Positions 1-64,000 of a stretch of 64,000 nt of DNA are shown piece by piece (positions within the stretch are counted from its first letter, which is position 1; every line of letters starts with the position of its first letter). Both the position numbers and the translations under genes were made by a program. Under the pieces are notes generated by a model. That model was given only the letters and a program-made list of their open reading frames with translations, searched no databases and was not told the DNA's origin. This stretch comes from Myxococcales bacterium (GTDB taxonomy: Bacteria; Myxococcota_A; Polyangia; Polyangiales; JADJMO01), in the NCBI GenBank assembly GCA_016709545.1, contig JADJMO010000001.1, positions 68,372 through 132,371 on the forward strand, given 5' to 3'.

Positions 1-593
1 TCCGGCACGTGGGGGTCCTGGCGGCCCCATACCATCAGCAGCTCGCCGCGGATCTCGCCCGCGCGCGCCAGCGAGTCGTCGCCGCCCCGCCCGAGCGTGC
101 CCTTGTGCAGGTCGGTCGCGTAGAAGCACGCGGTTGCCGCGACGTCCGGCTGCAGCGCCGCGCGGAAGGCGAGGTGGCCGCCGATGCACACGCCCATCGC
201 CCCGAGCCGACCGGTGCAGTGCGGCGACGCCGCGAGGTGGTCGAGCGCGGCGCGCGCGTCGGCGTCGTAGGCCGCCACCGTCTTGCCCACCTTGTGCGCG
301 TTGCCTCGCTCCGCCCCGGCCGCGTCGTAGGCGAGCACCACGCCCGGCGTGGCCTCGAGGTCGTGGAAGATCTCCGGCACCGCCACGAGAAGCCCGTGCC
401 CCGCGAGGAGCTGCGCCATCCGGTGGATCGGCGGGGTGCGCTGGAAGATCTCGGAGAACAGCACGACGCCCGGGAAGCGCCCAGGGAAGGGACCGAGGCC
501 GCGCGCGCCGACCGCGACGGGTCGGTAGAGATACGTCCGCATGGGCCCGGTCGGCGTGGGGAGATCGACGGGCGGGTCCTCGACGAGCAGCAT
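1..593 (-). CDS. Dienelactone hydrolase family protein (carboxymethylenebutenolidase-like); the 3' end runs off the window edge
   Basis: Minus-strand translation from ATG 593 reads MLLVEDPP...MRTYLYRP...PGVVLFSEIFQ...HRMAQLLAGHGLLVAVPEIFHDL...GAMGVCIGGHLAF, which fits the DLH fold. An AAGGAG RBS sits at 600-605, 6 nt upstream. GC3 is high. An alternative start is the ATG at 542. It is absent from the ORF track because it is truncated at the edge. Confidence 0.65.
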   Translation of the reverse strand, partial: MLLVEDPPVDLPTPTGPMRTYLYRPVAVGARGLGPFPGRFPGVVLFSEIFQRTPPIHRMAQLLAGHGLLVAVPEIFHDLEATPGVVLAYDAAGAERGNAHKVGKTVAAYDADARAALDHLAASPHCTGRLGAMGVCIGGHLAFRAALQPDVAATACFYATDLHKGTLGRGGDDSLARAGEIRGELLMVWGRQDPHVP

Positions 594-596
594 CGG

Positions 597-1584
597 TCAC
601 TCCTTCGGCTTGCGGGCCCTGGGCGCGCGCTTCTTGGTCGCGGCGCGCGGACCGTCGGGTAGCACCTGTCGGAGCTCGACCGCCGGCGCGAACAGATCGC
701 CGTGCGCCTCGACGCGGGCGAGCACCTGGTCCGGCTCGAACACCAGCGCGCGCGTCGAGGCTCTCCGCGGTGCGCTCGATCTCGGCCCACGAGATCGGCG
801 TCGACACCGTGGGCCGCTCCCGCGCGCGCAGGCTGTAGACGCCGATGGTCGTCTTGTTGAAGTCGTTCTGGCTCCAGTCGACGAAGATCTTCCCGTCGCG
901 CACGCTCTTCTTCATCTCGGCGACGAACAGGTCGGGGTGCCGCTGCTCGAAGTCCTCGGCGATCGCGCGCGCGAAGCTCTTGGTGTCGTCGTAGGTGGTC
1001 GGCGTGTTGAGCGGCACGTAGAGCTGCATGCCCTTGTTGCCCGAGGTCTTGGCGACCGACTGCAGGCCCATCGTCTCGAAGAGGGCGCGGAACACGAGCG
1101 CCGCCTTGCAGCAGGTGACGAGGTCGGCGGGCGGTCCCGGATCGAGGTCGAACACCACCATGGTCGGCGTCTCGAGCGATCGCGCGCACGACAGCGACGG
1201 GTGCAGCTCGAGGGCCGCGAGGTTGGCCGCGAACACCAGCGTCGCCGTGTCGTCGCACAGCAGGTAGTGCAGGTCGGCGCCGCGCCCGTGGCCCCAGATC
1301 GGCACGGTGCGCACCCACTCGGGGCGCGACTTGGTCGCGTTCTTCTCGAAGAAGTACATCGCGCCGACGCCGTTCGGGTAGCGCTTGAGCGTGAGCGGAC
1401 GGTCGCGCAGGTGCGGCAGGAGCACGGGCGCGATGCGGCGGTAGTAGTCGACCACCTGTCCCTTGGTGAAGCCCGCCTCCGGGTAGAGCACCTTGGACTG
1501 GTTGGAGAGGGTGAGGGTGCGGCCCTCGATCTCCGCCTCGATCGTCTCCCGCTTGGGCTTCTTCGGCGCGTCGCCCTCGGCCAT
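597..1584 (-). CDS. LigD polymerase (primase-polymerase, PolDom) domain protein with an apparent frameshift near 745-760
   Basis: Manual minus-strand translation gives MAEGDAPKKPKRETIEAEIEGRTLTLSNQSKVLYPEAGFTKGQVVDYYRRIAPVLLPHLRDRPLTLKRYPNGVGAMYFFEKNA...FVDWSQNDFNKTTIGVYSLRARERPTVSTPISWAEIERTAE. The C-terminus LVFEPDQVLARVEAHGDLFAPA...KPKE* is in the +1 frame after a (GC)4 run. One extra GC unit would restore the frame. Confidence 0.7.
600..605 (-). promoter_or_regulatory. Shine-Dalgarno AAGGAG for the DLH gene, overlapping the ligD-pol stop region (translational coupling)
   Basis: Minus-strand reads aaggagTGAccgATG. Confidence 0.4.
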
Positions 1585-1617
1585 CCAGCGAAGGTAACGC
1601 GACTCCGTGTGCGGGGC

Positions 1618-2364
1618 CTACAGCGGCGTGATCGTCACCTTGTCGAAGCACACCGCCGCGTCCCACCCGTTGAACGCGAAGTGGTCGTGGCCGTTGCCCG
1701 AGGGGGGCTTGTCGTCGACCATCTCGTGCACCAGCGTGCCGTCGACCTTGAAGCTCACCGTGCGCCCGTCGGTGCGCGCGAGCTCGAAGTGGTAGGTCTG
1801 GTTCGGGACGAGCTTGCCGTTGGCGATCGAGCCGGTGCCCGCGAGCAGCGGGGTCTGCTTGGCCTCGGGGCCGTGCTCGTCCATGCGCGCGAGCCAGTGC
1901 TCCGCGTTCTTGTGGGCGCCGAGCACCGCGACGTAGGCCGTGGCCATGTAGTTCTTGCCGTCGACGTCGAACGCGCAGCCGTCGCCGAACAGCTCCACCT
2001 TCACGTCGCCGTCGGGCGAGAGCGGCGTGGCGTCGAACTCGACGCGCGCGTTGGCCGGCAGCCGCTTCTTGAGCCACAGCGGATGGTTGCGCGGCTTCTG
2101 GGTGCACACCCGGCCGCCGCGGATCGCGTACGCGCCGTACGACGTGGAGAGCCAGTCGGCGCCGAGCTCCGTGCGGTCGAAGTTGTCGGTGAAGGCCTCC
2201 GTGAGCAACGGGTCGGTGCCCGCGTTGCAGGGGGGGGCAGGTTGCCCGGCCTTCTTGGGCGCGACCGGCTTGGGCGCCCCGGGGAGCACCTCGTCCGGCT
2301 CGGCCTTGCAGGCGGCGAGGACACACAACACAGGAATCAGCCGAGAAAGCCGCGGGTTTCGCAT
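1618..2364 (-). CDS. Hypothetical lipoprotein
   Basis: ORF 248 aa. It has a signal peptide with lipobox LAAC (MRNPRLSRLIPVLCVLAACKA). GC3 is high and it is divergent from lgt. Confidence 0.6.
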   Translation of the reverse strand: MRNPRLSRLIPVLCVLAACKAEPDEVLPGAPKPVAPKKAGQPAPPCNAGTDPLLTEAFTDNFDRTELGADWLSTSYGAYAIRGGRVCTQKPRNHPLWLKKRLPANARVEFDATPLSPDGDVKVELFGDGCAFDVDGKNYMATAYVAVLGAHKNAEHWLARMDEHGPEAKQTPLLAGTGSIANGKLVPNQTYHFELARTDGRTVSFKVDGTLVHEMVDDKPPSGNGHDHFAFNGWDAAVCFDKVTITPL

Positions 2365-2424
2365 GCGCGCGGATGGACACTAGCAGGCAGACGCCGAGCC
2401 AACTACGGTCCCGCGCCCGAGGCC

Positions 2425-4053
2425 ATGCACCCCATCCTCTTCAAGATCCCCCTTCCTCACTGGAAGGTCCCGTATCCTGCGTTCGCCGACTCGCGGGCCG
2501 TGATCTACATGATCGTGGGTCTCGTGCTGGGACTCCTGGCGCCCTCCATGATCGAGGCGGTCAAGAAGTACCACTGGGCGATCACCGGCGCGGCCGGCCT
2601 GCTCGTGGGCTTCCTCGCCACCAAGGTGATGAAGATCCCCTTCCAGTACAAGATGGAGCGCTACGAGCTCTCCACGTTCCCGATCTACGCCTACGGCGTG
2701 ATGCTCGGGCTGTCGCTGGTCGTGGGCTGGTACATCTCGCTCACCATCGCCAAGGACGACGGCCTGCCGCGCGAGACGATGGCCAACAACTACGTGTTCA
2801 CCGCGATCATGGCGATCCTCGGTGCACGCGTGCTGTTCATCGTCACCAACCTCGACTCGTTCGAGTCGTGGAAGGACTGGTTCGCCATCCGCTCGGGCGG
2901 CCTCGTCGCCTACGGCGGGTTCCTCGGCGGGTTCCTCGGCAGCTGGTACTACTGCGCGAGCAAGAAGGTCCGCCTGATGGCCTGGGCCGACGCGGCAGTG
3001 CCCTCGCTGGCGAGCGGCCTCCTGTTCACGCGGCTCGGCTGCTACATGTACGGCTGCGACTTCGGCAAGCCCCTCAAGGAGGGCGCGCCCAAGCTGCTCG
3101 AGAAGCTCGGCACGTTCCCCGAGTGGTACTACGACCAGCGCGCGGGCAAGTACCTCGACGAGCAGTCGCTCCACCAGCTCCTCTCGGATCCGGCCAACAA
3201 GCCGCAGATCCTCATGAAGGCCCGCGAGAAGGAAGGCGAGCCGTTCTTCCGCGGCGAGATCTTCCTGCTCTTCACGTTCGGGTACGGCGTCCTGCGCTTC
3301 ATGCTCGAGATGGTCCGTGACGACGCCGAGCGCGGCACCTACGGCCCGCACTTCGAGCCGCACATCATCTACCCGGTGTGCCTCATGGTGCTCGCCCTCT
3401 CCTTCGTGTTCGGCCTCTCGAACATGGTCTCCGAGCGCTTCCGCGTCATCGCCAAGTCGATCGCCATCCTGATCCCGCTCGCGGTGTTCATGGTGCTGCG
3501 CCCGGCCAACAAGTTCACCGCCGTCGACATGGTGCAGCTCTCCACCTCGCAGTGGATCGCGCTCCTCACGGGCGCCATGGCCGCCGTCTACTACCGTCGT
3601 GGTCTCGACATCGCGGTCGCCGACCCGGCGGTCGCGGCCGACCTCGGCGCGGGCGTCCCCGAGCTCGTCGAGATGGAAGCAGCGATGGCCCGCGGCGAGG
3701 AGTGGAAGAAGGACGAGGGCGACGACGAGGACGAGGAGTCCGACGAGCCCGCGGCCGACGAGAAGGCTGCTGGCGAGAAGGCCGCCGACAAGAAGGCCGC
3801 CGACAAGAAGGCCGCCGACAAGAAGCCGGCGGCGAAGCCGACCACGAAGGCCGACGACGACGAGGAGGAGGCCGAGAAGCCCGCCGCCAAGAAGTCCGAG
3901 CCGGAGAAGAAGGCCGAGCCCAAGAAGGACGAGTCCAAGAAGGACGAGCCCAAGAAGGACGAGTCCAAGAAGGACGAGCCCAAGAAGGACGAGCCCAAGA
4001 AGGACGAGCCCAAGAAGGACGAGAAGAAGGCCGACGAGGGCGAGGACGAATGA
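2425..4053 (+). CDS. lgt: Prolipoprotein diacylglyceryl transferase Lgt with an N-terminal 2-TM extension and an approximately 150 aa low-complexity acidic/Lys-rich C-terminal tail
   Basis: The Lgt core is recognisable (YAYGVMLGLSLVVGW..., GGLVAYGGFLGGFLG, CYMYGCDFGKP). The tail is made of AADKK and KKDEPK repeats. It is in frame with track ORF 541..4053, starting at the internal ATG 2425. Confidence 0.8.
   Translation: MHPILFKIPLPHWKVPYPAFADSRAVIYMIVGLVLGLLAPSMIEAVKKYHWAITGAAGLLVGFLATKVMKIPFQYKMERYELSTFPIYAYGVMLGLSLVVGWYISLTIAKDDGLPRETMANNYVFTAIMAILGARVLFIVTNLDSFESWKDWFAIRSGGLVAYGGFLGGFLGSWYYCASKKVRLMAWADAAVPSLASGLLFTRLGCYMYGCDFGKPLKEGAPKLLEKLGTFPEWYYDQRAGKYLDEQSLHQLLSDPANKPQILMKAREKEGEPFFRGEIFLLFTFGYGVLRFMLEMVRDDAERGTYGPHFEPHIIYPVCLMVLALSFVFGLSNMVSERFRVIAKSIAILIPLAVFMVLRPANKFTAVDMVQLSTSQWIALLTGAMAAVYYRRGLDIAVADPAVAADLGAGVPELVEMEAAMARGEEWKKDEGDDEDEESDEPAADEKAAGEKAADKKAADKKAADKKPAAKPTTKADDDEEEAEKPAAKKSEPEKKAEPKKDESKKDEPKKDESKKDEPKKDEPKKDEPKKDEKKADEGEDE
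3781..4030 (+). repeat. In-frame tandem 15 and 18 nt coding repeats (AADKK and KKDEPK units) in the lgt 3' region
   Basis: aaggccgccgacaag is repeated about 3 times and aagaaggacgag(c/t)ccaag about 7 times. Confidence 0.6.
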
Positions 4054-4175
4054 ACCTGCTCGGCCTGACGCGAGGGGAGTGGATCTTCGTAGGGATCATC
4101 ACTTTCCTCGTGTTCGGCTGGGCCTGGGTTCCCCGCCTCGGCACCCGTCTCGGGGCCTTCTTCGACAAGCCCTGA
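4050..4175 (+). CDS. Small (41 aa) single-TM membrane protein, distantly TatA/E-like
   Basis: MNLLGLTRGEWIFVGIITFLVFGWAWVPRLGTRLGAFFDKP. Its ATG overlaps the lgt stop as ATGA. Small size makes this uncertain. Confidence 0.35.
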   Translation: MNLLGLTRGEWIFVGIITFLVFGWAWVPRLGTRLGAFFDKP

Positions 4176-4223
4176 ACAGCGCCGCTCGATCGCATCGCCC
4201 TCGTTCCCCTCGGAACGGGGGCT

Positions 4224-5347
4224 TTGTCTTTGGGCACGGTCGAGAAATCCCGCCACCGCCGCCCGTGGACGCGCGACGCTGTCGGCATGTCGTACCTCGA
4301 TCCGCTGCTGCCGCTGGCCGACGTGCTCGACCCCGTCCTCGACCCGCTGACGGTCCGAGCGGTCCGACCGATCCTCCGCATCGTCGCGGGCCCTCCGCTG
4401 CGCGCCCAGCGCGCCGCCCTCCGCGAGCGTGCGCTGCCCGACGCGATCGCGCGCTGGTCGCCCCGGATCGACGCCCTCGCGGGTGGCTCGGTGAGCGAGT
4501 ACGACGCGACCGTCGGCGCCGCGGTCGCCGACCTGCGCGGGGACGCCGAGGCCCAGGTCGTCGAGGGAGCGATCGAGCGCGCCGCCCACGCCTTCGACCG
4601 CGCCTGGTACGCGAACGACCCCGAGTGGATCGACGACCCACGCCTCCCGCGCGACGTGCGCGTGCGCGCGCTCGACCGGCTCGATCGACTGAACGAGACC
4701 ATCGGCGCGTACGAGGCGTTCTTCGCGGCCATCGAGCCGCTGGTCGAGCACGCGCGACGGTCGGGGGTCGAGTGCCCGACCCTCGTGGATCTGTGCAGCG
4801 GCCACGCCATGTTCGCCGTGGCGATGGCCCTGCGATTCGGGGCGCGCGAGGGCCGCTGCCGGGTGATCGCCACCGACCTCGTGCCCGAGTACCTGGGGAT
4901 CGGCGAGGCCCACGCGCGCCGGCTGTTCCTCCCCGAGAGCGCGCTCGCGTTCGTGCCCCACGACGCGCTCGATCTCGCCTCGCTGCCCGCGAAGATCGGC
5001 GGCCCGATCGACGTCGTCACCTGCACGCAGTCGATTCACCATTTCCCGCCGGGCTTCGTCGCGCGGATGCTGGGCGCGGGGCCTCGGCGGCGCGCAGCGG
5101 GGCCGTGCTCGTCGACGGCGAGCGCAACGCCGTCGCGGGGGTCACCATCACGCTGCTCTCCGCGTTCATCGGGCGCCTGGGCATGCCCATCGTCCACGAC
5201 TCGTTCGTGTCGCTCCGCCGCATGTTCACCGAGCAAGAACTGGCGCTGATCGCCGCGCTCGCGCGCGACGACGACGGACGCCCCCTCGAGGTGGAGCGCG
5301 GTTGGCTCTCCCCCGGCCACGTGTTCGTCCGCGCCACGACCGCCTGA
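4224..5347 (+). CDS. Class I SAM-dependent methyltransferase-like protein with an apparent -1 frameshift in a G-run near 5080
   Basis: Track ORF 4224..5249 carries VDLCSGHAMFAVAMALRF...RVIATDL...IDVVTCTQSIHHFPPGFVARML. The C-terminus GAVLVDGERNAV...GWLSPGHVFVRATTA* continues in the frame of ORF 3599..5347. The start is uncertain; MSYLD at about 4287 is also possible. Confidence 0.5.
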
Positions 5348-5352
5348 GACAA

Positions 5353-5402
5353 GTGAGCGCAGTGAACAGCGGCCGCCTCCATGGGGCCGCTACAGCCAAC
5401 AA
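5353..5402. repeat. REP-like palindromic element, copy 1 (imperfect), directly after the methyltransferase stop
   Basis: gtgagcgcagtgaacagcggccgcctccatggggccgctacagccaacaa. It is nearly identical to 6867-6917. Confidence 0.6.
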
Positions 5403-5471
5403 AAGCGAGAGGGCCACCATCGCTGGCGGCCCCTCGTCACGTCACTCGTCAGATCTGAGGACGGCCGGAAA

Positions 5472-6149
5472 TCACGGGCAGACGGTGAAGTAGCCCGTGC
5501 TCGGCTGGACCTCGCCCGCACCCACGTAGATGGCCTTGCCGGCCGAGGTGCTGAGGTTGAAGGTCACGCACTGGTTGTCGCTCGTGGTGAAGTCGAAGCC
5601 GTCGAGGTGGCCCTGGGTGTCGAACGCGAACCACAGCGCCTTGCCGTTGGTCTTGAGGCGATCGTTCATCTCGAGGCGGGTGCCCTTGACCATGGCGATG
5701 TTGCCACCCACCGACTTCACGGTGCCGTGGAAGCGGTGGAGGTACTTCTTGGTGGTGGTGCGCACGTGCCACCAGCCGTTGCTGTCACGCCAGATCCAGT
5801 ACGCGGCGGGCGCGCTCGGGTGGAGGTGGGGCGGCTGACCCGAGGCCACGGAGTTGTTGGTGGGCTGCGGCGGCGTGGGCGGCGGGGCGTACTCGGTGAC
5901 CACCGGCTGGTTGACCGGGAACTGATCCACGCCGGCCGAGACCGGGGCTCCGACCACGGGGCCAGGGCCGGGCGCAGGCGCAGGCGCGGGCGCCACGGCC
6001 GGTCCGGGCGCGGGGGCAACAGGCGGAGGCGCCGCGGCCGGCGCCGGGGCGGGCCGGGGGCTGTTCGTGTGATCGACGACCCGCACGGTGCAAGCGGTCA
6101 GGGCCAGGAGCGGAAGGACGGCAAGAAGGTTGCGCATGGTTCCTCGCAA
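5472..6149 (-). CDS. Lipoprotein with a Pro/Ala-rich linker and a C-terminal beta-rich domain
   Basis: ORF 225 aa with lipobox LALTAC. It has a PAPAPA linker and ends FTVCP. Confidence 0.6.
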   Translation of the reverse strand: MRGTMRNLLAVLPLLALTACTVRVVDHTNSPRPAPAPAAAPPPVAPAPGPAVAPAPAPAPGPGPVVGAPVSAGVDQFPVNQPVVTEYAPPPTPPQPTNNSVASGQPPHLHPSAPAAYWIWRDSNGWWHVRTTTKKYLHRFHGTVKSVGGNIAMVKGTRLEMNDRLKTNGKALWFAFDTQGHLDGFDFTTSDNQCVTFNLSTSAGKAIYVGAGEVQPSTGYFTVCP

Positions 6150-6365
6150 GGTGAGCCGGACGTGAGCCTACCTTCGACCGGGGGAGGGTGGGGCCTATTC
6201 ACCCATTCCCAGGAATGACTCTTCACCACGGGAATATTGTCCGGCTCCGGCGTTGACCCCCCCCTCGTCGGGCGCTAACCGCTCCACCCCCCGCGGAGGG
6301 AATCTCCCCTCGGCGGCCGTGACCCACACGCGGGTCGACCCGCGTACACCCGGAAGAGCAAGCCC

Positions 6366-6848
6366 ATGGCCAAGACCCCCTCCCAGATCGTCAAAGAGAA
6401 GTTCGGCGACAAGAAGAAGCTCGTCGAGGCCGTGCAGAAGTTCGTCGGCGACGCCCTCTGGGTCCCCCGCCTCAACGAGAGCAAGGGCCTGGCCCACGTC
6501 TCGAACGCCAAGCTCCTCCGCCTTCTCGACACCTTCACCACGGTCGAGACCAAGTGGGGCACGCGCGCCAAGCTGATCGACGCCGTCATCGAGGCCGCCG
6601 GCAAGACCAAGGACACCGGCTTCCGCACGAGCATCGAGGGCTGGCCGGTCCCGCGCCTCCTCGACGCGCACCAGTCCTACGCGCGCCGCAACGGCAAGGC
6701 GAAGACCGAGGCCAAGCCGGCCGAGAAGAAGGCCGCCAAGGCCGAGGCCGCCCCCGCCAAGGCCGCCGCCAAGAAGGCGCCCGCCAAGGCCGAAGAGAAG
6801 CCGGCCGCCAAGAAGCCGGCCGCCAAGAAGCCCGCCGCCAAGAAGTGA
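6366..6848 (+). CDS. Hypothetical protein with a histone H1-like Ala/Lys/Pro-rich C-terminal tail (possible DNA-binding protein)
   Basis: ORF 160 aa. A globular N-domain is followed by an (A/K/P/E)-rich tail ...PAAKKPAAKKPAAKK. GC3 is high. Confidence 0.6.
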   Translation: MAKTPSQIVKEKFGDKKKLVEAVQKFVGDALWVPRLNESKGLAHVSNAKLLRLLDTFTTVETKWGTRAKLIDAVIEAAGKTKDTGFRTSIEGWPVPRLLDAHQSYARRNGKAKTEAKPAEKKAAKAEAAPAKAAAKKAPAKAEEKPAAKKPAAKKPAAKK

Positions 6849-6866
6849 GCGGAGCGAGCCGCAGGC

Positions 6867-6917
6867 GCGCGCAGTGAACAGCGGCCGCCTCCATGGGCGG
6901 CCGCAACAGCCAACAAG
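6867..6917. repeat. REP-like palindromic element, copy 2 (perfect 9-bp arms gcggccgcc/ggcggccgc), after the stop of the 6366-6848 gene
   Basis: gcgcagtgaacagcggccgcctccatgggcggccgcaacagccaacaag. It contains NotI and NcoI sites. Confidence 0.6.
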
Positions 6918-6940
6918 TTTCTAGAGCGAGACGTGCTGGA

Positions 6941-6972
6941 GCGGCCCAACTCGGGCCGCTTCGGCGTTTTTG
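6941..6972 (+). terminator. Putative intrinsic terminator
   Basis: GC stem gcggccc/gggccgc with loop aactc, followed by ttcggcgttttt. Confidence 0.4.
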
Positions 6973-7027
6973 TGCCCGGCGGGCCGAGAAGTTTGCCGGA
7001 GCCCCCCCCGACCGTTAGACCACCACC

Positions 7028-7486
7028 ATGGCCGTCGGTCCTGCTCGTGCCCTCGCGCTCGGCACGGCGCTCGCGTTCGTCGCGTGCGCCGGTGCCAAGG
7101 AGCCCGCGGCCCCCTCGCGGCTCGCGCTCAAGGAGTCCTCGGCGCCGCCGATCGAGGCGCAGCCCAAGGACTCCGTCTCGCGCGAAGCCGTCGACATGGC
7201 CGTCGCCGGCGGCCTCGGGAAATTCCTCACCCACGTCGAGGTCGACCCCGAGCTCGACGACAAGGGCAAGTTCGTCGGCTGGCGCGTCGTCGCGCTGCAC
7301 GGCGACATGTGGAAGGGCGTCGACGTGCAGGTCGGCGACGTGATCACCCGCGTGAACGGCTTCCCCATCGAGCGCGACTACCAGGCCGACAAGGCCTTCC
7401 GCTCGCTCGGCGTGGCGAGCGAGATCCGCGTCTCGATGATCCGCAACGGCGAGAAGCGCGAGCTGCGCTTCTCCATCGTCGGATAG
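7028..7486 (+). CDS. PDZ domain-containing lipoprotein
   Basis: ORF 152 aa with lipobox LAFVAC. It has a PDZ-like segment VDVQVGDVITRVNGFPIE. Confidence 0.6.
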   Translation: MAVGPARALALGTALAFVACAGAKEPAAPSRLALKESSAPPIEAQPKDSVSREAVDMAVAGGLGKFLTHVEVDPELDDKGKFVGWRVVALHGDMWKGVDVQVGDVITRVNGFPIERDYQADKAFRSLGVASEIRVSMIRNGEKRELRFSIVG

Positions 7487-7522
7487 CGCGCAACTCCGCC
7501 CAGGCCGGCGCCGACCCCGGGC

Positions 7523-8089
7523 ATGCGTGCCCTCCTCGTCTCCAGTCTGCTCCTGTGCGCGGCCAAGGCGTCGGCGGCCACCTACGTCGACGAGCCCGCC
7601 CTCGGCCACTGGGTGGCGGTCACCGGGGTGCACGCGGGCAGCACCGTGCAGACCCAGGAGCTCCGGGGCCTCGGCGGCGCCGGCGTGCGTGTCGGCACCG
7701 GCTACCAGTGGGACAGCGGGCTCGGGGTCTACGCCGAGAGCGGGTTCGCGGCGCGCGCCGGCGAGGGCCCCACGAGCGCGTTCACGGCGCAGAAGGCCAG
7801 CATCCAGGAGTGGTCGTTCGGCCTGTCGCTACGCTGGGTGGTCCTGACGACCGACGTCGCCCCCTTCGTCGAGGGGTCCGTGCACGGGGTCTGGGTGCGC
7901 GTCCGCAGCCCAATCGCTACCGACCTCGGCGGCACCTTGTTCACCGGCAAGCTCGGGGTGCGGGTGCGCCTCGACGGTTGGGAGCCCTACCTGGCCCTCC
8001 AGGGTGAGCGGCTGATCAGCGGATCTGCCGAAGAAACCTTGTGCTCGACCCGACTCGGTCTGGCCATCGGGGTCACCTTCGACCTGTGA
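7523..8089 (+). CDS. Small outer-membrane beta-barrel protein (OmpA/OmpW-like 8-strand barrel) with a signal peptide
   Basis: ORF 188 aa. It has an N-terminal signal peptide ending ASA and alternating amphipathic beta segments. It lies immediately upstream of tamB. Confidence 0.5.
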   Translation: MRALLVSSLLLCAAKASAATYVDEPALGHWVAVTGVHAGSTVQTQELRGLGGAGVRVGTGYQWDSGLGVYAESGFAARAGEGPTSAFTAQKASIQEWSFGLSLRWVVLTTDVAPFVEGSVHGVWVRVRSPIATDLGGTLFTGKLGVRVRLDGWEPYLALQGERLISGSAEETLCSTRLGLAIGVTFDL

Positions 8090-8192
8090 CCGGGTGAACG
8101 GATCCCTGTCCGGATCCGTCTACACGTCCATGGCCCATCGTCGAGGAGGCAGCTTCTTTCCCCATGGGCTAGGAATTGCCTAGGACCTTTGC

Positions 8193-11100
8193 GTGACGCG
8201 CCGCCACCTGCTCCACCTGCGAGGGCCCGACTTCGGTCGCTGGCTCGCGGGGCTGTTCTTGCTGGTGCAGGTGGTCATCGGGCTCGCGGTGGTGGCCGTG
8301 CCGTTCCTCTTGCGGCTGCCCAAGGTCCGCGCGCGGATCGAGCAGACGGTGATCGCGCTGGTCAAGAAGGAGACCAACCTCGACGTCAAGCTGCGCATGG
8401 AGCGCCCCACCTGGCCGCCCGGGATCGTGCTGCGCGACGTGCGGGTCGAGAGCACCGATCGCGCGCGGCCGTTCCTCACCGTCGCCGAGGCGCGGGTCAC
8501 CGTGCGCCCGTTCTCGCTCCTCTCGGGCAACGCGGTCATCGATGGCGTCGAGGTCTTCGACCCGGTCGTCGACGCCGAGGTCACCGACGGCAAGCTCACG
8601 AACCTCCCGCTGAAGCTGCCCCCGAAGCCGGACAAGCCCAAGGAGACCTCCCTCGAGCCGCCGATCCGCACGCTCGCGATCACCCACGGCACGTTCCGTG
8701 TGCGCGTCGTCGACGCCGGCGTCCCCACCGCGTCGGCGGAGCTCTCCGCGCTCGACCTCGACGTCGACGTCAGCGGCGAGGCCACGTACGTCTACGACGC
8801 GCGTCTCAAGCGGGCCAAGGGCGCGCTCCACACCCAGCGCCAGCAGCTACATGCGCTGCCGTTGCCCGACCGGTTCGGCCCGCAGTCGGCGAAGAACTTC
8901 GAGCCCTACCTCGCGTTCGACGACGATGCGCTCTGCCAGCTCGCCGTCAACGTGCGTCTCACCGACGCGCCGAACGCGCGCACCCTCGAGCTCCGTCGCC
9001 TCACCATCGACGCCCGCCTCGACCACGATCTCGGGAGGAGCCCCGAGCCCTCCTGTGCCCCGGGCGCCACCACGCCCGACCAGGTGCTCGCCCTCGACCT
9101 GGCGCGCGTCGAGCTCGAGCTGCCCAAGGCCGAGAACGGCAAGCCGCGGCTCTCGCTCGGCAAGACGGGCAGCAAGGTGGTCGTCACCGCGCCCACGCTG
9201 CTCGCGACGCGCTACGTCGCGCTGCCGCCGCTCGACGGGTGGCTCACCCTCGACCTCGACCTCGCCGCGTCGGTCGACCTCGACAAGCCGCTCGCCTCGC
9301 TCTCCTCCGCCAAGGCGCGCGGTCGGCTCCAGGCCCACGACCTGCGCTTCTCGCAGTTCCGCTTCGGAGAGTCGCTCGAGGGGGACGTCTACCTCGACCC
9401 GGGCCTCGTCGTCGGCACCCATCGCCTCGAGCTCGTGAAGTACGGCGGGGGCAAGGTCACCCTGTCCGAGGTGGAGGCACGGCTCACCGAGGTGCCGGGG
9501 GCGAAGAAGCAGCTGCCGCTCCGCGCCACCGTCGACATCAAGGACCTCGCGATCGGCGGGCTCGTCTACGAGCTCGGGATCACCCGCCATCCTCACGTAC
9601 GGTGGGACTTCAAGGAGGCCAAGGTCAGCCTGTCGGGGCACCTGGATCCGCTGGAGCTCGACGGCGGGGTCGAAATCAAGTCGCAACACTTCGAGCTCGC
9701 CGCGCGCGCGCTCGACGGCCCGAACCCCGGGCACCTCATCGGGCTCGCGCCCAAGACGGGGGGCGCCGCGGCGGTCAGTGGCAAGGTCGCCGTGCGCCCG
9801 GCGTACCTCGCGTTCGAGCACCTCTCCGCCGCGTTCGGCGGCACCAAGCTCGCGGCGCGCGTGCAGCTCGGGTTCGACAACAGGCTCGAGGTGGACGCCA
9901 CCGCCGACCCGGTCGACCTCGCCGACGCGAGCCCGATCACCGCGTTCCCCATCGCCGGCACTGGCAAGCTCGCGCTCGAGATGCGCAGCACGTTCGACCA
10001 CCCGCGTGGCAAGGGCACCATGCAGCTCGCCGGGTTCACCTTCGACAAGTTCGGCCTCGGCGACATCGAGAGCGGCGCCTTCGAGTTCGACAACACCGTG
10101 GTCGAGGTGCAGCAGGCCAAGGCCAAGAAGGGTGAGTCGCGCTACGAGGTGTCGAGCATGCGCCTCGACCTCGGCCGGCCCGCCGGCCCCGTGATCGACG
10201 TGCTCGCCAAGAGCGCCAACATGGCGCTCGAGGACTTCTACACGGTGTTCGGCATGGACAAGGACCCGCGCTGGGACGGCATCCAGGGCCACCTCGGCTT
10301 CGACGCGCGGGGTCGCTTCCTCGTCGGCGGCGAGGGCGATCCGTGCGGCAAGGGCAAGCTCGACCTCGACGTCACCGCCAAGGTGCTGGTGCTCGACCTG
10401 TTCGGCGAGCGCTTCTCGGGTGGCACGGGCGATCTGAGCGTGCACTGGTTCGATCTGGACGGCGGTGGCCTCGGGATGGACCTCGACGTGCACTCTGCCA
10501 CCTTGCAGAAGAAGGGCGGCGGCGCGGTCGTCGTCTCGGGCAAGATGACCCGCGGCGGCAAGCTCGACTTCAAGACCACCGTCGCCGGGCTCGCCCTCGA
10601 GTCGCTGAGCTCGATGCCGGCCACGACCATCCCGATCAAGGGCACGGTCGACGCGGTCGCCGAGGTCGGCGGCACCCTCGACACGATGCGCATCGCGGCC
10701 GACGTCTACATGTCGCCGCTGCGGGTCGGGGGGCAGGTCCTCAAGGCCTCGCGCTTCACGGTGCTGCGCTCGCCGCTGCCGATGATGGCCGACTCTCCCG
10801 CGCCCGACGCCAAGGGCTGCTACGCCAAGACCGCGACCGCCCCGTTCGACCCGGTCAAGTATGCGGCCGACGCGGTGCAGGGCGAGTACCAAATCGACGG
10901 CGACCTCTTCGACGGCACCATGAAGCTCGTCGCCTTCCGCTTCACCGACCAGCGCAAGAAGGTGGCGAGCGGCAAGGTCGTCGTGCGTCAGCTCGACGTG
11001 GGCCCGCTCGCGATGATCAAGAAGGAGGAGGCGGTCGACACGCTCGACCCGAAGTACGCGCCGCCGCCGCCGCCGCCGATCCCGATCACGGGCAAGGTGT

Positions 11101-12719
11101 CGTTCGACCTCGACCTCCAGCGCTACCCGTTCGAGGCCTGGTGGGACAGCGAGGGCAGCGTCGCGAACCTCACGCTCGACGTCGCCCGCGCGGACGCGTC
11201 GGTCGCCACCACCGGCACGACGCCCACCATCACCTTCGGCACCAAGGGGGTGTCGGTCCCCAAGACCCGCCTCGCCATTCGCTTCGGCGAGCTCCCGACC
11301 GAGCTGACCGTGGAGGGCGCGATCGACCGCACGGTGCCCGGCGATCCCAAGGTCAAGGCGCTGATCGAGCTGCCCAACCTGCCGCTGTCCCGGCTCGAGG
11401 AGTACTTCCCCAAGATCGAGCGCGCCGAGGGCAAGGCGTTCGCGCGCGTCGGCATCGGCGGCACGCTGAACAAGCCCACGTGGGACGGCGAGCTCGGCCT
11501 CGAGAACGCGAGCTTCAGCTTCAAGGGGTTCTCGCTGCCGCTCGTCGCGGTGAACGGGCGGATCAAGCTCGACCCGAAGACGGGCGTCACCATCGAGAAG
11601 TTCGCCGGCGAGATGGGCGGCGGCAAGCTCTCGGTCACCGGCGGCGTCGCCCTCAATGGCTTCACCCCCGGTGAGGCGCGCATCAAGACGGTCATGCGCG
11701 ACGTGCACTTCGCCTACGGCAAGTCCATGTCCATGACCTTCGACGCCGACCTCAACACCACCTGGACCCCGGGCGACACCGCGATCGGCATCGAGGCCGA
11801 GCCCGCGTCGGTGACCGGCGAGGTGAACATCCAGGACTTCCTCTACGAGAAGCCGATCAAGGTCCTCGACGTGAACGCGCCGCCGAAGCCCACCGACGTG
11901 GTGGCCTACGACCCGGCCAAGGACGTGCTGCGCTTCGCCGTCGACGTGCGCGCGAAGCACGGCTTCCGCGCCAAGAACAACCTCGTCGACATGACGATGG
12001 TGATCGGCAAGGGCGGCCTCCAGGTCGTGGGCACCAACCAGCGCTTCGGCCTGCTCGGCGACATGTTCGTGCAGAGCGGCGGGGTGTTCCGCTTCCGGCG
12101 CCAGGCCTACGAGATCCGCGAGGGCTCGCTCAAGTTCGCCGACGAGACCAAGATCGACCCCGACATCGACATCAGCGCGGCCACCGACTACACGCGCGCC
12201 GGCACCACGGGCGCGGGCTCGCAGTACCACATCAAGCTGCACGTCTGGGGCACGAGCCAGAACCTCAAGCTCGACCTCTCGAGCGAGCCCACGCTCTCCC
12301 AGGAAGACATCTTCTTCCTGCTCAACTTCGGCATGACCAAGGCCGAGGCCGCGCAGGTCGGCGCCGTGGGCGTCGGCAGCGCCGGGCTCGATCTCGTGGC
12401 GAGCGCGGCCGGCGTGGACGACACCCTCAAGCAGGCCATCCCCGTCATCGACGACATCCGGTTCGGGACGGCCTACAGCCTGCGAACCGGCCGCACCGAG
12501 CCGCAGGTCACCTTCGGCAAGAAGATCACCGAGGACATCCGGGCCAGCGTCACCACCAACATCGGCGAGCGGCGCGAGATCCAGGCCAACATCGAGTGGA
12601 AGCTCTCCCAGATCAAGAAGGGGACCTCGGTCCAGCTCGCCTACGACAACGTCAACGACATCTCCACCTCCGGCAACATCGGCATCGACATCCGCTGGCG
12701 CCTCGATTTCGACTTCTGA
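8193..12719 (+). CDS. tamB: Translocation and assembly module subunit TamB (AsmA-like, DUF490 C-terminus)
   Basis: ORF 1508 aa with a GTG start. It has an N-terminal TM anchor and a long repetitive beta-rich body. The C-terminus ...GNIGIDIRWRLDFDF is typical of the TamB/DUF490 family. It is followed 29 nt later by an Omp85 gene. Confidence 0.8.
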   Translation: MTRRHLLHLRGPDFGRWLAGLFLLVQVVIGLAVVAVPFLLRLPKVRARIEQTVIALVKKETNLDVKLRMERPTWPPGIVLRDVRVESTDRARPFLTVAEARVTVRPFSLLSGNAVIDGVEVFDPVVDAEVTDGKLTNLPLKLPPKPDKPKETSLEPPIRTLAITHGTFRVRVVDAGVPTASAELSALDLDVDVSGEATYVYDARLKRAKGALHTQRQQLHALPLPDRFGPQSAKNFEPYLAFDDDALCQLAVNVRLTDAPNARTLELRRLTIDARLDHDLGRSPEPSCAPGATTPDQVLALDLARVELELPKAENGKPRLSLGKTGSKVVVTAPTLLATRYVALPPLDGWLTLDLDLAASVDLDKPLASLSSAKARGRLQAHDLRFSQFRFGESLEGDVYLDPGLVVGTHRLELVKYGGGKVTLSEVEARLTEVPGAKKQLPLRATVDIKDLAIGGLVYELGITRHPHVRWDFKEAKVSLSGHLDPLELDGGVEIKSQHFELAARALDGPNPGHLIGLAPKTGGAAAVSGKVAVRPAYLAFEHLSAAFGGTKLAARVQLGFDNRLEVDATADPVDLADASPITAFPIAGTGKLALEMRSTFDHPRGKGTMQLAGFTFDKFGLGDIESGAFEFDNTVVEVQQAKAKKGESRYEVSSMRLDLGRPAGPVIDVLAKSANMALEDFYTVFGMDKDPRWDGIQGHLGFDARGRFLVGGEGDPCGKGKLDLDVTAKVLVLDLFGERFSGGTGDLSVHWFDLDGGGLGMDLDVHSATLQKKGGGAVVVSGKMTRGGKLDFKTTVAGLALESLSSMPATTIPIKGTVDAVAEVGGTLDTMRIAADVYMSPLRVGGQVLKASRFTVLRSPLPMMADSPAPDAKGCYAKTATAPFDPVKYAADAVQGEYQIDGDLFDGTMKLVAFRFTDQRKKVASGKVVVRQLDVGPLAMIKKEEAVDTLDPKYAPPPPPPIPITGKVSFDLDLQRYPFEAWWDSEGSVANLTLDVARADASVATTGTTPTITFGTKGVSVPKTRLAIRFGELPTELTVEGAIDRTVPGDPKVKALIELPNLPLSRLEEYFPKIERAEGKAFARVGIGGTLNKPTWDGELGLENASFSFKGFSLPLVAVNGRIKLDPKTGVTIEKFAGEMGGGKLSVTGGVALNGFTPGEARIKTVMRDVHFAYGKSMSMTFDADLNTTWTPGDTAIGIEAEPASVTGEVNIQDFLYEKPIKVLDVNAPPKPTDVVAYDPAKDVLRFAVDVRAKHGFRAKNNLVDMTMVIGKGGLQVVGTNQRFGLLGDMFVQSGGVFRFRRQAYEIREGSLKFADETKIDPDIDISAATDYTRAGTTGAGSQYHIKLHVWGTSQNLKLDLSSEPTLSQEDIFFLLNFGMTKAEAAQVGAVGVGSAGLDLVASAAGVDDTLKQAIPVIDDIRFGTAYSLRTGRTEPQVTFGKKITEDIRASVTTNIGERREIQANIEWKLSQIKKGTSVQLAYDNVNDISTSGNIGIDIRWRLDFDF

Positions 12720-12747
12720 CTCGACGCTCGCCGAAAGGCCGGCGATC

Positions 12748-15700
12748 TTGTGCCCGTCCGTGCGTCACCTCTTCCGGCTCCTGCTCCTCTGCATCGGGTT
12801 GCTCCTCGTAGGGCAGGCGGGGGCGCAGACCCAGGACCTGCCGAAGATGCCGCCGTCGATCGGTGCGTCGAGCGACTTCGAGGGCAAGAACGTGGTCCGC
12901 GTGACCATCAAGGTCGACGGCCACATCTGGACCAAGCCGCCGCTGGTGACCCTGCCCGAGATCGGTGAGCCGCTGGTGCTCGAGGAGGCCCGCAAGGAGC
13001 TCGCGCGCCTGCTCGCGGCCGGCGGCTTCGCCGAGGGCTCGATCACCCTCGAGGCCAAGGAGGGCGGGGTCGAGGTCGGCTACGTGGTGGTCCCCGGGCG
13101 CTACGTGCGCAAGCTCGTGGTGCGCGGCAACGTGCTCGGCGACGAGGAGATGCTCCGCGCGGCCGGCCTCTACGACATCCGGCAGGTCACCGAGAAGTCG
13201 CTCGAGAGCGCGCAGCAGAAGATCCAGGATCTCTACCAGAAGCGCGGCTATCCCTCGACCGTCGCCGCCGTCAGCACCATCGAGACGGACAAGCCGCTCG
13301 TCGTGGTGGTGCAGGTCACCATCGAGCCCGGCAAGCAGGCCACGGTGGGGAGCCGCGTGTTCGCCGGGCTGCCGCTGTGGGACCCGGCCGCCCAGGCCGC
13401 CGCCACGTCGTACGAGGTCGCGGTCGGCGACCGCGCCGACGAGGAGCTGCTCGACCTCGCCGATCGCAACCTCGGCAACGCGTTGCGCGTGGCGGGCTTC
13501 CACCAGGCCGTGGTCTCGCACGCCGTCTCCACGAACAAGAACGGGCAGGTGACCGTCACCGTCACCGTCGTCCCCGGCTCGAAGATCCTCGTCTCCTTCG
13601 ACGGCACGATGATCTTCGACCGCGAGGGGCTGCTCGAGGTGCTCGACCTGGCCCACGAGACCGATCGGTCGCCGTCTCGCCTCGCCTCGAAGATCGAGGC
13701 CGCCTACGTGCGGCGCGGGCGCCTCGACGTGCAGGTGGAGCCCGATCTGCTCGGAAAGCCGGGCGACCCGATCCGCACCCTCCGCATCCGCATCCGCGAG
13801 GGCCAGATCGTCTCGGTCGCCAAGCGGGTGTACCCGTGCCTCACCGGCGCCCTCGATCCCGAGCGCCTCGACAAGGAGATCGACGCCTTCCTCGAGGAGG
13901 AGCTCGAGGCCGGCAACGTCACCATGCCGAGCTCGAGCGCGATCGACGGCGCCCTCGGCAAGCAAGACGGGGTGGCGAGCGGCGCGCGCCCCGAGCCCGA
14001 GGGGCCGAGCCCCACGCGCACGTTCGTGCCCGAGGCCTACGAGAAGGCCATCGAGCACCTCAAGGACCTGTTCCGCTCCGAGGGGTACCTGTTCGTCGAG
14101 ATCGGCGAGGCCGTGCCCTCCCGCGCGGCGTGCGACCCCAAGTCCTCGGGTCCGAAGAGCTGCGTGCCGATGCCGCAGATCGCCCCCGACCCGAAGAAGC
14201 TCTGCCTGTTCGACGGAAACCACCTGCCGCTGCCCATCCCGCTCCCCGACAAGAAGGCCACGTGCTCGCCCGATCCGCTCAAGGGGCGCGCGTGTTCGCC
14301 TTCCATCACCGTCGTCATCCCGATCAACCCGGGGCCTCGGTCGTACCTCTGGGACCTCAAGCTCGAGGGCACCAAGGCCTTCGCCCCCGAGGTGCTCCTC
14401 AAGGAGAGCGGCGCGCGCTCGTCGCTCAAGATGGGAGCCCCGCTCTCGCTGCGCGACGTCGACCTCGCGCGGGCTCAGCTCGAGGGTTACTACAAGGACG
14501 AGGGCTACGCGTTCGCCAGCGTGAAGGCCACCTTCGAGTACTCGCCCGATCGCTCGCGCGCGCGGGTGCGGTTCCTCGTCACCGAGGGCGAGCTCACCAT
14601 CATCGACGCCATCGAGATCACGGGCGCCCGGCGCACCACCGAGTCACTGATCCGCGATCGCCTGCTGATCAAGGACGGAGACCCGTTCAAGGCGCGCCTC
14701 GTGCGACGCAGCATCGAGCGGCTCTCCCAGCTCGGCTCGTTCTCGAGCGTGGCCATCCAGCTCGTCAACCCGTCGGTGCCCGCCAAGCGAAAGGTCGTGG
14801 TGGTCTCGCTCGCGGAGCGGCCCCGCCAGAGCATCGACTACCGGCTCGGCTACTCCCTCGGTGAAGGTCTGCGCTTCGTAGGCGACTACCAGATTCGCCA
14901 CCTGCTGCAGTACGCGGTCGAGGCGAAGTTCTCGCTGCGCGTCTCCAAGCAGCCGTTCCTGTTCTGCAACGAGGGCGAGGCCTGCAAGCTCTACGACAGC
15001 GAGCTCATCCGGCGCTGGCGCTCGCTCCCGCAGCTCGACCAGGTCGCGCGGCGCCTCAGCTTCTCGCTCTCCGCGCCGCACAACCCGCTCCTCGGGCCCG
15101 TGCGCACCACCCTCGAGCTCGCGGACATCAACGACCTGCGGCGCGACTTCCAGCTGCACCGCACGACGGCGATCCTCTCGTTCAGCTACCAACCCCTGGA
15201 CTGGCTCAGCTTCGTGTTCGCCGGGGCCATCGAGCGCAACTTCTTCAAGCAGCTCGGGAAGGAGACCTCCACCGCGCTCATCGACAGGAACCCGGCCCTC
15301 GCCAACATCCTGCGCGTGCCCGAGGGGCTCACGGGGGTGCTCGCCACGAGCGTCAGCGCGATCGCCGACTTCCGTGACAACAAGCTCGGCGCCACCAAGA
15401 ACGGCTACGTGGCCATGCAGGCCGAATACGTGCAGAGCTTCCTCACGCCAGGCGAGGACCAGGCGCGCCAGCAGTTCTGGCACCTGCAGGGGTCGAGCGG
15501 CGTCTACTTCCGCGTGCCGTTCCTCCCCGGGAAGTCGGTGCTCGCGTTCGAGCTTCGCGGTGGGGTGAACATGAACACCGGGAGCTGCGCGGGGCAGGAC
15601 CCGAAGGTGTGCAGCACCTACCCCGACCGGCTCTTCTACCTCGGTGGCTTCGACAGCGTGCGCGGGTTCTTCCCGGGCCAGATGCTCCCGCAGGACTCGA

Positions 15701-16116
15701 TCGACGAGCTCCTCGGCAACCCAGGAGCGCGCCTCGCGGACGTGCCGTGCAGCCAGATCGCGGGCTCGACGAGCGGCAACCCCACGGTGGCGATCCCTGG
15801 CTTCCCGGATTCGGAATGCGGCAGCACGCTCGTCAGCAGCGCCCGCCGTGGCGGCAACGTGTTCATCAACCCTCGCATCGAGCTGCGACTCGCCGCGTTC
15901 AAGTGGGGCGGCATCGTCTTCTTCCTCGACGCGGCGAACACCTGGCGCGAGCGCAAGAATTTTCAGCCCTGGCGCCTCCGCTACACGGTCGGCCCCGGCC
16001 TCTCGATCGAGACCCCGGTCGGGCCGATCGCGCTCGACCTCGGGTTCAACGTGAGCCGCTACGAGGAGTTCAACGAGCCGTTGCCCGTCTTCAACTTCTC
16101 GATCGGCCGCTTCTGA
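12748..16116 (+). CDS. tamA: Omp85-family outer membrane protein assembly factor (TamA/BamA-like) with an extended POTRA region
   Basis: ORF 1122 aa with a TTG start (alternative GTG at 12760). It has a signal peptide, multiple POTRA-like repeats and a barrel C-terminus ending ...NFSIGRF (Omp85 signature). Confidence 0.75.
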   Translation: MCPSVRHLFRLLLLCIGLLLVGQAGAQTQDLPKMPPSIGASSDFEGKNVVRVTIKVDGHIWTKPPLVTLPEIGEPLVLEEARKELARLLAAGGFAEGSITLEAKEGGVEVGYVVVPGRYVRKLVVRGNVLGDEEMLRAAGLYDIRQVTEKSLESAQQKIQDLYQKRGYPSTVAAVSTIETDKPLVVVVQVTIEPGKQATVGSRVFAGLPLWDPAAQAAATSYEVAVGDRADEELLDLADRNLGNALRVAGFHQAVVSHAVSTNKNGQVTVTVTVVPGSKILVSFDGTMIFDREGLLEVLDLAHETDRSPSRLASKIEAAYVRRGRLDVQVEPDLLGKPGDPIRTLRIRIREGQIVSVAKRVYPCLTGALDPERLDKEIDAFLEEELEAGNVTMPSSSAIDGALGKQDGVASGARPEPEGPSPTRTFVPEAYEKAIEHLKDLFRSEGYLFVEIGEAVPSRAACDPKSSGPKSCVPMPQIAPDPKKLCLFDGNHLPLPIPLPDKKATCSPDPLKGRACSPSITVVIPINPGPRSYLWDLKLEGTKAFAPEVLLKESGARSSLKMGAPLSLRDVDLARAQLEGYYKDEGYAFASVKATFEYSPDRSRARVRFLVTEGELTIIDAIEITGARRTTESLIRDRLLIKDGDPFKARLVRRSIERLSQLGSFSSVAIQLVNPSVPAKRKVVVVSLAERPRQSIDYRLGYSLGEGLRFVGDYQIRHLLQYAVEAKFSLRVSKQPFLFCNEGEACKLYDSELIRRWRSLPQLDQVARRLSFSLSAPHNPLLGPVRTTLELADINDLRRDFQLHRTTAILSFSYQPLDWLSFVFAGAIERNFFKQLGKETSTALIDRNPALANILRVPEGLTGVLATSVSAIADFRDNKLGATKNGYVAMQAEYVQSFLTPGEDQARQQFWHLQGSSGVYFRVPFLPGKSVLAFELRGGVNMNTGSCAGQDPKVCSTYPDRLFYLGGFDSVRGFFPGQMLPQDSIDELLGNPGARLADVPCSQIAGSTSGNPTVAIPGFPDSECGSTLVSSARRGGNVFINPRIELRLAAFKWGGIVFFLDAANTWRERKNFQPWRLRYTVGPGLSIETPVGPIALDLGFNVSRYEEFNEPLPVFNFSIGRF

Positions 16117-16245
16117 GACTCATCTCCGGGGCGCGCCGTCGCGCAGCGCGCGATCGACCGCCTCGAGGAGCACCGAGGCGGTGAATGGCTTGTGCAAGAG
16201 GCGCACGCCTGGGCGGAGGAGGCCCTTCGGCGCGGCAGGCGAGCC

Positions 16246-18570
16246 TCAGCGGGGCTCGATGCTCATCCAGTTGAGCATCGTGTACTCGTCCTTCTGGCCC
16301 GCCTCGAGCGTGACGTTGCCGTCGGTGACGTCGACCTCCACGGTCTTGACGACGTAGGGCTGGGCCGGCGTCGTGGCGACGTCGTCGAACAGCACCTTGC
16401 CCTCCACGACCACGCGGTTCTTCGCGTAGGTCTTGCCGTGCCAGCCGATCGAGACGGTGACCGCGTACTTGCCGTTCTCGATGTCCCAGACGAAGGTGTC
16501 CGTGCGGCCGTAGTCGTCGTAGATGACGCTCTTCTGCAGCTCGTTCACCGGCGCCGAGACGAGGTATTGGTAGAGCATGATGTCGGCCTTGCCGATGTTG
16601 GGGCCCGCCCAGCCGAACCCCGCCTTCGCGTCGTACGCCGACCAGCCGATCTTGGTCCACTCGTGCCCGTCGACCACCAGCGGGCTCGCCTTGGGCTCGC
16701 CGGCCGGGTCCTGGAAGTTGAGGTAGTACGCGCCGCGCTTGTGCGCCGCGGTGGCCTTCGACGAGAGCGCCGGGCACCCGTCGCGCTTCTTCTCGAGCAT
16801 CGCGCCGAGCTCGTCGCGCAGGTGCTGGAGGGCGGTCGCGTCGCGCGTGTAGCTCGTGGTCGAGGAGACGGCGCTCGCGACGCTGGCGTCGCACCCCGCG
16901 CCCTCGTCCGGCGTCTTCGGCATCGTGCCCTTGGCGGCGAGCAGGAGGTACTCGAAGTCCTCGGCGCCCTCGCGCAGGAGCTCCCAGCGGATGCTCGTCA
17001 CGAGCTCGCCGTCCCTGGGCGGGTAGAGCAAGAAGCCGTCGCCGTTCTGGTTGGTGCCCTCGGGCCGCGGGTTGCCGTACGGGTCCTTGCCCCAGCCGGT
17101 GAGCGAGTAGTACGCGAACCCACGCACGCGGTACTTCCACGCGGCCCAGAACGCGATGCGCGACTCGATGCCCGGGTGGTCGATGGTGATCGGGTTGAAG
17201 TAGGGGGGCAGGTCTCCGTAGAGGAAGTACCACCACACCTGCTCGCCCTTGGCCTGTCGCGTCTTCGCGTAGACGGGGTCGAAGTGCGAGAGGTCGGCCC
17301 ACCAGAGGTCGTAGCTCGCGCCCTTGCCCTTCGGGTTCTCGGCGATGCCCGCCTTGGGCTGCTCGCTGATGGCGATGCGTAGGTTGGGCGCGGCGCGCTT
17401 GGTGAGCTCGGCGAGGGTGGCCGCGAGGTCGTCGTCGGCCGGGGTCTGCGGCTCGTTCTGCACGTAGTAGTAGGCCTTGCTCTGCCAGCCGTGCGCGACG
17501 ACGTAGGCGTCGACGGCGGCGAGCAGCTTGGCCCACGCCGCCTCGTAGTCGGGCGGCCCGTAGTGGGTCGGCCCGCGGTCGATGCCACAGAACTTCTGCG
17601 GCCGCGGCGTCGAGTTGTTCACGAAGTCCATGGCCTGGAACGAGGGGAACCCGACGCCGTTCCACCCCTTGCCGTCGACGTACTGCGGGCCGAGCGACGA
17701 CATCTCGTAGTCGCCCGCCTTGTCGACGAGCTTGCCGGTCGCGCAGTCGAACTCGATCCCGCCGTCGTAGTTGAGCCCCGCGGGCCACGCGACGCCGCTC
17801 GGCGTGAGGCGGTGCTCGTAGAACCAGGTCTTGAGCGCCTTCACCTTGGCGAGGCTCTCGCCCCCGCCGAGCGCCTCGAACGAGCCGTTCCAGTTGCCGT
17901 CGAAGCCGATCTGCGGCGGCAGCGCGAAGTCGAACACGTGGAGCTTCACCGGCACGTCCTGCTTCGCCGCGCCGACGCTGATGGTCAGGGTCGCGGTGTA
18001 GTCGCCGGGCTTGGCGTCGGGCGGCACGTAGGCGGTGATCCAGTAGGGCTGGTTGCGCCCCCCCGCGAGCGACTCGGCGGCGCCGAACTTCATCGGCTCG
18101 AGCGGGTCGGGCATCTCGGGGCTCTTGATGGAGCCCGGGTCCGACGACTCGGCGATCTTCACGTAGCCGACGCGCCGGATCTCGATGCGGTCGAGGGTGC
18201 CGGGCCCGGTGAACGGCGTCATCGTGACAGTGACGGTGGCTGCAGCGTCGGGCCGGACGACGACCTGGAACGGCTCGAACTCGTTCCGGGCCGCAGAGAG
18301 GCTGATGGCCGCACCGGCCTTGGTGGGAGGCGTGGCCTCGCGCAGCACCTTGTCCATGGTGGTCGTGGTCCACAGCGTCGCGCCCGCCGGCGACGGCAGC
18401 GCGAACGTGCCGTCGCCCGTCGGCGTGCAGTCGGTGCAAGGCGGCACGTCGGACACCGCGTCGACGCCGCCGTCGTTCGGGTCGTCGGAGCCACCGCCGC
18501 CGCACGCCCCCGCCTGCACGACCACGAGGCACGCGCTCAGCGCGATCCCACCACGAAGGAAAGCCCGCAT
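16246..18570 (-). CDS. Secreted glycoside-hydrolase-like lipoprotein (DUF4091-type)
   Basis: It is in track ORF 16246..18870 but probably starts at ATG 18570 (MRAFLRGGIALSACLVVVQAGACGGGG, a lipoprotein signal). It is 775 aa and Trp/Tyr-rich, consistent with a carbohydrate-active fold. Confidence 0.55.
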   Translation of the reverse strand: MRAFLRGGIALSACLVVVQAGACGGGGSDDPNDGGVDAVSDVPPCTDCTPTGDGTFALPSPAGATLWTTTTMDKVLREATPPTKAGAAISLSAARNEFEPFQVVVRPDAAATVTVTMTPFTGPGTLDRIEIRRVGYVKIAESSDPGSIKSPEMPDPLEPMKFGAAESLAGGRNQPYWITAYVPPDAKPGDYTATLTISVGAAKQDVPVKLHVFDFALPPQIGFDGNWNGSFEALGGGESLAKVKALKTWFYEHRLTPSGVAWPAGLNYDGGIEFDCATGKLVDKAGDYEMSSLGPQYVDGKGWNGVGFPSFQAMDFVNNSTPRPQKFCGIDRGPTHYGPPDYEAAWAKLLAAVDAYVVAHGWQSKAYYYVQNEPQTPADDDLAATLAELTKRAAPNLRIAISEQPKAGIAENPKGKGASYDLWWADLSHFDPVYAKTRQAKGEQVWWYFLYGDLPPYFNPITIDHPGIESRIAFWAAWKYRVRGFAYYSLTGWGKDPYGNPRPEGTNQNGDGFLLYPPRDGELVTSIRWELLREGAEDFEYLLLAAKGTMPKTPDEGAGCDASVASAVSSTTSYTRDATALQHLRDELGAMLEKKRDGCPALSSKATAAHKRGAYYLNFQDPAGEPKASPLVVDGHEWTKIGWSAYDAKAGFGWAGPNIGKADIMLYQYLVSAPVNELQKSVIYDDYGRTDTFVWDIENGKYAVTVSIGWHGKTYAKNRVVVEGKVLFDDVATTPAQPYVVKTVEVDVTDGNVTLEAGQKDEYTMLNWMSIEPR

Positions 18571-18805
18571 CCGACCAGGAGAGGCCCCGGACGGGGGATC
18601 GTCAACGGGGAGCGCTGCGCAGGATGTAGGCACGGCGGTACGCAGCGGCCGCTCGCCACCAGCCTTGGATGACGCTTCCTCATGGCACTCACGAGTGAGG
18701 TCTCCTTCTAGGGCAAGGTCACCTCCTTGCCGCAACGCTTGCCGACCCCGGGGGGGGTCGCGCGCGGCTTGGAAAGGACCCATATGCCCGCACAAACCGT
18801 CACCC

Positions 18806-19537
18806 ATGTCCCTAGACCGGACACCCAGTCGCTCCATACTTGACCTCCGTCGATCCAAGACTACGCTCAATCAAGTGGCGAAGCACCCCGTCCAGCTCGA
18901 GCTCCAACGCACCCACGGGTGGGGTGGTCGTCGTCCGGGCGCCGGACGTCCGCGCGTCGCGCCGCGGCCGCTCGTCCCCCACCGCACCCGACCGCCTCAT
19001 GTGGGGTGGGCGCCGGTGCACCTCACCCTCCGGTGCATGTCGGGGCTGCCCTCGCTGCGCTCGATGGAGGTGTTCCCGGCGGTCGTCCGCGCGCTGCGCG
19101 CGGCCCAGCGCGGCACCTTTCGTGTCATCCACTTCTCCGTGCAGGACAACCACGTGCACCTACTGGTGGAGGCGAACGATTCCAGCGCCCTTCGGGCGGG
19201 CGCGCGCTCGCTCGGCATCCGTCTCGCGCGCGCGGTCAACCGCGCCTGCGGCCGCAAGGGCCGCGTGCTCGACGACCGCTACCACACCCGCGCGCTCCGC
19301 ACGCCCCGCGAGGTCCGGTTCGCGCTCGCCTACGTGCTCTTCAACTTCAAGAAGCACCAGGTGCGCGTGCCGACCCTGCTCGACCCGTGCTCGTCGGCGC
19401 CGTGGTGCGATGGCCTTCGCGATCGCCGCGGAGCGCCGCTCGACGTGAGCACACCTGTCGTCGCGGCCCACACCTGGCTCGCCCGGGTGGGCTGGCGCCG
19501 CCACGGCCTGCTCTCCCCGCACGAGCGTCCGGCCTGA
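18806..19537 (+). CDS. IS200/IS605-like HuH Y1 transposase (REP-associated tyrosine transposase-like) as a single ORF
   Basis: In frame within track ORF 18185..19537. It has the HuH motif VIHFSVQDNHVHLLVEA and an RTHGWGGRRPGAGRP N-motif typical of a Myxococcales transposase family. The first 70 nt are AT-richer than the rest; an alternative GTG start is at 18875. Confidence 0.6.
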   Translation: MSLDRTPSRSILDLRRSKTTLNQVAKHPVQLELQRTHGWGGRRPGAGRPRVAPRPLVPHRTRPPHVGWAPVHLTLRCMSGLPSLRSMEVFPAVVRALRAAQRGTFRVIHFSVQDNHVHLLVEANDSSALRAGARSLGIRLARAVNRACGRKGRVLDDRYHTRALRTPREVRFALAYVLFNFKKHQVRVPTLLDPCSSAPWCDGLRDRRGAPLDVSTPVVAAHTWLARVGWRRHGLLSPHERPA

Positions 19538-19727
19538 GATCTGCGGTAGAACCTCCCGGCTACCCCGGCGCGGGGCACAGGCTTCATCCAGGTCCGCGGT
19601 CGCGTCCGGCGTCTTCGTGTCCAGGCTGGTGTCGCTCGTCGGCGCTTCCGCGTCCAAGGCCGCGCCGGTCGACGCATCGTCACCGCCGCTCGACGCGCAG
19701 CCCCCGAGCAGGGCGGTCACGAGCGGC

Positions 19728-21099
19728 ATGGAGCGGTCGCACCGTCATCACGTGGTATGGTACCCGACGGTGCGTCGCGCGGCTCTGTTCTGGTTGGTCT
19801 CGGTCGGGGTGGTCGGCTGCGACGCGGCGCTCGGGATCGAGCCGATCCCCAAGGGAAACGCGCCCCTCATAGCCCACGCCTCGCCTCTGTGCGCGCGCTG
19901 CGCCGCGGATACGTGCAAGGTCGCAGCCACGACCTGCGAGAAGAGTCGTACCTGCCTCCCGCTCTATGCGTGCATCGCCAGGTGCGCTGTAGACGACCCC
20001 AAGTGCCGCGCGACCTGCGAGAAGCTCTCCCCGCTCGCGGCCACCGAGGCTTCGTTCCGCGACCTGGACCGGTGCTTTCGCACCTCGTGTACCGAGGAGT
20101 GTTACGGCATCACTGGGCTCGGCGGCCTCTTCGCGGACAAGGACCGGTGCAAGTGCCTCGACGCGGCGTGTGGGCCCCAGGAGCTCGCCTGCATCCGATC
20201 GGGCGTCGGCGCAGCGGACAGCGACGCGGGCACGACCCCCGAGGTGGCGGGCGAGTGCGAGCGTCGCGCGGCGTGCCTCGCCAGCGTCAGCATCGACCCC
20301 GAGTCGGCCGACAGCTGCGCCGCCGCTCATCCCGAGGGGGCTGCCGCGGCCAGCGCCCTCAAGGAGTGCTGGAGCAACACGAGCTGCGCCGAGTGCCCCG
20401 TCGCCGGGACGGGCCTCTACCAGTGCGTGGGGAACTACCGCTGGACGGCCCCCACCACCAAGGAGGTGAGGATCACCTTTCGCGTCACCACCTTCGACGC
20501 GGAGCAGAGGCCCATCGCTGGCGCGAAGGTCGTGGCGTGCGGCGCCGACAAGTGCGATCGCTGCGACGAGGCCAACTCGCTCAAGGCGACGACCAGCGAC
20601 GCCGAAGGCAAGGCGTCGCTGCAGCTCACCGCCGGTCTCGCCGGGTTCGCGGGCTGCTTCGACTTCCAGGCGCCGGGGTTCGCCCACATGGCGCTCACCC
20701 TCGGGCGACCGCTCGGCCGCGACTCCAGCACCCCGATGTTCATGGTCGCCGCCGAGACCTTGCCCCTGCTGGGGGCCGTCGCCGGCACCACGCTGATGCC
20801 CGATCGTGGCCAGCTCGTGGTGTTCGGCGTCGACTGCTTCGTGAGCTTCGCGGCCGGTGTCTCGATGAGCATCGACAGCACGGATCCGGCGATCCGCAAG
20901 GGGTACTTCGTCAACAACCTCTTCGACGTGAAGGCCACGGAGACGGGGGCGCCTCGGCGTCGGCGTGTTCCTCAACGTGCCCTCGGGTGCCGTGACCCTG
21001 GACTTGCGGCAGGGCGCCAAGCTCGTCAGCCGCCTGCCGGTCGTGACGAGGCCAAGCGTCGTGACCACGGTGCTCGCGATGCCCTCGACGATGGACTGA
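19728..21099 (+). CDS. Cys-rich secreted lipoprotein with a CarboxypepD_reg-like domain and an apparent frameshift in the G5 run near 20947
   Basis: Lipoprotein signal LVSVGVVGC with about 40 Cys. The C-terminus GVGVFLNVPSGAVTLDLRQGAKLVSRLPVVT...MD* is read in another frame after gacgggggcgcc. Confidence 0.5.
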
Positions 21100-21108
21100 A
21101 GGCCTCGC

Positions 21109-22184
21109 TCAGGGCGCGTGGGCAGGGAGCAGGATGGTGAACACGGCGCCTCTGGCATCGGGGGGGGCGAGCGAGACGCTGCCGCGATGGTGGTGCACGA
21201 TGGCGCGCACGAGGGCGAGCCCGAGGCCCATACCCCGCTCGGAGCCGCGCGGCCTGGTCGTGTAGTAGGCATCGAAGATCTTCGGGTGCAGCTCCGCCGG
21301 CACGCCCGGCCCCTCGTCCTGGAACACGAGCTCGCAGTAGCTCCCGGCCGAGAGACGGGGCACGTCACTGTCGGCGATCACGCGCACCGCGCCGCGCACG
21401 AGCAGCACGCCACCGTCGTTCATCGCCTCTCGCGCGTTCCTGGCGAGATGCTCGAGCGCTCGCCCCAGCATCTCCCGATCCGCGACCACCGAGGGGAGAT
21501 CGACGGGCAGGTCGACGCGGACCCGAGTCGCGGAGCCTGCGAGCGCGGCCGCCAGTGCCGCCTCGAGGATCGGCGGCACGGCCTCGGCGCCCACTCGGAC
21601 GTAGCAGGCCCTCGGACAGCATGGTGAGGCGTCGGCTCAGGGCGATGGCCTGCGCGCTGGCCTCGAGCGCGGCCTCGGTGAACGACTGCAGCTCGGAGCC
21701 CGGCGCGGCGAGCCCGAGCGCGAGCTCGACGTTGCCCACCACGGTCTGCAGGAGGTTGTTGAAGTCATGGGCCACGCCGCCGGCCAGGAGACCGATGGCC
21801 TCGCGCTCGTGCGCCCGGGCACTCTCGAGCTCGCGCTTTCGGGCCTGCTCGATGCCGACCTCGATGGCGTGCCGAAGGTGGTCTGCGTCGTCGAAGGTCG
21901 TGGTCGCGATCACGGGGATCTGGGGCGCGAGGCGGTGGATCTCGCGCGCGAGGGAGAGCCCGTCCATGTTCGGGTTCTGGATGTCGGCGATGACCAGCGC
22001 GGGGCGCTCGGCGCGGAACCGGACGAGGCCCTCTTCGCCGTCCGCGGCCAGGATCACCTTGCCGACATGCCCCTCCAGGAACTGCCCGAGCCGCGTGCGG
22101 GTGAGCGCGTCGTTCTCCGACGCAGAGCACGGTGAGCGTCGAGAGCCAGGCGTCGTCCCAGGCGGTGTCGGAGGGTCTCTGCAC
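21109..22184 (-). CDS. Hybrid response-regulator/histidine kinase (REC-HisKA-HATPase_c, no sensor domain) with two apparent frameshifts near 21591 and 22118
   Basis: Three minus frames join as TVLCV(G)ENDALTRTRLGQFLEGHVGKVILAADGEEGL...ALVIADIQNPNMDG (REC), then GGVAHDFNNLLQTV (HisKA), then ...AEAVPPILEAALAA...NAREAMNDGG...GMGLGLALV (HATPase). Confidence 0.6.
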
Positions 22185-22216
22185 GACGGAGTGACTCCCG
22201 GTGGAAGGGGGCTGGC

Positions 22217-25200
22217 TCACGGGCGATCGAGCGCCTCGCGAACCTGGCGGGTGAGCGTGCGCCAGTCGAACGGCTTGCGCAGGAAGTGCTCGTCCAGCAC
22301 GTGGTGGCGGGCGATCTCGTCGTCGGTGTAGCCCGACATGAAGATGACCGGCGCCGCGGGGCACAGCGGGGCCAGACGGCGCGCGAGCTCGCTCCCGTTC
22401 ATGCCCGGCATGATCACGTCGGTCAGGACGAGCCGCACCTCGGCGCCCAGCCTCTCGCAGATCAGGAGCGCCTCGCCGGCGTTGGCCGCCACGTGGACGT
22501 CGTAGCCGGAGGCCGTGAGCACCCGGCGCACGAGGGCGCGGAGAGCGGGTTCGTCCTCGACCACCAGGATCGACTCGTGTCCGGTGTGCGGGGAGACCGA
22601 GGCGGAGACGGTGGCGTCCACCGGCATGGTGCCCGCGTCGCGCGGCAGGTAGACGCGGAACACCGAGCCGCGCCCGACGACGCTCTCGACCGCTACTGCG
22701 CCGCCGCTCTGGCGGACGATGCCGTACACCGTCGAGAGCCCGAGCCCGGTGCCCTTCCCGAGGGCCTTGGTCGTGAAGAACGGCTCGAAGACCCGCTCCC
22801 GCGTGGCGTCGTCCATGCCACACCCGGTGTCGGCCACGGCGAGCTCGACGTAGGCGCCGGGCTTGACCTCGAGCGTCTCTGCGCGCACGCCGTCGAGCAC
22901 GACGTCGGTCGTGCTGATGCGCAGGTCGCCGCCGTCGGGCATGGCGTCGCGCGCGTTCACGACGAGGTTCATGACGACCTGCTCGATCTGGCCGCGATCG
23001 GCGCGGGTCGGGTGCGAACCGTCGCTCGCGACGATGGTCAGCTCCACGTCCTCGCCGATGAGTCGACCCACCATCTTGGTGAGGCCCCTGACCAGGGCGT
23101 CGAGCTCGATCGACTCGACGGTCATCATCTGCCGACGGCTGAACGTCAGGAGCTGCCGCGTGAGGCTCTCCGCGCGCTTGCCGGCCTCGAGCACTTCCAC
23201 GAGGTCGGCGCGCAGCGGGTCCTCGGCGCGCAGGTCGGCGATTGCGAGGTCGGTGTAGGACAGGATCACGCTGAGCAGGTTGTTGAAGTCGTGGGCCACG
23301 CCCCCGGCGAGGCGCCCGATGGCCTCCATCTTCTGCGCCACGCGGAGCTGGTCCTCCGTCTCGCGCCGCGCGGTGAGGTCGACCCCGACCCAGGTGCGAC
23401 CCACGCAGTCGTCGCCCACCATCTGGGGGCGCACGAACATCCGCACGAACCGCGTCTTGCCGGCGGCGTCGAGCAGGCGGAGCTCGCGGGGCAGGCGCGA
23501 CTCGCGGAGCTGGGCGACGATCGGGCGATCGTCGGCGTGGACGAGCTCGTCGACCGTGCGTCCGAGCAGCGCTTCGGGTCGATGGCCGAAGGCGGAGACC
23601 GCGCGGTTGGCGAAGGTGATGGCGCCGCTCGCCTCGGTGGACAAGACGAAGTCCTCGAGGTCGTCGACGAGCGAGCGGTAGCGGTCCTCGCTCAGGCGAA
23701 GGTCATCCTCGACCCGCTTGTGCGCCGTGACGTCCTGCTTGATGCCGATGAAGTGGCGCACCTCCCCGTCCTCGAAGAGCGGGGTGATGGTCATCTCCTC
23801 GCGGTAGAGCGTGCCGTCCTTGCGCCGGTTGACGAACTCGCCCCGCCAGACCTGGCCCCCGAGGATGGTCTGCCACATGGCGCGGTGGAACTCGCGCGAC
23901 TCGTGGCCCGAGTCGAGGATGCGGATGTTCTGCCCGACGACCTCGTGCTCGTCGTGGCCGGTGAGCGCGGCGAAGGCAGCGTTGACGAACTCGATCGTGC
24001 CGTCGCGGTCGGTGATCACCACCGCGTTGGCGGCGGCCTGGAACGCGCTCACGTGCAGGCGCAGTGCGGCTTCGTTCGCGCGCCGCTCGCTGAGGTCTTC
24101 CACCATGACGACGCCGGTCCCCGGTGCCCCGCCGGCTCCGTCGAGCCGGCTCACCGTCACCCGGGCCCAGACCGCGCTGCCGTCCGCGCGCAGGTAGCGT
24201 TTCTCCCGTGTCACGCCGTCGCGGCCCTCCCGGAGCGCTGCGACCGCCACGCGGTCCGCCGCGACGTCGTCCGGGTGGGTGATCGACGCCCAGGTCCGGC
24301 CGACGAGCTCGTCGCGGGGATACCCGAGCAGGCGGGCCATCTGCGCGTTGACCGCGAGGAAGCGCTCGCTGGCGAAGTCGACCTGCGCCATCCCGATGCC
24401 GGCGCGCTCGAACAGGGCCCGGTGGCGGCGCTCGCTCGCGGCGAGGGCCTCGGTCATCCGCTGCCGCTCCTGCTCGCTCTCGCGCAGCCGGTTCTCGATC
24501 CGCCGGGCCTCGTCGACGACCTCGAACACGGCGACGAACTCGAGCGGCGCTGGGCTGAACACGCTCACGGCGAACCACATGTCGAGCGAGCGCACGTGAC
24601 GCTCGAAGCGCTCGGGGACGCGGGTCCGGGCCACGCACCCGTAGATCTGGAGGAGCTCCGGGTCCCGCTCCGGCAGGCCCGGGATCACCTCGGACACGCG
24701 GCGACCGACGACGTCGCGGAGGCCGGTCTGCTGCCCGAAGGCCTCGTTGACCCAGAGGTAGACCCAGTCGACGGGCCGATCGCCCTCGAAGAACATCCGG
24801 CAGTGCGCGAGCCCCCCCTGTAGGTGCGTGGAGAGCTCGCGGAACGGATCGACGCTGGGCCGCCGCCCGACCACCGCCCCGAGCGTCTCGCCGAGCGCGT
24901 CGGCGAGCTCCTCGAGGAGCGGCACCACGGGGTCGCTCAGCGACAGGGCCGGGCGATCGACGAGCATCGCTCCCCCGCGAAACGGCACCGCGACGGCGTT
25001 GCCCTCGCCGACCACGCGTCGCTCGCGGACGGCGCACGCGAGGAGGGCCGGGGCAACAGGAGGCTCGCCGCCGACCACCCGCTGCGCCTCGTCCACCAGG
25101 CAGACATGCGAGAAGCCGAACCGCGCGCCGAGGTCCTCCGCGACGGCGGTCGAGATGCAACCCTTCGACGCGCCCTGTGCCAGTGCACCGAGCAGCCTCC

Positions 25201-25234
25201 GCAGAGCCTCTCGCAGCGCGGTCTCGTCCCTCAC
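22217..25234 (-). CDS. Hybrid sensor histidine kinase with GAF, multiple PAS, HisKA, HATPase_c and a C-terminal REC domain
   Basis: ORF 1005 aa with a GTG start. It has PAS repeats, the H-box AGGVAHDFNNLLSVI, the G-boxes DTGCGMD and GTGLGLS, and a receiver ESILVVEDEP...LTDVIMPGMNG. Confidence 0.85.
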   Translation of the reverse strand: MRDETALREALRRLLGALAQGASKGCISTAVAEDLGARFGFSHVCLVDEAQRVVGGEPPVAPALLACAVRERRVVGEGNAVAVPFRGGAMLVDRPALSLSDPVVPLLEELADALGETLGAVVGRRPSVDPFRELSTHLQGGLAHCRMFFEGDRPVDWVYLWVNEAFGQQTGLRDVVGRRVSEVIPGLPERDPELLQIYGCVARTRVPERFERHVRSLDMWFAVSVFSPAPLEFVAVFEVVDEARRIENRLRESEQERQRMTEALAASERRHRALFERAGIGMAQVDFASERFLAVNAQMARLLGYPRDELVGRTWASITHPDDVAADRVAVAALREGRDGVTREKRYLRADGSAVWARVTVSRLDGAGGAPGTGVVMVEDLSERRANEAALRLHVSAFQAAANAVVITDRDGTIEFVNAAFAALTGHDEHEVVGQNIRILDSGHESREFHRAMWQTILGGQVWRGEFVNRRKDGTLYREEMTITPLFEDGEVRHFIGIKQDVTAHKRVEDDLRLSEDRYRSLVDDLEDFVLSTEASGAITFANRAVSAFGHRPEALLGRTVDELVHADDRPIVAQLRESRLPRELRLLDAAGKTRFVRMFVRPQMVGDDCVGRTWVGVDLTARRETEDQLRVAQKMEAIGRLAGGVAHDFNNLLSVILSYTDLAIADLRAEDPLRADLVEVLEAGKRAESLTRQLLTFSRRQMMTVESIELDALVRGLTKMVGRLIGEDVELTIVASDGSHPTRADRGQIEQVVMNLVVNARDAMPDGGDLRISTTDVVLDGVRAETLEVKPGAYVELAVADTGCGMDDATRERVFEPFFTTKALGKGTGLGLSTVYGIVRQSGGAVAVESVVGRGSVFRVYLPRDAGTMPVDATVSASVSPHTGHESILVVEDEPALRALVRRVLTASGYDVHVAANAGEALLICERLGAEVRLVLTDVIMPGMNGSELARRLAPLCPAAPVIFMSGYTDDEIARHHVLDEHFLRKPFDWRTLTRQVREALDRP

Positions 25235-25291
25235 TCGAGTGCCACCCTACTCCACGGGTGTGGGGTCGGGTTTTCAAAGCGAGGGAGCTCC

Positions 25292-25483
25292 ATGGTCGTG
25301 TCGAGCATGAAGCGACGGTCCCTGACCGTTCGTCGTGTCGCCGACTGGTTCTTCGACAAACCTTCGAACGACCCTCGCTCGACCTTGACCTTCGACGTGT
25401 CGTCGATCACCGCGCCAGCGAAGGGCCGTCGCCGCTCGCGACGCGGCCGAGGGCCTGCTGGATCCCGCGCGGCTCGTCCCTAG
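25292..25483 (+). CDS. Possible small basic protein (63 aa) antisense-overlapping the giant-ATPase stop, divergent from the kinase promoter
   Basis: MVVSSMKRRSLTVRRVADWFFDKPSNDPRS... with GAGGGAG just upstream and GC3 about 75%. Nothing else supports it. Confidence 0.2.
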   Translation: MVVSSMKRRSLTVRRVADWFFDKPSNDPRSTLTFDVSSITAPAKGRRRSRRGRGPAGSRAARP

Positions 25484-28400
25484 ACGTCGTAGAGCAACGG
25501 CTCGCGCCGCTGCGCGTACATCGCGACCAGATCGCGCGTCTCGTCGGGCAGGTCCGTGAACGTGATCCCGAACCCGGCGGGGCGATCGCCGGCCTCGTCC
25601 TGGGTGAAGGCGACCTTGCCGCGCGCGGGCCCGGAGACCTGCCCCGGGAACAGGAGCTGCAGCGCGACCTCGGCGCCACGGGCAGGGGGCTTCTGGTAGG
25701 TGGCCACGAACACGCCGTTGATCACGCGCGCGGTGTCGCAGGTGAGGTTGGTCGCGTCGCCGCGCGAGAGGTCGACCTCCACCGCGGGGATGGCGTCGCG
25801 CCGGACCATCAGCTTCTCGAGCTCCGAGAGCTTCTGCACGAGCGCCTGGGTGATGGCCGGGTCGGTGCTCGGCGTCCTCGCGAGCGCCTTCACCATCGCG
25901 TCGCCGAGCGCCTGGATCGCCGTGAGATCCACCGCGCGCGGCGGCGACGGGTTCTCGAGGGTGACCCGCACGTCGGTCTTCACGCTGGAGAGCGCCTGCC
26001 CGAGCTTGGTGAGCGTCTCGCTGAGCTGCGCCGCGGTGGTGGCCTTGTCGCGCGCCCCGCTGTCGGCCGCGAGCGCGACGGCCTTGTTCAGCGCGAGCAG
26101 CTGCTCCTCGAGCCCGTTGATGGTGGCGGTCACCCGGGAGACCGGGTCGTCGCCCTCCTTGCCGCCGCGGCGGGTGCGCTTGAAGCCCTCCTTGATCTGC
26201 TCCCAGCGCGCGCGCTGCTCGTCGGTCATCCGGCCGCGCAGCTCGGCGAGCTTGAGCAGGTTCTGCTCGGCGCCGGTCGCGAGGGTCTGCGACTCGGCCT
26301 GGTAGTGCTCGTCGATCGTGCGGTCGAGCTCGTCCATCGTCATGACGGGCGCCAGCTTCTGCACGATCTTGCTCATGTTGCGGTAGCTGCCCTGCAGCTT
26401 GAACGGCGGCTCGGTGCGGTACGCGTCCTCCTGCGAGGCGGCCTTGATGTAGTTCTTGTTCACCTCGAGCAGCACGTCCTGCACGCGCGCCAGCAGCTTG
26501 AGCATGGCGAGGATGTCGGAGAGCTCGGCGCCGGCATAGCCATGGGCGAGCTCGGAGGCCGCGATGGGCTCGCCGCGCGCCATGCGGGCCAGCTTGTAGA
26601 GATCGGCCGGGTCGCGGCCGGAGAGCGGCGCCAGGGTGGGGTGGGAGGTCAGCGCGTTCTCGAGGTAGCTCAGCGCGAACAGGTCCTCTCTGCCGCCGAG
26701 CACCTCGCCGAGGTTGTGGGTGTCGGCGCGGTTCGCCAGCATGTCCGGGATGCGGAAGCGCGCGCCGGACTCCGTGTAGGGGTTCGCCGCCATCACCACG
26801 CAGAACCGCTTGCCGCGGAAGTCGTAGGTGCGGCTCTTGCCGCCGAAGACGCCCTCGACCTTGCGCTGGGCGTCGCAGAGGCTGATGAACTTCTCGAGGA
26901 ACTCGGGCGAGGTGTGCTGCACGTCGTCGACGTAGAGCATCACGTTGTTCCCCATCTCGAACGCGAGGTTCACGCGCTCGATCTCCTGGCGCGCGGTGAG
27001 GCTCTTGCACTCGGCGGGGTCGAGCGAGTGTACGTCGTGGCCGAGCGCGGGGCCGTTCACCTTGACGAAGACGAGCCCGAGCACGCTCGCCACGTACTCC
27101 ATCAAGGTGGTCTTGCCGTAGCCGGGCGGCGAGACCAGGAACAGCAGGCCCATGCGGTCGGTGCGCTTCTGGTCACCGAGCGCGCCGATCTGCTTGCCGA
27201 GGTTCGCCCCGACCAGCGGCAGGTACACCTCGCTGATCAGCTTGTTGCGTACGAACGAGGAGAGCACCTTGGGCACGAACTCCGAGAGGCGCATGCGCTC
27301 GCGCTCGCGGGCGAGGAGATCGGCGCGGCGGGCGCGGTAGAGGCGGAACCGCGCCGCGGTGACCGTCTCGAAGTGGCGGAGGCGCACCAGGAACTCGGCG
27401 AGCTCGAGGTTCATGCCGCCATCGCGGATCCGCTCGTGGGACCCGAGGAGGCCGGTCACCTCGAGGGTGGTCTCGGCCGAGAGCACCTCGCGGTCCGCGC
27501 GCCCGTCGGTGAGGAGGATGGCGGCGACCTCGGGGGCGAAGGTCGAGAGCGGGGAGGCGAGCTTCTCGAGGCTCCGCGCGTAGAGCCCGGCGAGCTCCGT
27601 GCGCTCGCGCGGGCGGGACGCGAGCAGCTGCAGCTCGTCGTGCAGCGCGCGGTACTCGCCCGCCTCCTCGAGCTTGCGGCGCAGCATCTTCGCGCCCTCG
27701 TCGGAGGCGCGGGCCACCGGGAAGCGCGGGATCTTCCCGCCCAGCACGTCGACCACGACGTCGGCCGCGTCGTCGGGCTCCGAGGGGCCGACCGCGAGGC
27801 CGATGGCCTCGGCGTAGGCGCGCACCTTCGGCGCGAGCTCGGTCTTGAGGCTGGTCACGCCGCGCACGTCGCCGAGCACGGCCGCGAGCCGGGCCACGCT
27901 CTTCGCCCGTCGCGTGAGGACGTTGCGCTCCTCGGTCGCGAGATCCGCGACGAAGGTGAGGGCGAGTCCCCGGGCGCGCGGCGTGAACCGCAGCGGCCCC
28001 GCGGCCTCGAACGCCGGCATGAGCTGCGCCAAGATCGCGGTCGCGTCGGCGTCGTGCACCCCGCGCTCGTAGCCCTCGTCGAGGCGCCCCGCGGCGAAGT
28101 CGGAGACGACCGCGAGCAGGCGCGACTCGCGGAGCGCCGCCCGCAGCTGCGCCATGTCGGGGCCCTCGCGGCCGGCGAGGGCGTCGTCGAGGATGCGGAA
28201 CGCGAGGTACTCCCCGCGGTAGACGGCCTTGGACTCGGAGGCGATCGACTGCTCCCATACGTCGGAGAGCTCGTCGAGCGCCGGGTCGGTCAGGCGCTGG
28301 TAGAAGTCGGTCCCGGTGAGGTGGAGCGCGAGCCCTTCTTCGCGCGGCACGACCACGAGGTCGATCGCGCTCTTGGTCACCGAGAAGGTGAACCCTCCGA

Positions 28401-30993
28401 GCTTGACGCCCTCGCCGTCGGCGAGCTCGCGCTTGTCGCGCAGGTTGCGGACCGCGTCCTGCCGGCACACCTTGAGGCGGGTGCCGAGCTCGTCGGCGCG
28501 CACGTTCTCGCCGAGATCCGCGAGCCGTTCGACCGACTCGCCCACCTTCTGGACCATCGGATCGCTGGCGAAATACGCCTGGAGGTCGTCCTCGGTGGCG
28601 AACGTGGCGGCCTTGCGGACGATGCCCGCGATCATGCGGTCGCCCGCGGAGCCGAGCGCCGCGGCGCGCTTGTGGCGCTCGTCGGCGAGGGTCTGGCGGC
28701 GCGAGCCGAAGGTCTCGGTGACCTCGTCGCGCTTGTCGATCTCGACGGCGAACTCCTCGAGCTCGCCGAACCGACCCGGGAGCTCCTCGAGGCGGAGCAG
28801 CAGCTTGCCGAGCTCGGCGTCGCAGCCGGCCGGGGTCGAGGCGGCGCTCACCGCGGCGGAGACCGCGTGGGCGAACACCCCGAGCTGCACCGCGAGCTCG
28901 GCGCGCCCCTCGCGGCCGTAGAGCTCCTTCTTCTTGGAGTCGTAGCTGGCGCGGACGCGGTTGAGCACCGCGAGCGCCTTCGAGAGCTGCTCGAGCACCC
29001 GCGTGCGCACCGTGGCGTCGTCGACCTCGAGCGCCGAGACGGTCTCGCCGAGGAGCAGGAGCCGCTCGTGCAGGGTGTCGAGCTTCTCCTTGTGCGGCTT
29101 GAGGTCGACGGCCTTGGCGGCCTTGTCGATCTCGCCGCCGAGCTGCTCGACCGACGCGATCACCGGGGTCCACGCGCCCTCGGACTCGAAGTAGGTGACG
29201 CAGGCCGTCCGCACCTCGACGAAGCGCGCGTCGACGGCCTTCTCGAGGAGGTCGATGGCGCCGAGGTCGATGTACCGGAGCTCGCGGAGCGAGACGAGCT
29301 TGCCGCGCTGGGTGCGGAGGGCCGAGAGCGCGGCGAGGAAGCTCTCCGCGGAGGGAGCGTCCTCCGGGCGCTGCGTCGAGAGCAGCGTCTTCTGCGCCTC
29401 GGTCGCCTCGACCACGGCCTTCTCGGCCTGCGCGCGGTACTGCTCGACCTTCTCGAACTCGGCGAGGATCGCGTCGGCGCTCTTGCGCACGTCCTTGAGC
29501 GCGCTCTTGAGGTCGAACGCCTCGGCGTGGCCGATCCAGTAGTGGTCGTCGATGGCCCGACCGACGACGGTGATGAGCTCCTCGAACGTGCGGCGGGTTG
29601 GGGTCTCGGTCAGGGCGAGCCGGCGCACGGCGTAGGCGTCGCTCACGCCGCGCACGAGCGCCGGGTTGCCGACCTTGGCCAGGTACGAGCCCGCGTTGGC
29701 GGTCCTGGCCTTCTTCTCGGATTCCTCGAGGGTCGAGAACGGTGTGCGCCACACCTGGAACGGGTGCACGCGCGTCGCGTCCGCACCCTCGGGGGCCCGG
29801 AAGATCGCCATCGTGCCGTCGGCGAACACGCTGTAACCGTGGCACTTGATCGGGGCGCCGAGCTCCTTGGTGATCAGGTTGTAGGGGAGCTGCAGGTAGA
29901 GCCCCTCCTCGCTCCGGTAGAACACGTAGAGGACGTCCTCGCCGTTGGGGGCGTGGATCATCGTCTCGAAGCGCATCCCCGCGGTGTCGGGGTCGAGCAC
30001 GCGGGGCCCCTCGGCCGTGACGTAGTGGCCGCCCGGGAACAGGATGCCCTGGCCCTCGGGCAGCTCGAGGCACGCCTGCCCGATCGCGTCGATGCGGGTG
30101 ACGGTCTTCTGCAGCGTGTTGTAGACGAGGTAGCGGGTGGTCTCCTCGCGGTAGGGGAGCACCTTGAGCAGGATGAGGGCGCCCACCTTGGCCCAGGAGA
30201 TCTCGCCGTCGTCGAGGGTCTGGTTCGGGTCGGCGACGGGCTCGCGCCAGATGCCGCGCCCGTCCTTGGTGTTGTTCTCGATCTTGACGGTGAGGTCGCC
30301 ACCGACCGTCTCCACGAACACCTGGTCGAGGATGTTCACGTGGGGGTGGGCGCCCATCACCTGCTGCTCGCGGCCGGTGCGGGTCCACTTGAACGCGAAG
30401 CTCGGCGGGTCGACGTTGTCTTCCTCGCCGCGCGCGTCGATGTAGGTGACCTGGTTCTTGCCGTCGATCCCGAAGCGGAACACGGTGACGTCGGTGAGCT
30501 TGTCGCCGATCTGCGCGATGATCAGCAGGCGCTTGTCGGTGCGCCGCAGCTTGAGGATGCGCGGGCCCTTGGCGTACTTGAACGCCGTGGTGAAGTCGTT
30601 GACGAAGGCGGGCGTCGCGAGGAACGTGCCCTCGAGGGCGATCGGCTCGAGGCCCTCGCCGCCGTCCGCGTCGAGGCGGTAGAGCGCGAACACATGGCCC
30701 ACGGCGGGCACGCTCTTGAGGCCGAGCGTGACGTTGAACGTGAACAGCAGGAACCCGCCCACCGAGACCATTTCGCGCGGGTGCGCGGCGTTCTCGGTGC
30801 GCACCCGGCTGGTCTGCGCGAGCTCGAACGCGGACGAGCCGAAGATGGCCTTGCGCGCGGCGTTCACCTGCTCCGCGCGCGTGGTCAGCTCGGTCACGTG
30901 GCCGAGGAGCCGCTGCCGGACGACCTCGTAGCTCCCCGCGTCGAGGCCGCCGGTGCCGGCGTCCTCGCCCTTCGTTTCCGGCGCTTGGGCCAT
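25480..30993 (-). CDS. Giant (1837 aa) AAA+ ATPase (AAA_5/MoxR-type P-loop) protein, flotillin-associated, with a possible C-terminal PilZ-like domain
   Basis: ORF 1837 aa with uniformly high GC3. Walker A is LVSPPGYGKTTLMEYVASVLG and Walker B-like is VMLYVDDVQH, with an arginine-finger region. The N-terminal ~430 aa are beta-rich, followed by a long helical/coiled-coil region. The C-terminal ~110 aa carry a DLSRGD...GFGITFTDL PilZ-like pattern. It starts 8 nt after the flotillin stop. Confidence 0.8.
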   Translation of the reverse strand: MAQAPETKGEDAGTGGLDAGSYEVVRQRLLGHVTELTTRAEQVNAARKAIFGSSAFELAQTSRVRTENAAHPREMVSVGGFLLFTFNVTLGLKSVPAVGHVFALYRLDADGGEGLEPIALEGTFLATPAFVNDFTTAFKYAKGPRILKLRRTDKRLLIIAQIGDKLTDVTVFRFGIDGKNQVTYIDARGEEDNVDPPSFAFKWTRTGREQQVMGAHPHVNILDQVFVETVGGDLTVKIENNTKDGRGIWREPVADPNQTLDDGEISWAKVGALILLKVLPYREETTRYLVYNTLQKTVTRIDAIGQACLELPEGQGILFPGGHYVTAEGPRVLDPDTAGMRFETMIHAPNGEDVLYVFYRSEEGLYLQLPYNLITKELGAPIKCHGYSVFADGTMAIFRAPEGADATRVHPFQVWRTPFSTLEESEKKARTANAGSYLAKVGNPALVRGVSDAYAVRRLALTETPTRRTFEELITVVGRAIDDHYWIGHAEAFDLKSALKDVRKSADAILAEFEKVEQYRAQAEKAVVEATEAQKTLLSTQRPEDAPSAESFLAALSALRTQRGKLVSLRELRYIDLGAIDLLEKAVDARFVEVRTACVTYFESEGAWTPVIASVEQLGGEIDKAAKAVDLKPHKEKLDTLHERLLLLGETVSALEVDDATVRTRVLEQLSKALAVLNRVRASYDSKKKELYGREGRAELAVQLGVFAHAVSAAVSAASTPAGCDAELGKLLLRLEELPGRFGELEEFAVEIDKRDEVTETFGSRRQTLADERHKRAAALGSAGDRMIAGIVRKAATFATEDDLQAYFASDPMVQKVGESVERLADLGENVRADELGTRLKVCRQDAVRNLRDKRELADGEGVKLGGFTFSVTKSAIDLVVVPREEGLALHLTGTDFYQRLTDPALDELSDVWEQSIASESKAVYRGEYLAFRILDDALAGREGPDMAQLRAALRESRLLAVVSDFAAGRLDEGYERGVHDADATAILAQLMPAFEAAGPLRFTPRARGLALTFVADLATEERNVLTRRAKSVARLAAVLGDVRGVTSLKTELAPKVRAYAEAIGLAVGPSEPDDAADVVVDVLGGKIPRFPVARASDEGAKMLRRKLEEAGEYRALHDELQLLASRPRERTELAGLYARSLEKLASPLSTFAPEVAAILLTDGRADREVLSAETTLEVTGLLGSHERIRDGGMNLELAEFLVRLRHFETVTAARFRLYRARRADLLARERERMRLSEFVPKVLSSFVRNKLISEVYLPLVGANLGKQIGALGDQKRTDRMGLLFLVSPPGYGKTTLMEYVASVLGLVFVKVNGPALGHDVHSLDPAECKSLTARQEIERVNLAFEMGNNVMLYVDDVQHTSPEFLEKFISLCDAQRKVEGVFGGKSRTYDFRGKRFCVVMAANPYTESGARFRIPDMLANRADTHNLGEVLGGREDLFALSYLENALTSHPTLAPLSGRDPADLYKLARMARGEPIAASELAHGYAGAELSDILAMLKLLARVQDVLLEVNKNYIKAASQEDAYRTEPPFKLQGSYRNMSKIVQKLAPVMTMDELDRTIDEHYQAESQTLATGAEQNLLKLAELRGRMTDEQRARWEQIKEGFKRTRRGGKEGDDPVSRVTATINGLEEQLLALNKAVALAADSGARDKATTAAQLSETLTKLGQALSSVKTDVRVTLENPSPPRAVDLTAIQALGDAMVKALARTPSTDPAITQALVQKLSELEKLMVRRDAIPAVEVDLSRGDATNLTCDTARVINGVFVATYQKPPARGAEVALQLLFPGQVSGPARGKVAFTQDEAGDRPAGFGITFTDLPDETRDLVAMYAQRREPLLYDV

Positions 30994-31001
30994 GGGACCC
31001 T

Positions 31002-33044
31002 CTAGGGCGCGTCCTTCTTCACCATGCCGAGGAGCTTCTTCTGCGCGTCCTTGTCACCGCGGGCGAACCGCTCGACGAGCCCCGCGAGCTCCGGGTCGAG
31101 CGAGCCGTCCTTCACGAAGTCCCGCGCCACGTTGCGCAGGGTGACGCTCTCGCCGAGGGCCGCCTCGACCGATTGCCCGACGCCGATCGCCTTCACGTAG
31201 CGGTCGAAGAACGCGCCGTCGCCGCCCACGATGTTGAACTTCGCGTTGGCCAGCGACTTCCCGAGCACGTCGGCCTGGGCCATCGCCTGCTCCTTGCGGG
31301 CCTTGATGGTCTCGATCGCCACGGTGCGGTCCTTCTCGAGGTTGAGGCGGAACTCCTCGTGTCCGCGCCCGCTCTCGTCGAGGATCCGCATGGCCTCGGC
31401 CTTCTCGCGGATGCCGGTCGCCTCGGCGGTCATCTTCTCGCGCACGACGGAGGCCTCGGCCGCGCCCTGCTTCTGGATCGCGTCGGCCTCGGCCTGGCGC
31501 ACGGCGACCTTGGCGAAGCCCTGCTTCTGCTCGCCCTCGGCGGCGGCGTTCATCTTCTCGAGCGAGACGCGCGCCTCGACGAGGCCCTGCTTCTCGAAGG
31601 CGAGCGCGTCGGCTTCCTTCACCCGCGCGGCGGCGAGGCCCTTCGCGGCCTCCTCGGCCTGCACGCCCTCGGCGAGGCGCACCTTGGCGCGCGCCATCTT
31701 GTCGGCCGTCTCGAGCTCGGCGTCGGAGGTGAGGATCTTCTCGCGCGCCTTGTGCTTGGCGGCTTCCTCGGAGGCCTCGGCGGCCTTCACCAGCTTGACC
31801 ATGCCCTCCTGCGCCTGGGCCTCGGCGGCGAGCCGGACGACCTCCTTCTCGCGGTTGGCCTGCGCGGTCGTGCGCAGATCCTTGATCTGCTCCTCCTCGG
31901 CGGCCACGGTCTTGTCGACGGCGATGCGCGTGCGCACCACGTCGGCGATCTCCTTCTTCTGCTGCTCGAGGTCGCGGTCGCGGGCCAGCACGGCGACCTG
32001 CACCTCGCGCTCGCGCGCCACCGCCTCGAGCTGCCGCGCCTTCTCCACGCGCTCGCTCTCGACGAGGATCTCCCGCTCGCGGTTCTTCTGCGCGATCGAG
32101 ACGCCACGGTTCTTCACCTCGTTGGCGATGAGGGTCTCCTCCTCCACCTTCTGGCGCAGCAAGAGGGTGCGCTTCTGCTCCTCGAGAGCGAGCCGCGTGG
32201 CCTCGTTCTCCTCGCGAATCTTAACGACCGAAATTTCGCGATCCTTCTTGGCCTCGGCCTCGGCCTTGCGCTGCTCGAACCGGAACATCGCCTCGTCGGC
32301 GGTGAGGTTCTGGCTGCCCTTCTCGGTGCGCTCCTTCTGGCGGAGCTCGTTGGTGGCGACGTTCTTCTCCACCGTGAGGGCGGTGATCTTGCGGATGCCC
32401 TCGGAGTCCATGATGTTGTTCGGATCGAGCGCCTCGAGCGGGGTCTGCTCGAGGTAGTCGATCGCCGCGTCGTCGAGGATGAACCCGTTCAGGTCCTTGC
32501 CGATGACGCGGATGATCGCCTCCTTGAACTCCTCGCGCTTGGTGTAGAGCTGCTCGAAGTCGAAGTGCTTGCCGACCGTCTTGAGCGCCTCGGAGAACTT
32601 GGCGTTGAACAGCGCCACCAGGGTGTCCTCGTCGCTCGCCCGCGCGCAGCCAATGGACTGGGCCACCTTGAGCACGTCGTCGGCGGTCTTGTTCACCCGC
32701 ACGAAGAACGTGACGTTGATGTCGGCGCGGATGTTGTCGTTGCAGATCAGGCCCTCTTTTCCGCGGCGATCGATGTCGATCGTCTTGACGGAGAGGTCCA
32801 TCACCTCGGCGCGGTTGACGATCGGCAGCACGAGCCCACCCGTGAAGGTGACGTACGGCTTGTCGTTCCGCGAGGTGTTGATGATCAGCGCCTTGCCTTG
32901 CTCGACCTGACGGTAGAAGCGCGCGAACATCGCGCCGATCCCGAACAGGATGACGACCCCGGCGCCGATGGCGGCAAAGATGGGCAACAACTCGTGCATT
33001 GGAAGCTCGCTCCCCTGGAGGCGCGAGAGGGGTGCGCGGTGCAC
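31002..33044 (-). CDS. Flotillin/SPFH (band 7) family protein, YqiK-like
   Basis: ORF 680 aa. It has an N-terminal TM helix (LLPIFAAIGAGVVILFGIGAMF), an SPFH domain, then a long Ala/Glu/Lys-rich coiled-coil typical of flotillins. An alternative start is the ATG at 32999. Confidence 0.85.
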   Translation of the reverse strand: MHRAPLSRLQGSELPMHELLPIFAAIGAGVVILFGIGAMFARFYRQVEQGKALIINTSRNDKPYVTFTGGLVLPIVNRAEVMDLSVKTIDIDRRGKEGLICNDNIRADINVTFFVRVNKTADDVLKVAQSIGCARASDEDTLVALFNAKFSEALKTVGKHFDFEQLYTKREEFKEAIIRVIGKDLNGFILDDAAIDYLEQTPLEALDPNNIMDSEGIRKITALTVEKNVATNELRQKERTEKGSQNLTADEAMFRFEQRKAEAEAKKDREISVVKIREENEATRLALEEQKRTLLLRQKVEEETLIANEVKNRGVSIAQKNREREILVESERVEKARQLEAVAREREVQVAVLARDRDLEQQKKEIADVVRTRIAVDKTVAAEEEQIKDLRTTAQANREKEVVRLAAEAQAQEGMVKLVKAAEASEEAAKHKAREKILTSDAELETADKMARAKVRLAEGVQAEEAAKGLAAARVKEADALAFEKQGLVEARVSLEKMNAAAEGEQKQGFAKVAVRQAEADAIQKQGAAEASVVREKMTAEATGIREKAEAMRILDESGRGHEEFRLNLEKDRTVAIETIKARKEQAMAQADVLGKSLANAKFNIVGGDGAFFDRYVKAIGVGQSVEAALGESVTLRNVARDFVKDGSLDPELAGLVERFARGDKDAQKKLLGMVKKDAP

Positions 33045-33093
33045 CGCTCTTCGCTCCGTGGATCCTGCCAGGCACGGACGAACTAGGTAAAGT

Positions 33094-33822
33094 TCATGAC
33101 CGGCGGCGGCCGCTCGCTTCGTCCATCGGCGCCACGATGTACTCCTCGCGCTCCTCGTCGAACCCCACGATCACGCCCTCCTCGCCGCGCTTCATCGCCA
33201 CGCCCTCCACGCGGACGCGCAGCACGATCTCGGCGCCGGTGTCCTTGACCAGGGCCTCGCCGAAGCGCTCGTCGGCCTGGCCGGTGCGGATGGTGCAGGT
33301 CTGGCCGAGCAGGTCGCGCGAGGACTTGGCCCTCCGCGGCGTGAGCAGCGGGGCGAGCGGGCGGGTGGCCAGCTTGGTGAGCGGGAAGGCGAGGAGCGGC
33401 GCCACGACGAAGGCGAGCAGTGCCTTCACCATCATGCCCGGGTTGTAGTGGGCCTGGTGCGTGGCCCAGAGGGCGACCAGCGTGAGGATCCACGAGAAGA
33501 ACGAGACGAGCGAGAAGGAGATCGTGACCGGGACGTCCTTCAAACGGAAGAACCCCGCGATGCCGGCGGGGGCGTCCTCGCTGGCGAAGGCCTCGTGGCC
33601 GCCGTCCACGTCGTGCCCGCCGACGTCGCCCGCGTCGCCCGCATCGCCGAGGTCGGCGTGGCCGGCGTCGGCGCCGTGGCCGAGACCTTCGGCGCCGCCG
33701 TCGGCGCCCTCGCCGAGGTGGACGAGGCCGCTCATGACGAACAGCCAGTAGACCAGGGAGATCGCCACGAGCACCGTCCACACCGCCACGGGGAAGTGCA
33801 GGAACAGCGCGAAAGCGCTCAC
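33094..33822 (-). CDS. YqiJ/NfeD-like inner membrane protein (DUF1449-type, C-terminal OB-fold), flotillin partner
   Basis: ORF 242 aa with a GTG start. It has an N-terminal TM segment, a His/Asp/Gly-rich acidic stretch, two more TM helices and a C-terminal beta domain GQTCTIRTGQADERFGEALV...GVIVGFDEE. It sits directly upstream of the flotillin gene, as E. coli yqiJ does with yqiK. Confidence 0.7.
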   Translation of the reverse strand: MSAFALFLHFPVAVWTVLVAISLVYWLFVMSGLVHLGEGADGGAEGLGHGADAGHADLGDAGDAGDVGGHDVDGGHEAFASEDAPAGIAGFFRLKDVPVTISFSLVSFFSWILTLVALWATHQAHYNPGMMVKALLAFVVAPLLAFPLTKLATRPLAPLLTPRRAKSSRDLLGQTCTIRTGQADERFGEALVKDTGAEIVLRVRVEGVAMKRGEEGVIVGFDEEREEYIVAPMDEASGRRRS

Positions 33823-34295
33823 GGCCGCGCGCCCTCGGGCTCTCTCGCGAGGAGCTCGGCGATCCGGTCGAGGCGGGCGAGCAGCGCGTCGTGCTTGGTC
33901 TGCTCCGCGTCCGCCGCGGCGCGCACGTCGACCGCCGTCTCGTCGAGGGCGCGGGTCGCCATCGCGGGGCCGAACATCATCAGCAGCGTCACGATCTGCT
34001 TGCCGCGCTCGGTGCAGGCGAAGATGTCACAGTAGCCGACCGAGAGGTTGGTCGAGACGAAGACCAGTGCGTCGTTGATCGAGCGCACCTTCGGGTTGTG
34101 GCCGACCTCGGCCTTGTAGAAGAGCTGCGCCGCGACGAGGGTGGTCCAGATCACCGCGTCGGCCGGGTCCTCGCGGCTCTCCTCGCGCATCCATTGCTTG
34201 GCCTCGTCGAGGAGGTCCGGGGCGAGGAGCCCGAGCAGGAGAGACGACGCGCCCATGGCGGAAAACCGTACCGTCCGGCCACGGAAGAAGTCCAT
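33819..34295 (-). CDS. Hypothetical protein (158 aa), first gene of the flotillin operon
   Basis: It is the C-terminal part of track ORF 33819..34919, starting at ATG 34295 (MDFFRGRTVRFSAMGASSLLLGLL...). It overlaps the yqiJ-like start as GTGA. GC3 is high. Confidence 0.45.
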   Translation of the reverse strand: MDFFRGRTVRFSAMGASSLLLGLLAPDLLDEAKQWMREESREDPADAVIWTTLVAAQLFYKAEVGHNPKVRSINDALVFVSTNLSVGYCDIFACTERGKQIVTLLMMFGPAMATRALDETAVDVRAAADAEQTKHDALLARLDRIAELLAREPEGARP

Positions 34296-34707
34296 TCCGC
34301 GACTGGCCCGCCGGTTGCTGAGGGGAGAGGGCAAGACCCCGAGCCAGGAGTTCCCATGCAGCGACAGCGAGTTCCGACGGCATTTCGTGGCGTGTTCGGC
34401 GGTGGAGAGCCGGTGACCCCTGACGCCCGCGCCAAGCGGGTGACGCCCGGGCCCTCGAGCCACCTGCTCGGCGTGGTCGAGGCGCTGCTGTCGAGCGACC
34501 CCGAGGAGGCCCGGACACTGGTCCTCGAGATCGCGTCCAGGGTGCGCGCCCACGCCTGGCACGCCGGCGGCACTCAACAGGCGGCGCGGGCGGCCGCGCT
34601 CGCCGATCGGCTGCAGAGGGCCGGAGACAGCGGCGACCTGCGCTCGCTGTTCGCCGGCGCGCGATGACTTGACCCGATCCCGACCTGTCGCGGCACCATC
34701 AGGGTGC

Positions 34708-35571
34708 ATGAAGCTCGTCCCATCGGTCGCCGCGGTCGTGTTCGTCTCGGCGTGTGGTGGTGAGTCGACCCAGACCGGGCTCGACGACGGTGGGACCCTG
34801 ACAAGCGAAACGGGCCCGGACACGACAGGTCTGGTGGACACTCGGCCCCCCGGCGTGCCGACGGGCCCGGGTGACGGCAAGTTCCAGAAGGCCTTCCGCG
34901 ACGGCGGGGTCGGGGTCACCTGCGAGATGACCTACGACGACATGGTCAAGAGCGGCGCACCCTCGATCACGAGCGGCGCCACCACCATCTTCGTCGGATT
35001 CCAGCAGTACGGCGCCAATCAGGACCCGGTCTTCTACCGCTTCGATGACAAGAAGAAGGTCTACTGCGAGCACCACGAGAAGGAGTCACCCGACGGGCGC
35101 GCGGTCGGCATCACGTGGGACGGCGGACCGACCGCGTGGGTCGTCTACACGATCGTCGGGGGCGGCAGCGCCTTCGACGGCCTCGCCAAGGGCGGCTGGA
35201 TCGCGAGCTACGGCGACGGCGGCGGCAGCTCGAAGGTCGCGGTCATCGGCGAGGTCGAGACCCAGTTCGGCACCGTGCGTCGGATGACCTTCGTGCCCGC
35301 CAAGCGGCAGGACGGCACCAAGACCAACACGCTGAACCCCGCCGACGCGATCACGGTGCTCACCGACGGTACGCTCGAGTTCAAGGGAGGCTCGGCGTTC
35401 GCGCCGCTCAACCCCGACCGAACGCCGATGTGCGTGGGCTCCACCGAGTACCCGGCCGCCCTCGACGGGGCGAAGGGCCCCTCGTACGTCGCGCGGTTCT
35501 CCGCCGATCTCAAGACGGTGCTCTGTGCCTCGACCGCGGGCTGCAGCCTCGTCAAGCAACCCTGCAAGTAG
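34708..35571 (+). CDS. Hypothetical lipoprotein
   Basis: MKLVPSVAAVVFVSAC lipobox. It is 287 aa, beta-rich, with several Cys pairs. Confidence 0.6.
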   Translation: MKLVPSVAAVVFVSACGGESTQTGLDDGGTLTSETGPDTTGLVDTRPPGVPTGPGDGKFQKAFRDGGVGVTCEMTYDDMVKSGAPSITSGATTIFVGFQQYGANQDPVFYRFDDKKKVYCEHHEKESPDGRAVGITWDGGPTAWVVYTIVGGGSAFDGLAKGGWIASYGDGGGSSKVAVIGEVETQFGTVRRMTFVPAKRQDGTKTNTLNPADAITVLTDGTLEFKGGSAFAPLNPDRTPMCVGSTEYPAALDGAKGPSYVARFSADLKTVLCASTAGCSLVKQPCK

Positions 35572-35608
35572 GCGAGTTCGCTGGTACGCGTGTTGCTGGC
35601 TATGGGGC

Positions 35609-36120
35609 ATGAAACCCCTCCTCTTCGGGCTCCTGCTCGCCGGCACCGCGTCGGGCTGCGTGGGCTACGGAATGCATCACGGCCATCACCACCACGGTGC
35701 CGGCGTCGGTGACCTGCTCGTCGTGGGCGGCATCCTGGCCGTGTCGGCGATCGCGAACGCGGCCGACGAGCCGCCGCCCCCGACCCGCCGCCCGCGACCG
35801 GTCCAATCGTCGTCGCGACGCCGAGCGGCGCCTTCGACAAGGGCGCCGCCAAGAAGGCGCTTGCTGCGGTGCCCTACAAGGACTGTGGCCAGGGCGGCGA
35901 GGCCACGGTCGTCCTGGTCTTCTCGTCGAACGGCAAGGTGAAGCAGGCGGGCTTCGCCGACGGCGCCCTGCCGCCCGAGGTGGGCGCCTGCGTCCTCGCG
36001 CGGTTCCAGGGCGTCGAGGTGCCTCCGTTCGTGAAGGAGACGCAGACCGTGTCGTGGCGCATCTCGCTGCCGCAGCCCGTCGCTGCACCGGCCCCGACGA
36101 GCAAGCCGCTCGACATGTGA
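35609..36120 (+). CDS. Lipoprotein with a His-rich stretch, Pro-rich linker and TonB-C-like C-terminal domain; apparent frameshift in a C5 run near 35779
   Basis: The N-terminus MKPLLFGLLLAGTASGC...HHGHHHHGAG...ADEPPPP is in frame 2. The C-terminus PDPPPATGPIVVATPSGAFDKGAAKKALAAVPYKDCGQGGEATVVLVF...PLDM* is in frame 1. Confidence 0.5.
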
Positions 36121-36258
36121 CCGGCCGACCGGAGCCGGACGTTCACGGGCGGCCACGGCACAGACATCCTGCCATTGCTGCCATGCGGGCGGCGAAGTAG
36201 CCAAGATCCCTCCCTCCGTTCACCTTCGCGTCGCACGGGCCAGGCACCCTGCGCCGAC

Positions 36259-37110
36259 ATGACGCGCATCGCCCACCTGACCGACCTCCACCTCGTCGAG
36301 CGCCGGCCCGAGGCCCGCTCGTGGCAGGACCGCCTGCGGATCCAGACGATCTCGCAAGGGCGGCCGATCGACTCCGAGCGGCCCCGCCGCCGCCTGCGCC
36401 GGGCCTTCGCGGAGGCCCGCGCCGCGCGGGCCGACCATGTCGTCGTCACCGGTGACCTCACCGAGGACGGCATCCCCGCCCAGTTCGAGGTCCTCGCCGA
36501 GGAGCTCCACGCGGCGCCGTTCGCGCCCGAGCAGATCACCCTGGTGCCCGGGAACCACGATGGCTACACCTCGGGCGACGCCTTCGAGAAGGCGCTCGCC
36601 GGCCCGCTCGCCGCGTTCCGCGTCACGAGCCGCCCGGGCACCGCTGTCGAGCTGAAGGGCGCCACCGTCGTCGCGCTCTCCACCACCATCCACCAGCACT
36701 GGCTGCGCGCGGCCGGAGAGCTCGGCGAGCGGCAGCGTCGTCGCATCCACGACGTGCTGCACGCGCGCGAGCGCCGTGGCGCGACGGTGCTCGCGATGCA
36801 CCACCCACCGTTCACCTTCGGGCTGCGGCTCGGCTGGCTCGAGGGCCTGCTCGACCTCGGCTTCGTGCGCACGATGCTGCGTCCGTTCCGCAGCGCGCAC
36901 GTGCTGTGCGGGCACGTCCACGAGCGCGGTGACCACCGCCTCGGGCCGGCGCGACATGCGCGGCTCCACACCGCGCACTCCGTGGCCGAGGACGACCGCG
37001 CCCTCCGCCTCTACGACGCCATCGACGATCGGCTCGTACCGAGCGACGGTCCCGTGCCGTTCGCGCTCGCCATGCGCGCCTTCCGGCAGTCCGCGCTCGG
37101 AGAAGCCTGA
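36259..37110 (+). CDS. Calcineurin-like metallophosphoesterase
   Basis: MTRIAHLTDLHL..., GDLTEDG, GNHD, HHPP and GHVHER motifs are present. Confidence 0.75.
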   Translation: MTRIAHLTDLHLVERRPEARSWQDRLRIQTISQGRPIDSERPRRRLRRAFAEARAARADHVVVTGDLTEDGIPAQFEVLAEELHAAPFAPEQITLVPGNHDGYTSGDAFEKALAGPLAAFRVTSRPGTAVELKGATVVALSTTIHQHWLRAAGELGERQRRRIHDVLHARERRGATVLAMHHPPFTFGLRLGWLEGLLDLGFVRTMLRPFRSAHVLCGHVHERGDHRLGPARHARLHTAHSVAEDDRALRLYDAIDDRLVPSDGPVPFALAMRAFRQSALGEA

Positions 37111-37111
37111 C

Positions 37112-39646
37112 GTGCAGGCCCTCGGTCGTTACCGGCTCGTCGCGGAGATCGGGCGGGGCGGCATGGCCGAGGTGTTCCTCGCCGTGGCGCAGGGCACCGC
37201 CGGCTTCCAGAAGCTGCTGGTGGTCAAGGCGCTCGCGGAGGGCTCCGAGGACGAACCCGAGCACCTGACGATGTTCCTCGACGAGGCGCGGCTCGCGGCG
37301 CGCATGCACCACCCGCACATCGTGGCCACCCACGAGGTGGGGGAGGACCGGGGGCGCCACTTCCTCGTGATGGAGTGGCTCGACGGGCAGCCGCTGCACA
37401 AGGTGCTCGCGCGCATGCCAGAGGGTGCGCTGCCTCTCCCGCACCGCGTCCGCATCCTGTGCGACACGCTCTCCGCCCTGCACTACGCGCACGAGCTCAC
37501 CGACTTCGACGGCACGCCGCTCGGCATCGTCCACCGCGACGTCAGCCCCCAGAACGTGGTCGTGACCTTCGACGGCACGGTGAAGCTGGTCGACTTCGGC
37601 ATCGCCAAGGCCTCCCTCTCGTCGACGGAGACGCAGGTCGGGATCCTCAAGGGCAAGGTGGCCTACATGGCACCCGAGCAGGCCCGCGGGGAGCGGGTGG
37701 ACCGGCGCGCGGACGTGTTCGCGGTCGGGATGATGCTCTGGGAGGTGCTCGTCGGTCGGCGCATGTGGAAGGGCAAGACCGATCGCGAGATCCTCGAGCA
37801 CGTGTTCCGCGGCGAGATGCCCTCCGTCGAGGAGGCGCGCCCGGACGCCCCGCCGGGACTCGCGAGCATCTGCGCGCGGGCTCTCGCGCTCGACCCGGTA
37901 GACCGCTACCCGACCGCGGCCGCCATGCAGCGGGACCTCGAGAAGGTCCTGCGCGCGCTCGGCCCCTTGCCGGCTTCCGACCTCGGCGACCGGATGCAGG
38001 AGACGTTCGCCGAGATGCGGGCGCGCACGCGCACGGTCATCGAGGAGCGTCTGCGGGGGCTGTCGCCGGACGCGAGCACCTCGATGGTCGCGCCGCTCTC
38101 GCTCCCCAGCACCGCGACCGAGTCGCTCACCTCGGAGGAGGTCACCCGGCCGTCGGTGCCGCGGGCGCTCCGCAACACGGGCCGCACCGGCATCGCCCAG
38201 ATGCTCGAGCCCGTCCCGACACCCAAGCGGCGGCGTCCCGTGTGGCCCTGGGCGGTGGCCGCCGGGCTGTTCGTGCTCGCCCTCCCCACGGGCTGGTACG
38301 CGACGCGCACCCCGCCGACCGTCGCTGGCGCGGTCGAGCGTCCCGTGGCCGCGCTCGGCTCGGCGACGCCGAACACCCCTGCACCGACCACGGCGCCGAC
38401 GGCGACTCCCTCCGGTGCCTGCGGCGCCAAGAACAAGCCGCTCGTCGAGATCAACGGCGACATCGACGGCGACTTCACCCTGTCGTGCGCGAACGACTAC
38501 CTCCTCAAGTTCCTCGTGTTCGTGAAGCCAGGCGCCACGCTCACCATCGAGCCCGGCACGGTGATCCACGGCGACCCCGCCACCAAGGCCACGCTCGTGG
38601 TCCAGCCCGGCGGCAAGATCGTCGCGCGCGGGAAGAAGAACGAGCCCATCGTGTTCACGAGCGCGAAGGCGCCGAGCGAGCGTCGCCCCGGGGACTGGGG
38701 CGGCGTCATCCTGCTCGGCCGCGCGCCGCTCAACCTGCGGGACGAGAAGGGCAAGCCGCAGAAGGGCCGCATCGAGGGCATCACCCAGGGCGGCCTCTAC
38801 GGCGGCGACGACCCCGACGACGACAGCGGCGTGCTCGAGTACGTGCGCATCGAGTACAGCGGCGTGGTGCTCGGCCCGAACAACGAGATCAACGGCCTCA
38901 CCCTCGGCGCCGTCGGGCGCAAGACCGTGCTCGACCACATCCTCGTGCGCCAGACCGCGGACGACTGCTTCGAGTTCTTCGGCGGCACCGTCGACGGCAA
39001 GCACCTGGTCTGCCAGTACGGCGGCGACGATGGCTTCGACTGGGACTATGGCTACCGCGGGCGCCTCCAGTTCCTGTTCCTGCAGCAAGACCCGAGCGTG
39101 GTCGACGACACCAACGGGTTCGAGGGCGACAACGACCCGGCCGGCAGCGCCAACGAGCCGCGCAGCGAGCCCACGATCTGGAACGCCACGCTCTGCGGGA
39201 TGAACAAGGACGCGTCCAAGGAGCAGTACGGGATGCTGTTCCGCAGGGGAACTCGCGGTCACGTCTGGAACACGATCGTCACCGGCTTCGAGGCCGGGCT
39301 CGACGTCCGCGACAAGTCGACGAGGGTCGAGGTGCGGAGCTCGATCTTCTTCAAGAACCCGATCGCCCACGTGGAGAAGCCCGGCCCGTTCGACGACGAC
39401 GACGGGTTCGACGAGGTCGCCTTCGTGCTCGAACCTTCACGAAAGAACCTGGTCATGGACCCGAAGATTCCTGGTTGTTTCGACCCGACGCACCCGCGCC
39501 CGGCACCGCTCGTGAGCATTACTGCCAATGCTGCCACGCCTCCTGCCGACGGCTTCTTCGACCCGAAGGCCGCGTACGTCAGCGCCTTCCGCGACGAGAA
39601 GGACGACTGGGCCACGGGCGAGTGGATCGCCTGGGGATCGCGCTGA
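37112..39646 (+). CDS. Hanks-type Ser/Thr protein kinase with one TM helix and a large extracellular beta-helix-like domain
   Basis: GTG start 1 nt after the upstream stop. Kinase motifs are GRGGMAEVF, VVK, HRDVSPQNV, DFG and APE. The TM helix is WAVAAGLFVLALP. The approximately 430 aa C-terminal domain has GDWGGVILLG...DDCFEFFGG...DDGFDWDYGYRGRLQFL. Confidence 0.85.
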   Translation: MQALGRYRLVAEIGRGGMAEVFLAVAQGTAGFQKLLVVKALAEGSEDEPEHLTMFLDEARLAARMHHPHIVATHEVGEDRGRHFLVMEWLDGQPLHKVLARMPEGALPLPHRVRILCDTLSALHYAHELTDFDGTPLGIVHRDVSPQNVVVTFDGTVKLVDFGIAKASLSSTETQVGILKGKVAYMAPEQARGERVDRRADVFAVGMMLWEVLVGRRMWKGKTDREILEHVFRGEMPSVEEARPDAPPGLASICARALALDPVDRYPTAAAMQRDLEKVLRALGPLPASDLGDRMQETFAEMRARTRTVIEERLRGLSPDASTSMVAPLSLPSTATESLTSEEVTRPSVPRALRNTGRTGIAQMLEPVPTPKRRRPVWPWAVAAGLFVLALPTGWYATRTPPTVAGAVERPVAALGSATPNTPAPTTAPTATPSGACGAKNKPLVEINGDIDGDFTLSCANDYLLKFLVFVKPGATLTIEPGTVIHGDPATKATLVVQPGGKIVARGKKNEPIVFTSAKAPSERRPGDWGGVILLGRAPLNLRDEKGKPQKGRIEGITQGGLYGGDDPDDDSGVLEYVRIEYSGVVLGPNNEINGLTLGAVGRKTVLDHILVRQTADDCFEFFGGTVDGKHLVCQYGGDDGFDWDYGYRGRLQFLFLQQDPSVVDDTNGFEGDNDPAGSANEPRSEPTIWNATLCGMNKDASKEQYGMLFRRGTRGHVWNTIVTGFEAGLDVRDKSTRVEVRSSIFFKNPIAHVEKPGPFDDDDGFDEVAFVLEPSRKNLVMDPKIPGCFDPTHPRPAPLVSITANAATPPADGFFDPKAAYVSAFRDEKDDWATGEWIAWGSR

Positions 39647-39729
39647 CGGACGAAGTAGCGACTTCTTCGCGGCGACGAGACGTGGGTGTCACCTCGGTCG
39701 TTCATCCTTGCGCCCAATACTGACAAGCC

Positions 39730-39735
39730 AGGAGG
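39730..39735 (+). promoter_or_regulatory. Shine-Dalgarno AGGAGG for the GNAT gene
   Basis: ccaggaggacgaagaccATG. Confidence 0.5.
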
Positions 39736-39744
39736 ACGAAGACC

Positions 39745-40383
39745 ATGTCCAAAGCCATCGTGCGCCCCCTCGAATCCCGTGACTTCGAGGCCCTCATGCG
39801 CCTCGAAGAGGACGTGTTCGCCGCGACCGGCGAGAGCACCCTCGGGCCCTACTACATCCGCCTCTGTTGCGAGTTCTTCGCCGAGTCGTGCTTCCTCGCC
39901 GAGGTCGACGGCGAGCCCGTCGGCTACCTGCTCTCGTTCGTGAACCGCGGCGAGGCCTACTGCACGACCCTCGCCGTGATCCCGCGCTTCCAGCGCTCGC
40001 GGGTGACCCTCGAGCTGCTCCGCGCCTTCATGCGCCGCATCGTCGACCACGTCGACGTGTGCTGGTTCACGGTCACCGAGGACAACGTCGCGGCCCGCTC
40101 GCTGCACGCCATGCTGGGCGCCCGCGAGACCGAGGTGCGCTCGGAGTTCTACGGCAAGGGCGACAAGCGCATCGTGTCCCGCATCGATCGCGCCACCTTC
40201 GAGGCCCTGCGGCCGAAGTACGAGCGGCTCGGCCTGGTCGAGCGCCGGGTCGAGGCGCCGGTCAGCGGCGAGCACCTCCGCGCGAGCCTGAGCGAGGTCG
40301 CGTCACCGTCGACGCCACGTTCTCGTTCGCGCGCAAGGTGCCCGGCGCCGACGGTTACCGCTGGCAGGACCTGCGGGGGATGA
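39745..40383 (+). CDS. GNAT family N-acetyltransferase
   Basis: ORF 212 aa with a strong RBS. It has a GNAT-like core (IRLCCEFF...AEVDGEPVGYLLSF...TTLAVIPRFQRS). The C-terminal tail is low-complexity. Confidence 0.65.
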   Translation: MSKAIVRPLESRDFEALMRLEEDVFAATGESTLGPYYIRLCCEFFAESCFLAEVDGEPVGYLLSFVNRGEAYCTTLAVIPRFQRSRVTLELLRAFMRRIVDHVDVCWFTVTEDNVAARSLHAMLGARETEVRSEFYGKGDKRIVSRIDRATFEALRPKYERLGLVERRVEAPVSGEHLRASLSEVASPSTPRSRSRARCPAPTVTAGRTCGG

Positions 40384-40761
40384 AGGACGCGCCGATGCGC
40401 GGCCACGCCGATCCCGAGATCCTCACCTGGCTCCGCCGCCTCGGCGCGGGCGACGAGCTCGGGGGCAACGACGAGCTCGCGGCGCGGTTCTTCCCGGGCG
40501 GCGTCCTCGCCGAGGCCGAGGTGCGGCGCGCGGCCAAGGGAGGTGACCGCGATCTCGCGTGGCTCCTCGCGCCCTCGCGCGCCCGCGCGCTCGCGCTCGA
40601 CAAGGCCTACCTGCGGCTCGTGCGCGCGCAGCGGTTCGAGCTCGGGCGTGACGCCCTGCTCGGGGCCCCCCCGCCTGCTCGCGCGCATCGAGAACGAGGA
40701 GACCGGCCTCGTCGCGGCCAAGGCCGTGCACCTCGACGCGCGACTGCCGCTCGACTGGTAG
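40380..40761 (+). CDS. Hypothetical small protein with an apparent frameshift in a C7 run at 40666-40672
   Basis: ATGA overlap with the GNAT stop. It reads MKDAPMRGHADPEILTWLRRLGAGDELGGNDELAARFFPGGVL...LLGAPP then, in another frame, PRLLARIENEETGLVAAKAVHLDARLPLDW*. The start is uncertain because the frame is open upstream. Confidence 0.3.
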
Positions 40762-40762
40762 G

Positions 40763-42868
40763 TCACTCCACGGCGCAGAAGCGCACCGAGCAACCGTCGA
40801 CCAGGAGCCCCGTCGCGGGCTCGAGCAGCGTGCCGTCGAGCAGGTCGCGGACGTGGTGGATCCCCTCGGCCTGCACGACCACGCGCTGGCGCTTCGGGCT
40901 CGGGTTGATCACGAACAACACGCGGGGAGAGCCGCCCGCGTCGTGGTGCACCGTGGCGCCGCACGGGCTCTCGGCGACGTGGACGCGCGGCACGTCTCCG
41001 ATGAGATCGCGGACGTGGTGCCGGACCACGGCGACGTCGAGCGCGTCGTCGCCGACGAGCACCGGCACGTCGGGCAGGCCGCGGCGGGTCTTCGGCGAGA
41101 GCGGCAAGAAGTGGTCGTCGCGTCGCGGTGGCGCGGGCGCGAACGACACGTGGGCGCCCGCCGCGAGCGAGCCGTGCAGCGCGGAGACGAGCTCGGCGCC
41201 GACGCCGCACGAGGTCGGCACGAGGATCCAGCGCGCGCCCTTCAGCGAGGCCACCGGGTCTCCGCCGTCGGCGAGCGCCCAGGGAATGCCCTCTTCCTCG
41301 AGCGCGCGCTCGGCCGTGACGAGGATGCGCGCGGTGCGGAACGGCGGCGCCTCCAGGTGGCCCTCGCCGAAGTCGACGTCGTCCTCCACCACCGTCTCGC
41401 GCACGCCGCCGCCGAGCATGCGGAAGAGGGTCTGCGAGGCGGGCCCGAAGGCGTGCATGATGCGCGCGAGGCGCCGCATGCCGCGGGGCGCGATCAGGCG
41501 CGCAGGCGCGTGGCGCACGAGCTCGGGGAAGCGCACCCGGTCCATGGCGGCGGAGAGGTCCGCGAAGAACGAGGCGAACGGGCGCACGTGGCCGTGACGG
41601 TCGACGGGCGCGCCGAGCCAGCGATCGCGGTCGACCGCCATGTAGAGGTTGAAGCCGCGCAGGCCGTAGGCGAGGGCCGTGAGCAGCGTGAAGCGCGCGT
41701 CGCGCTCGTCGAGCGGCGGGACGTAGGGCGGGGCGCCCGCGCCCATCTCGGCGCCGAACGCGGGCACGCCGAGGCCGTCGCTCGTCGCCGCGAGCTCGGT
41801 CGTGCGCCGCAGGATGGCGCGGTGGTCGCCGGCCTGGTGGTAGTAGTCGAGCGCGACGAGATCGATGCCGCCCTCGAGGCGGATGCGCGCGGGGTGGAGC
41901 GGCGTGGCCGACTCCGCGGGCGGCAGGTTGTGGAACGTGGGGACGGTGAGCCCGCCCTCGACGAGTGCGCGGCGCATGCGCGAGAACGCGCGCGCCAGCA
42001 TGGACTCCTGCGCGGCCACCCAGTCGAGGTGGCGCGGGAGATCGTCGGCGTCGCGCGCGTCGTAGCGCACGGGCGGCAGCGCGTCGTCGAACCCGACCTG
42101 CGGCGTGCCGTGGGCGCGGGCGAGCGCCTCTCGGTTCTTGTAGCGCGCGCGCAGGAGCTCCCGGTACTGGGTGATGGCGTCGGGGTGGTAGTCCTGGTCG
42201 TAGGCGCCGTCGCGGAAGTACATCGCGCCTTCGTTGTCGATCTGCGCGAGCACGATCGGGCCCTCGGGCCAGACGAGGGGCTCGAGCTGCGCGGCGACCT
42301 CGGCGAGCCACGTCTCTGCCTCGCGCAGGAACGCCTCGCTCGCGTACGACGGCACCGGGAACGCGCGCGGTGCTACCGGCAGGAGCACGGGGTTGCCGCG
42401 CGGGCTCCGCGCCTGGCAGTCGGGCGACCACACGATGCGCTCGGGGAGGCCGAAGTCGGTGAGCTCGGCGTTGATGTGTGGACCGGGCCGCACGATGGCG
42501 TGCAGGCCGAGCGCCTGCGCCTCGCGCAGGAACGCGCGCACGTCGTGGCGACCCTCCCAGTGGTAGCGCGGCGGCTCGCCCTCGCCGCCCGACTCGTGCA
42601 CCTGCCACGGGATGTAGGTCTCGACGAAGCGGAACCCCATCGAGACGAGCGACTGCAGCGCGGGGCGCCACGCGGAAGGCTCGAGGCGGAAGTAGTGCAC
42701 GGCCCCGGCGCGCAGCGGCAGGGTCTCGGGCTCGCCCTCGCGCGGGTGCAAGCGGATGCCCTCGCGACACAGCTCGATGCGCGGGCGGACCGGCAGCTTC
42801 TCCACGGCGACCTTGGCAAGCTTCTTGGTCGCTTTGCGCGCGCGGCTCGGAGTCTTGGGCTTCACCAT
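40763..42868 (-). CDS. Glycoside hydrolase family 35-like beta-galactosidase
   Basis: ORF 701 aa. It has FVETYIPWQVHE...HAIVRPGPHINAELTDFGLPERIV (GH35-like catalytic region) and a Lys-rich N-terminus. Confidence 0.65.
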   Translation of the reverse strand: MVKPKTPSRARKATKKLAKVAVEKLPVRPRIELCREGIRLHPREGEPETLPLRAGAVHYFRLEPSAWRPALQSLVSMGFRFVETYIPWQVHESGGEGEPPRYHWEGRHDVRAFLREAQALGLHAIVRPGPHINAELTDFGLPERIVWSPDCQARSPRGNPVLLPVAPRAFPVPSYASEAFLREAETWLAEVAAQLEPLVWPEGPIVLAQIDNEGAMYFRDGAYDQDYHPDAITQYRELLRARYKNREALARAHGTPQVGFDDALPPVRYDARDADDLPRHLDWVAAQESMLARAFSRMRRALVEGGLTVPTFHNLPPAESATPLHPARIRLEGGIDLVALDYYHQAGDHRAILRRTTELAATSDGLGVPAFGAEMGAGAPPYVPPLDERDARFTLLTALAYGLRGFNLYMAVDRDRWLGAPVDRHGHVRPFASFFADLSAAMDRVRFPELVRHAPARLIAPRGMRRLARIMHAFGPASQTLFRMLGGGVRETVVEDDVDFGEGHLEAPPFRTARILVTAERALEEEGIPWALADGGDPVASLKGARWILVPTSCGVGAELVSALHGSLAAGAHVSFAPAPPRRDDHFLPLSPKTRRGLPDVPVLVGDDALDVAVVRHHVRDLIGDVPRVHVAESPCGATVHHDAGGSPRVLFVINPSPKRQRVVVQAEGIHHVRDLLDGTLLEPATGLLVDGCSVRFCAVE

Positions 42869-42918
42869 CGGCGGGCCGAGGCTACCCCGAAGGACCGCGA
42901 TCGGCTACGCAGGCCACC

Positions 42919-43335
<417 letters not shown>

Positions 43336-43346
43336 GCTGGGCGGTC

Positions 43347-44072
43347 ATGACCGAGCCGTACGTCCTCCACCTCGAGGGTCCGGGCAAGAACGCGCTGTCG
43401 TCGAAGCTCATGGAGCGGATCCTCGCGGGCCTCGACGAGGCTGGAGGCCGCCCCGTGCTGGTCGTCGGCGCGGGCGACGCGTTCTCGGCGGGGCTCGACC
43501 TGCGTGAGGTCGCGAGCCTCGATGCGCCCCGCATGCGCACGTTCCTCGGGCTGCTCGAGCGGTGCATGACGGCGCTGTACCTGTATCCCGGGCCGACCGT
43601 CGCCGCGCTGAACGGGCACGCGATCGCCGGCGGGTGCGTGGTCACGCTGTGCTGCGACCACCGGCTGGTGCTCGATGCGCCGCGGTTGCGCGTCGGCCTG
43701 AACGAGGTCGCCCTCGGCGTGCGGTTCCCGCCCCGGATCATGGCCATCGTCAAGCAGCGCGTCCCGCTGCGCCACCTCTCCGAGGTGGTGCTCGGCGCCG
43801 GGCTGTTCGCGCCCGTCGAGGCCGTGCGGCTCGGGCTCGTCGACGAGGTGGTGCCCGCGGTCGAGGGCGGCGTCGAGGCGATGGCGCGTAAGCGGCTCGA
43901 GGCCCTCGCGCGTCACCCCGCGAAGGGCTACGCGCTCGCCAAGCTCGACCTGCGCGGGACGGCGGAGTCGCTGTGCCCGAGCGAGGTGCACGGGCCGGCC
44001 CTCACGGAGGCGTGCGCGCTGTGGACGAGCGCCGAGGTGAAGGAGCGCCTCGCCGCGGTGCTCGCGCGCTGA
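43347..44072 (+). CDS. Enoyl-CoA hydratase/isomerase (crotonase) family protein
   Basis: MTEPYVLHLEGPGKNALS...VVGAGDAFSAGLDL...ALNGHAIAGGCVVTLCCDHRL. Confidence 0.8.
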   Translation: MTEPYVLHLEGPGKNALSSKLMERILAGLDEAGGRPVLVVGAGDAFSAGLDLREVASLDAPRMRTFLGLLERCMTALYLYPGPTVAALNGHAIAGGCVVTLCCDHRLVLDAPRLRVGLNEVALGVRFPPRIMAIVKQRVPLRHLSEVVLGAGLFAPVEAVRLGLVDEVVPAVEGGVEAMARKRLEALARHPAKGYALAKLDLRGTAESLCPSEVHGPALTEACALWTSAEVKERLAAVLAR

Positions 44073-44398
44073 AATCGCGCATCGATGTGACGGGAAGGTG
44101 TCGACTGCGTAGTTCGCGGGAACGGCCCGCACAGGAACCACGTGCAGCTCGCCTCGAGACCGATGCGGACGACCTCGATGGCGAGGAGCCACGGGAGCAC
44201 GGGGAGGCCCCGCCGCAGCAACTGGAGCAGGGGTACGAGGCCGACGGCGCGCACGAGGGCGACCACGGCCAGGACACCCGCGACGGCGAAGACCAGGTGG
44301 AGGAGACGGCGCGCGCGCGACGACATGCGCGCCTGTCTAGTGCTCGAAGGGGGCCCTGCCGCGACGCTCCTGCAACGTTGCGGGGGCACCCAGAGCTG

Positions 44399-45743
44399 TC
44401 ACGGGCTCGGCGCGAGGGCGACGCCCTTGAAGACCGTGTTGGTCGCTGCGGTGGCCACCGTGCTGCCGGTCGCGATCGCGGTCGTGCTGGCGATCGGATC
44501 GCGGAGCGCGACGATCCTGGGCGGCGTCTCGCCGGTGGTGACCACCGCGACGAGGTCCGCGCCGTCTACCCACGCGGCGAGGCCGACGCAGCCGGTGGCC
44601 GAGGCGAGGTGGGTGGCCTTGAGGGTCCAGGTGGTGCTCTCGAGCCGCCACTTCTCGAGCCCCTTGGCGCTGTCGCAGAGCAGGATCGTGTCGATGCCCG
44701 CGGTCGCGTCAGTGTCGAACGCCGCGACGCCGTAAGGCGAGGCGCCGGTGACGGGGCCGTTGACCTTGGTGAACGGGGTGGTCGGCGTGGTGGTCGGGAA
44801 GCCGGTGCCCACCTGCACGAGCCCGGGGGCGATGCCGCTCAAGCCGGCCGAGCCCGAGCCCGACGTCACATAGAGCTGCCCGCCGAACCCGCCCAGCCAG
44901 CGCACGTTGCCGACGGCCAGCGAGGTGACCGTGGTGCCGACGTTGTAGGTGACGCCCTTGTCCTCGGCGGAGATCCAGAACTGGCCGCCGTCCGTGGTGT
45001 AGGCGCTGCGGATCGACTTGCCGGCGTCGTTCGCGCCGGCGCCGAGGTCGCTGACGACGAACGTGCCCGCCGCGTTCAGCGTCACGCCCACGCGCTTGGT
45101 GGCCGAGGCCGCGGTGTCAGGAATGGCAGCAACGCCGGGGGCGGCGCGATAGGCCGCGAAGCTGACCAGCTTGCCGTTCCCCGACGACGTGAGGCTGCCG
45201 ATGCTGGAGCTGATGGGGAGGCTCACGTTGTCGGTGCCGGTGACGGGCGCCGCGACGACCGTGCCCGCGGTCCCGGTGGGCGCAGCGGTGTAGTCGATGG
45301 TGAAGGGAGCCAGGAAGATCGGCGCCGAGGTGCCGGTCGCGACGGCTGTGCCGTCGCCCACCCGCAGAGCCCACACGGTCTTGGTCTTGGTGGTCGCGGA
45401 GTCGCCGCCCGACTCCGAGGTCGAGTCCGTGCTGCTGGAGTCGGTCGCGGTCGAGTCGGTCGCGGTCGAGTCGGTCTTCGAGTCGGTTGCGGTCGAGTCG
45501 GTGGCGGTCGAGTCGGTCGCGCTCGAGTCGGTCGCCGTGCTGTCGACGACCGTCGAGTCGGTCGTCGTCGGTGTCCGTGCCGGTGTCCGTGCCGGTGTCC
45601 GTGCCGGAATCCGTGGCCACACCCGTGTCCCCGCTGCCCGTGTCGGGGCTGCCCGTGTCTTCGAGGGTGGTGCCCTCTTCTTCGGAGCAACCGACGAAGG
45701 CGAACGAGGAGACGACCAGGAGGAGGGAGGACAGCTTGCGCAT
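44399..45743 (-). CDS. Secreted lipoprotein with an N-terminal Thr/Asp/Ser tandem-repeat region; apparent frameshift near 45552
   Basis: Signal MRKLSSLLLVVSSFAFVGC (track ORF 45117..45743), then (TDTG)n. The frame then changes to ORF 44399..45622 (DSTATDS)n followed by a beta-rich globular domain. Confidence 0.55.
45415..45600. repeat. Coding tandem repeats (about 18 nt units tcgagtcggtcgcggtcgag, then gtgtccgtgccg x3) inside the lipoprotein gene
   Basis: Direct repeats are visible on the + strand from 45421 to 45596. Confidence 0.6.
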
Positions 45744-45913
45744 GCCGCCGCTCTAGCGCGGCTCCAGCCTCCCGGGGAGAGACCCCCACGATTTCACCTC
45801 CTCGTCGCCTTCGCCTGACCTTCGGACGAACGGCGCGTTTCGAAACGGCAACGTTTCGGTGAAGTGCGGCGGCCTGGCGCAGAGAGCCGCCGGGATTCGG
45901 CTACACCGCGCCG

Positions 45914-47180
45914 ATGCCGCGACGGTTGCGTCTACTCCCCCTGCTGCTGGTCGCGGCGTGCGGAGAGGGCCCGTCGGCGCGAGAGAGCGTCTTCGTGAAC
46001 GCGATGGTGCGCGCCGACCTCCCGCTCCTGCGCTCACGCCCGCAGCTCGTGGCCGGCAAGTACCGGCAGATGAAGACCGCGCTGTTCCAGTTCCACCGCG
46101 GGGTGCTGCCGGTCTACCTGACCGACGCGCGCGACGCGGCGTTGCCAATCGGTCGCTCGCGGTTCGCGCTCGATCTGCCGCTCGTCGTCGGCATGGGCGA
46201 TCCCCACCCCGAGAACGTGGGCGTGCTCTTCGACCGCAACGGCGTCCCGCGCATCGAGCCGAACGATCTCGACGGGGTCGAGCTCGTGCCCTACCTGCGT
46301 GATCTGCGGCGCCTCCTGGTCGGGGTGGCCATCGCCTCGGTGTCGACCAACGCGGCCGATCCGGTCCGGGCCGCCGAGGTGGCGGCGCGCACCAGAGACA
46401 TCATCAAGGCCTGTGCCGAGGGCTATCGCACCGCCATCTTCGAGTACGCGGGCGGCGCGGCCCCCGAGGTGATCGACACCGGCAAGGGCGTCCCGAACCT
46501 CGAAGATCTCTTCAAGCGCGGGAAGAAGGACTACGCGTCGCGCGACGAGCTCGCGGGGCTCACCGTGCTCGAGGGCACGACGCGTCGGCTGAAGGACGCG
46601 GAGCTCGGTGAGGTCATCGATCCGACGGAGCCCGCGAGCGCGCTGCGCACCCTCCCGAAGGTGGCGCTGGAGGCGTTGCCCGACACGCTGGAGCGCTACC
46701 GCCGCGGGCTCACCGACCCGCCGCCGCCCGAGTTCTTCCGGGTGCTCGACGCCAAGCGCGAGCTCGGCTCCGGCGTCGCGTCGTGGCCGCGCATCCGTGT
46801 CCTCGTGCTCGTGCGCGGGCCCACCGACGCTCCCGGGGACGACGTCGTCCTCGAGCTCAAGGAGCTCGCCGACGCCAGCACCTCGACCACCACCTGGCCG
46901 ACCCAGCACTTCCGCAGCGTCGAGGCGCGGATCGAGTTCGCCAAGCTCAAGGTGTGGTCCGTACCGGCGGCCGACGGCCTGTGGGGCACCTCGCGCTGGC
47001 TCGGGCTCCCCGTGCAGATCCGGACCGAGTCGGAGGGCAACAAGACCCTGCGCGTCGCGCGCATGACCGGCACCAATGGCACGGTCGACGCGATGCTCGC
47101 CACCGCCCGGTTCCTCGGCCGCATGCTGGCGCGCACGCACGCGAGTCCAGCAGGGGAGCTCCCCCCCTCCTGGCCCCTGA
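45914..47180 (+). CDS. DUF2252 family lipoprotein; the stop is apparently lost through a C7 homopolymer indel at 47161-47167, giving read-through into the next gene
   Basis: Lipobox LLVAAC and the GDPHPENVG motif typical of DUF2252. The track shows a 771 aa fusion. Removing one C gives ...AGELPPPGP* ending at about 47180. Confidence 0.55.
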
Positions 47181-47191
47181 TCGGAGCACCC

Positions 47192-48229
47192 GTGTCTCGC
47201 GCCCTCTCCCTCGCCGCAGTCCTCGTCGGTGCCGCGTCCTCCACGTCGGCGCACGCCGAGGAGACCGAGACCAAGATCACCCCCGGCCTCGAGGTCATCG
47301 GCCAGTACTCCTTCCGCCGCACCACCGGCGATCAGGGGGCCACCAAGTGGTTCCATCAGTTCGACCTGCCGCGCGCGTTCCTCTACGTCGACGGCGAGCG
47401 AGGCCCGGTCCATGGCCGTGTGCTCGTCGAGGGCGTCCGATCGGCGGGCGACGGCGCGCTGATCGGGGTCGGCGGCGACAGCGTGGTGATGCGCGTGCGC
47501 GAGGCGTACGCCGGCTATCGGCCGTTCGAGTGGCTCGACGTGCGGCTCGGGCTCGTGCCCACGTTCGTGGTGCCGACCCTCGACAAGGCGTGGCGCCTGC
47601 GCGCGCTCGGACCGGTCTCCGCAGAGGAGCGCGGGCTCCTGTCGCCGGCCGACCTCGGCGCGCAGCTGCGTGTGAAGCTGCCCCTCGAATACGGCGAGGT
47701 CTTCCTCGGCTTCACCAACGGCGAGGGTTACACGAGCCGCGAGCTCGGGCGCGGCAAGACCTCCGAGCTCGGGATCGCGATCCACCCGGTGCCGGGCGGC
47801 GCACTCGCTCCGCTCACCGTCATCGGGGCCTTCGGCCTCGGCGCGACGGGCACCATCCAGGCCCGCGCGGACCGCGCGACGTTCGGCCTGCACTGGATCG
47901 ACAAGATGGTTCGCGGCGGCGCGTCGTTCACCTATGCGTTCGGCGCCGACGACATCGGTGCGCGACGCGCGTACGTGGCCGACGTCGGCCTCCGCGTGGA
48001 GCCCATCCGCCACCTCCTGTTCGCGGCGCGGGCCTCGATCTGGCAGCGCGACACCTCGGTGTCGAGCAACAAGATCACGAGCGCGCAGCTCGCCGTCGGG
48101 GGCACCCCGGACGACGCGCTCGAGGGGTGGTTCTCGTTGTTCCTTCACTCGCCCGGTGCCGAAGCTCAGGTGGCAGTACCTGGCAGCAAGTACTGGGAGC
48201 TCCGCGCGACCGCCAAGATTGCCTTCTGA
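47192..48229 (+). CDS. Outer membrane beta-barrel protein (porin-like)
   Basis: A GTG start gives MSRALSLAAVLVGAASSTSAHA (signal peptide). It has alternating amphipathic beta strands and a C-terminal ...ATAKIAF with terminal Phe. Confidence 0.55.
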   Translation: MSRALSLAAVLVGAASSTSAHAEETETKITPGLEVIGQYSFRRTTGDQGATKWFHQFDLPRAFLYVDGERGPVHGRVLVEGVRSAGDGALIGVGGDSVVMRVREAYAGYRPFEWLDVRLGLVPTFVVPTLDKAWRLRALGPVSAEERGLLSPADLGAQLRVKLPLEYGEVFLGFTNGEGYTSRELGRGKTSELGIAIHPVPGGALAPLTVIGAFGLGATGTIQARADRATFGLHWIDKMVRGGASFTYAFGADDIGARRAYVADVGLRVEPIRHLLFAARASIWQRDTSVSSNKITSAQLAVGGTPDDALEGWFSLFLHSPGAEAQVAVPGSKYWELRATAKIAF

Positions 48230-48250
48230 TCACCGCAAGGAGTCCGTCAC

Positions 48251-48871
48251 ATGCGCTTCCTCCCGTTCGTCGTGCTCGCCGCCACGCTCGCCGCCTGCTC
48301 CGAGTCCACCGAGAACGACGTGCCGACCAAGAGAGACACCGGCACCGGCACCGACGCGACCTCGACCGAGGCCGCCGCCGACACCGGGACACCCCTCGGC
48401 GACACGACGCCCACCGACGGCGGCGCCGGGGCGATCGCGTTCAACGAGATCAGCGGAGACGACGACTTCATCGAGCTCGTGAACACCGGCTCGGCGGCGG
48501 TCGACCTGAGCAAGTGGGGCCTCGGCGGCGAGAACTCCGACGGCGGTCTGGGCTCGGTGTTCGAGTTCCCGGCGGGCACCTCGCTCGCGCCCAAGGCCTA
48601 CCTCCTCGTCCGCGCCAAGGTCACCGACGCCGGCGCCGGGCCCACCGCCGACTGCGGCGACGCGGGCGTGAGCACCTGCTTCCAGGTCTCCTGGGGCATC
48701 AGCGCGAGCCGCGGTGAGACCCTGCGCCTGCTGAAGCCCGATGGATCGACCGCGGTCACCGGCGTGCTGCCGAGCACGGTCCCGACCGGCAAGTCGTGGT
48801 GTCGGCTGCCCGACTCGACGGGGGAGTTCAAGGCGTGCACGCCCACGCCGGGCGCCGCCAACGCGCCCTGA
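48251..48871 (+). CDS. Lamin-tail-domain (LTD) lipoprotein
   Basis: Lipobox LAAC. The LTD signature is AIAFNEISGDDDFIELVNTGSAAVDLSKWGL. Confidence 0.65.
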   Translation: MRFLPFVVLAATLAACSESTENDVPTKRDTGTGTDATSTEAAADTGTPLGDTTPTDGGAGAIAFNEISGDDDFIELVNTGSAAVDLSKWGLGGENSDGGLGSVFEFPAGTSLAPKAYLLVRAKVTDAGAGPTADCGDAGVSTCFQVSWGISASRGETLRLLKPDGSTAVTGVLPSTVPTGKSWCRLPDSTGEFKACTPTPGAANAP

Positions 48872-48892
48872 CCACGGTGCTACACGGCAGGG

Positions 48893-49843
48893 GTGGAGCG
48901 ACCGAGGTACCAGCGTGTGCTGCTCGCCGTGCTGGCGTTGCTGGTGCTCGCGCCTCGGCCGCTCGGTGACCAGCCGATGCGCAACCGCCGTGGCCTGCGC
49001 GGCGCCAAGGCCGGCAAGCTGAGTCTCGGCCGTCGCAAGCCCCGGATCGCGCCCAGCGCGCCTGCGAGTGCCGCGCCGCCGGGGAGCGCCCTCGTGCCGA
49101 GCGCCTCGACGCTCCCGAGCGCCTCGACCGTCGCGAGCGGCGTGCCGTCGGCACCGTCCTCCGCGTCGGCCGCCCCGGCCGGGAGCGCGAGCGAGGTGCC
49201 CCTCGTCGTCGACGTGTACGAGGACCCGCTGGTGCTGGTCCCGCCCACCGCCGACGGCACCAAGGCCCCGGTGGTCATCGCGGTGCACGGCGTGCAGTCG
49301 ATGCCCGAGTCGGTCTGCGACCCGCTGCGCGAGACCCTCGCCACCCGCGCGTTCGTGCTGTGCCCGGCGGGCATCCCCGTGGGCTTCGAGAACGGCGAGA
49401 AGCTCTACCAGTTCGGCTCCGCGGCCAAGCTGTGGGACGAGATCGAAGCCGGACTCGAGGCCCTGCGCGCGCAGTACGGCGACGAGGTCGACACCGACAA
49501 GCCTCTCTACGTGGGGTTCTCTCAGGGTTCGATCCTCGGCGTCGACGTGGTGATCGACGAGGCCAAGCTGCCCTACTCGGTCTTCGTCGAGGGCGGTCAG
49601 GACGCGTGGTCCAAGCCCCGCATCGAGACCCTCGAGAAGGAGGGAGGCCGCCGCGTCCTCTTCGTCACCGGCAGCGAGTACTGGGTCACCCGCGCGCGGA
49701 CCGCGGTGCCGCTGTTCGCGGGCACCAAGGTCGAGGTGAAACACGTGCACCTCGACGGCCTCGGCCACCACTTCACGCCCGAAGTGGCCAAGACCATCGA
49801 CGCCCAGGTGGACTGGCTCGTGGACGGCGATCCGCGCTGGTAG
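48893..49843 (+). CDS. Secreted alpha/beta-hydrolase (esterase) family protein
   Basis: GTG start and an N-terminal hydrophobic segment. It has the GxSxG motif GFSQG and VIAVHG. Confidence 0.6.
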   Translation: MERPRYQRVLLAVLALLVLAPRPLGDQPMRNRRGLRGAKAGKLSLGRRKPRIAPSAPASAAPPGSALVPSASTLPSASTVASGVPSAPSSASAAPAGSASEVPLVVDVYEDPLVLVPPTADGTKAPVVIAVHGVQSMPESVCDPLRETLATRAFVLCPAGIPVGFENGEKLYQFGSAAKLWDEIEAGLEALRAQYGDEVDTDKPLYVGFSQGSILGVDVVIDEAKLPYSVFVEGGQDAWSKPRIETLEKEGGRRVLFVTGSEYWVTRARTAVPLFAGTKVEVKHVHLDGLGHHFTPEVAKTIDAQVDWLVDGDPRW

Positions 49844-49852
49844 TCTGAGGGC

Positions 49853-51748
49853 GTGCGCTGGCCCCTCCTTGGTTGTCTGATCCTCCTCGGTTGCGCGGGC
49901 GGCGACGCCGAACCATCCGAGCCCGTCGACGAGACCGGCGCCGAGACGAGCGGCGATGCCACGCTCGACGGCGACGCCGACGCGTCCGACACGGGCGACA
50001 CGGCCAAGCCCGATGCCGACGCGGCCGAGGCGCCTGTCGACGCGCCGCCACCACTCGTGACCGAGTCGCTGGTCGGCGCCGACGTGCCGGCCGCGCGCGT
50101 CGGGATGTTCTACCTCGTGTGGCACGCGCCAGCGGTCACCGCGCTCCGCACGGTCGCCAGCAAGGGCGGCGCGCAGCTCACCCTCGAGGACGTGATCCGC
50201 GGCAAGGGCGCCTACGCCGACGTCCTCACCAAGTGGGGCGCCGAGGCCGAGGCGATGGCGTTCTACTACCACGCCCGCCCGAAGCTCGGCTTCTACTGCC
50301 TCTACCGCGCGCGCGCTGGCGAGACGGGCCACGTGCCCGACTGCCTCGACATCGAGAAGACCGCGGCCACGCACGCCGAGCAGCTGCTCGCGGCCGGCGT
50401 CGACCACGTGGTGATCGACGCGACCAACCTCACCGGGATGGATCGCGCCGGCGACCTCCTGCAGCTGCGCCCCACCGAGGTGCTGTTCGAGGAGTGGGCC
50501 AAGCTCCGCAAGGCCGGCAAGAAGACCCCGCAGATCGCCGTCTGGCACGCCATCCCGACCGGCTCGACCCAGTGGAAGGGCTACCAGGCGATCTACCAGA
50601 ACGCCGCCTACGACGGCCTGGTGATGCGCGACAAGAAGTCGAACAAGAAGGTGTTCTTCGTCGTGGATCCACCCGACGCGGGGCGCTTCCCCGACGCGGG
50701 CATCCTCGGCCAGGTGCAGAGCAACGGCGGCAAGAACGACGTGATCGTCCAGCGCATGTGGACGATCGGCAAGACCGACCCCGGCGTCGATCGGTGGGCG
50801 TTCATGAGCTACTGCCAGGCCGGCGGCAAGGACACCACCAGCATCGTCGGCGCCGGCGCGTGCAACCAGCCCTACACGGCGAAGAGCGCGCTCGGCACCG
50901 CGATCGCCGTCGCCCCGAGCTTCCAGACCAGCTACGCGAGCCTCCCGTTCTCCGCGGCCGGCAAGCTCTCGGGGCTTACCTTCGCGCGGCAGTGGGAGAC
51001 CGCGTTCGCCGTGCGCCCCGACTACGTGTTCGTGAGCGGGTGGAACGAGTTCACCGCCCAGCCGCAGCCGAACCCGTTCGCGGGGGACCCGTTCGCGAGG
51101 AGCATAGACCTCGAGCGTGACAGCAATGGCAGCAACCTGTTCGTGGACACCTACGGCATGGAGTTCGGCCGCGACATCGAGCCCACCGAGGAGTACGGCA
51201 GCACCTACTACGACCTGACCCGGGCCTGCGCGAAGCGCTGGAAAGCCGGCGCCAAGGACTGCGGCGACGCCAGCGACCCGTGCTGCGCGCCGCTGTCGGC
51301 GAACGAGTGGGCGCACGTGTTCGTCCTGAACAACGCGGGGGCCAAGGACTGGCTCCTGACGGTGTCGCCCACCGAGAAGAGCGCGCTCGTCGGCAGCGGG
51401 TGGCGCGAGGCGTGCGGGCGCTACGGCACGCCTTCGGTCTCGTGCGTGCGCGCGGACGAGCCGCTCTCGCCGGCCGGACCGTTCCTCGCGTGGACGAAGC
51501 CCGGCGCGGGCCGCAAGCCGCTCCACCGGTGCCTCGCCGGGACCGCGCACTTCTACAGCCTCGACCCGGGGTGCGAGGGCCAGAAGACCGAGGCGGTGCT
51601 GGTCTACGTGGCGGAGTCGCCGACGGGCGAGACCCCGCGCAGGGCCACGCGTTGCTACCGCGCCTCGACGGGGGAGCACTTCGTGGCGCTCGGCGCGGGG
51701 TGCCCGAGCGGGGTCACGGAGGAGGGGATCCTCGGGTACGTGCGCTAG
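49853..51748 (+). CDS. Hypothetical secreted lipoprotein (631 aa), possible carbohydrate-active enzyme
   Basis: GTG start with lipobox LILLGCAGG and an acidic linker. It is Trp/Tyr/Cys-rich. Confidence 0.55.
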   Translation: MRWPLLGCLILLGCAGGDAEPSEPVDETGAETSGDATLDGDADASDTGDTAKPDADAAEAPVDAPPPLVTESLVGADVPAARVGMFYLVWHAPAVTALRTVASKGGAQLTLEDVIRGKGAYADVLTKWGAEAEAMAFYYHARPKLGFYCLYRARAGETGHVPDCLDIEKTAATHAEQLLAAGVDHVVIDATNLTGMDRAGDLLQLRPTEVLFEEWAKLRKAGKKTPQIAVWHAIPTGSTQWKGYQAIYQNAAYDGLVMRDKKSNKKVFFVVDPPDAGRFPDAGILGQVQSNGGKNDVIVQRMWTIGKTDPGVDRWAFMSYCQAGGKDTTSIVGAGACNQPYTAKSALGTAIAVAPSFQTSYASLPFSAAGKLSGLTFARQWETAFAVRPDYVFVSGWNEFTAQPQPNPFAGDPFARSIDLERDSNGSNLFVDTYGMEFGRDIEPTEEYGSTYYDLTRACAKRWKAGAKDCGDASDPCCAPLSANEWAHVFVLNNAGAKDWLLTVSPTEKSALVGSGWREACGRYGTPSVSCVRADEPLSPAGPFLAWTKPGAGRKPLHRCLAGTAHFYSLDPGCEGQKTEAVLVYVAESPTGETPRRATRCYRASTGEHFVALGAGCPSGVTEEGILGYVR

Positions 51749-52345
51749 TCGTTGTCGACGTAGCGCAGCACGCAGAAGCGGCCGCCGCGTTCCACGATGG
51801 CGAAGAGGCCGGTGACGTCGACGGGTTTGCCCTCGAGCGTCGCCTCGACGACCGGCTTCTGGTGGAGGGTCACGGCGCCGCGCGGGGAGGGGGTGGCTCG
51901 GACCTTCACGAACAGGAACTTCTTCCCTCCGAAGCGGCGCAGCACCTTGGGTCGGTCCTTGCGCGACGAGTTCGAGAGGTTGTCCCAGGCCCACTGCACG
52001 CCCATGGACCCGATGAGGGGCTCGCCGGCCTTCACGAACTCGGGATAGAGCAGCGCCGCGTACTCGAGCGGTTTGGGCTCGAGAGCGAGTAGTGCCTTGT
52101 CGTCGTTGGTGGCGAGCGCCGCGAGGTAGGCCTTGCCGACGTCGTCGAGCGACTGGCGGGGCGTGTCGAGGTCGGCCGGGAGAGGCACCGACGCGCTGGG
52201 AGGGAGGGCTGACGCTGGTGGGCACGCTCGGCGCGACGCTCGCGCTGTTCGACGGGAGCGGCTTCGTCGGCGCGGGTGCGGGTTCGGGCTGGCGGTCGCA
52301 GCCGACCAGCAGGAGCGCAAGGATCGAGCGGCGCATGGTCCTCAC
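51745..52345 (-). CDS. Hypothetical lipoprotein with an apparent frameshift near 52205-52230
   Basis: The signal MRRSILALLLVGC is in one frame (the start of track ORF 48230..52345). The domain ...LPADLDTPRQSLDDVGKAYLAALATNDDKALLALEP...VLRYVDND* is in ORF 51745..52320. Confidence 0.45.
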
Positions 52346-52400
52346 AAAAGCACGACGGGGGAGCGTCGGGACCGCTCCCCCATCGACGCCGATCAGCGGC

Positions 52401-53922
52401 TCACTTGAAGGTGGTCCAGCCCTCGAACTCGGGGCAGGTCGTGCCGCACGCGCCGATGATGTCCTTCGCCGACTTGTCGAAGAACGCGTCGGTCGGCTCC
52501 GCGCCGCCGGTCAGCGCGGGGCTGCCCGCCTGGAGCGAGAAGTTCGGCCCCGTCGACTTGGTGTCGGTGATCTTCACGTCGGCGACCTTGGTCTTCGAGA
52601 TCTTGCGGCTCGCGTCGTCGATGTAGGTCTGCGAGAAGGTCGAGTTCGCGTCCTTCGTCGTGCCCGAGATGATGCTGTTCTTGACGACGAGGGAGCCGTC
52701 GGTCGCGTTCTTCTCCGCGCCGGTGCCCGGGAGGGCGGCGCCCGCGGAGTCGACGTTCGGCTGGATGAAGATGCCCGAGAGCGGCCAGCCGACGGCGAGG
52801 ATGTTGCTCCAGGTGCCCTTGGTGTTGCGGCGCAGGTGGAAGCCGTGCCCACCCTCGGTGGTCGCCGTGGCCTTGCCGATCATCGTGGCGTTCCAGATCA
52901 TCGGCTGCGTGAACGGGGCGTTGTCGGACGCGTTGGCGTCGTTGTCCACCTCGAAGCCGTTGCCGCCGCCGTCGATGTCGTCGCGGTTGCAGACGAGGAA
53001 CTGCAGCTTGCCGCGGTAGCCGTTGTCCATGTCGAAGCAGTCGTCGGCGCCCGACTGCGCGAGCAGGTACTTCGCGTTCGCCGCGCCGCCGAACCACTCG
53101 AACGAGTCGTCGAAGCCCTGGTAGGCCTCGAGGTGGTCGAGCTGGGTGCCGCTGCCGACGCCGTAGAACGAGAAGGCGTTGATCTCGTTGCCCACGCTGA
53201 GCTGGTAGCCGGCCCACTCGACGCGGGTGTAGTGGAGCTCGCCGCTCGAGTCCGCGTCGTCGCGGTCGGCGCCGTTGCCGCCGTACTTGAACTGGTCCTT
53301 CGCGGAGAGGCCCTCGGGGGTGGTGACGGCGGCGTGGTTCGACTTGGCCTTGCCGAGGATCATGAGGCCGGCCCAGTCGCCGCGCTTCTTCGACGTCTCG
53401 CTGCTGGTCATCACGACCGGCTGGTCCTTGGTCCCCATCGAGGCGATCTTCCCGCCCGGGAGGACGGCGATGCCGGTGATGGAGGCCTCGCCGGTGCCAG
53501 TGCCGCGCGTGCCCTTCACCACGGTGCCAGCCGTGATGGTGAGCTTCGCGCCCGGCTTGACCTCGACGAACTTCTTGAGCGTGTAGACCTTGCTGCAGTC
53601 CCAGGTGGTGTCCGCGGTGATGTCCGCCGTGACGTCGACCGGGGTCGGGCTCGCGGGGCAGCCGGGGCGGCGCGTCGCCATCGGGCGTGCCGGTGTCGAC
53701 GGCCCCGGTGTCGATCGGCGAGCCGGTGTCAGCGCCGGTGTCGACCGTGCCGGTGTCAGCCGGGGCCGGCTTGTCCGGCGTCGAGTCGTCACCGCAACCG
53801 GCGATCCCGAGAGTGATGGCGCCGCAGGCGACGAGGGCGACGAGGGCAGTCGACGGACGAACGGTCTTCATGGGAATCCTCCTCAGGATCAGAGTCGTGC
53901 TTGGCTGGTCGGCGTTGTGCAC
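52401..53922 (-). CDS. Lipoprotein with a beta-helix-like domain paralogous to the Ser/Thr kinase ectodomain; apparent frameshift in a C4 run near 53666
   Basis: Signal MKTVRPSTALVALVACGAITLGIAGC followed by DTG repeats (frame of ORF 52393..53922). The domain is in ORF 52401..53792: GDWAGLMILG...DDSFEWFGG...DDCFDMDNGYRGKLQFLV. Confidence 0.6.
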
Positions 53923-53982
53923 CAGCCGTGCGGCATCGGCGCGGAGCGTGCGAAACGAGTTCGTGACAGTCGTCGCCGCGGC

Positions 53983-56895
53983 TCAGAGGTGGTGCTGCAC
54001 CGCCACCCAGACGGTGCGGCCGACGCGCCAGCTCCCGAAGGTGTCTCCGGTCTGGAGCTGGAAGTTGTACGGAGCGTCGAACAGGTTCTCCACGGACACC
54101 TTCGCGTCGACGTGTTTGGTGAACTGATGGGCGACGCTGATGTCCACCACGTGGCGGGGCATCTCGAAGGCGTCAGGCACCTTGCCCGTCCCCACCGTGT
54201 CGATTCGCTTGCCGAACACGTTGTAGCTCAGGCGGGCCTGGGTCCTGCCGTTGAAGCCGACCCAGTCGAGCGCGAGGTTGACCACGTACGGGGACTGGCC
54301 CTGGAGCGGGCGCTCCTTGTTCGTGACGCCGGTCTCCTTGTCGTCGAAGCTGACGCGCGAGCGGACCAGGGTCAGGTTGGCGAGCAGCGTCAGCGGGGAG
54401 AGGGCAGTGCTGATGAACTTGAGGTTCTTGCGCCCCTCGATCTCCACCCCGACGTTGGTCGCGGCCTTGGTGTTCACCGGCTGGCGCACGAACTGCGAGG
54501 TGACCTCCTGGAAGGTGTACTCGATGGCGTCCGTGAAGTGCTTGTAGAAGGTGCTCACCGCCACGACCTCGTCGGCAGCGGGAAACCACTCCCACCGCAG
54601 GTCGACGTTGGTGATGCGAGACCGCTTGAGGTTGGGGTTTCCCTTCGCCTGCTGGCCGTTGAAGAAGTCGGCGTACTCGAACGGCGCGATCTCGCGGAAC
54701 TGGGGTCGAGCGATCGTTTGCGTCACCGATACGCGGACGTTCTGCGCGTCGGTGACCTTGACGACGGCGGCGGCGGCCGGGAGCGGATCGGTCGCCCGAT
54801 AGCCGTACTGCACGTCTGCGTTGCCCGCGCTGAGGTCGTCCTTGGTGTCGAGGGTGAGCTTCGTGTACTCCACGCGCACGCCGCCCAGCAGGCGAAATCG
54901 ACCGAAGGGCAGGTCGGCCATCGAGTACGCGCCGTAGATCTGCTGCGCCGCCTCGTAGACGTCGGCCGAGCGGGTGTTTTCCTCGAGGTAGGCGAACCTG
55001 CCGATCGTCGAGTCGTCGAGCGCGTTCGCCGGGTCGCTCTTGAGCCAGTCGAGCTGGCCAGGGGCGGGCAGGAACTGAAAGCGAAAGCGACGGGCCAGGA
55101 AGTTGCGCTTCTTGGACTGCGCGAGGCCACCGAACTTGAGCTTGGGCCCATCCTCCTTGCTGGTCAGCGGCTGCGCCCAGTCGAGCCCGCCGCCGAGCAG
55201 CTTCTCCGTCTGACCGCTGTAGAAGTGGGTGAGGGCGTCGCCGCTCTTGAGCTGGTAGCTCTGATCCGGGTCGGGGCGGCCGTCGAGCAGCGGCACGCTG
55301 GTCACGGACTGGACGTTGTTCGGCTCATCGCGCTTGGCGACGCCGTAGAAGAAGTTCCACTTGAAGACGGCCTTCCCGAGGTCGACCAGCTTGTGCTCGC
55401 CGAGCAACTGGGCGAAGTACATCTTCCGCTGGACCCACCGGGCGCGGGTCAGCCGGACGTTGGCGTCGTCGTTGTTGCTCTTGCCCTCGAGGCGGAGCAC
55501 GTCATCGTCTGCGTTGCCCGAGTAGAGCCCGGTGAGCGTGAGGCGGTGGTTGTTCCCGACCTGGAACCCGATGCTGCCAAGTGCTGACAGCGAGACGACG
55601 GCCGTGGAGCGTGTGCCGGCGAAGTCGAAGCGACGCTCCAGCCCCGTGACGCCCGAGCGATAGCCGATCTGTTGCTCGTCGTGCAGCGAGTAGCGACGCC
55701 CGTAGCCGAGGGACCCGATGAAGCCGAGCGTCTTGCCGCCGCTGAACTGATACGAGTCGCCCGCGGTCAAGCTCCCGGAGAAGTTCGGGCCCGAGAGCAC
55801 CGGGTAGATCTTGCGCGGCTTCTGGCTCAGCGACTCACCGTAGGCCTCCACCTCGCCGTCGGTCCCGCCCACCTTGTAGAGGTTCCGGATGTTGTTCGGC
55901 ATCCGCCGCGCGCCGCTGTCCGAGCCCAGCCAGTCGCCGTTGCTCCCCTGGTACGAGAGGCGATCCTTGAACGTCGTCAGGGAGTTGTACCCCATGGTGA
56001 ACGACGTCGTGAGGAAGAACTGGGAGGGGAACGTCCGCGTGGAGACGCGCACGCTGCCGCCCGCGAAGTCGCCCGGCATGTCCGGGAGGAAGGTCTTGTA
56101 GATGGTGACGTCCGACAGCACCGCGACCGGGAAGATGTCGAGCGGGATGGCCTGCTGGTCCGGCTCGGGGCTGGGCAACGGCGTGCCGTTCAGGAGCGCG
56201 TTCGTGTAGCGGTCGCCGAGGCCGCGCACGTAGACGAACCGGCCGTCCACCACGCTCGCGCCGACCACGCGCTTGCTCGCCTCGGCCGCGTTGCGGTCCG
56301 GGGTCTTGGCGATCTCCTGCGCGCTCACCGCGTCGCTGACCGTGCCCGCGTTCTTGCGGATCGTGAGCTGCGCGCCCGCGGTCGTGCGGTCGGGGTCGAC
56401 CTCGACCACGATCTCCTCGACCGGCTTGGCCGTGTCGAGGGGGAACTTCACGTCGAGCTTGGTGACCTTGCCGGCCGTGACGACGATGTTGTCGAACCGC
56501 TGGGTCTTGTAGCCCTCGTAGAAGCACCGGATCACGTAGGTGCCGGGGGGGAGCTTCAGCGAGAACACGCCCTCGGCGTCGCTCACGGCCTTCTGCTTGG
56601 TGCCCACCACGGCGCACTGGCCGTCGATGATCTCCTCGCCCGTGCCGGCGTCGGTCAGCTTGCCGGTCAGGACGCCCGTCTTCGCGTCGGGCTTCACGGC
56701 CGGCTCCGTCTCCTCGACGGGCACCTCCTCGGCGTCGTCGTCGCCCTTGGTCGAGGGCGCCGGCTTGGGCGCGCTCGTCGAGGGTGCGGCCGACGCGGAG
56801 GGCGCCGGCGAAGGGCTGGGGGCTGGGGCCTGGGCGAACGCGAACGTGGTGGTACCGACCACCAGCGACGGGATGAGCACTCCGACGCGGCGCAT
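53983..56895 (-). CDS. TonB-dependent receptor, Oar-like (N-terminal CarboxypepD_reg domain, plug and beta-barrel)
   Basis: ORF 970 aa. It has a signal peptide, an Ala/Pro/Ser-rich linker, a CarboxypepD_reg-like segment (GTYVIRCFYEGYKTQRF...), a plug (DGRFVYVRGLGDRYTNALLNG) and a long barrel. Confidence 0.85.
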   Translation of the reverse strand: MRRVGVLIPSLVVGTTTFAFAQAPAPSPSPAPSASAAPSTSAPKPAPSTKGDDDAEEVPVEETEPAVKPDAKTGVLTGKLTDAGTGEEIIDGQCAVVGTKQKAVSDAEGVFSLKLPPGTYVIRCFYEGYKTQRFDNIVVTAGKVTKLDVKFPLDTAKPVEEIVVEVDPDRTTAGAQLTIRKNAGTVSDAVSAQEIAKTPDRNAAEASKRVVGASVVDGRFVYVRGLGDRYTNALLNGTPLPSPEPDQQAIPLDIFPVAVLSDVTIYKTFLPDMPGDFAGGSVRVSTRTFPSQFFLTTSFTMGYNSLTTFKDRLSYQGSNGDWLGSDSGARRMPNNIRNLYKVGGTDGEVEAYGESLSQKPRKIYPVLSGPNFSGSLTAGDSYQFSGGKTLGFIGSLGYGRRYSLHDEQQIGYRSGVTGLERRFDFAGTRSTAVVSLSALGSIGFQVGNNHRLTLTGLYSGNADDDVLRLEGKSNNDDANVRLTRARWVQRKMYFAQLLGEHKLVDLGKAVFKWNFFYGVAKRDEPNNVQSVTSVPLLDGRPDPDQSYQLKSGDALTHFYSGQTEKLLGGGLDWAQPLTSKEDGPKLKFGGLAQSKKRNFLARRFRFQFLPAPGQLDWLKSDPANALDDSTIGRFAYLEENTRSADVYEAAQQIYGAYSMADLPFGRFRLLGGVRVEYTKLTLDTKDDLSAGNADVQYGYRATDPLPAAAAVVKVTDAQNVRVSVTQTIARPQFREIAPFEYADFFNGQQAKGNPNLKRSRITNVDLRWEWFPAADEVVAVSTFYKHFTDAIEYTFQEVTSQFVRQPVNTKAATNVGVEIEGRKNLKFISTALSPLTLLANLTLVRSRVSFDDKETGVTNKERPLQGQSPYVVNLALDWVGFNGRTQARLSYNVFGKRIDTVGTGKVPDAFEMPRHVVDISVAHQFTKHVDAKVSVENLFDAPYNFQLQTGDTFGSWRVGRTVWVAVQHHL

Positions 56896-56961
56896 GGATG
56901 GATCCCTCTCTCCGCCCCGGGCCCGGCCCGGGGTGTTTCACGACTGATCGATGCAGACTGG

Positions 56962-57390
56962 CTACGACTTCGGCTTCACGGTCAGGACGGCGATCGGCGC
57001 CGCGCCCCCCGCGCGGGCCACGTCCATCGCCTCCACCGCGGCGCCGAACGGGGCGTCTTCTTCCGCGGTGAAGAACAGCGTGTGGTCGCCGTTCTTGGCG
57101 GCGAACACGCGCTTGAGCTTCTCCTTGAGCTGATCCTTCGCGATCGGCTCGTTGTTCAGCTTCACGACCCCCGCCTTGTCGACCGAGAGGACGACGGGCT
57201 TGGCGTTGGGGTCGGGCTTGGCCTCCTTCTTCTCCTCGTTCTTCGGGAGGTTCACCCAGAACTGCTTGGTGAGCAGCGGCGTGACGACCATGAAGATGAT
57301 GAGGAGGACGAGCACCACGTCGACCAGCGGCGTGATGTTCATCGCCGGCCGGACCTTGGCCTTCTTGGGGCCGCCGATGTCGATGCCCAT
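56962..57390 (-). CDS. exbD: ExbD/TolR family biopolymer transport protein
   Basis: AMNITPLVDVVLVLLIIFMVV. Confidence 0.85.
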   Translation of the reverse strand: MGIDIGGPKKAKVRPAMNITPLVDVVLVLLIIFMVVTPLLTKQFWVNLPKNEEKKEAKPDPNAKPVVLSVDKAGVVKLNNEPIAKDQLKEKLKRVFAAKNGDHTLFFTAEEDAPFGAAVEAMDVARAGGAAPIAVLTVKPKS

Positions 57391-57391
57391 C

Positions 57392-57874
57392 TCAGTTCCC
57401 TCCCGGCTTGGGGAGCTTGGCCCACTGGGCGCCGCTCGCGCCCTCGGGCTTCTCGCTGACCATGAGCGCGACCCCCTGGAAGCCGACCTTCTGGATCAGA
57501 TCGAACAGCTCGCGCATCTTGCCGAACGTGTTGCGGTAGTCGCCCTTGAGGATGATGCGGCGGTCGGGGTGGGCGGCGTGCTCGCGCTCGAGGCGCGCCT
57601 TGAACGAGGCGGCGTCGGCGAACGACTCCTTCTCGTAGAAGTACCTCCCCGAGAGCGTGTAGGTGAGCACCACCGGATCGAGCTTGCTCTTGGCCTTGGG
57701 GTCCGGGTTGAAGATGGTCGGGAGCTCGACCGCCTCTCCGGCCTCGAGCTGCGGGGTCACCACCATGAAGATGATGAGGAGCACCAGCACCACGTCGACC
57801 AGCGGCGTGATGTTGATGTCCGGGGCAGCCCCCCGCTTCTTCTTGCCCTTGCTCGCTTCGACGCTGACGCCCAC
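57392..57874 (-). CDS. exbD: ExbD/TolR family protein (second paralog)
   Basis: GTG start. DINITPLVDVVLVLLIIFMVVTP. There is a 1 nt gap to the downstream exbD. Confidence 0.85.
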   Translation of the reverse strand: MGVSVEASKGKKKRGAAPDINITPLVDVVLVLLIIFMVVTPQLEAGEAVELPTIFNPDPKAKSKLDPVVLTYTLSGRYFYEKESFADAASFKARLEREHAAHPDRRIILKGDYRNTFGKMRELFDLIQKVGFQGVALMVSEKPEGASGAQWAKLPKPGGN

Positions 57875-57900
57875 GGGAACCTCCTCGCCTCGTCTCGGTC

Positions 57901-58614
57901 TCAGGCGGCCGCGCGGCCGGAGTCGACCGCGGCGTCGTCGTCGCGGTGGTTGCGCTCGACCTCGTCGAGGAACTCGCCGTTGGCGTTGGTGAGATCGAGC
58001 TCGATGGCCTCGACCTTGCCGTTGAGCCAGTTGAAGAAGCCCACGGAGGGGATGGCGACGATGAGGCCGAAGGCGGTCTCGATGAGCGCCTCGGCGATGC
58101 CCGCGCTGACCGCGCCGAGGCCGGCCGAGCCGCTCGCGCCGATCTTGGCGAACGCGCCGAGGATGCCGAGCACCGTGCCGAGCAGCCCGACGAACGGGGC
58201 CAGCGAGCCGACCGAGGCGAGGAGCGACATGCCGCGGCGGAGCTCGAGGCTGATCACCTCGGCCCGGCGCGCCATCTCGCGCTTGGCGGCCTCGATGGGG
58301 CCCAGGTTGTCGTGGCCGGGGCTGATGGTGTGGTCGAGGTACTTGGCCGCGCCCGCGTGGACGAGGCGCGCGAGCGGGCTCGTCGGGTGCGCGGCGGCCA
58401 GCTTGGCGACGCCCTCGATGTCGTGCTTGGCGAGGACCGCGCGCACCTTCTCGGCGAACAGCTTCGACTCCGCGCTCGTGCGGGTGAGGAAGAGCAGCCG
58501 CTCGATGACCACGCCGATCGCCCCGAGCGCCATCAGCGCGAGGCAGCTCGCGACGACGCGCGAGAGAAACGGCATGTCCTTCCAGATGTGGACGAGATTC
58601 AGCTCCATCTTCAT
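57901..58614 (-). CDS. exbB: ExbB/TolQ/MotA family proton channel
   Basis: ORF 237 aa with 3 TM helices and LGTVLGILGAF. Confidence 0.85.
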   Translation of the reverse strand: MKMELNLVHIWKDMPFLSRVVASCLALMALGAIGVVIERLLFLTRTSAESKLFAEKVRAVLAKHDIEGVAKLAAAHPTSPLARLVHAGAAKYLDHTISPGHDNLGPIEAAKREMARRAEVISLELRRGMSLLASVGSLAPFVGLLGTVLGILGAFAKIGASGSAGLGAVSAGIAEALIETAFGLIVAIPSVGFFNWLNGKVEAIELDLTNANGEFLDEVERNHRDDDAAVDSGRAAA

Positions 58615-58627
58615 TGCTCCTGGCGAA

Positions 58628-59433
58628 TCACTGAGTCTTGATCGTGAACGGGATCTTCCGCACGATCGTGGTCTTGAACGCGGTGCCGTCTTCGTGCTTG
58701 GCGGGGGTGAACTTCCACTTCTTCACCGTCTCCAGCACCACGGCGTCGAACGTCGGGTCGCTCTTGACGATCTTCACGTCGGTGACGTCCCCGTTCTCGT
58801 CGATGGTGATGCGCACGGTCACCGCGCCGGTCGTGCCCGCGGCGCGTGCGGCCTCGGGGTAGGGCGGCTTCACGTAGCCGGTGAGCTTCGGCGGCACGTC
58901 CGTCTCCGAGACCAGCGTGGCCTTCGGGGGCGGCGGCGGCGGGGGTGGGGTCGTGGCCGTCGGCGGGGCGGGGGAGGTGGAGGCGTGGTCGCGATGGCGG
59001 CGGTGGCCGTTCCCGTGCCGCCGGCGGCGCCGCCCGGATCTCCCGAGTGCGAGCCCCCCGCGATGCCCTTGTCCTTGGAAGGGTCGGCCTCGTCGAGCTT
59101 GTCCTTGGGGATCTCCGTCGGCACCGGCGGCGGGGGCGGCGGCGGTTCGCTGCTCACCTTCACGCTCTCCGGCACGAGGACCGGCGCGGCCGCGGGGGGC
59201 TCGGGCTCCTTGGGCTTCTCGGGCTCCTTCTCCTCCGGGATCTCCTCGACGAACTTCACGTCGGTGAGGTCCTCGAGCTTGGGCGGAGGCGGCGCCTTGG
59301 CGTTCACCCGCTGGCCCACCGCTGCGATGCCCACGAGGATGCACGCGCCGGCGGCGACGCACTGGGAGAGCCGCAGCCGGTACGCCGCGTTCACCGTCTT
59401 TTCGACGAAGGCCTCGAATGCCACGGCGCGCAA
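58628..59433 (-). CDS. tonB: TonB-like energy transducer with an apparent -1 frameshift in a C4 run near 58966
   Basis: The N-terminus plus TM (CVAAGACILVGIAAVG) plus Pro-rich region is ORF 58870..59433. The TonB C-terminal domain (PYPEAARAAGTTGAVTVRITIDENGDVTDVKIV...) is ORF 58628..59362. Confidence 0.65.
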
Positions 59434-59609
59434 GAAACCACGACCAAGTGACGCGACCGCATCACGATTGCGACGATTGAGTGACCGCGCGGGCTCCGGG
59501 ACGGATCTCGCGCGCGGCTCACTCGTTCGTCACCCGCGCGTCACTTCCCACAGTGCGCCCCGACACCCATCGCGGGGACATACTGCCAACCACTGCCACG
59601 GTCGAGGTG

Positions 59610-60314
59610 TCAGTTGCTCTCGGGCTCGTCGGGCGTGCCGACGAACCGGTACCCGATGCCGCGCACGGTGCGGATGTAGCTCGCGGCGGCGCCCAGCTTC
59701 TCGCGGAGGCGCTTGACGTGGGTGTCGACCGTGCGGCTGTCGAGCCGCGCCGACAGCTGCCACACGTCGACCAGCAGCATGTCGCGGCTCTGGGTGCGGT
59801 TGCGCCGCTCGAGCAGGGTGGTGAGGAGCCGGAACTCGAGGGCGGTGAGGTGCACCTCTTGCTCCTCGACGAACACCCGGTGGGCGCCCCGGTCGACCCG
59901 CAGCACGCCGAACTCGATCTGGTCCTCGCGCATGGGCGGGGGCTCGGTGCGTCGCAGGATGCTGCGGACCCGCAGCACGAGCTCGCGCACGGCGAACGGC
60001 TTGACGAGGTAGTCGTCCGCGCCGAGCTCGAGGCCGACGATGCGATCGACCTCCTCGCTGCGCGCGGAGGCGATCAGCACGGGCAGGTCACGGAGGGGGC
60101 CCTGCGCCCGGATCCAACGGCAGACGTCGAGGCCGCTGCCGTCGGGCAGCATGAGGTCGAGGATGACGAGGTCGTAGCGACGGGCGCCGAGCTCGTGACG
60201 GGCGCCGGCCACGGTGTCGACGCGGGCCGTCTCGAAGCCGTCGGCCCGGAGGTTGTAGGACATCACGCTCGCGAGGTCCTGCTCGTCCTCCACGATGAGT
60301 ACGCGGGGAGCCAT
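59610..60314 (-). CDS. OmpR/PhoB-family response regulator (REC plus winged-helix)
   Basis: RVLIVEDEQDL...DLVILDLMLPDGSG...TVRGIGYRF. Confidence 0.85.
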   Translation of the reverse strand: MAPRVLIVEDEQDLASVMSYNLRADGFETARVDTVAGARHELGARRYDLVILDLMLPDGSGLDVCRWIRAQGPLRDLPVLIASARSEEVDRIVGLELGADDYLVKPFAVRELVLRVRSILRRTEPPPMREDQIEFGVLRVDRGAHRVFVEEQEVHLTALEFRLLTTLLERRNRTQSRDMLLVDVWQLSARLDSRTVDTHVKRLREKLGAAASYIRTVRGIGYRFVGTPDEPESN

Positions 60315-60584
60315 GAGGCGACCCTATGCGTACGCAGTGACGCAGGCGTGACGATGGCGCCAACTTCCCGCAAGAGGTGACAGGCAGGCCACGAAAGGAC
60401 GACACCATTCCGGTCACCTGAACGGCTGACCCTCGCGTTCCAGGCGGGCCCCTCGACGGCCAGGTCGACCCCGTGCTATGGGCCGCCCCGCACGCGAGGC
60501 GTGCTGAAGCGTCTGCACCCCTATTTCCAAGGGTGAGGCGGCCAACCCCTCGAGCTTTCGCCGGTCCATTTCCCGCGTTTCTCC

Positions 60585-60590
60585 AGGAGA
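60585..60590 (+). promoter_or_regulatory. Shine-Dalgarno AGGAGA for hppA
   Basis: ctccaggagagatttccctcATG. Confidence 0.45.
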
Positions 60591-60600
60591 GATTTCCCTC

Positions 60601-63135
<2,535 letters not shown>

Positions 63136-63172
63136 TCGGTCCCTGACTGCAGAGGGCGTCCGCGCCCGCACC

Positions 63173-63210
63173 AAGCCGGAATCACCCGATTCCGGCTTCG
63201 GTCTTTTTGT
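63173..63210 (+). terminator. Rho-independent terminator of hppA
   Basis: Perfect 10-bp stem aagccggaat/attccggctt with a 6-nt loop, followed by cggtcTTTTTgt. Confidence 0.65.
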
Positions 63211-63282
63211 GGCCTGCGCGCGACCCGCTGAACATGCGAGCGGTTGCCCGCCCAGCCCGTCCGGGGCAAAAGGCAGCCCTCC

Positions 63283-64000
63283 ATGGACAAGCTGGCCGTG
63301 GCCGTGGGCCTTCTCGGGCTCGCCGCGACCCTAGCGGTCCTCGTGCTGCATGCCGAGCGCTCGGCGTTCGAGCAGCGGCCGGTGGTCTTTCGTCGGCTCC
63401 GTGCGTCCACCTGGCGGGCCGCGGTGGCGCTCGGCCTGGCGACGGCCGGCTTCGTCGCGACCCGCCTCGCGCGCCACCCCGGGTCGCGGGCGCGGGTCCT
63501 CGCGCTCTTCGGGGCGATGGCCTTCGGGGTCGCGAGCGCGACCCTCGCCGACCTGGTCCGGGGCGAGCCCGCGACCGCTTCCCGCGCGACGCGGGCCCGT
63601 CTCGCCGTCGCGCTCGGCACCGTCGGTCGCGCAGTGGCGCTGCTGCTGGCGCTCGCGCTGGTGGCGCTCACCCTCGAGGGCGACGGCCTCGCGCGCCTGC
63701 CCGCGGTCCTCGCCGCGTTCGTGCTCGGCGCGGCGCTGGTCGCGGTGCTCGGCGTCACCCAGGCGCCGTTCGGCGCCGAGACGCTCGCGGCGACCGTGGT
63801 GTCCGCCGCGGTGGCCGCCAAGAACGAGGCCGCCCTGCGCGCCCTCGGGGTCGACCCGCTCGGCGTCGCCCTCTTGCCGGTCGTCGTGCAGGCGCTCGCG
63901 TCGCTGGCGGGCCTCGCCGTCGCGATGGCCATCACCGAGGGGCCCGACGACGAGCCCGGGGACGCGGAGTCGCGCGGCCTCGTCGTGACGTTGCTGCTGG
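63283..64000 (+). CDS. Hypothetical multi-pass membrane protein (partial; runs off the window end)
   Basis: ATG 63283, then MDKLAVAVGLLGLAATLAVLVLHAERS... with a run of hydrophobic helices and very high GC3. It is not in the track because it is edge-truncated. The antisense Ala/Arg-rich ORF 63093..63935 is rejected. Confidence 0.45.
   Translation, partial: MDKLAVAVGLLGLAATLAVLVLHAERSAFEQRPVVFRRLRASTWRAAVALGLATAGFVATRLARHPGSRARVLALFGAMAFGVASATLADLVRGEPATASRATRARLAVALGTVGRAVALLLALALVALTLEGDGLARLPAVLAAFVLGAALVAVLGVTQAPFGAETLAATVVSAAVAAKNEAALRALGVDPLGVALLPVVVQALASLAGLAVAMAITEGPDDEPGDAESRGLVVTLLL

Follow-up and report, generated by a model that had tools for sequence, protein, structure and literature searches.

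The window considered here, a 64,000-nucleotide stretch of the genome of a Myxococcales bacterium, contains two copies of a short GC-rich palindrome, each lying close behind a protein-coding gene. The question raised by this locus is what kind of repeat these copies represent: a REP/BIME-type element that is moved by a RAYT transposase and forms terminator-like hairpins at the ends of messages, as was originally predicted, or an element of another kind.

The Two Copies in the Window

The sequence shared by both palindromes lies on the + strand at 5360–5402 and 6872–6916; the original prediction had located both cores on the right strand, with the second ending one base too far. The copies are identical over their first 26 nt, and both restriction sites noticed within the palindromes, NotI and NcoI, have been confirmed. 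A search for the 3′-half 18-mer with up to three mismatches gave two occurrences versus 0.07 expected from shuffled sequences; the pair is real and does not result from chance. An nhmmer family profile run over the 64 kb recovers exactly copies 1 and 2 and nothing else significant, and remnants in the window were sought with nhmmer sub-profiles.

Copy 2 is intact (6843–6917, +; nhmmer match at 6842–6921, E=4e-22). It begins with an AAG-TGA junction (6843–6848), where the upstream 160-aa gene ends with its last Lys codon and its stop, which at the same time form the 5′ end of the repeat. The junction is followed by a 5′ module, GCGGAGCGAGCCGCAGGCGCGCG (6849–6871), delimited by the alignment of 27 distinct family units and left out of the core as first described. 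The core itself (6872–6917) comprises CAGTGAACA (6872–6880), the left arm (6881–6889), the loop (6890–6895), the right arm (6896–6904), and the closing tail AACAGCCAACAAG (6905–6917). The stem folds as had been proposed, with 9 bp and a 6-nt loop, or with 10 bp and a 4-nt loop if a G-U pair is included. As a whole, copy 2 is wedged between a Lys/Ala-tailed protein gene's stop codon and an intrinsic terminator.

Copy 1 (5351–5402, +) is a decayed form in which AAGTGA (5351–5356) is followed by a remnant of the 5′ module, the left arm (5369–5377), the loop (5378–5383), a right arm that is 2 nt short (5384–5390), and the tail TACAGCCAACAA (5391–5402). About 20 nt of the 5′ module have gone from this copy, which is an old one. 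Its TGA (5354–5356) is not the stop codon of the preceding methyltransferase gene: the true stop is located in the same frame at 5345–5347 (+), 6 nt upstream of the AAGTGA and 9 nt upstream of that TGA. The claim that each copy starts at a stop codon therefore holds for copy 2, whose stop (6846–6848) precedes the core by 24 nt, and fails for copy 1; likewise, the aagTGAgcg said to precede both copies is present at both, but its relation to the core and the stop differs. Nor is the site of copy 1 free of convergent genes, as had been assumed, since a − strand gene (5472–6149) converges on it. Finally, the right arm lacks two nucleotides (GC), not the one that had been reported; they are missing in the window alone, while the arm is intact in the related loci L001, L002, L013, and L116. 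An assembly error may account for this loss, as a frameshifting deletion of 1 nt is also present in the window at ~5077.

The Repeat Unit and Its Dispersal

The full unit is 66–72 nt long and consists of AAG-TGA, a GAGCGAGC-rich 5′ module, AGTGAAC, a GC hairpin of 9–10 bp, and a CAGCCAACAAG(TGA) tail. The 9–10 bp stem is folded by the palindrome GCGGCCGCC-TCCAYG-GGCGGCCGC, whose 5′ flank, AGTGAACAGC, is invariant, while the 3′ flank is variable. A short motif, AGTGA, comes back at several points: the left flank, the hairpin’s foot (just 5′ of it), and the right end of the unit. Complete units carry AAGTGA at both ends, which represents either a target duplication or the target plus the element’s own end; apart from the single hairpin, no terminal inverted repeats were found in the unit.

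Units occur singly or in head-to-tail arrays of two to four, with periods of 66, 67, 69, 69, 71, 71, 72, and 72 nt. In each of the 11 multi-unit clusters, the units follow one another head-to-tail on a single strand, with no inverted pairs, and units inside one array are identical or nearly so. Partial 5′ modules occur at array 3′ ends, a 14-nt junction duplication is seen in L010, and short forms (L014, L044, and copy 1 of the window) place the hairpin 10–16 nt after the stop. Several contigs end inside arrays.

Three other identities were considered and rejected. A CRISPR array, suggested by the 66–72 nt spacing in contigs of the CAZUZY lineage, is contradicted by the would-be spacers, which are identical in every unit. 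An in-frame translated repeat or TGA read-through of the SECIS type looked compatible with the first periods (72, 69, 69, and 66 nt), but those found later were 71, 72, 67, and 71 nt, and with 67 and 71 nt among the periods, the unit is under no frame constraint. For an integron attC, no RYYYAAC/GTTRRRY core sites were found by inspection, and the host genes are ordinary chromosomal ones, e.g., a sigma-70 family gene.

The unit is present at no fewer than 19 unrelated loci in two sister lineages of Polyangiales MAGs, so that the prediction of a dispersed element as opposed to a local duplication is borne out. In a genome scan, the exact core was found in 8 contigs of the Myxococcales MAG JAEUKC01 and in 13 contigs of the Polyangiales MAG CAZUZY01, which refutes the idea that the motif occurs only twice; the copy numbers (≥8 and ≥13 loci) are lower bounds, as they come from an exact-pattern scan of two genomes. 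The remaining exact-core matches are chance ones within genes of unrelated taxa. When metagenomes were scanned for the 5′ module alone, leaving the hairpin free, only three further true matches appeared, all from the same clade and all with the identical hairpin. The loci that carry the element are not the same set in the two sister species. Among the hosts found, the family is confined to a few uncultured Polyangiales bacteria. This family of ~70-base hairpin repeats is previously undescribed; the kind of repeat is a familiar one and not a new system.

The same data bear on the notion that the two copies arose by local duplication, or are att-like direct repeats around a 1.5-kb two-gene cassette (5403–6871). 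It was suggested by their being the only two in the window, directly oriented, 1.5 kb apart, and bracketing two genes, and by variation among relatives in the interval’s gene content and orientation. The genome scan refutes it, with the unit at more than 17 other loci beside unrelated genes; moreover, L116 is filled at the copy 1 site and has a remnant at the copy 2 site, and therefore copies 1 and 2 evolve independently. Such an origin is hardly credible.

Registration with Stop Codons

At every locus, the element reads in the same sense as the upstream gene and lies at the 3′ boundary of its ORF. With the 5′ end registered to the stop codon in 19/19 loci examined, the positional rule is unusually clean, and the association with gene 3′ ends is far tighter than had been guessed. 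At 16 of the 19 loci, the first TGA of the unit is itself the stop of the upstream gene, and the encoded protein therefore ends in Lys. The three exceptions, L078, L048, and the copy 1 site (window, L013, and L116), keep the native stop 0–9 nt upstream. AAG-TGA ends are thus found at 16/19 element loci versus 8/158 other called gene ends (Fisher P=3e-14).

The preference extends one codon further. Immediately before AAG stands another AAG or an AAC codon at 12/16 occupied sites versus 1/12 unoccupied AAGTGA sites (P=6e-4), and these preferred codons agree with the element’s own ...CAACAAGTGA end. Compared with other tolerated AAGTGA sites, in-frame gene ends are in excess at moderate significance only (P=0.04 to 0.002, from small counts and crude gene calls). 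A convergent gene is faced by 11 of 20 arrays, in 8 of which the spacer holds no more than 20 nt of other sequence. The element-bearing genes are functionally unrelated to each other.

Hairpin, Terminators, and RNA Structure

The proposal that the palindrome is a terminator hairpin is doubtful. As a Rho-independent terminator the repeat hairpin was rejected: its stem is followed by AACAGCCAACAAG, with no T run. A terminator scan flags just two structures, both separate from the repeat. One is the canonical intrinsic terminator of the 160-aa gene (6933–6972, +), composed of a hairpin at 6933–6967 and a T run. In the element-free sister-species allele L084, a terminator occupies the equivalent position; it shares the 3′ half and T run (GGGCCGCTTCGGCGTTTTTGTGCC) but has another 5′ arm, and the terminator downstream of copy 2 predates the element. 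The other is a terminator-like hairpin (5433–5410, −) of the convergent gene at 5472–6149, with a T run at 5409–5400 to which the A-rich tail of copy 1 contributes part through its complement.

A more elaborate role would be that of a cis-acting RNA device coupled to translation termination. In such a device, the fixed distance to the stop codon would allow the terminating ribosome to select the partner of the left arm and loop (CGCCUCC), either the 5′ module (GGAGGCG) or the right arm, and this choice would set 3′-end formation, mRNA decay, or ribosome rescue. E. coli REPs located within about 15 nt of a stop codon reportedly lower expression through ribosome stalling (Liang, Rudd and Deutscher, 2015), which is comparable to the proposed device; in the short forms, the hairpin lies 10–16 nt past the stop. 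The stop-codon registration at 19/19 loci also speaks for this role, as does the minimum-free-energy fold of the L062 unit, where the 5′ module pairs with the left arm and loop. A conserved pairing of this kind was nevertheless rejected, since it is seen in one fold only and is lost across variants: the G/C/A polymorphism of the module (GGAGG, GCAGG, GAAGG) and the GGAGCGAGC variant are uncompensated in the invariant loop, and so the alternative pairing is not conserved. Furthermore, the carrier genes share no function, and copies decay by deletion without being replaced. Rfam 15 gives only chance-level matches over 5000–7300, with E of at least 0.6 and scores far under the gathering ones. No covariation was detected in the hairpin, including the three metagenome matches found with the hairpin left free; because the hairpin never varies, covariation offers no evidence for a selected RNA or DNA structure. 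Taken together, a regulatory device of this type is unlikely.

Search for a Cognate Transposase

The classical REP/BIME (REPIN) interpretation requires a RAYT, and the ORF at 18806–19537 (+) had been put forward as the cognate enzyme, an IS200-like HuH transposase. The palindrome is indeed short, GC-rich, extragenic, dispersed, and placed at gene ends, and in REPs both the provision of stop codons to flanking ORFs by REP termini and the existence of head-to-tail clusters have been documented (PMC3733652). The ORF itself has an H-V-H motif and weak similarity to Y1_Tnp and to NF047646 REP_Tyr_transpos (E=5e-9). Both protein matches, however, are under the curated cutoffs of Pfam and NCBIfam (17.9 bits vs. 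23 for Y1_Tnp, 36 bits vs. 80 for NF047646), and no link between this Y1/HuH-like ORF and the repeat was found.

Within 11 kb of this ORF there are no family copies, and no inverted repeats or hairpins flank it. Its comparison by tblastn with all family loci fetched returned the self-match alone, which leaves the suggestion that copies flank this ORF or its homologues without any case among these loci, and a PDB sequence search gave nothing relevant. The family units lack a conserved GTAG/CGTC tag: the reverse-strand tetranucleotide by the stem is GTTG, GGAG, GGTG, AGAG, or CGAG, with GTAG at the copy 1 locus only. The L070 contig, where three element loci fall within 6 kb, has a kinase-like ORF among otherwise ordinary genes; judged by their first 60 residues, none of the ORFs looks like a transposase, and there is no tRNA. 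At the loci covered, neither a transposase nor a recombinase could be tied to the family. Considering also that inverted pairs were not seen and that the loci counted, as lower bounds, number tens and not hundreds, it is quite improbable that the family is a classical REP/BIME mobilised by a RAYT with this ORF as its enzyme.

Gain, Loss, and Decay among Relatives

The copy 2 site is occupied by a full-length element in the window and in L013 (96.8% nucleotide identity to the window) and by a remnant in L116 (94.9%); the element is absent in L084 of the CAZUZY lineage (92.3%), where the spacer is 108 nt versus 180 nt, and in more distant orthologues too. At the copy 1 site, L013 and L116 have the full-length element, the window, L001, and L002 a truncated one, and L118 none. 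These comparisons show that presence of the element differs between close relatives and that old copies decay by deletion. Among the loci compared, there is no clean filled/empty pair with unambiguous boundaries: the “empty” L084 allele retains the sequence AAGTGAGCGGA...GTGA and might represent a deletion scar.

At the sigma-70 locus, five independent assemblies of the CAZUZY lineage carry an array in place of the 267-nt spacer of the window species, which has been replaced whole and not simply interrupted. The number of units at this locus is three in 5/5 assemblies. At the locus represented by L011, L097, and L098, there are three, one, and two units, respectively, but these counts are unreliable, as two of the contigs break at the array.

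The swap of an entire spacer at the sigma-factor locus, together with the arrays of identical units, the junction duplication in L010, and the partial modules at the 3′ ends of arrays, is what might be expected from a non-mobile, minisatellite-like motif spread by recombination or gene conversion at AAGTGA/GAGCGAG microhomologies and amplified by slippage. Near-identical units at 19 or more unlinked loci would still need an efficient dispersal step, and the uniform orientation and junction across loci, as well as the differences between sister species in the loci occupied, argue against this origin, which appears rather improbable.

Origin and Possible Role

Probably, the repeat is a young, clade-restricted, non-autonomous REP/MIRU-like element with a preference for ...AA(G/C)-AAG-TGA gene ends. 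The family would be, or would recently have been, a non-autonomous mobile element integrating one-way at sites like its own 3′ end (...AA(G/C)AAG-TGA), and in these 70% GC genomes such sites would mostly be Lys-stop gene ends; selection would purge insertions landing elsewhere. Each copy would rebuild the target at both ends, so that arrays could grow by re-insertion or slippage.

Because of its position at gene ends, the element would be transcribed into the 3′ UTR. Judging from this position, the hairpin most plausibly serves as a passive barrier to exonucleases or read-through, and it may be that the element is simply neutral; such a 3′-UTR barrier and plain selfish DNA are the leading options. 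A barrier role is suggested especially for arrays that occupy the entire gap between convergent genes.

A stronger version of the mobile-element hypothesis is that the element homes on stop signals, integrating at and reconstituting Lys-TGA ORF ends, and can hand a TAG to a convergent gene. An as yet unrecognised single-strand or site-specific enzyme may then read the AGTGA motif. This is a tentative suggestion, to be entertained as a possibility; if true, it would provide a stop-codon counterpart of the start-codon insertion of MIRUs.

The family extends the phenomenon of small repeats to uncultured Polyangiales from activated sludge and soil. If the positional rule reflects an insertion mechanism, it would offer a compact model of how a non-coding element can spread with minimal harm to genes and would point to a missing enzyme; otherwise, the family is an incremental addition to a well-known class. 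On the practical side, the arrays break short-read assemblies, mimic CRISPR arrays, and alter annotated gene 3′ ends.

Comparison with Known Repeat Classes

Small palindromic repeats are known chiefly from Proteobacteria, and MIRUs from mycobacteria. With the proteobacterial REP/BIME/REPIN class, the Polyangiales element shares the nature of a short, GC-rich extragenic palindrome that occurs dispersed and is found mostly at gene 3′ ends and between convergent genes, the probable transcription into 3′ UTRs, the stop codon supplied to a flanking ORF, and the head-to-tail clusters. It differs in being a composite unit of 66–72 nt (a ~30-nt 5′ module plus the hairpin) without a GTAG or CGTC tag, in arrays that are direct only and never contain inverted pairs, in the invariant orientation to the upstream gene, in having no associated RAYT found, and in occupying tens of loci (lower bounds by exact pattern) versus hundreds.

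MIRUs insert at start codons and have an internal ORF coupled to the gene (PMC12548453). The likeness to them lies in units of 40–100 bp, direct tandem arrays, intergenic location in co-orientation with flanking genes, and insertion registered to a translational signal of a neighbouring gene. In contrast to MIRUs, which are registered to the downstream start, the Polyangiales element is registered to the upstream stop. There is no operon or coupling logic in it, because over half of the arrays (11/20) face a convergent gene, and no conserved internal ORF, because unit lengths are not kept to multiples of three (67 and 71 nt). The Polyangiales element further has a strong hairpin, belongs to a different host phylum, and showed no variation in unit number at the one locus sampled five times.

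The third comparison is with PATEs, which are derived from IS200/IS605, and other MITEs. The Polyangiales element is without terminal inverted repeats, and neither a master copy nor a TnpA was found for it; at the same time, like these elements, it is small, non-coding, and hairpin-bearing, and it keeps one insertion orientation beside a short specific sequence, which is AGTGA in this case.

The window copies and their surroundings

The window, whose DNA is ~70% GC, carries two copies of a hairpin repeat (copy 1, 5351-5402; copy 2, 6843-6917) that share a palindromic sequence at 5360-5402 and 6872-6916, on the + strand in both cases, as the original prediction had it, except that the second stretch ends at 6916 and not at 6917. 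The first 26 nt are the same in both copies, and copy 1 is missing two nucleotides (GC) in the right arm, rather than the single one initially reported, and has one other base changed. Allowing up to three mismatches, the 3′ 18-mer is expected 0.07 times in shuffled sequence and is observed twice. A whole-family nhmmer profile picks out exactly these two copies over the 64 kb, without credible remnants elsewhere in it. Copy 2 folds into a GC stem of 9-10 bp, in agreement with the predicted 9 bp, and the stem of copy 1 still forms, albeit bulged.

At copy 2, the true stop codon (TGA, 6846-6848, +) of a gene for a 160-aa Lys/Ala-tailed protein (6366-6848, +) lies 24 nt upstream of the core first taken to start at the stop. 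A terminator scan detects a canonical intrinsic terminator, complete with T run, downstream of the hairpin (6933-6967, +); it predates the repeat, so the hairpin is not needed for termination there, and the suggested terminator role is doubtful for copy 2. Copy 1 follows the stop of a methyltransferase gene (5345-5347, +) and, contrary to the description of both neighborhoods as convergent-free, lies between convergent genes: a conserved minus-strand gene of 221-225 aa has its end at 5472 and a separate hairpin of its own (5433-5410, −).

The 160-aa protein recurs unchanged on three contigs, from NCBI (a Myxococcales MAG), ENA, and JGI. Sequence identity of the window is 98.7% with locus L001 (GCA_964269395.1 contig) and 93.7% with L013 (MAG JAEUKC01). 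The protein combines a conserved N-terminal domain with a histone-H1-like AKKP-repeat tail, has no Pfam match, and belongs to a widespread uncharacterized family of >1000 homologues, mainly from Polyangiales metagenomes. The minus-strand gene between the two copies (5472-6149, −), Pro/Ala-rich and lipoprotein-like, is encoded on the other strand in one relative (L085, 567-1247, +) and is missing in another (L087); the interval from the methyltransferase gene to the 160-aa gene is structurally unstable. Two coding-region tandem repeats of 15-nt period also occur in the window, one at the 3′ end of the Lgt (PF01790) gene (3706-4053, +), encoding a long Lys/Asp/Glu/Pro-rich tail of KKDEP-like units, and the other, of GGTCGAGTCGGTCGC-like units, at 45404-45567.

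The repeat unit and its distribution

Alignment of 27 distinct copies reveals a longer unit, of which the palindromes seen at first are just the 3′ two-thirds; its consensus is AAGTGA(A/G)CGGAGCGAGCCG(G/C/A)AGGCGAGCGC-AGTGAAC-AGC-[GGCCGCC-TCCAYG-GGCGGCC]-GC-(A/T)(A/C)CAGC(C)AA(C)AAG(TGA). Short forms without the 5′ module occur at L014, L044, and window copy 1. When 185,579 species-representative genomes were scanned for the exact pattern, 77 stretches matched; the true members among them come from two Polyangiales/Myxococcales MAGs only, JAEUKC01 (8 contigs) and CAZUZY01 (13 contigs), so that the anticipated dispersal beyond the window is borne out. The remaining stretches are chance matches inside coding regions (Actinobacteria, Pseudomonas, and others), with unrelated loops and dissimilar flanks. 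JGI metagenomes, scanned next with a pattern leaving the hairpin sequence free, added just three true matches, all from the same clade and all with the identical hairpin; thus, the family is narrow and young.

In both MAG lineages, 2-4 units form head-to-tail arrays with periods of 66, 67, 69, 69, 71, 71, 72, and 72 nt, which are not all multiples of three, and the reading frame is therefore not conserved. A CRISPR array, suggested by the regular spacing, is ruled out by the sequence between the hairpins, which is the same in every unit. Where the gene end meets the first unit at L010 (~7146-7173, minus strand), a tandem duplication of 14 nt, GTGTGCAAGTGAAC, could stem from slippage or mark the scar of an insertion.

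Registration to stop codons

The 5′ junctions were inspected at 19 independent loci, and in all of them the element shares the coding strand with the upstream ORF (GC3 0.91-0.99) in register with its 3′ end, which upholds the proposed association with stops. The ORF ends at the TGA of the element's own AAGTGA in 16/19 loci, with Lys as the C-terminal residue. The three exceptions retain a native stop 0-9 nt 5′ of the element: GAG TGA G|TGAACGG at L078, TTC TAG|TAAACGG at L048, and the copy 1 site, which reads GCC TGA GAC AAG TGA in both the window and L013, and GCC TGA G|TGAGCGG in L116.

AAG-TGA closes only 8 of 158 other called genes in the same 203 kb (P=3e-14). The preceding codon is AAG or AAC at 12/16 occupied sites vs 1/12 unoccupied AAGTGA sites (P=6e-4), and the preferred context, AA(G/C)AAGTGA, matches the element's own 3′ end (...CAACAAGTGA). 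By a crude GC3-based gene caller, which underlies these site counts, insertion-tolerant unoccupied sites divide into 6 in-frame gene ends and 6 intergenic ones vs 15 and 2 for occupied sites (P ~0.002-0.04; small counts). Convergent genes face 11 of 20 arrays, eight of which leave <=20 nt of other spacer.

Presence and decay among relatives

Over the 160-aa gene and its PDZ-domain neighbor, sequence identity groups the window with JAEUKC01 (96.8%), then L116 (~94.5%), then CAZUZY (~92%). The copy 2 site holds a full unit in the window, L001-L003, and L013, and a remnant only (5′ module, right-arm fragment, and GTGA) in L116. The element is absent from the site in CAZUZY (L084, L081), where the spacer measures 108 nt vs 180 nt and a terminator sharing its 3′ half and T run with that of the window stands at the equivalent place; it is likewise absent from 55-80% identical orthologues. 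At the copy 1 site, the unit is full-length in L013 and L116/L117, a ~20-nt deletion in the 5′ module is common to the window, L001, and L002, and the window alone has lost one nucleotide at 5357 and two at 5384; a 78%-identical orthologue (L118) has its own terminator and no element. Such private indels may be assembly errors, since a further private deletion, of 1 nt at ~5077 and found in neither L001 nor L013, moves the SAM-methyltransferase gene (4224-5347, +) from frame 0 (4224-5249) to frame 2 (end 5347), making it either a strain-specific pseudogene or the site of an assembly indel.

A 3-unit array, the same in five independent CAZUZY-lineage assemblies (L119, 2758-2960; also L120-L124), separates a sigma-70 family gene from a peptidase gene (PF02113) convergent with it; the array tail (GC-TCTAGCC) provides the TAG stop of the peptidase gene, whose protein gains Pro-Ser-Gly. 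The window species (L125, 2767-3040; L126) has there an unrelated 267-nt spacer holding a different palindromic repeat, so the change was a replacement of the whole spacer, not a simple insertion. That second, unrelated palindrome, CCCCGGGCTTCAGCCCGGGG(CACCGAC), occurs in intergenic spacers of the same genomes (L051, 2417-2436; L125 and L126, 3002-3021, with an extra imperfect copy ~30 nt past the sigma-factor stop codon), the window having none.

Possible mechanism and relation to known elements

Dispersal, fixed sense orientation, stop-codon registration, direct arrays, lineage differences, and deletional decay are established. The family is probably a non-autonomous element inserting in a single orientation at sites like its own 3′ end; each copy would recreate the target at both ends, favoring tandem growth, and selection would spare only gene-end insertions. 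Judging by position, the hairpin is probably transcribed into the 3′ UTR, and arrays filling convergent spacers may be a barrier to read-through or to exonucleases. Less favored is a translation-coupled RNA switch: in one unit (L062, 6143-6214), the 5′-module GGAGGCG complements CGCCUCC of the left arm and loop, giving an alternative fold of energy similar to the hairpin's, but unit variants do not conserve this pairing. The two segments resemble Shine-Dalgarno and anti-Shine-Dalgarno sequences.

The proposed link to a RAYT transposase does not survive. The 18806-19537 ORF contains an HVH motif but scores below cutoffs (Y1_Tnp, 17.9 bits vs 23; NF047646, 36 bits vs 80) and has no sequence relatives in PDB; no palindromes flank it, no family copies lie within 11 kb, and no family locus holds a homologue. 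Moreover, the two REP superfamilies are defined by a GTAG or CGTC tag (PMC3733652), which the present family lacks, and it never forms the inverted pairs of REPs; REP-RAYT membership is therefore unsupported. Nonetheless, the family is REP-like in several respects; REP termini often give a stop codon to flanking ORFs, and head-to-tail clusters are known (PMC3733652). MIRU, which inserts at start codons (PMC12548453), has an internal ORF and an operon context not seen here, yet among known elements it comes closest in function as an insertion keyed to a translational signal. The feature is real and the family is new, as a variety of a familiar type of element, the small hairpin-bearing intergenic repeats; its stop-codon rule is striking and testable, and nothing here goes beyond known biology.

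Follow-up and report, generated by a model that had tools for sequence, protein, structure and literature searches.

The analyzed window, a 64,000-nucleotide stretch of a Myxococcales bacterium contig, carries two gene groups of interest. On the plus strand, a transmembrane Hanks-type Ser/Thr kinase gene lies directly behind a phosphoesterase gene, while the minus strand holds an operon that runs in the order PhoB-like regulator, TonB, ExbB, ExbD, ExbD, TonB-dependent transporter, lipoprotein and a conserved 191-aa gene (Table 1). Scanning the window with a family profile detected two copies only of a Beta_helix_4 (PF28492) module, one in the kinase and one in the lipoprotein.

Table 1 Features of the window discussed in the text, with positions counted from the first letter of the stretch.
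Feature	Position	Strand	Evidence or comment
Calcineurin-like phosphoesterase (Metallophos) gene, directly 5' of the kinase gene	36175..37110	+	PF00149, E=1.7e-14
Transmembrane Hanks-type Ser/Thr kinase gene, 844 aa	37112..39646	+	Pfam Pkinase, aa 7-273, E=2.4e-37
Predicted cytoplasmic kinase domain, aa 7-273	37130..37930	+	GRGGMAEVF, VVKAL, HRDVSPQN, DFGIAK and MAPEQ in the translation
Single predicted transmembrane segment, aa ~373-396, RRRPVWPWAVAAGLFVLALPTGWYATR	38228..38299	+	Read from the translation
Putative periplasmic Beta_helix_4 (PF28492) sensor domain, aa ~441-844	38432..39643	+	Alignment, AlphaFold pLDDT 94.4, conserved columns
Conserved 191-aa gene 3' of the lipoprotein gene, frameshifted as assembled	51745..52320	-	Orthologues in L001 and L002
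Beta_helix_4 lipoprotein gene, frameshifted as assembled	52401..53871	-	P0121 is 98% identical, intact, 490 aa
C-run, 2 bases short (C4 versus C6), splitting the signal peptide from the beta-helix frame	53664..53667	-	DNA alignment with L091, a 98%-identical relative
TonB-dependent transporter, 970 aa	53983..56895	-	Pfam CarboxypepD_reg, Plug and OMP_b-brl_3
ExbD	56962..57390	-	PF02472
Second ExbD	57392..57874	-	PF02472
ExbB	57901..58614	-	PF01618
TonB	58628..59362	-	TIGR01352 TonB C-terminal domain, E=3.9e-19
Pho-box-like array of three direct repeats in phase, GTGAC-N6-GTGAC-N6-GTGAG, in the regulator-TonB intergenic region	59518..59544	-	
OmpR-family response regulator, head of the cluster	59610..60314	-	Pfam Response_reg and Trans_reg_C; PhoB is the best match
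Second repeat GTGAC-N6-GTGAC, between the regulator gene and a divergent H+-pyrophosphatase gene	60337..60352	+	

The kinase gene starts with GTG 1 nt past the stop codon of the phosphoesterase gene, with which it is probably cotranscribed; the same Metallophos-kinase order recurs at the locus of a 61% orthologue (L007). Both start and length are backed by a 99% identical homologue of 844 aa (P0241). The catalytic domain scored 129.2 bits against PF00069 (cutoff 31.7) and contains the Gly loop, catalytic Lys, HRD, DFG and APE elements, with Ser replacing the usual Lys in the catalytic loop HRDVSPQN, as in all related kinases for which this loop was seen. A Pro/Thr/Ala-rich linker follows the transmembrane segment. 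Because basic residues lie on the N-terminal side of that segment, the C-terminal part of the protein is predicted from charge distribution to be periplasmic. The gene has neither an adjoining TonB-dependent transporter nor a lipoprotein signal, its product carrying a transmembrane helix instead.

In the operon, the transporter contains PF13620/PF13715, PF07715 and PF14905, and its best NCBIfam match was TIGR01782 (Xanthomonas/Caulobacter type; 261 bits, below the cutoff of 310). It had been described as an Oar-like receptor beside the lipoprotein. The adjacency stands, while the likeness to Myxococcus xanthus Oar extends to domain architecture only (N-terminal carboxypeptidase-regulatory-like domain, plug and barrel). 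Unlike Oar, for which we know of no described Beta_helix_4 partner, the window transporter belongs to a subtype that pairs with Beta_helix_4 lipoproteins across phyla. For the regulator, the best NCBIfam hit was TIGR02154 PhoB at 228.7 bits, below the cutoff of 296.2, with CreB scoring nearly equally.

Two details of the lipoprotein gene required correction. Its extent had been given as 52401-53922, but the start codon is the ATG at 53871 and the gene is interrupted by a frameshift, which leaves the signal peptide MKTVRPSTALVALVACGAITLGIAGC, with its lipobox, out of frame with the beta-helix in the window assembly. Nor does the lipoprotein end the operon, as originally proposed, since the 191-aa gene comes after it. 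The lipoprotein signal of that gene, MRRSILALLLVGC, begins at ATG 52336 in a different frame; as assembled, each of the two frameshifts lies in a C-rich run. Overlapping long frames at 8184-16116, considered as a third frameshifted gene, were rejected as separate TamB-like and Omp85/POTRA genes. Two loci with lipoprotein orthologues (L001 and L002) keep the order ExbB, ExbD, ExbD, transporter, Beta_helix_4 and a ~197-aa gene, and neither contains a kinase gene.

The kinase and the lipoprotein carry one homologous right-handed parallel beta-helix of ~400 residues. As the original prediction held, the kinase ectodomain (aa ~440-844) is paralogous to the lipoprotein: BLASTP of the 844-aa kinase against the domain frame of the lipoprotein (52401-53792, minus strand) returned E=3e-64 with compositional adjustment, at 35% identity over 444 columns and 39% over a 333-column core. 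The repeated motifs common to both (KPGA.LTI, GDWGG/GDWAG, DDxFE.FGG, DDxFD.D.GYRG.LQFL and IWNAT) are collinear in this alignment, which also matches a Cys pair near the domain N terminus. Against a profile built from PF28492-annotated homologues, the two proteins scored 568 and 520 bits, respectively. AlphaFold modeled kinase ectodomain and lipoprotein alike as right-handed parallel beta-helices (pLDDT 94 each; 94.4 for the kinase's domain), in agreement with the beta-helical module that had been anticipated. The module had no match in our own Pfam and NCBIfam scans, which used a Pfam release predating PF28492; precomputed Pfam annotation assigns PF28492 to P0241, to P0121 and to every homologue listed. 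A profile search of PDB sequences with the module gave no meaningful match, the top hit being a mitoribosomal protein at E=0.07. Both proteins contain Pro/Thr/Ala-rich linkers and the genome has 70% G+C, so that similarity by chance or composition in low-complexity, GC-rich coding sequence had to be considered; it is refuted by the compositionally adjusted E value, by profile scores above 500 bits for both proteins and by the identical, confidently predicted fold.

The Beta_helix_4 family is very large, with 23,538 clusters at 50% identity, and is typified by lipoproteins or, in Bacteroidota, T9SS-anchored proteins; the window lipoprotein is a canonical representative. Among 80 genome loci, a transporter lies directly upstream of the Beta_helix_4 gene in 62 and directly downstream in two; the other 16 comprise four kinase fusions, five loci without a transporter and seven too short to judge. 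The same TonB-dependent transporter subtype thus adjoins the gene in 64 of the 69 assessable non-kinase loci, from many phyla. As had been proposed, the module is common to a transmembrane kinase, which crosses the membrane once, and a lipoprotein genuinely tied to a TonB-dependent receptor. Same-strand adjacency to a non-SusC transporter (PF07715 with PF13715/PF13620 and PF14905) was seen for the window lipoprotein, at L001 and L002 and for the corresponding transporter-lipoprotein pair of Dyadobacter (L005), and it holds for the 64 paired loci. About 18 charged or polar residues are near-invariant across phyla, including DDxFE, DDxFD and FExDND on successive coils, and the family-conserved residues include an acidic ladder along successive coils of the beta-helix that is kept in the kinase clade. 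The arrangement follows the logic of SusC/SusD, BtuB/BtuG and XusA/XusB, in which a TonB-dependent transporter is accompanied by a neighboring surface lipoprotein that captures substrate, although the lid folds are unrelated (TPR-like in SusD, a beta-propeller in BtuG). To our knowledge, no lid of the SusD, BtuG or XusB type has been reused as a kinase sensor domain.

Kinase-fused modules form a coherent group. We found ~68 full-length cluster representatives combining Pkinase and PF28492 in Polyangiaceae and Nannocystaceae of the class Polyangia, including Plesiocystis and Pseudenhygromyxa. In a midpoint-rooted neighbor-joining tree calculated without support values, their ectodomains were monophyletic; one clade of kinase-fused copies across Polyangia indicates that the fusion arose once, long ago. 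Of 64 columns whose conservation in non-kinase members reaches 93% or more, this clade keeps 98%, and on this basis a ligand of the chemical class bound by the rest of the family is plausible for the kinase as well. Its sister group consists of lipoproteins without an adjoining receptor, and in Sorangium and one Polyangiaceae metagenome-assembled genome these transporter-less lipoproteins adjoin unfused kinases.

The original prediction went further and proposed that the kinase senses the very substrate or secreted cargo handled by the TonB system 13 kb away, the two forming one circuit. The window contains just these two copies of the module, their conserved residues are held in common, a phosphoesterase gene precedes the kinase gene and the TonB cluster begins with a PhoB-like regulator gene, all of which would suit such a circuit. 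The same tree, however, places the two proteins, which are just 38% identical, on separate deep branches of the family, and the kinase ectodomain is closer (55-65% identity) to lipoproteins other than that of the window. In the nine related kinase loci examined, no TonB-dependent receptor gene adjoins the kinase gene, the lipoprotein orthologue loci lack a kinase, and the lipoprotein gene is frameshifted as assembled. The same-cargo claim is therefore unsupported, chiefly because of the different deep branches and the transporter-free kinase loci, and we regard a dedicated pair as quite improbable. Judged from these sequence relationships, kinase and lipoprotein are old, distant paralogues and not a matched sensor-transporter pair.

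In its layout (N-terminal cytoplasmic kinase, one transmembrane helix, C-terminal extracytoplasmic ligand-binding domain), the window kinase resembles Hanks-type kinases with extracytoplasmic sensors such as PknB, with PASTA repeats, and Mycobacterium tuberculosis PknD, with a beta-propeller. The pknD gene lies beside pstS genes, and PknD is thus likewise tied to phosphate transport by gene neighborhood. The window kinase differs from both in its predicted sensor, a ~400-residue parallel beta-helix of a proposed transporter-lid family, and in its HRDVSPQN loop.

Gene neighborhoods indicate that the Beta_helix_4 domain is probably linked to phosphate scavenging. Genes for PstS, PstC/A, PstB and PhoB/PhoR-like proteins stand beside the transporter-lipoprotein pair in several phyla, and pst or two-component genes occur in 22 of 61 transporter-containing loci. 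For the kinase fusions, phosphate-related neighbors are confined to three loci: the window, L007 (PAP2, Metallophos, Porin_O_P and purple acid phosphatase genes) and L009 (phytase-like, PstS and PstC genes). The kinase loci L003, L008/L088, L010, L013, L089 and L090 have none, and no neighboring gene was conserved among the fusion loci examined. A separate suggestion of a phosphate porin in the C-terminal half of the window's DUF2252 protein (47150-48226) was dropped after Pfam gave no match.

Reading of intergenic regions, the only way in which the GTGAC/GTCAC-N6 repeat was found, revealed Pho-box-like sites at both ends of the regulator gene (Table 1). The same motif precedes pstS in L009 (CTGTCAC-CAAA-CTGTCAC on the coding strand), the TonB gene and a second Beta_helix_4 gene in L002, the sister-clade lipoprotein operon in L012 and the kinase fusion in L013. 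In total, the motif occurred seven times in 237 kb, where 0.85 matches would be expected; in its orientation toward the downstream gene, the pstS site differs from the others. The Escherichia coli Pho box consensus CTGTCAT-N4-CTGTCAT, allowing up to three mismatches, yielded nothing relevant across the window, and no Pho-box-like motif lies upstream of the window kinase gene when one mismatch is allowed.

Three studies (PMC8115612, PMC2996285 and 10.1101/2023.03.17.533168) were all that literature searches on PF28492, Beta_helix_4 and the kinase fusion brought up. ElpS (CC_0170) of Caulobacter crescentus is a ~50-kDa phosphate-starvation lipoprotein anchored at the cell surface (PMC2996285) and encoded next to a TonB-dependent receptor gene (PMC2996285; 10.1101/2023.03.17.533168). 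The window lipoprotein is similar in size, lipobox, transporter adjacency and Pho-like operon features. ElpS is released in a T2SS-dependent manner, whereas no T2SS genes were present among the annotated window ORFs, and it has no kinase fusion. In Bacteroides thetaiotaomicron, BT4055/BT4056 are a transporter and its putative lid, with proximity kept in 621 genera (10.1101/2023.03.17.533168). Their arrangement, a non-SusC transporter followed by a same-strand lipoprotein of the pectin-lyase superfamily, matches the 64 paired loci counted here; the preprint by Price and Arkin (10.1101/2023.03.17.533168) covers lipoprotein lids only, with neither a kinase-fused form nor the transporter-less Polyangia lipoproteins. 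The FI, FII and FIII proteins of Flavobacterium johnsoniae (Fjoh_3856, Fjoh_0546 and Fjoh_4889) have a pectin-lyase fold, are induced by low phosphate and are very abundant in the exoproteome; FII is encoded 3' of a low-phosphate-induced transporter (PF07715, PF13715 and PF14905) in the phoBR operon (PMC8115612). The window transporter shares this Pfam set and has a PhoB-like regulator upstream; FI-FIII show no kinase fusion. Judging by fold and size, by the gene and phosphate neighborhoods and by the breadth of taxa rather than by alignment, we infer that ElpS, BT4056 and FII probably belong to the Beta_helix_4 family.

The shared fold also occurs in pectate and alginate lyases, epimerases, polygalacturonases and tailspike depolymerases, and so the module might be an enzyme for surface polymers, whether a lyase or hydrolase of polysaccharides or a phosphoesterase of a new type, with the kinase ectodomain as a catalytic or substrate-trapping copy. 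Such near-invariance of ~18 residues is more often seen at catalytic or metal sites than in variable ligand pockets, and ElpS overexpression raised extracellular phosphatase activity, yet purified or immunoprecipitated ElpS had none (PMC2996285). Identity to any solved enzyme is just ~6-16%, no catalytic motif matched, and a function in capture would agree with the strict transporter pairing. Moreover, an equal fold score was obtained for the non-enzymatic NosD, a periplasmic beta-helix of the NosDFY ABC complex (PDB 7o0y) that has 11% identity, a different transporter type and no lipid anchor. We therefore consider an enzymatic role unlikely.

Rather unlikely, too, is an acidic carbohydrate ligand (pectic, alginate-like or phosphorylated glycans) that is not phosphate specific, which would make the association with phosphate loci secondary. 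The pectin-lyase-like fold, TIGR01782 as the transporter's best NCBIfam subfamily and GH35 and GH123 glycoside hydrolase genes within the window are compatible with it, and binding of plant glycans was suggested by Lidbury et al. (PMC8115612). However, the neighbors that recur are pst and PhoBR-like two-component genes, with no carbohydrate-active enzyme conserved beside the pair, and the Flavobacterium and Caulobacter members are induced specifically by phosphate limitation (PMC8115612; PMC2996285).

The module could also be a protein-docking surface, binding the transporter in the lipoprotein and, in the kinase, a periplasmic or outer-membrane partner whose state is signaled. In an AlphaFold-Multimer model, BT4056 sits on the outer face of BT4055, but with few high-confidence contacts reported (10.1101/2023.03.17.533168). 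While the transporter-less lipoproteins beside unfused kinases in Sorangium and the Polyangiaceae genome hint at partnerships, the conserved positions line up as a single acidic stripe, unlike a variable interface, and the kinase fusions have no conserved neighboring partner. Docking as the main function thus seems very improbable.

The explanation we favor, and hold to be reasonably probable, is that a module of the phosphate-starvation lid family serves as the periplasmic sensor of the kinase, the two window genes being distant paralogues and no dedicated pair. The family would correspond to the phosphate-starvation surface lipoproteins ElpS, BT4056 and Flavobacterium FI-FIII, proposed lids that capture substrate for the transporter. 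The kinase ectodomain would lie in the periplasm and bind the same class of ligand, for which the likeliest candidate is an anionic compound that contains phosphorus or is bridged by a metal and that is scavenged when phosphate is limiting. The kinase would meet this ligand once it has reached the periplasm and report occupancy through Ser/Thr phosphorylation of cytoplasmic targets. A point against this explanation is that the lipoproteins are thought to be surface exposed and the kinase ectodomain would be periplasmic, so that one ligand would need to be recognized in two compartments.

A bolder extension of this explanation, on present evidence doubtful, is that a surface lid from a phosphate-scavenging TonB transporter was converted in Polyangia into a periplasmic kinase sensor, giving a route for sensing nutrient phosphorus that reads the imported compound independently of PhoR. 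If so, Sorangium would keep the unfused form, with a sister-clade lipoprotein beside an orthologous kinase, and the ElpS/BT4056 family as a whole would function in ligand reception through a single conserved acidic binding site, probably bridged by metal.

The ElpS, BT4056 and FII lipoproteins include some of the most strongly induced and most abundant proteins of phosphate-starved Caulobacter and Flavobacterium. The conserved fusion with a receptor kinase speaks for ligand recognition as the core role of their module, and it offers a signaling readout for ligand discovery. The Pho-box-like motif would provide a first entry point to the Polyangia Pho regulon. Finally, myxobacteria encode hundreds of Ser/Thr kinases, most without a known input; the fusion gives one family of them a testable candidate input and phosphorus scavenging as its likely physiological setting.

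BLASTP alignment of the kinase with the domain frame of the lipoprotein gave significant similarity (E = 3e-64), with 35% identity over 444 columns and 39% over a 333-column core. The motifs that the original prediction had listed as recurring in the same order in both proteins all aligned in sequence, and the likeness therefore goes beyond low-complexity resemblance; two cysteines near the domain N-terminus also aligned. Homology was thus borne out, as was part of the interpretation built on it, while a dedicated partnership between the kinase and the TonB system was not.

The start and length (844 aa) of the kinase are backed by P0241, a database protein of 844 aa with 99% identity. The protein kinase domain (Pfam) of the window kinase spans aa 7–273, and the sole candidate membrane span is a hydrophobic stretch at aa ~373–396 with KRRR just before it, followed by a Pro/Thr/Ala-rich linker and then ~400 residues. 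This C-terminal part matched nothing in our local Pfam or NCBIfam libraries, the lack of a Pfam match being due to a local copy older than PF28492 (Beta_helix_4), which is a precomputed Pfam domain on every database homologue. The kinase-borne module would lie in the periplasm, because the kinase domain is cytoplasmic, positive charges precede the single span and the cysteine pair is conserved. The catalytic loop (aa ~140–147) reads HRDVSPQN, with Ser at the position usually occupied by Lys in Hanks kinases; this Ser (HRDVSPQN or HRDVSPHN) is common to the database protein P0038 and unfused Sorangium relatives.

Features of the window and of related genome loci (L numbers)
Feature	Sequence	Position	Strand	Remarks
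TamB-like and Omp85/POTRA proteins	window	8184–16116	+	
GH123-like hydrolase	window	16246–18870	−	
PAS-rich hybrid histidine kinase	window	22217–25246	−	
DUF3686/AAA ATPase	window	25480–31053	−	1857 aa
Calcineurin-like phosphoesterase	window	36175–37110	+	
Kinase	window	37112–39646	+	
GH35 beta-galactosidase-like protein	window	40763–42868	−	
DUF2252 protein	window	in 45914–51748	+	771 aa; C-terminal half without family
Two family-less proteins	window	in 45914–51748	+	316 and 631 aa
Lamin-tail-domain lipoprotein	window	48251–48871	+	
Gene after lipoprotein	window	51745–52320	−	191 aa; no Pfam family
Counterpart of 191-aa gene	L001	5011–5610		
Counterpart of 191-aa gene	L002	9565–10158		
Lipoprotein	window	52401–53871	−	
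TonB-dependent transporter	window	53983–56895	−	
Repeat site	window	59518–59544	−	
Repeat site	window	60337–60352	+	
H+-translocating pyrophosphatase	window	60601–63135	+	
Repeat sites	L002	2145–2160, 11942–11968		upstream of TonB and of second Beta_helix_4 gene
Repeat site	L009	7115–7141		57 bp upstream of pstS
Repeat site	L012	4648–4663		upstream of sister-clade lipoprotein operon
Repeat site	L013	4674–4689		upstream of kinase fusion
Lipoprotein and unfused kinase	L004	8001–11240		Sorangium
Lipoprotein and unfused kinase	L092	4107–7497		Sorangium
Lipoprotein and unfused kinase	L012	3131–7233		Polyangiaceae MAG

A profile search covering 1.84 billion cluster representatives recovered 23,538 family members at E ≤ 1e-3 and 5,313 at E ≤ 1e-30, many of the best-scoring matches containing two to five matched module stretches per protein (14 in one case). 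Many members carry two to five tandem beta-helix modules (L017, L018, L019, L054 and proteins P0360–P0509), and in loci of Ignavibacteriota and Bacteroidota the gene after the transporter is of double length. For genomic context, 80 loci from Bacteroidota, Ignavibacteriota, Acidobacteriota, Gemmatimonadota, Myxococcota and others, one genome per species, were searched with a profile from four transporters. The same transporter subtype lay directly upstream of the Beta_helix_4 gene on the same strand in 62 loci and directly downstream in two; the remainder comprised four kinase fusions, five genes without the transporter and seven loci too short for a call. The module is thus tied obligately to a single transporter subtype. 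In the orthologous loci L001 and L002, the gene order is ExbB, ExbD, ExbD, transporter (CarboxypepD_reg, Plug and barrel domains), Beta_helix_4 and a ~197-aa gene, and the transporter–lipoprotein pair also occurs in Dyadobacter (Bacteroidota).

This pairing is already known from one preprint and two papers, and Pfam already lists the domain as a family. In Flavobacterium johnsoniae, three related ‘hypothetical lipoproteins’ with a pectin-lyase-like fold, FI, FII and FIII, are induced by phosphate depletion only and rank among the most abundant exoproteins (Lidbury et al., PMC8115612). FII (Fjoh_0546) is encoded in the phoBR operon after a low-phosphate-induced transporter with PF07715, PF13715 and PF14905 (PMC8115612), a Pfam set identical to that of the window transporter. 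The same authors related FI–FIII to ElpS (PMC8115612), a ~50-kDa surface-anchored Caulobacter lipoprotein that is produced under phosphate starvation and raises extracellular phosphatase activity, itself being no phosphatase (PMC2996285). BT4056, an ElpS relative with 40% identity to Fjoh_0546 and without a Pfam family at the time of the preprint, is the putative lid of the transporter BT4055, a gene proximity kept in 621 genera (Price and Arkin, bioRxiv 10.1101/2023.03.17.533168). Beta_helix_4 agrees with ElpS, BT4056 and FII in its fold and size, in the lipobox, in the subtype of the transporter, in its spread across taxa and in its phosphate context; on these grounds it is quite probably the ElpS/BT4056/FI–FIII family. 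Neither the conserved fusion with the kinase nor the phosphate setting it seems to have is described in the literature searched.

The lipoprotein had been taken to end its operon; in fact, the window has a 191-aa gene after it, and L001 and L002 have ~197–199-aa genes there. Such a ~190–200-aa gene comes after the Beta_helix_4 gene in Polyangia, and its product aligns weakly (19–27% identity, with motifs in common) with a ~200-aa protein encoded at the corresponding place in Acidobacteriota and Gemmatimonadota (L023, L027, L034, L074 and L080), and could represent a third part of the system. In the assembly, both window genes are frameshifted. The lipoprotein gene starts at ATG 53871, preceded by a GGAGG ribosome-binding site, and its classical lipoprotein signal, MKTVRPSTALVALVACGAITLGIAGC, and the beta-helix are read in different frames. 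DNA alignment revealed C4 at window 53664–53667 versus C6 in the L091 contig encoding P0121, an intact 490-aa protein with 98% identity. In the following gene (51745–52336, −), the lipoprotein signal MRRSILALLLVGC from ATG 52336 does not share a frame with the conserved body, the shift falling in a C-rich run at ~52198–52208, and the L001 orthologue is intact. Inactivation or decay of both lipoprotein genes is a conceivable source; for two frameshifts in C-rich runs of neighbouring genes, errors of assembly or sequencing seem likelier than a biological cause.

A run of secreted or lipoprotein genes (window 45914–51748, +) is convergent with the TonB cluster, its 631-aa protein being encoded where L001 has an unannotated 635-aa gene. 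The TamB-like, Omp85/POTRA, GH123-like, histidine kinase, DUF3686/AAA and GH35 genes in the table are not linked to the kinase–lipoprotein finding.

Searching with the full-length kinase identified about 68 cluster representatives covering both domains (42–99% identity) from Polyangiaceae, Nannocystaceae (including Plesiocystis and Pseudenhygromyxa) and unclassified myxobacterial MAGs. When 298 beta-helix domains were placed in a neighbour-joining tree, a single clade without adjacent transporters holds all 64 kinase-fused copies plus eight N-terminally truncated sequences, most of them on contigs <3.5 kb. Its sister clade comprises 49 lipoproteins of ~500 aa from Polyangiaceae and Sorangium, likewise without an adjacent transporter (L004, L012 and L092), and the next clade out 59 Polyangia lipoproteins that are transporter-linked in Polyangia loci (L011, L014 and L015). 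The remaining half of the tree contains the window lipoprotein, P0121–P0135 and Bacteroidota proteins and is transporter-linked. Kinase and lipoprotein of the window are thus paralogues of old standing.

At 64 columns that are ≥93% conserved in 226 non-kinase members, the kinase clade retains the residue in 98% of cases on average, including (kinase numbering) E555, R579, E581, E592, N594, D617, D618, E621, D639, D640, D643, D645, E671, D673 and R711. DDxFE (aa 617–621) and DDxFD (aa 639–643), 22 residues apart, each open a short strand in the predicted structure, and NGFExDN lies one coil after DDxFD. Given this spacing and the strand starts, the acidic residues of successive motifs should stack into one stripe.

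No transporter adjoins the kinase in any of nine related kinase loci, which also have no neighbour common to all, and the proposed dedication to the TonB system 13 kb away is not supported. In the window, a 1-nt gap separates the calcineurin-like phosphoesterase gene from the kinase gene downstream of it. Such a phosphoesterase also lies directly upstream of the 61%-identical orthologue in L007, a locus with PAP2, Porin_O_P (phosphate-selective porin) and purple acid phosphatase genes, and phytase-like, PstS and PstC genes follow the kinase in L009; phosphorus-related neighbours are absent from the other six kinase loci. In two Sorangium genomes, a sister-clade lipoprotein adjoins an unfused ~563-aa kinase that shares 50–53% identity with the window kinase up to and including the juxtamembrane region. 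It is orthologous (71–75% identity) to P0337; no other Sorangium kinase is among the best 120 matches of the window kinase. In L012, a more distant kinase is divergent from the sister-clade lipoprotein operon. The Sorangium arrangement resembles the fusion split into two genes; the two loci are, however, not independent of each other, and kinases are very numerous in these genomes.

Clustering of neighbour genes across the surveyed loci yielded no second universal partner of the Beta_helix_4–transporter pair. PstS-family binding proteins occurred near it in 10 loci, PstC/A and PstB were recurrent, and ~20 loci contained OmpR-type regulator and histidine kinase pairs with PhoB and PnpS/PhoR as best NCBIfam matches. 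Examples are Melioribacter L051 (transporter, Beta_helix_4, a gene without assignment, PstS, PstC, PstA, PstB) and a Gemmatimonadaceae MAG (L066), where PhoB-like, PhoR-like and PstS genes follow the pair. The window cluster is headed by an OmpR-family regulator gene, followed by a TonB gene; the best match of the regulator is PhoB at 228.7 bits, below the 296.2 cut-off, with CreB close behind.

Both intergenic regions flanking this regulator gene contain the direct repeat GTGAC-N6-GTGAC, whose period is 11 bp; the window has 2 exact matches versus 0.27 expected, and one site includes a third phased half-site. One of these regions is common to the regulator gene and the divergent H+-pyrophosphatase gene. 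Among the loci scanned, the repeat was confined to Polyangia, always shortly upstream of a relevant gene, with seven exact matches in 237 kb versus 0.85 ± 0.86 expected from Markov simulations; in L007, the promoter region of the phosphatase carries a tandem copy with one mismatch. On the coding strand, the L009 site reads CTGTCAC-CAAA-CTGTCAC, which corresponds to the E. coli Pho-box consensus. The repeat does not always face the gene behind it in the same orientation, and we therefore term the repeat Pho-box-like, a candidate Pho box of the class Polyangia.

The data establish the homology, the beta-helical fold, the family's partnership with a transporter, a conserved kinase fusion within one clade and retention of the conserved site; the functional picture drawn from them is inferred. 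Near-invariance of the acidic stripe across phyla suggests that the module recognises one common chemical feature, our best guess being a metal-bridged phosphoryl group or a comparable anionic one; an acidic-glycan ligand or an enzymatic role of the module is also conceivable. Under phosphate limitation, the lipoprotein would serve its transporter by capturing a scarce ligand at the cell surface, and the kinase module would bind the same ligand class in the periplasm and switch the kinase.
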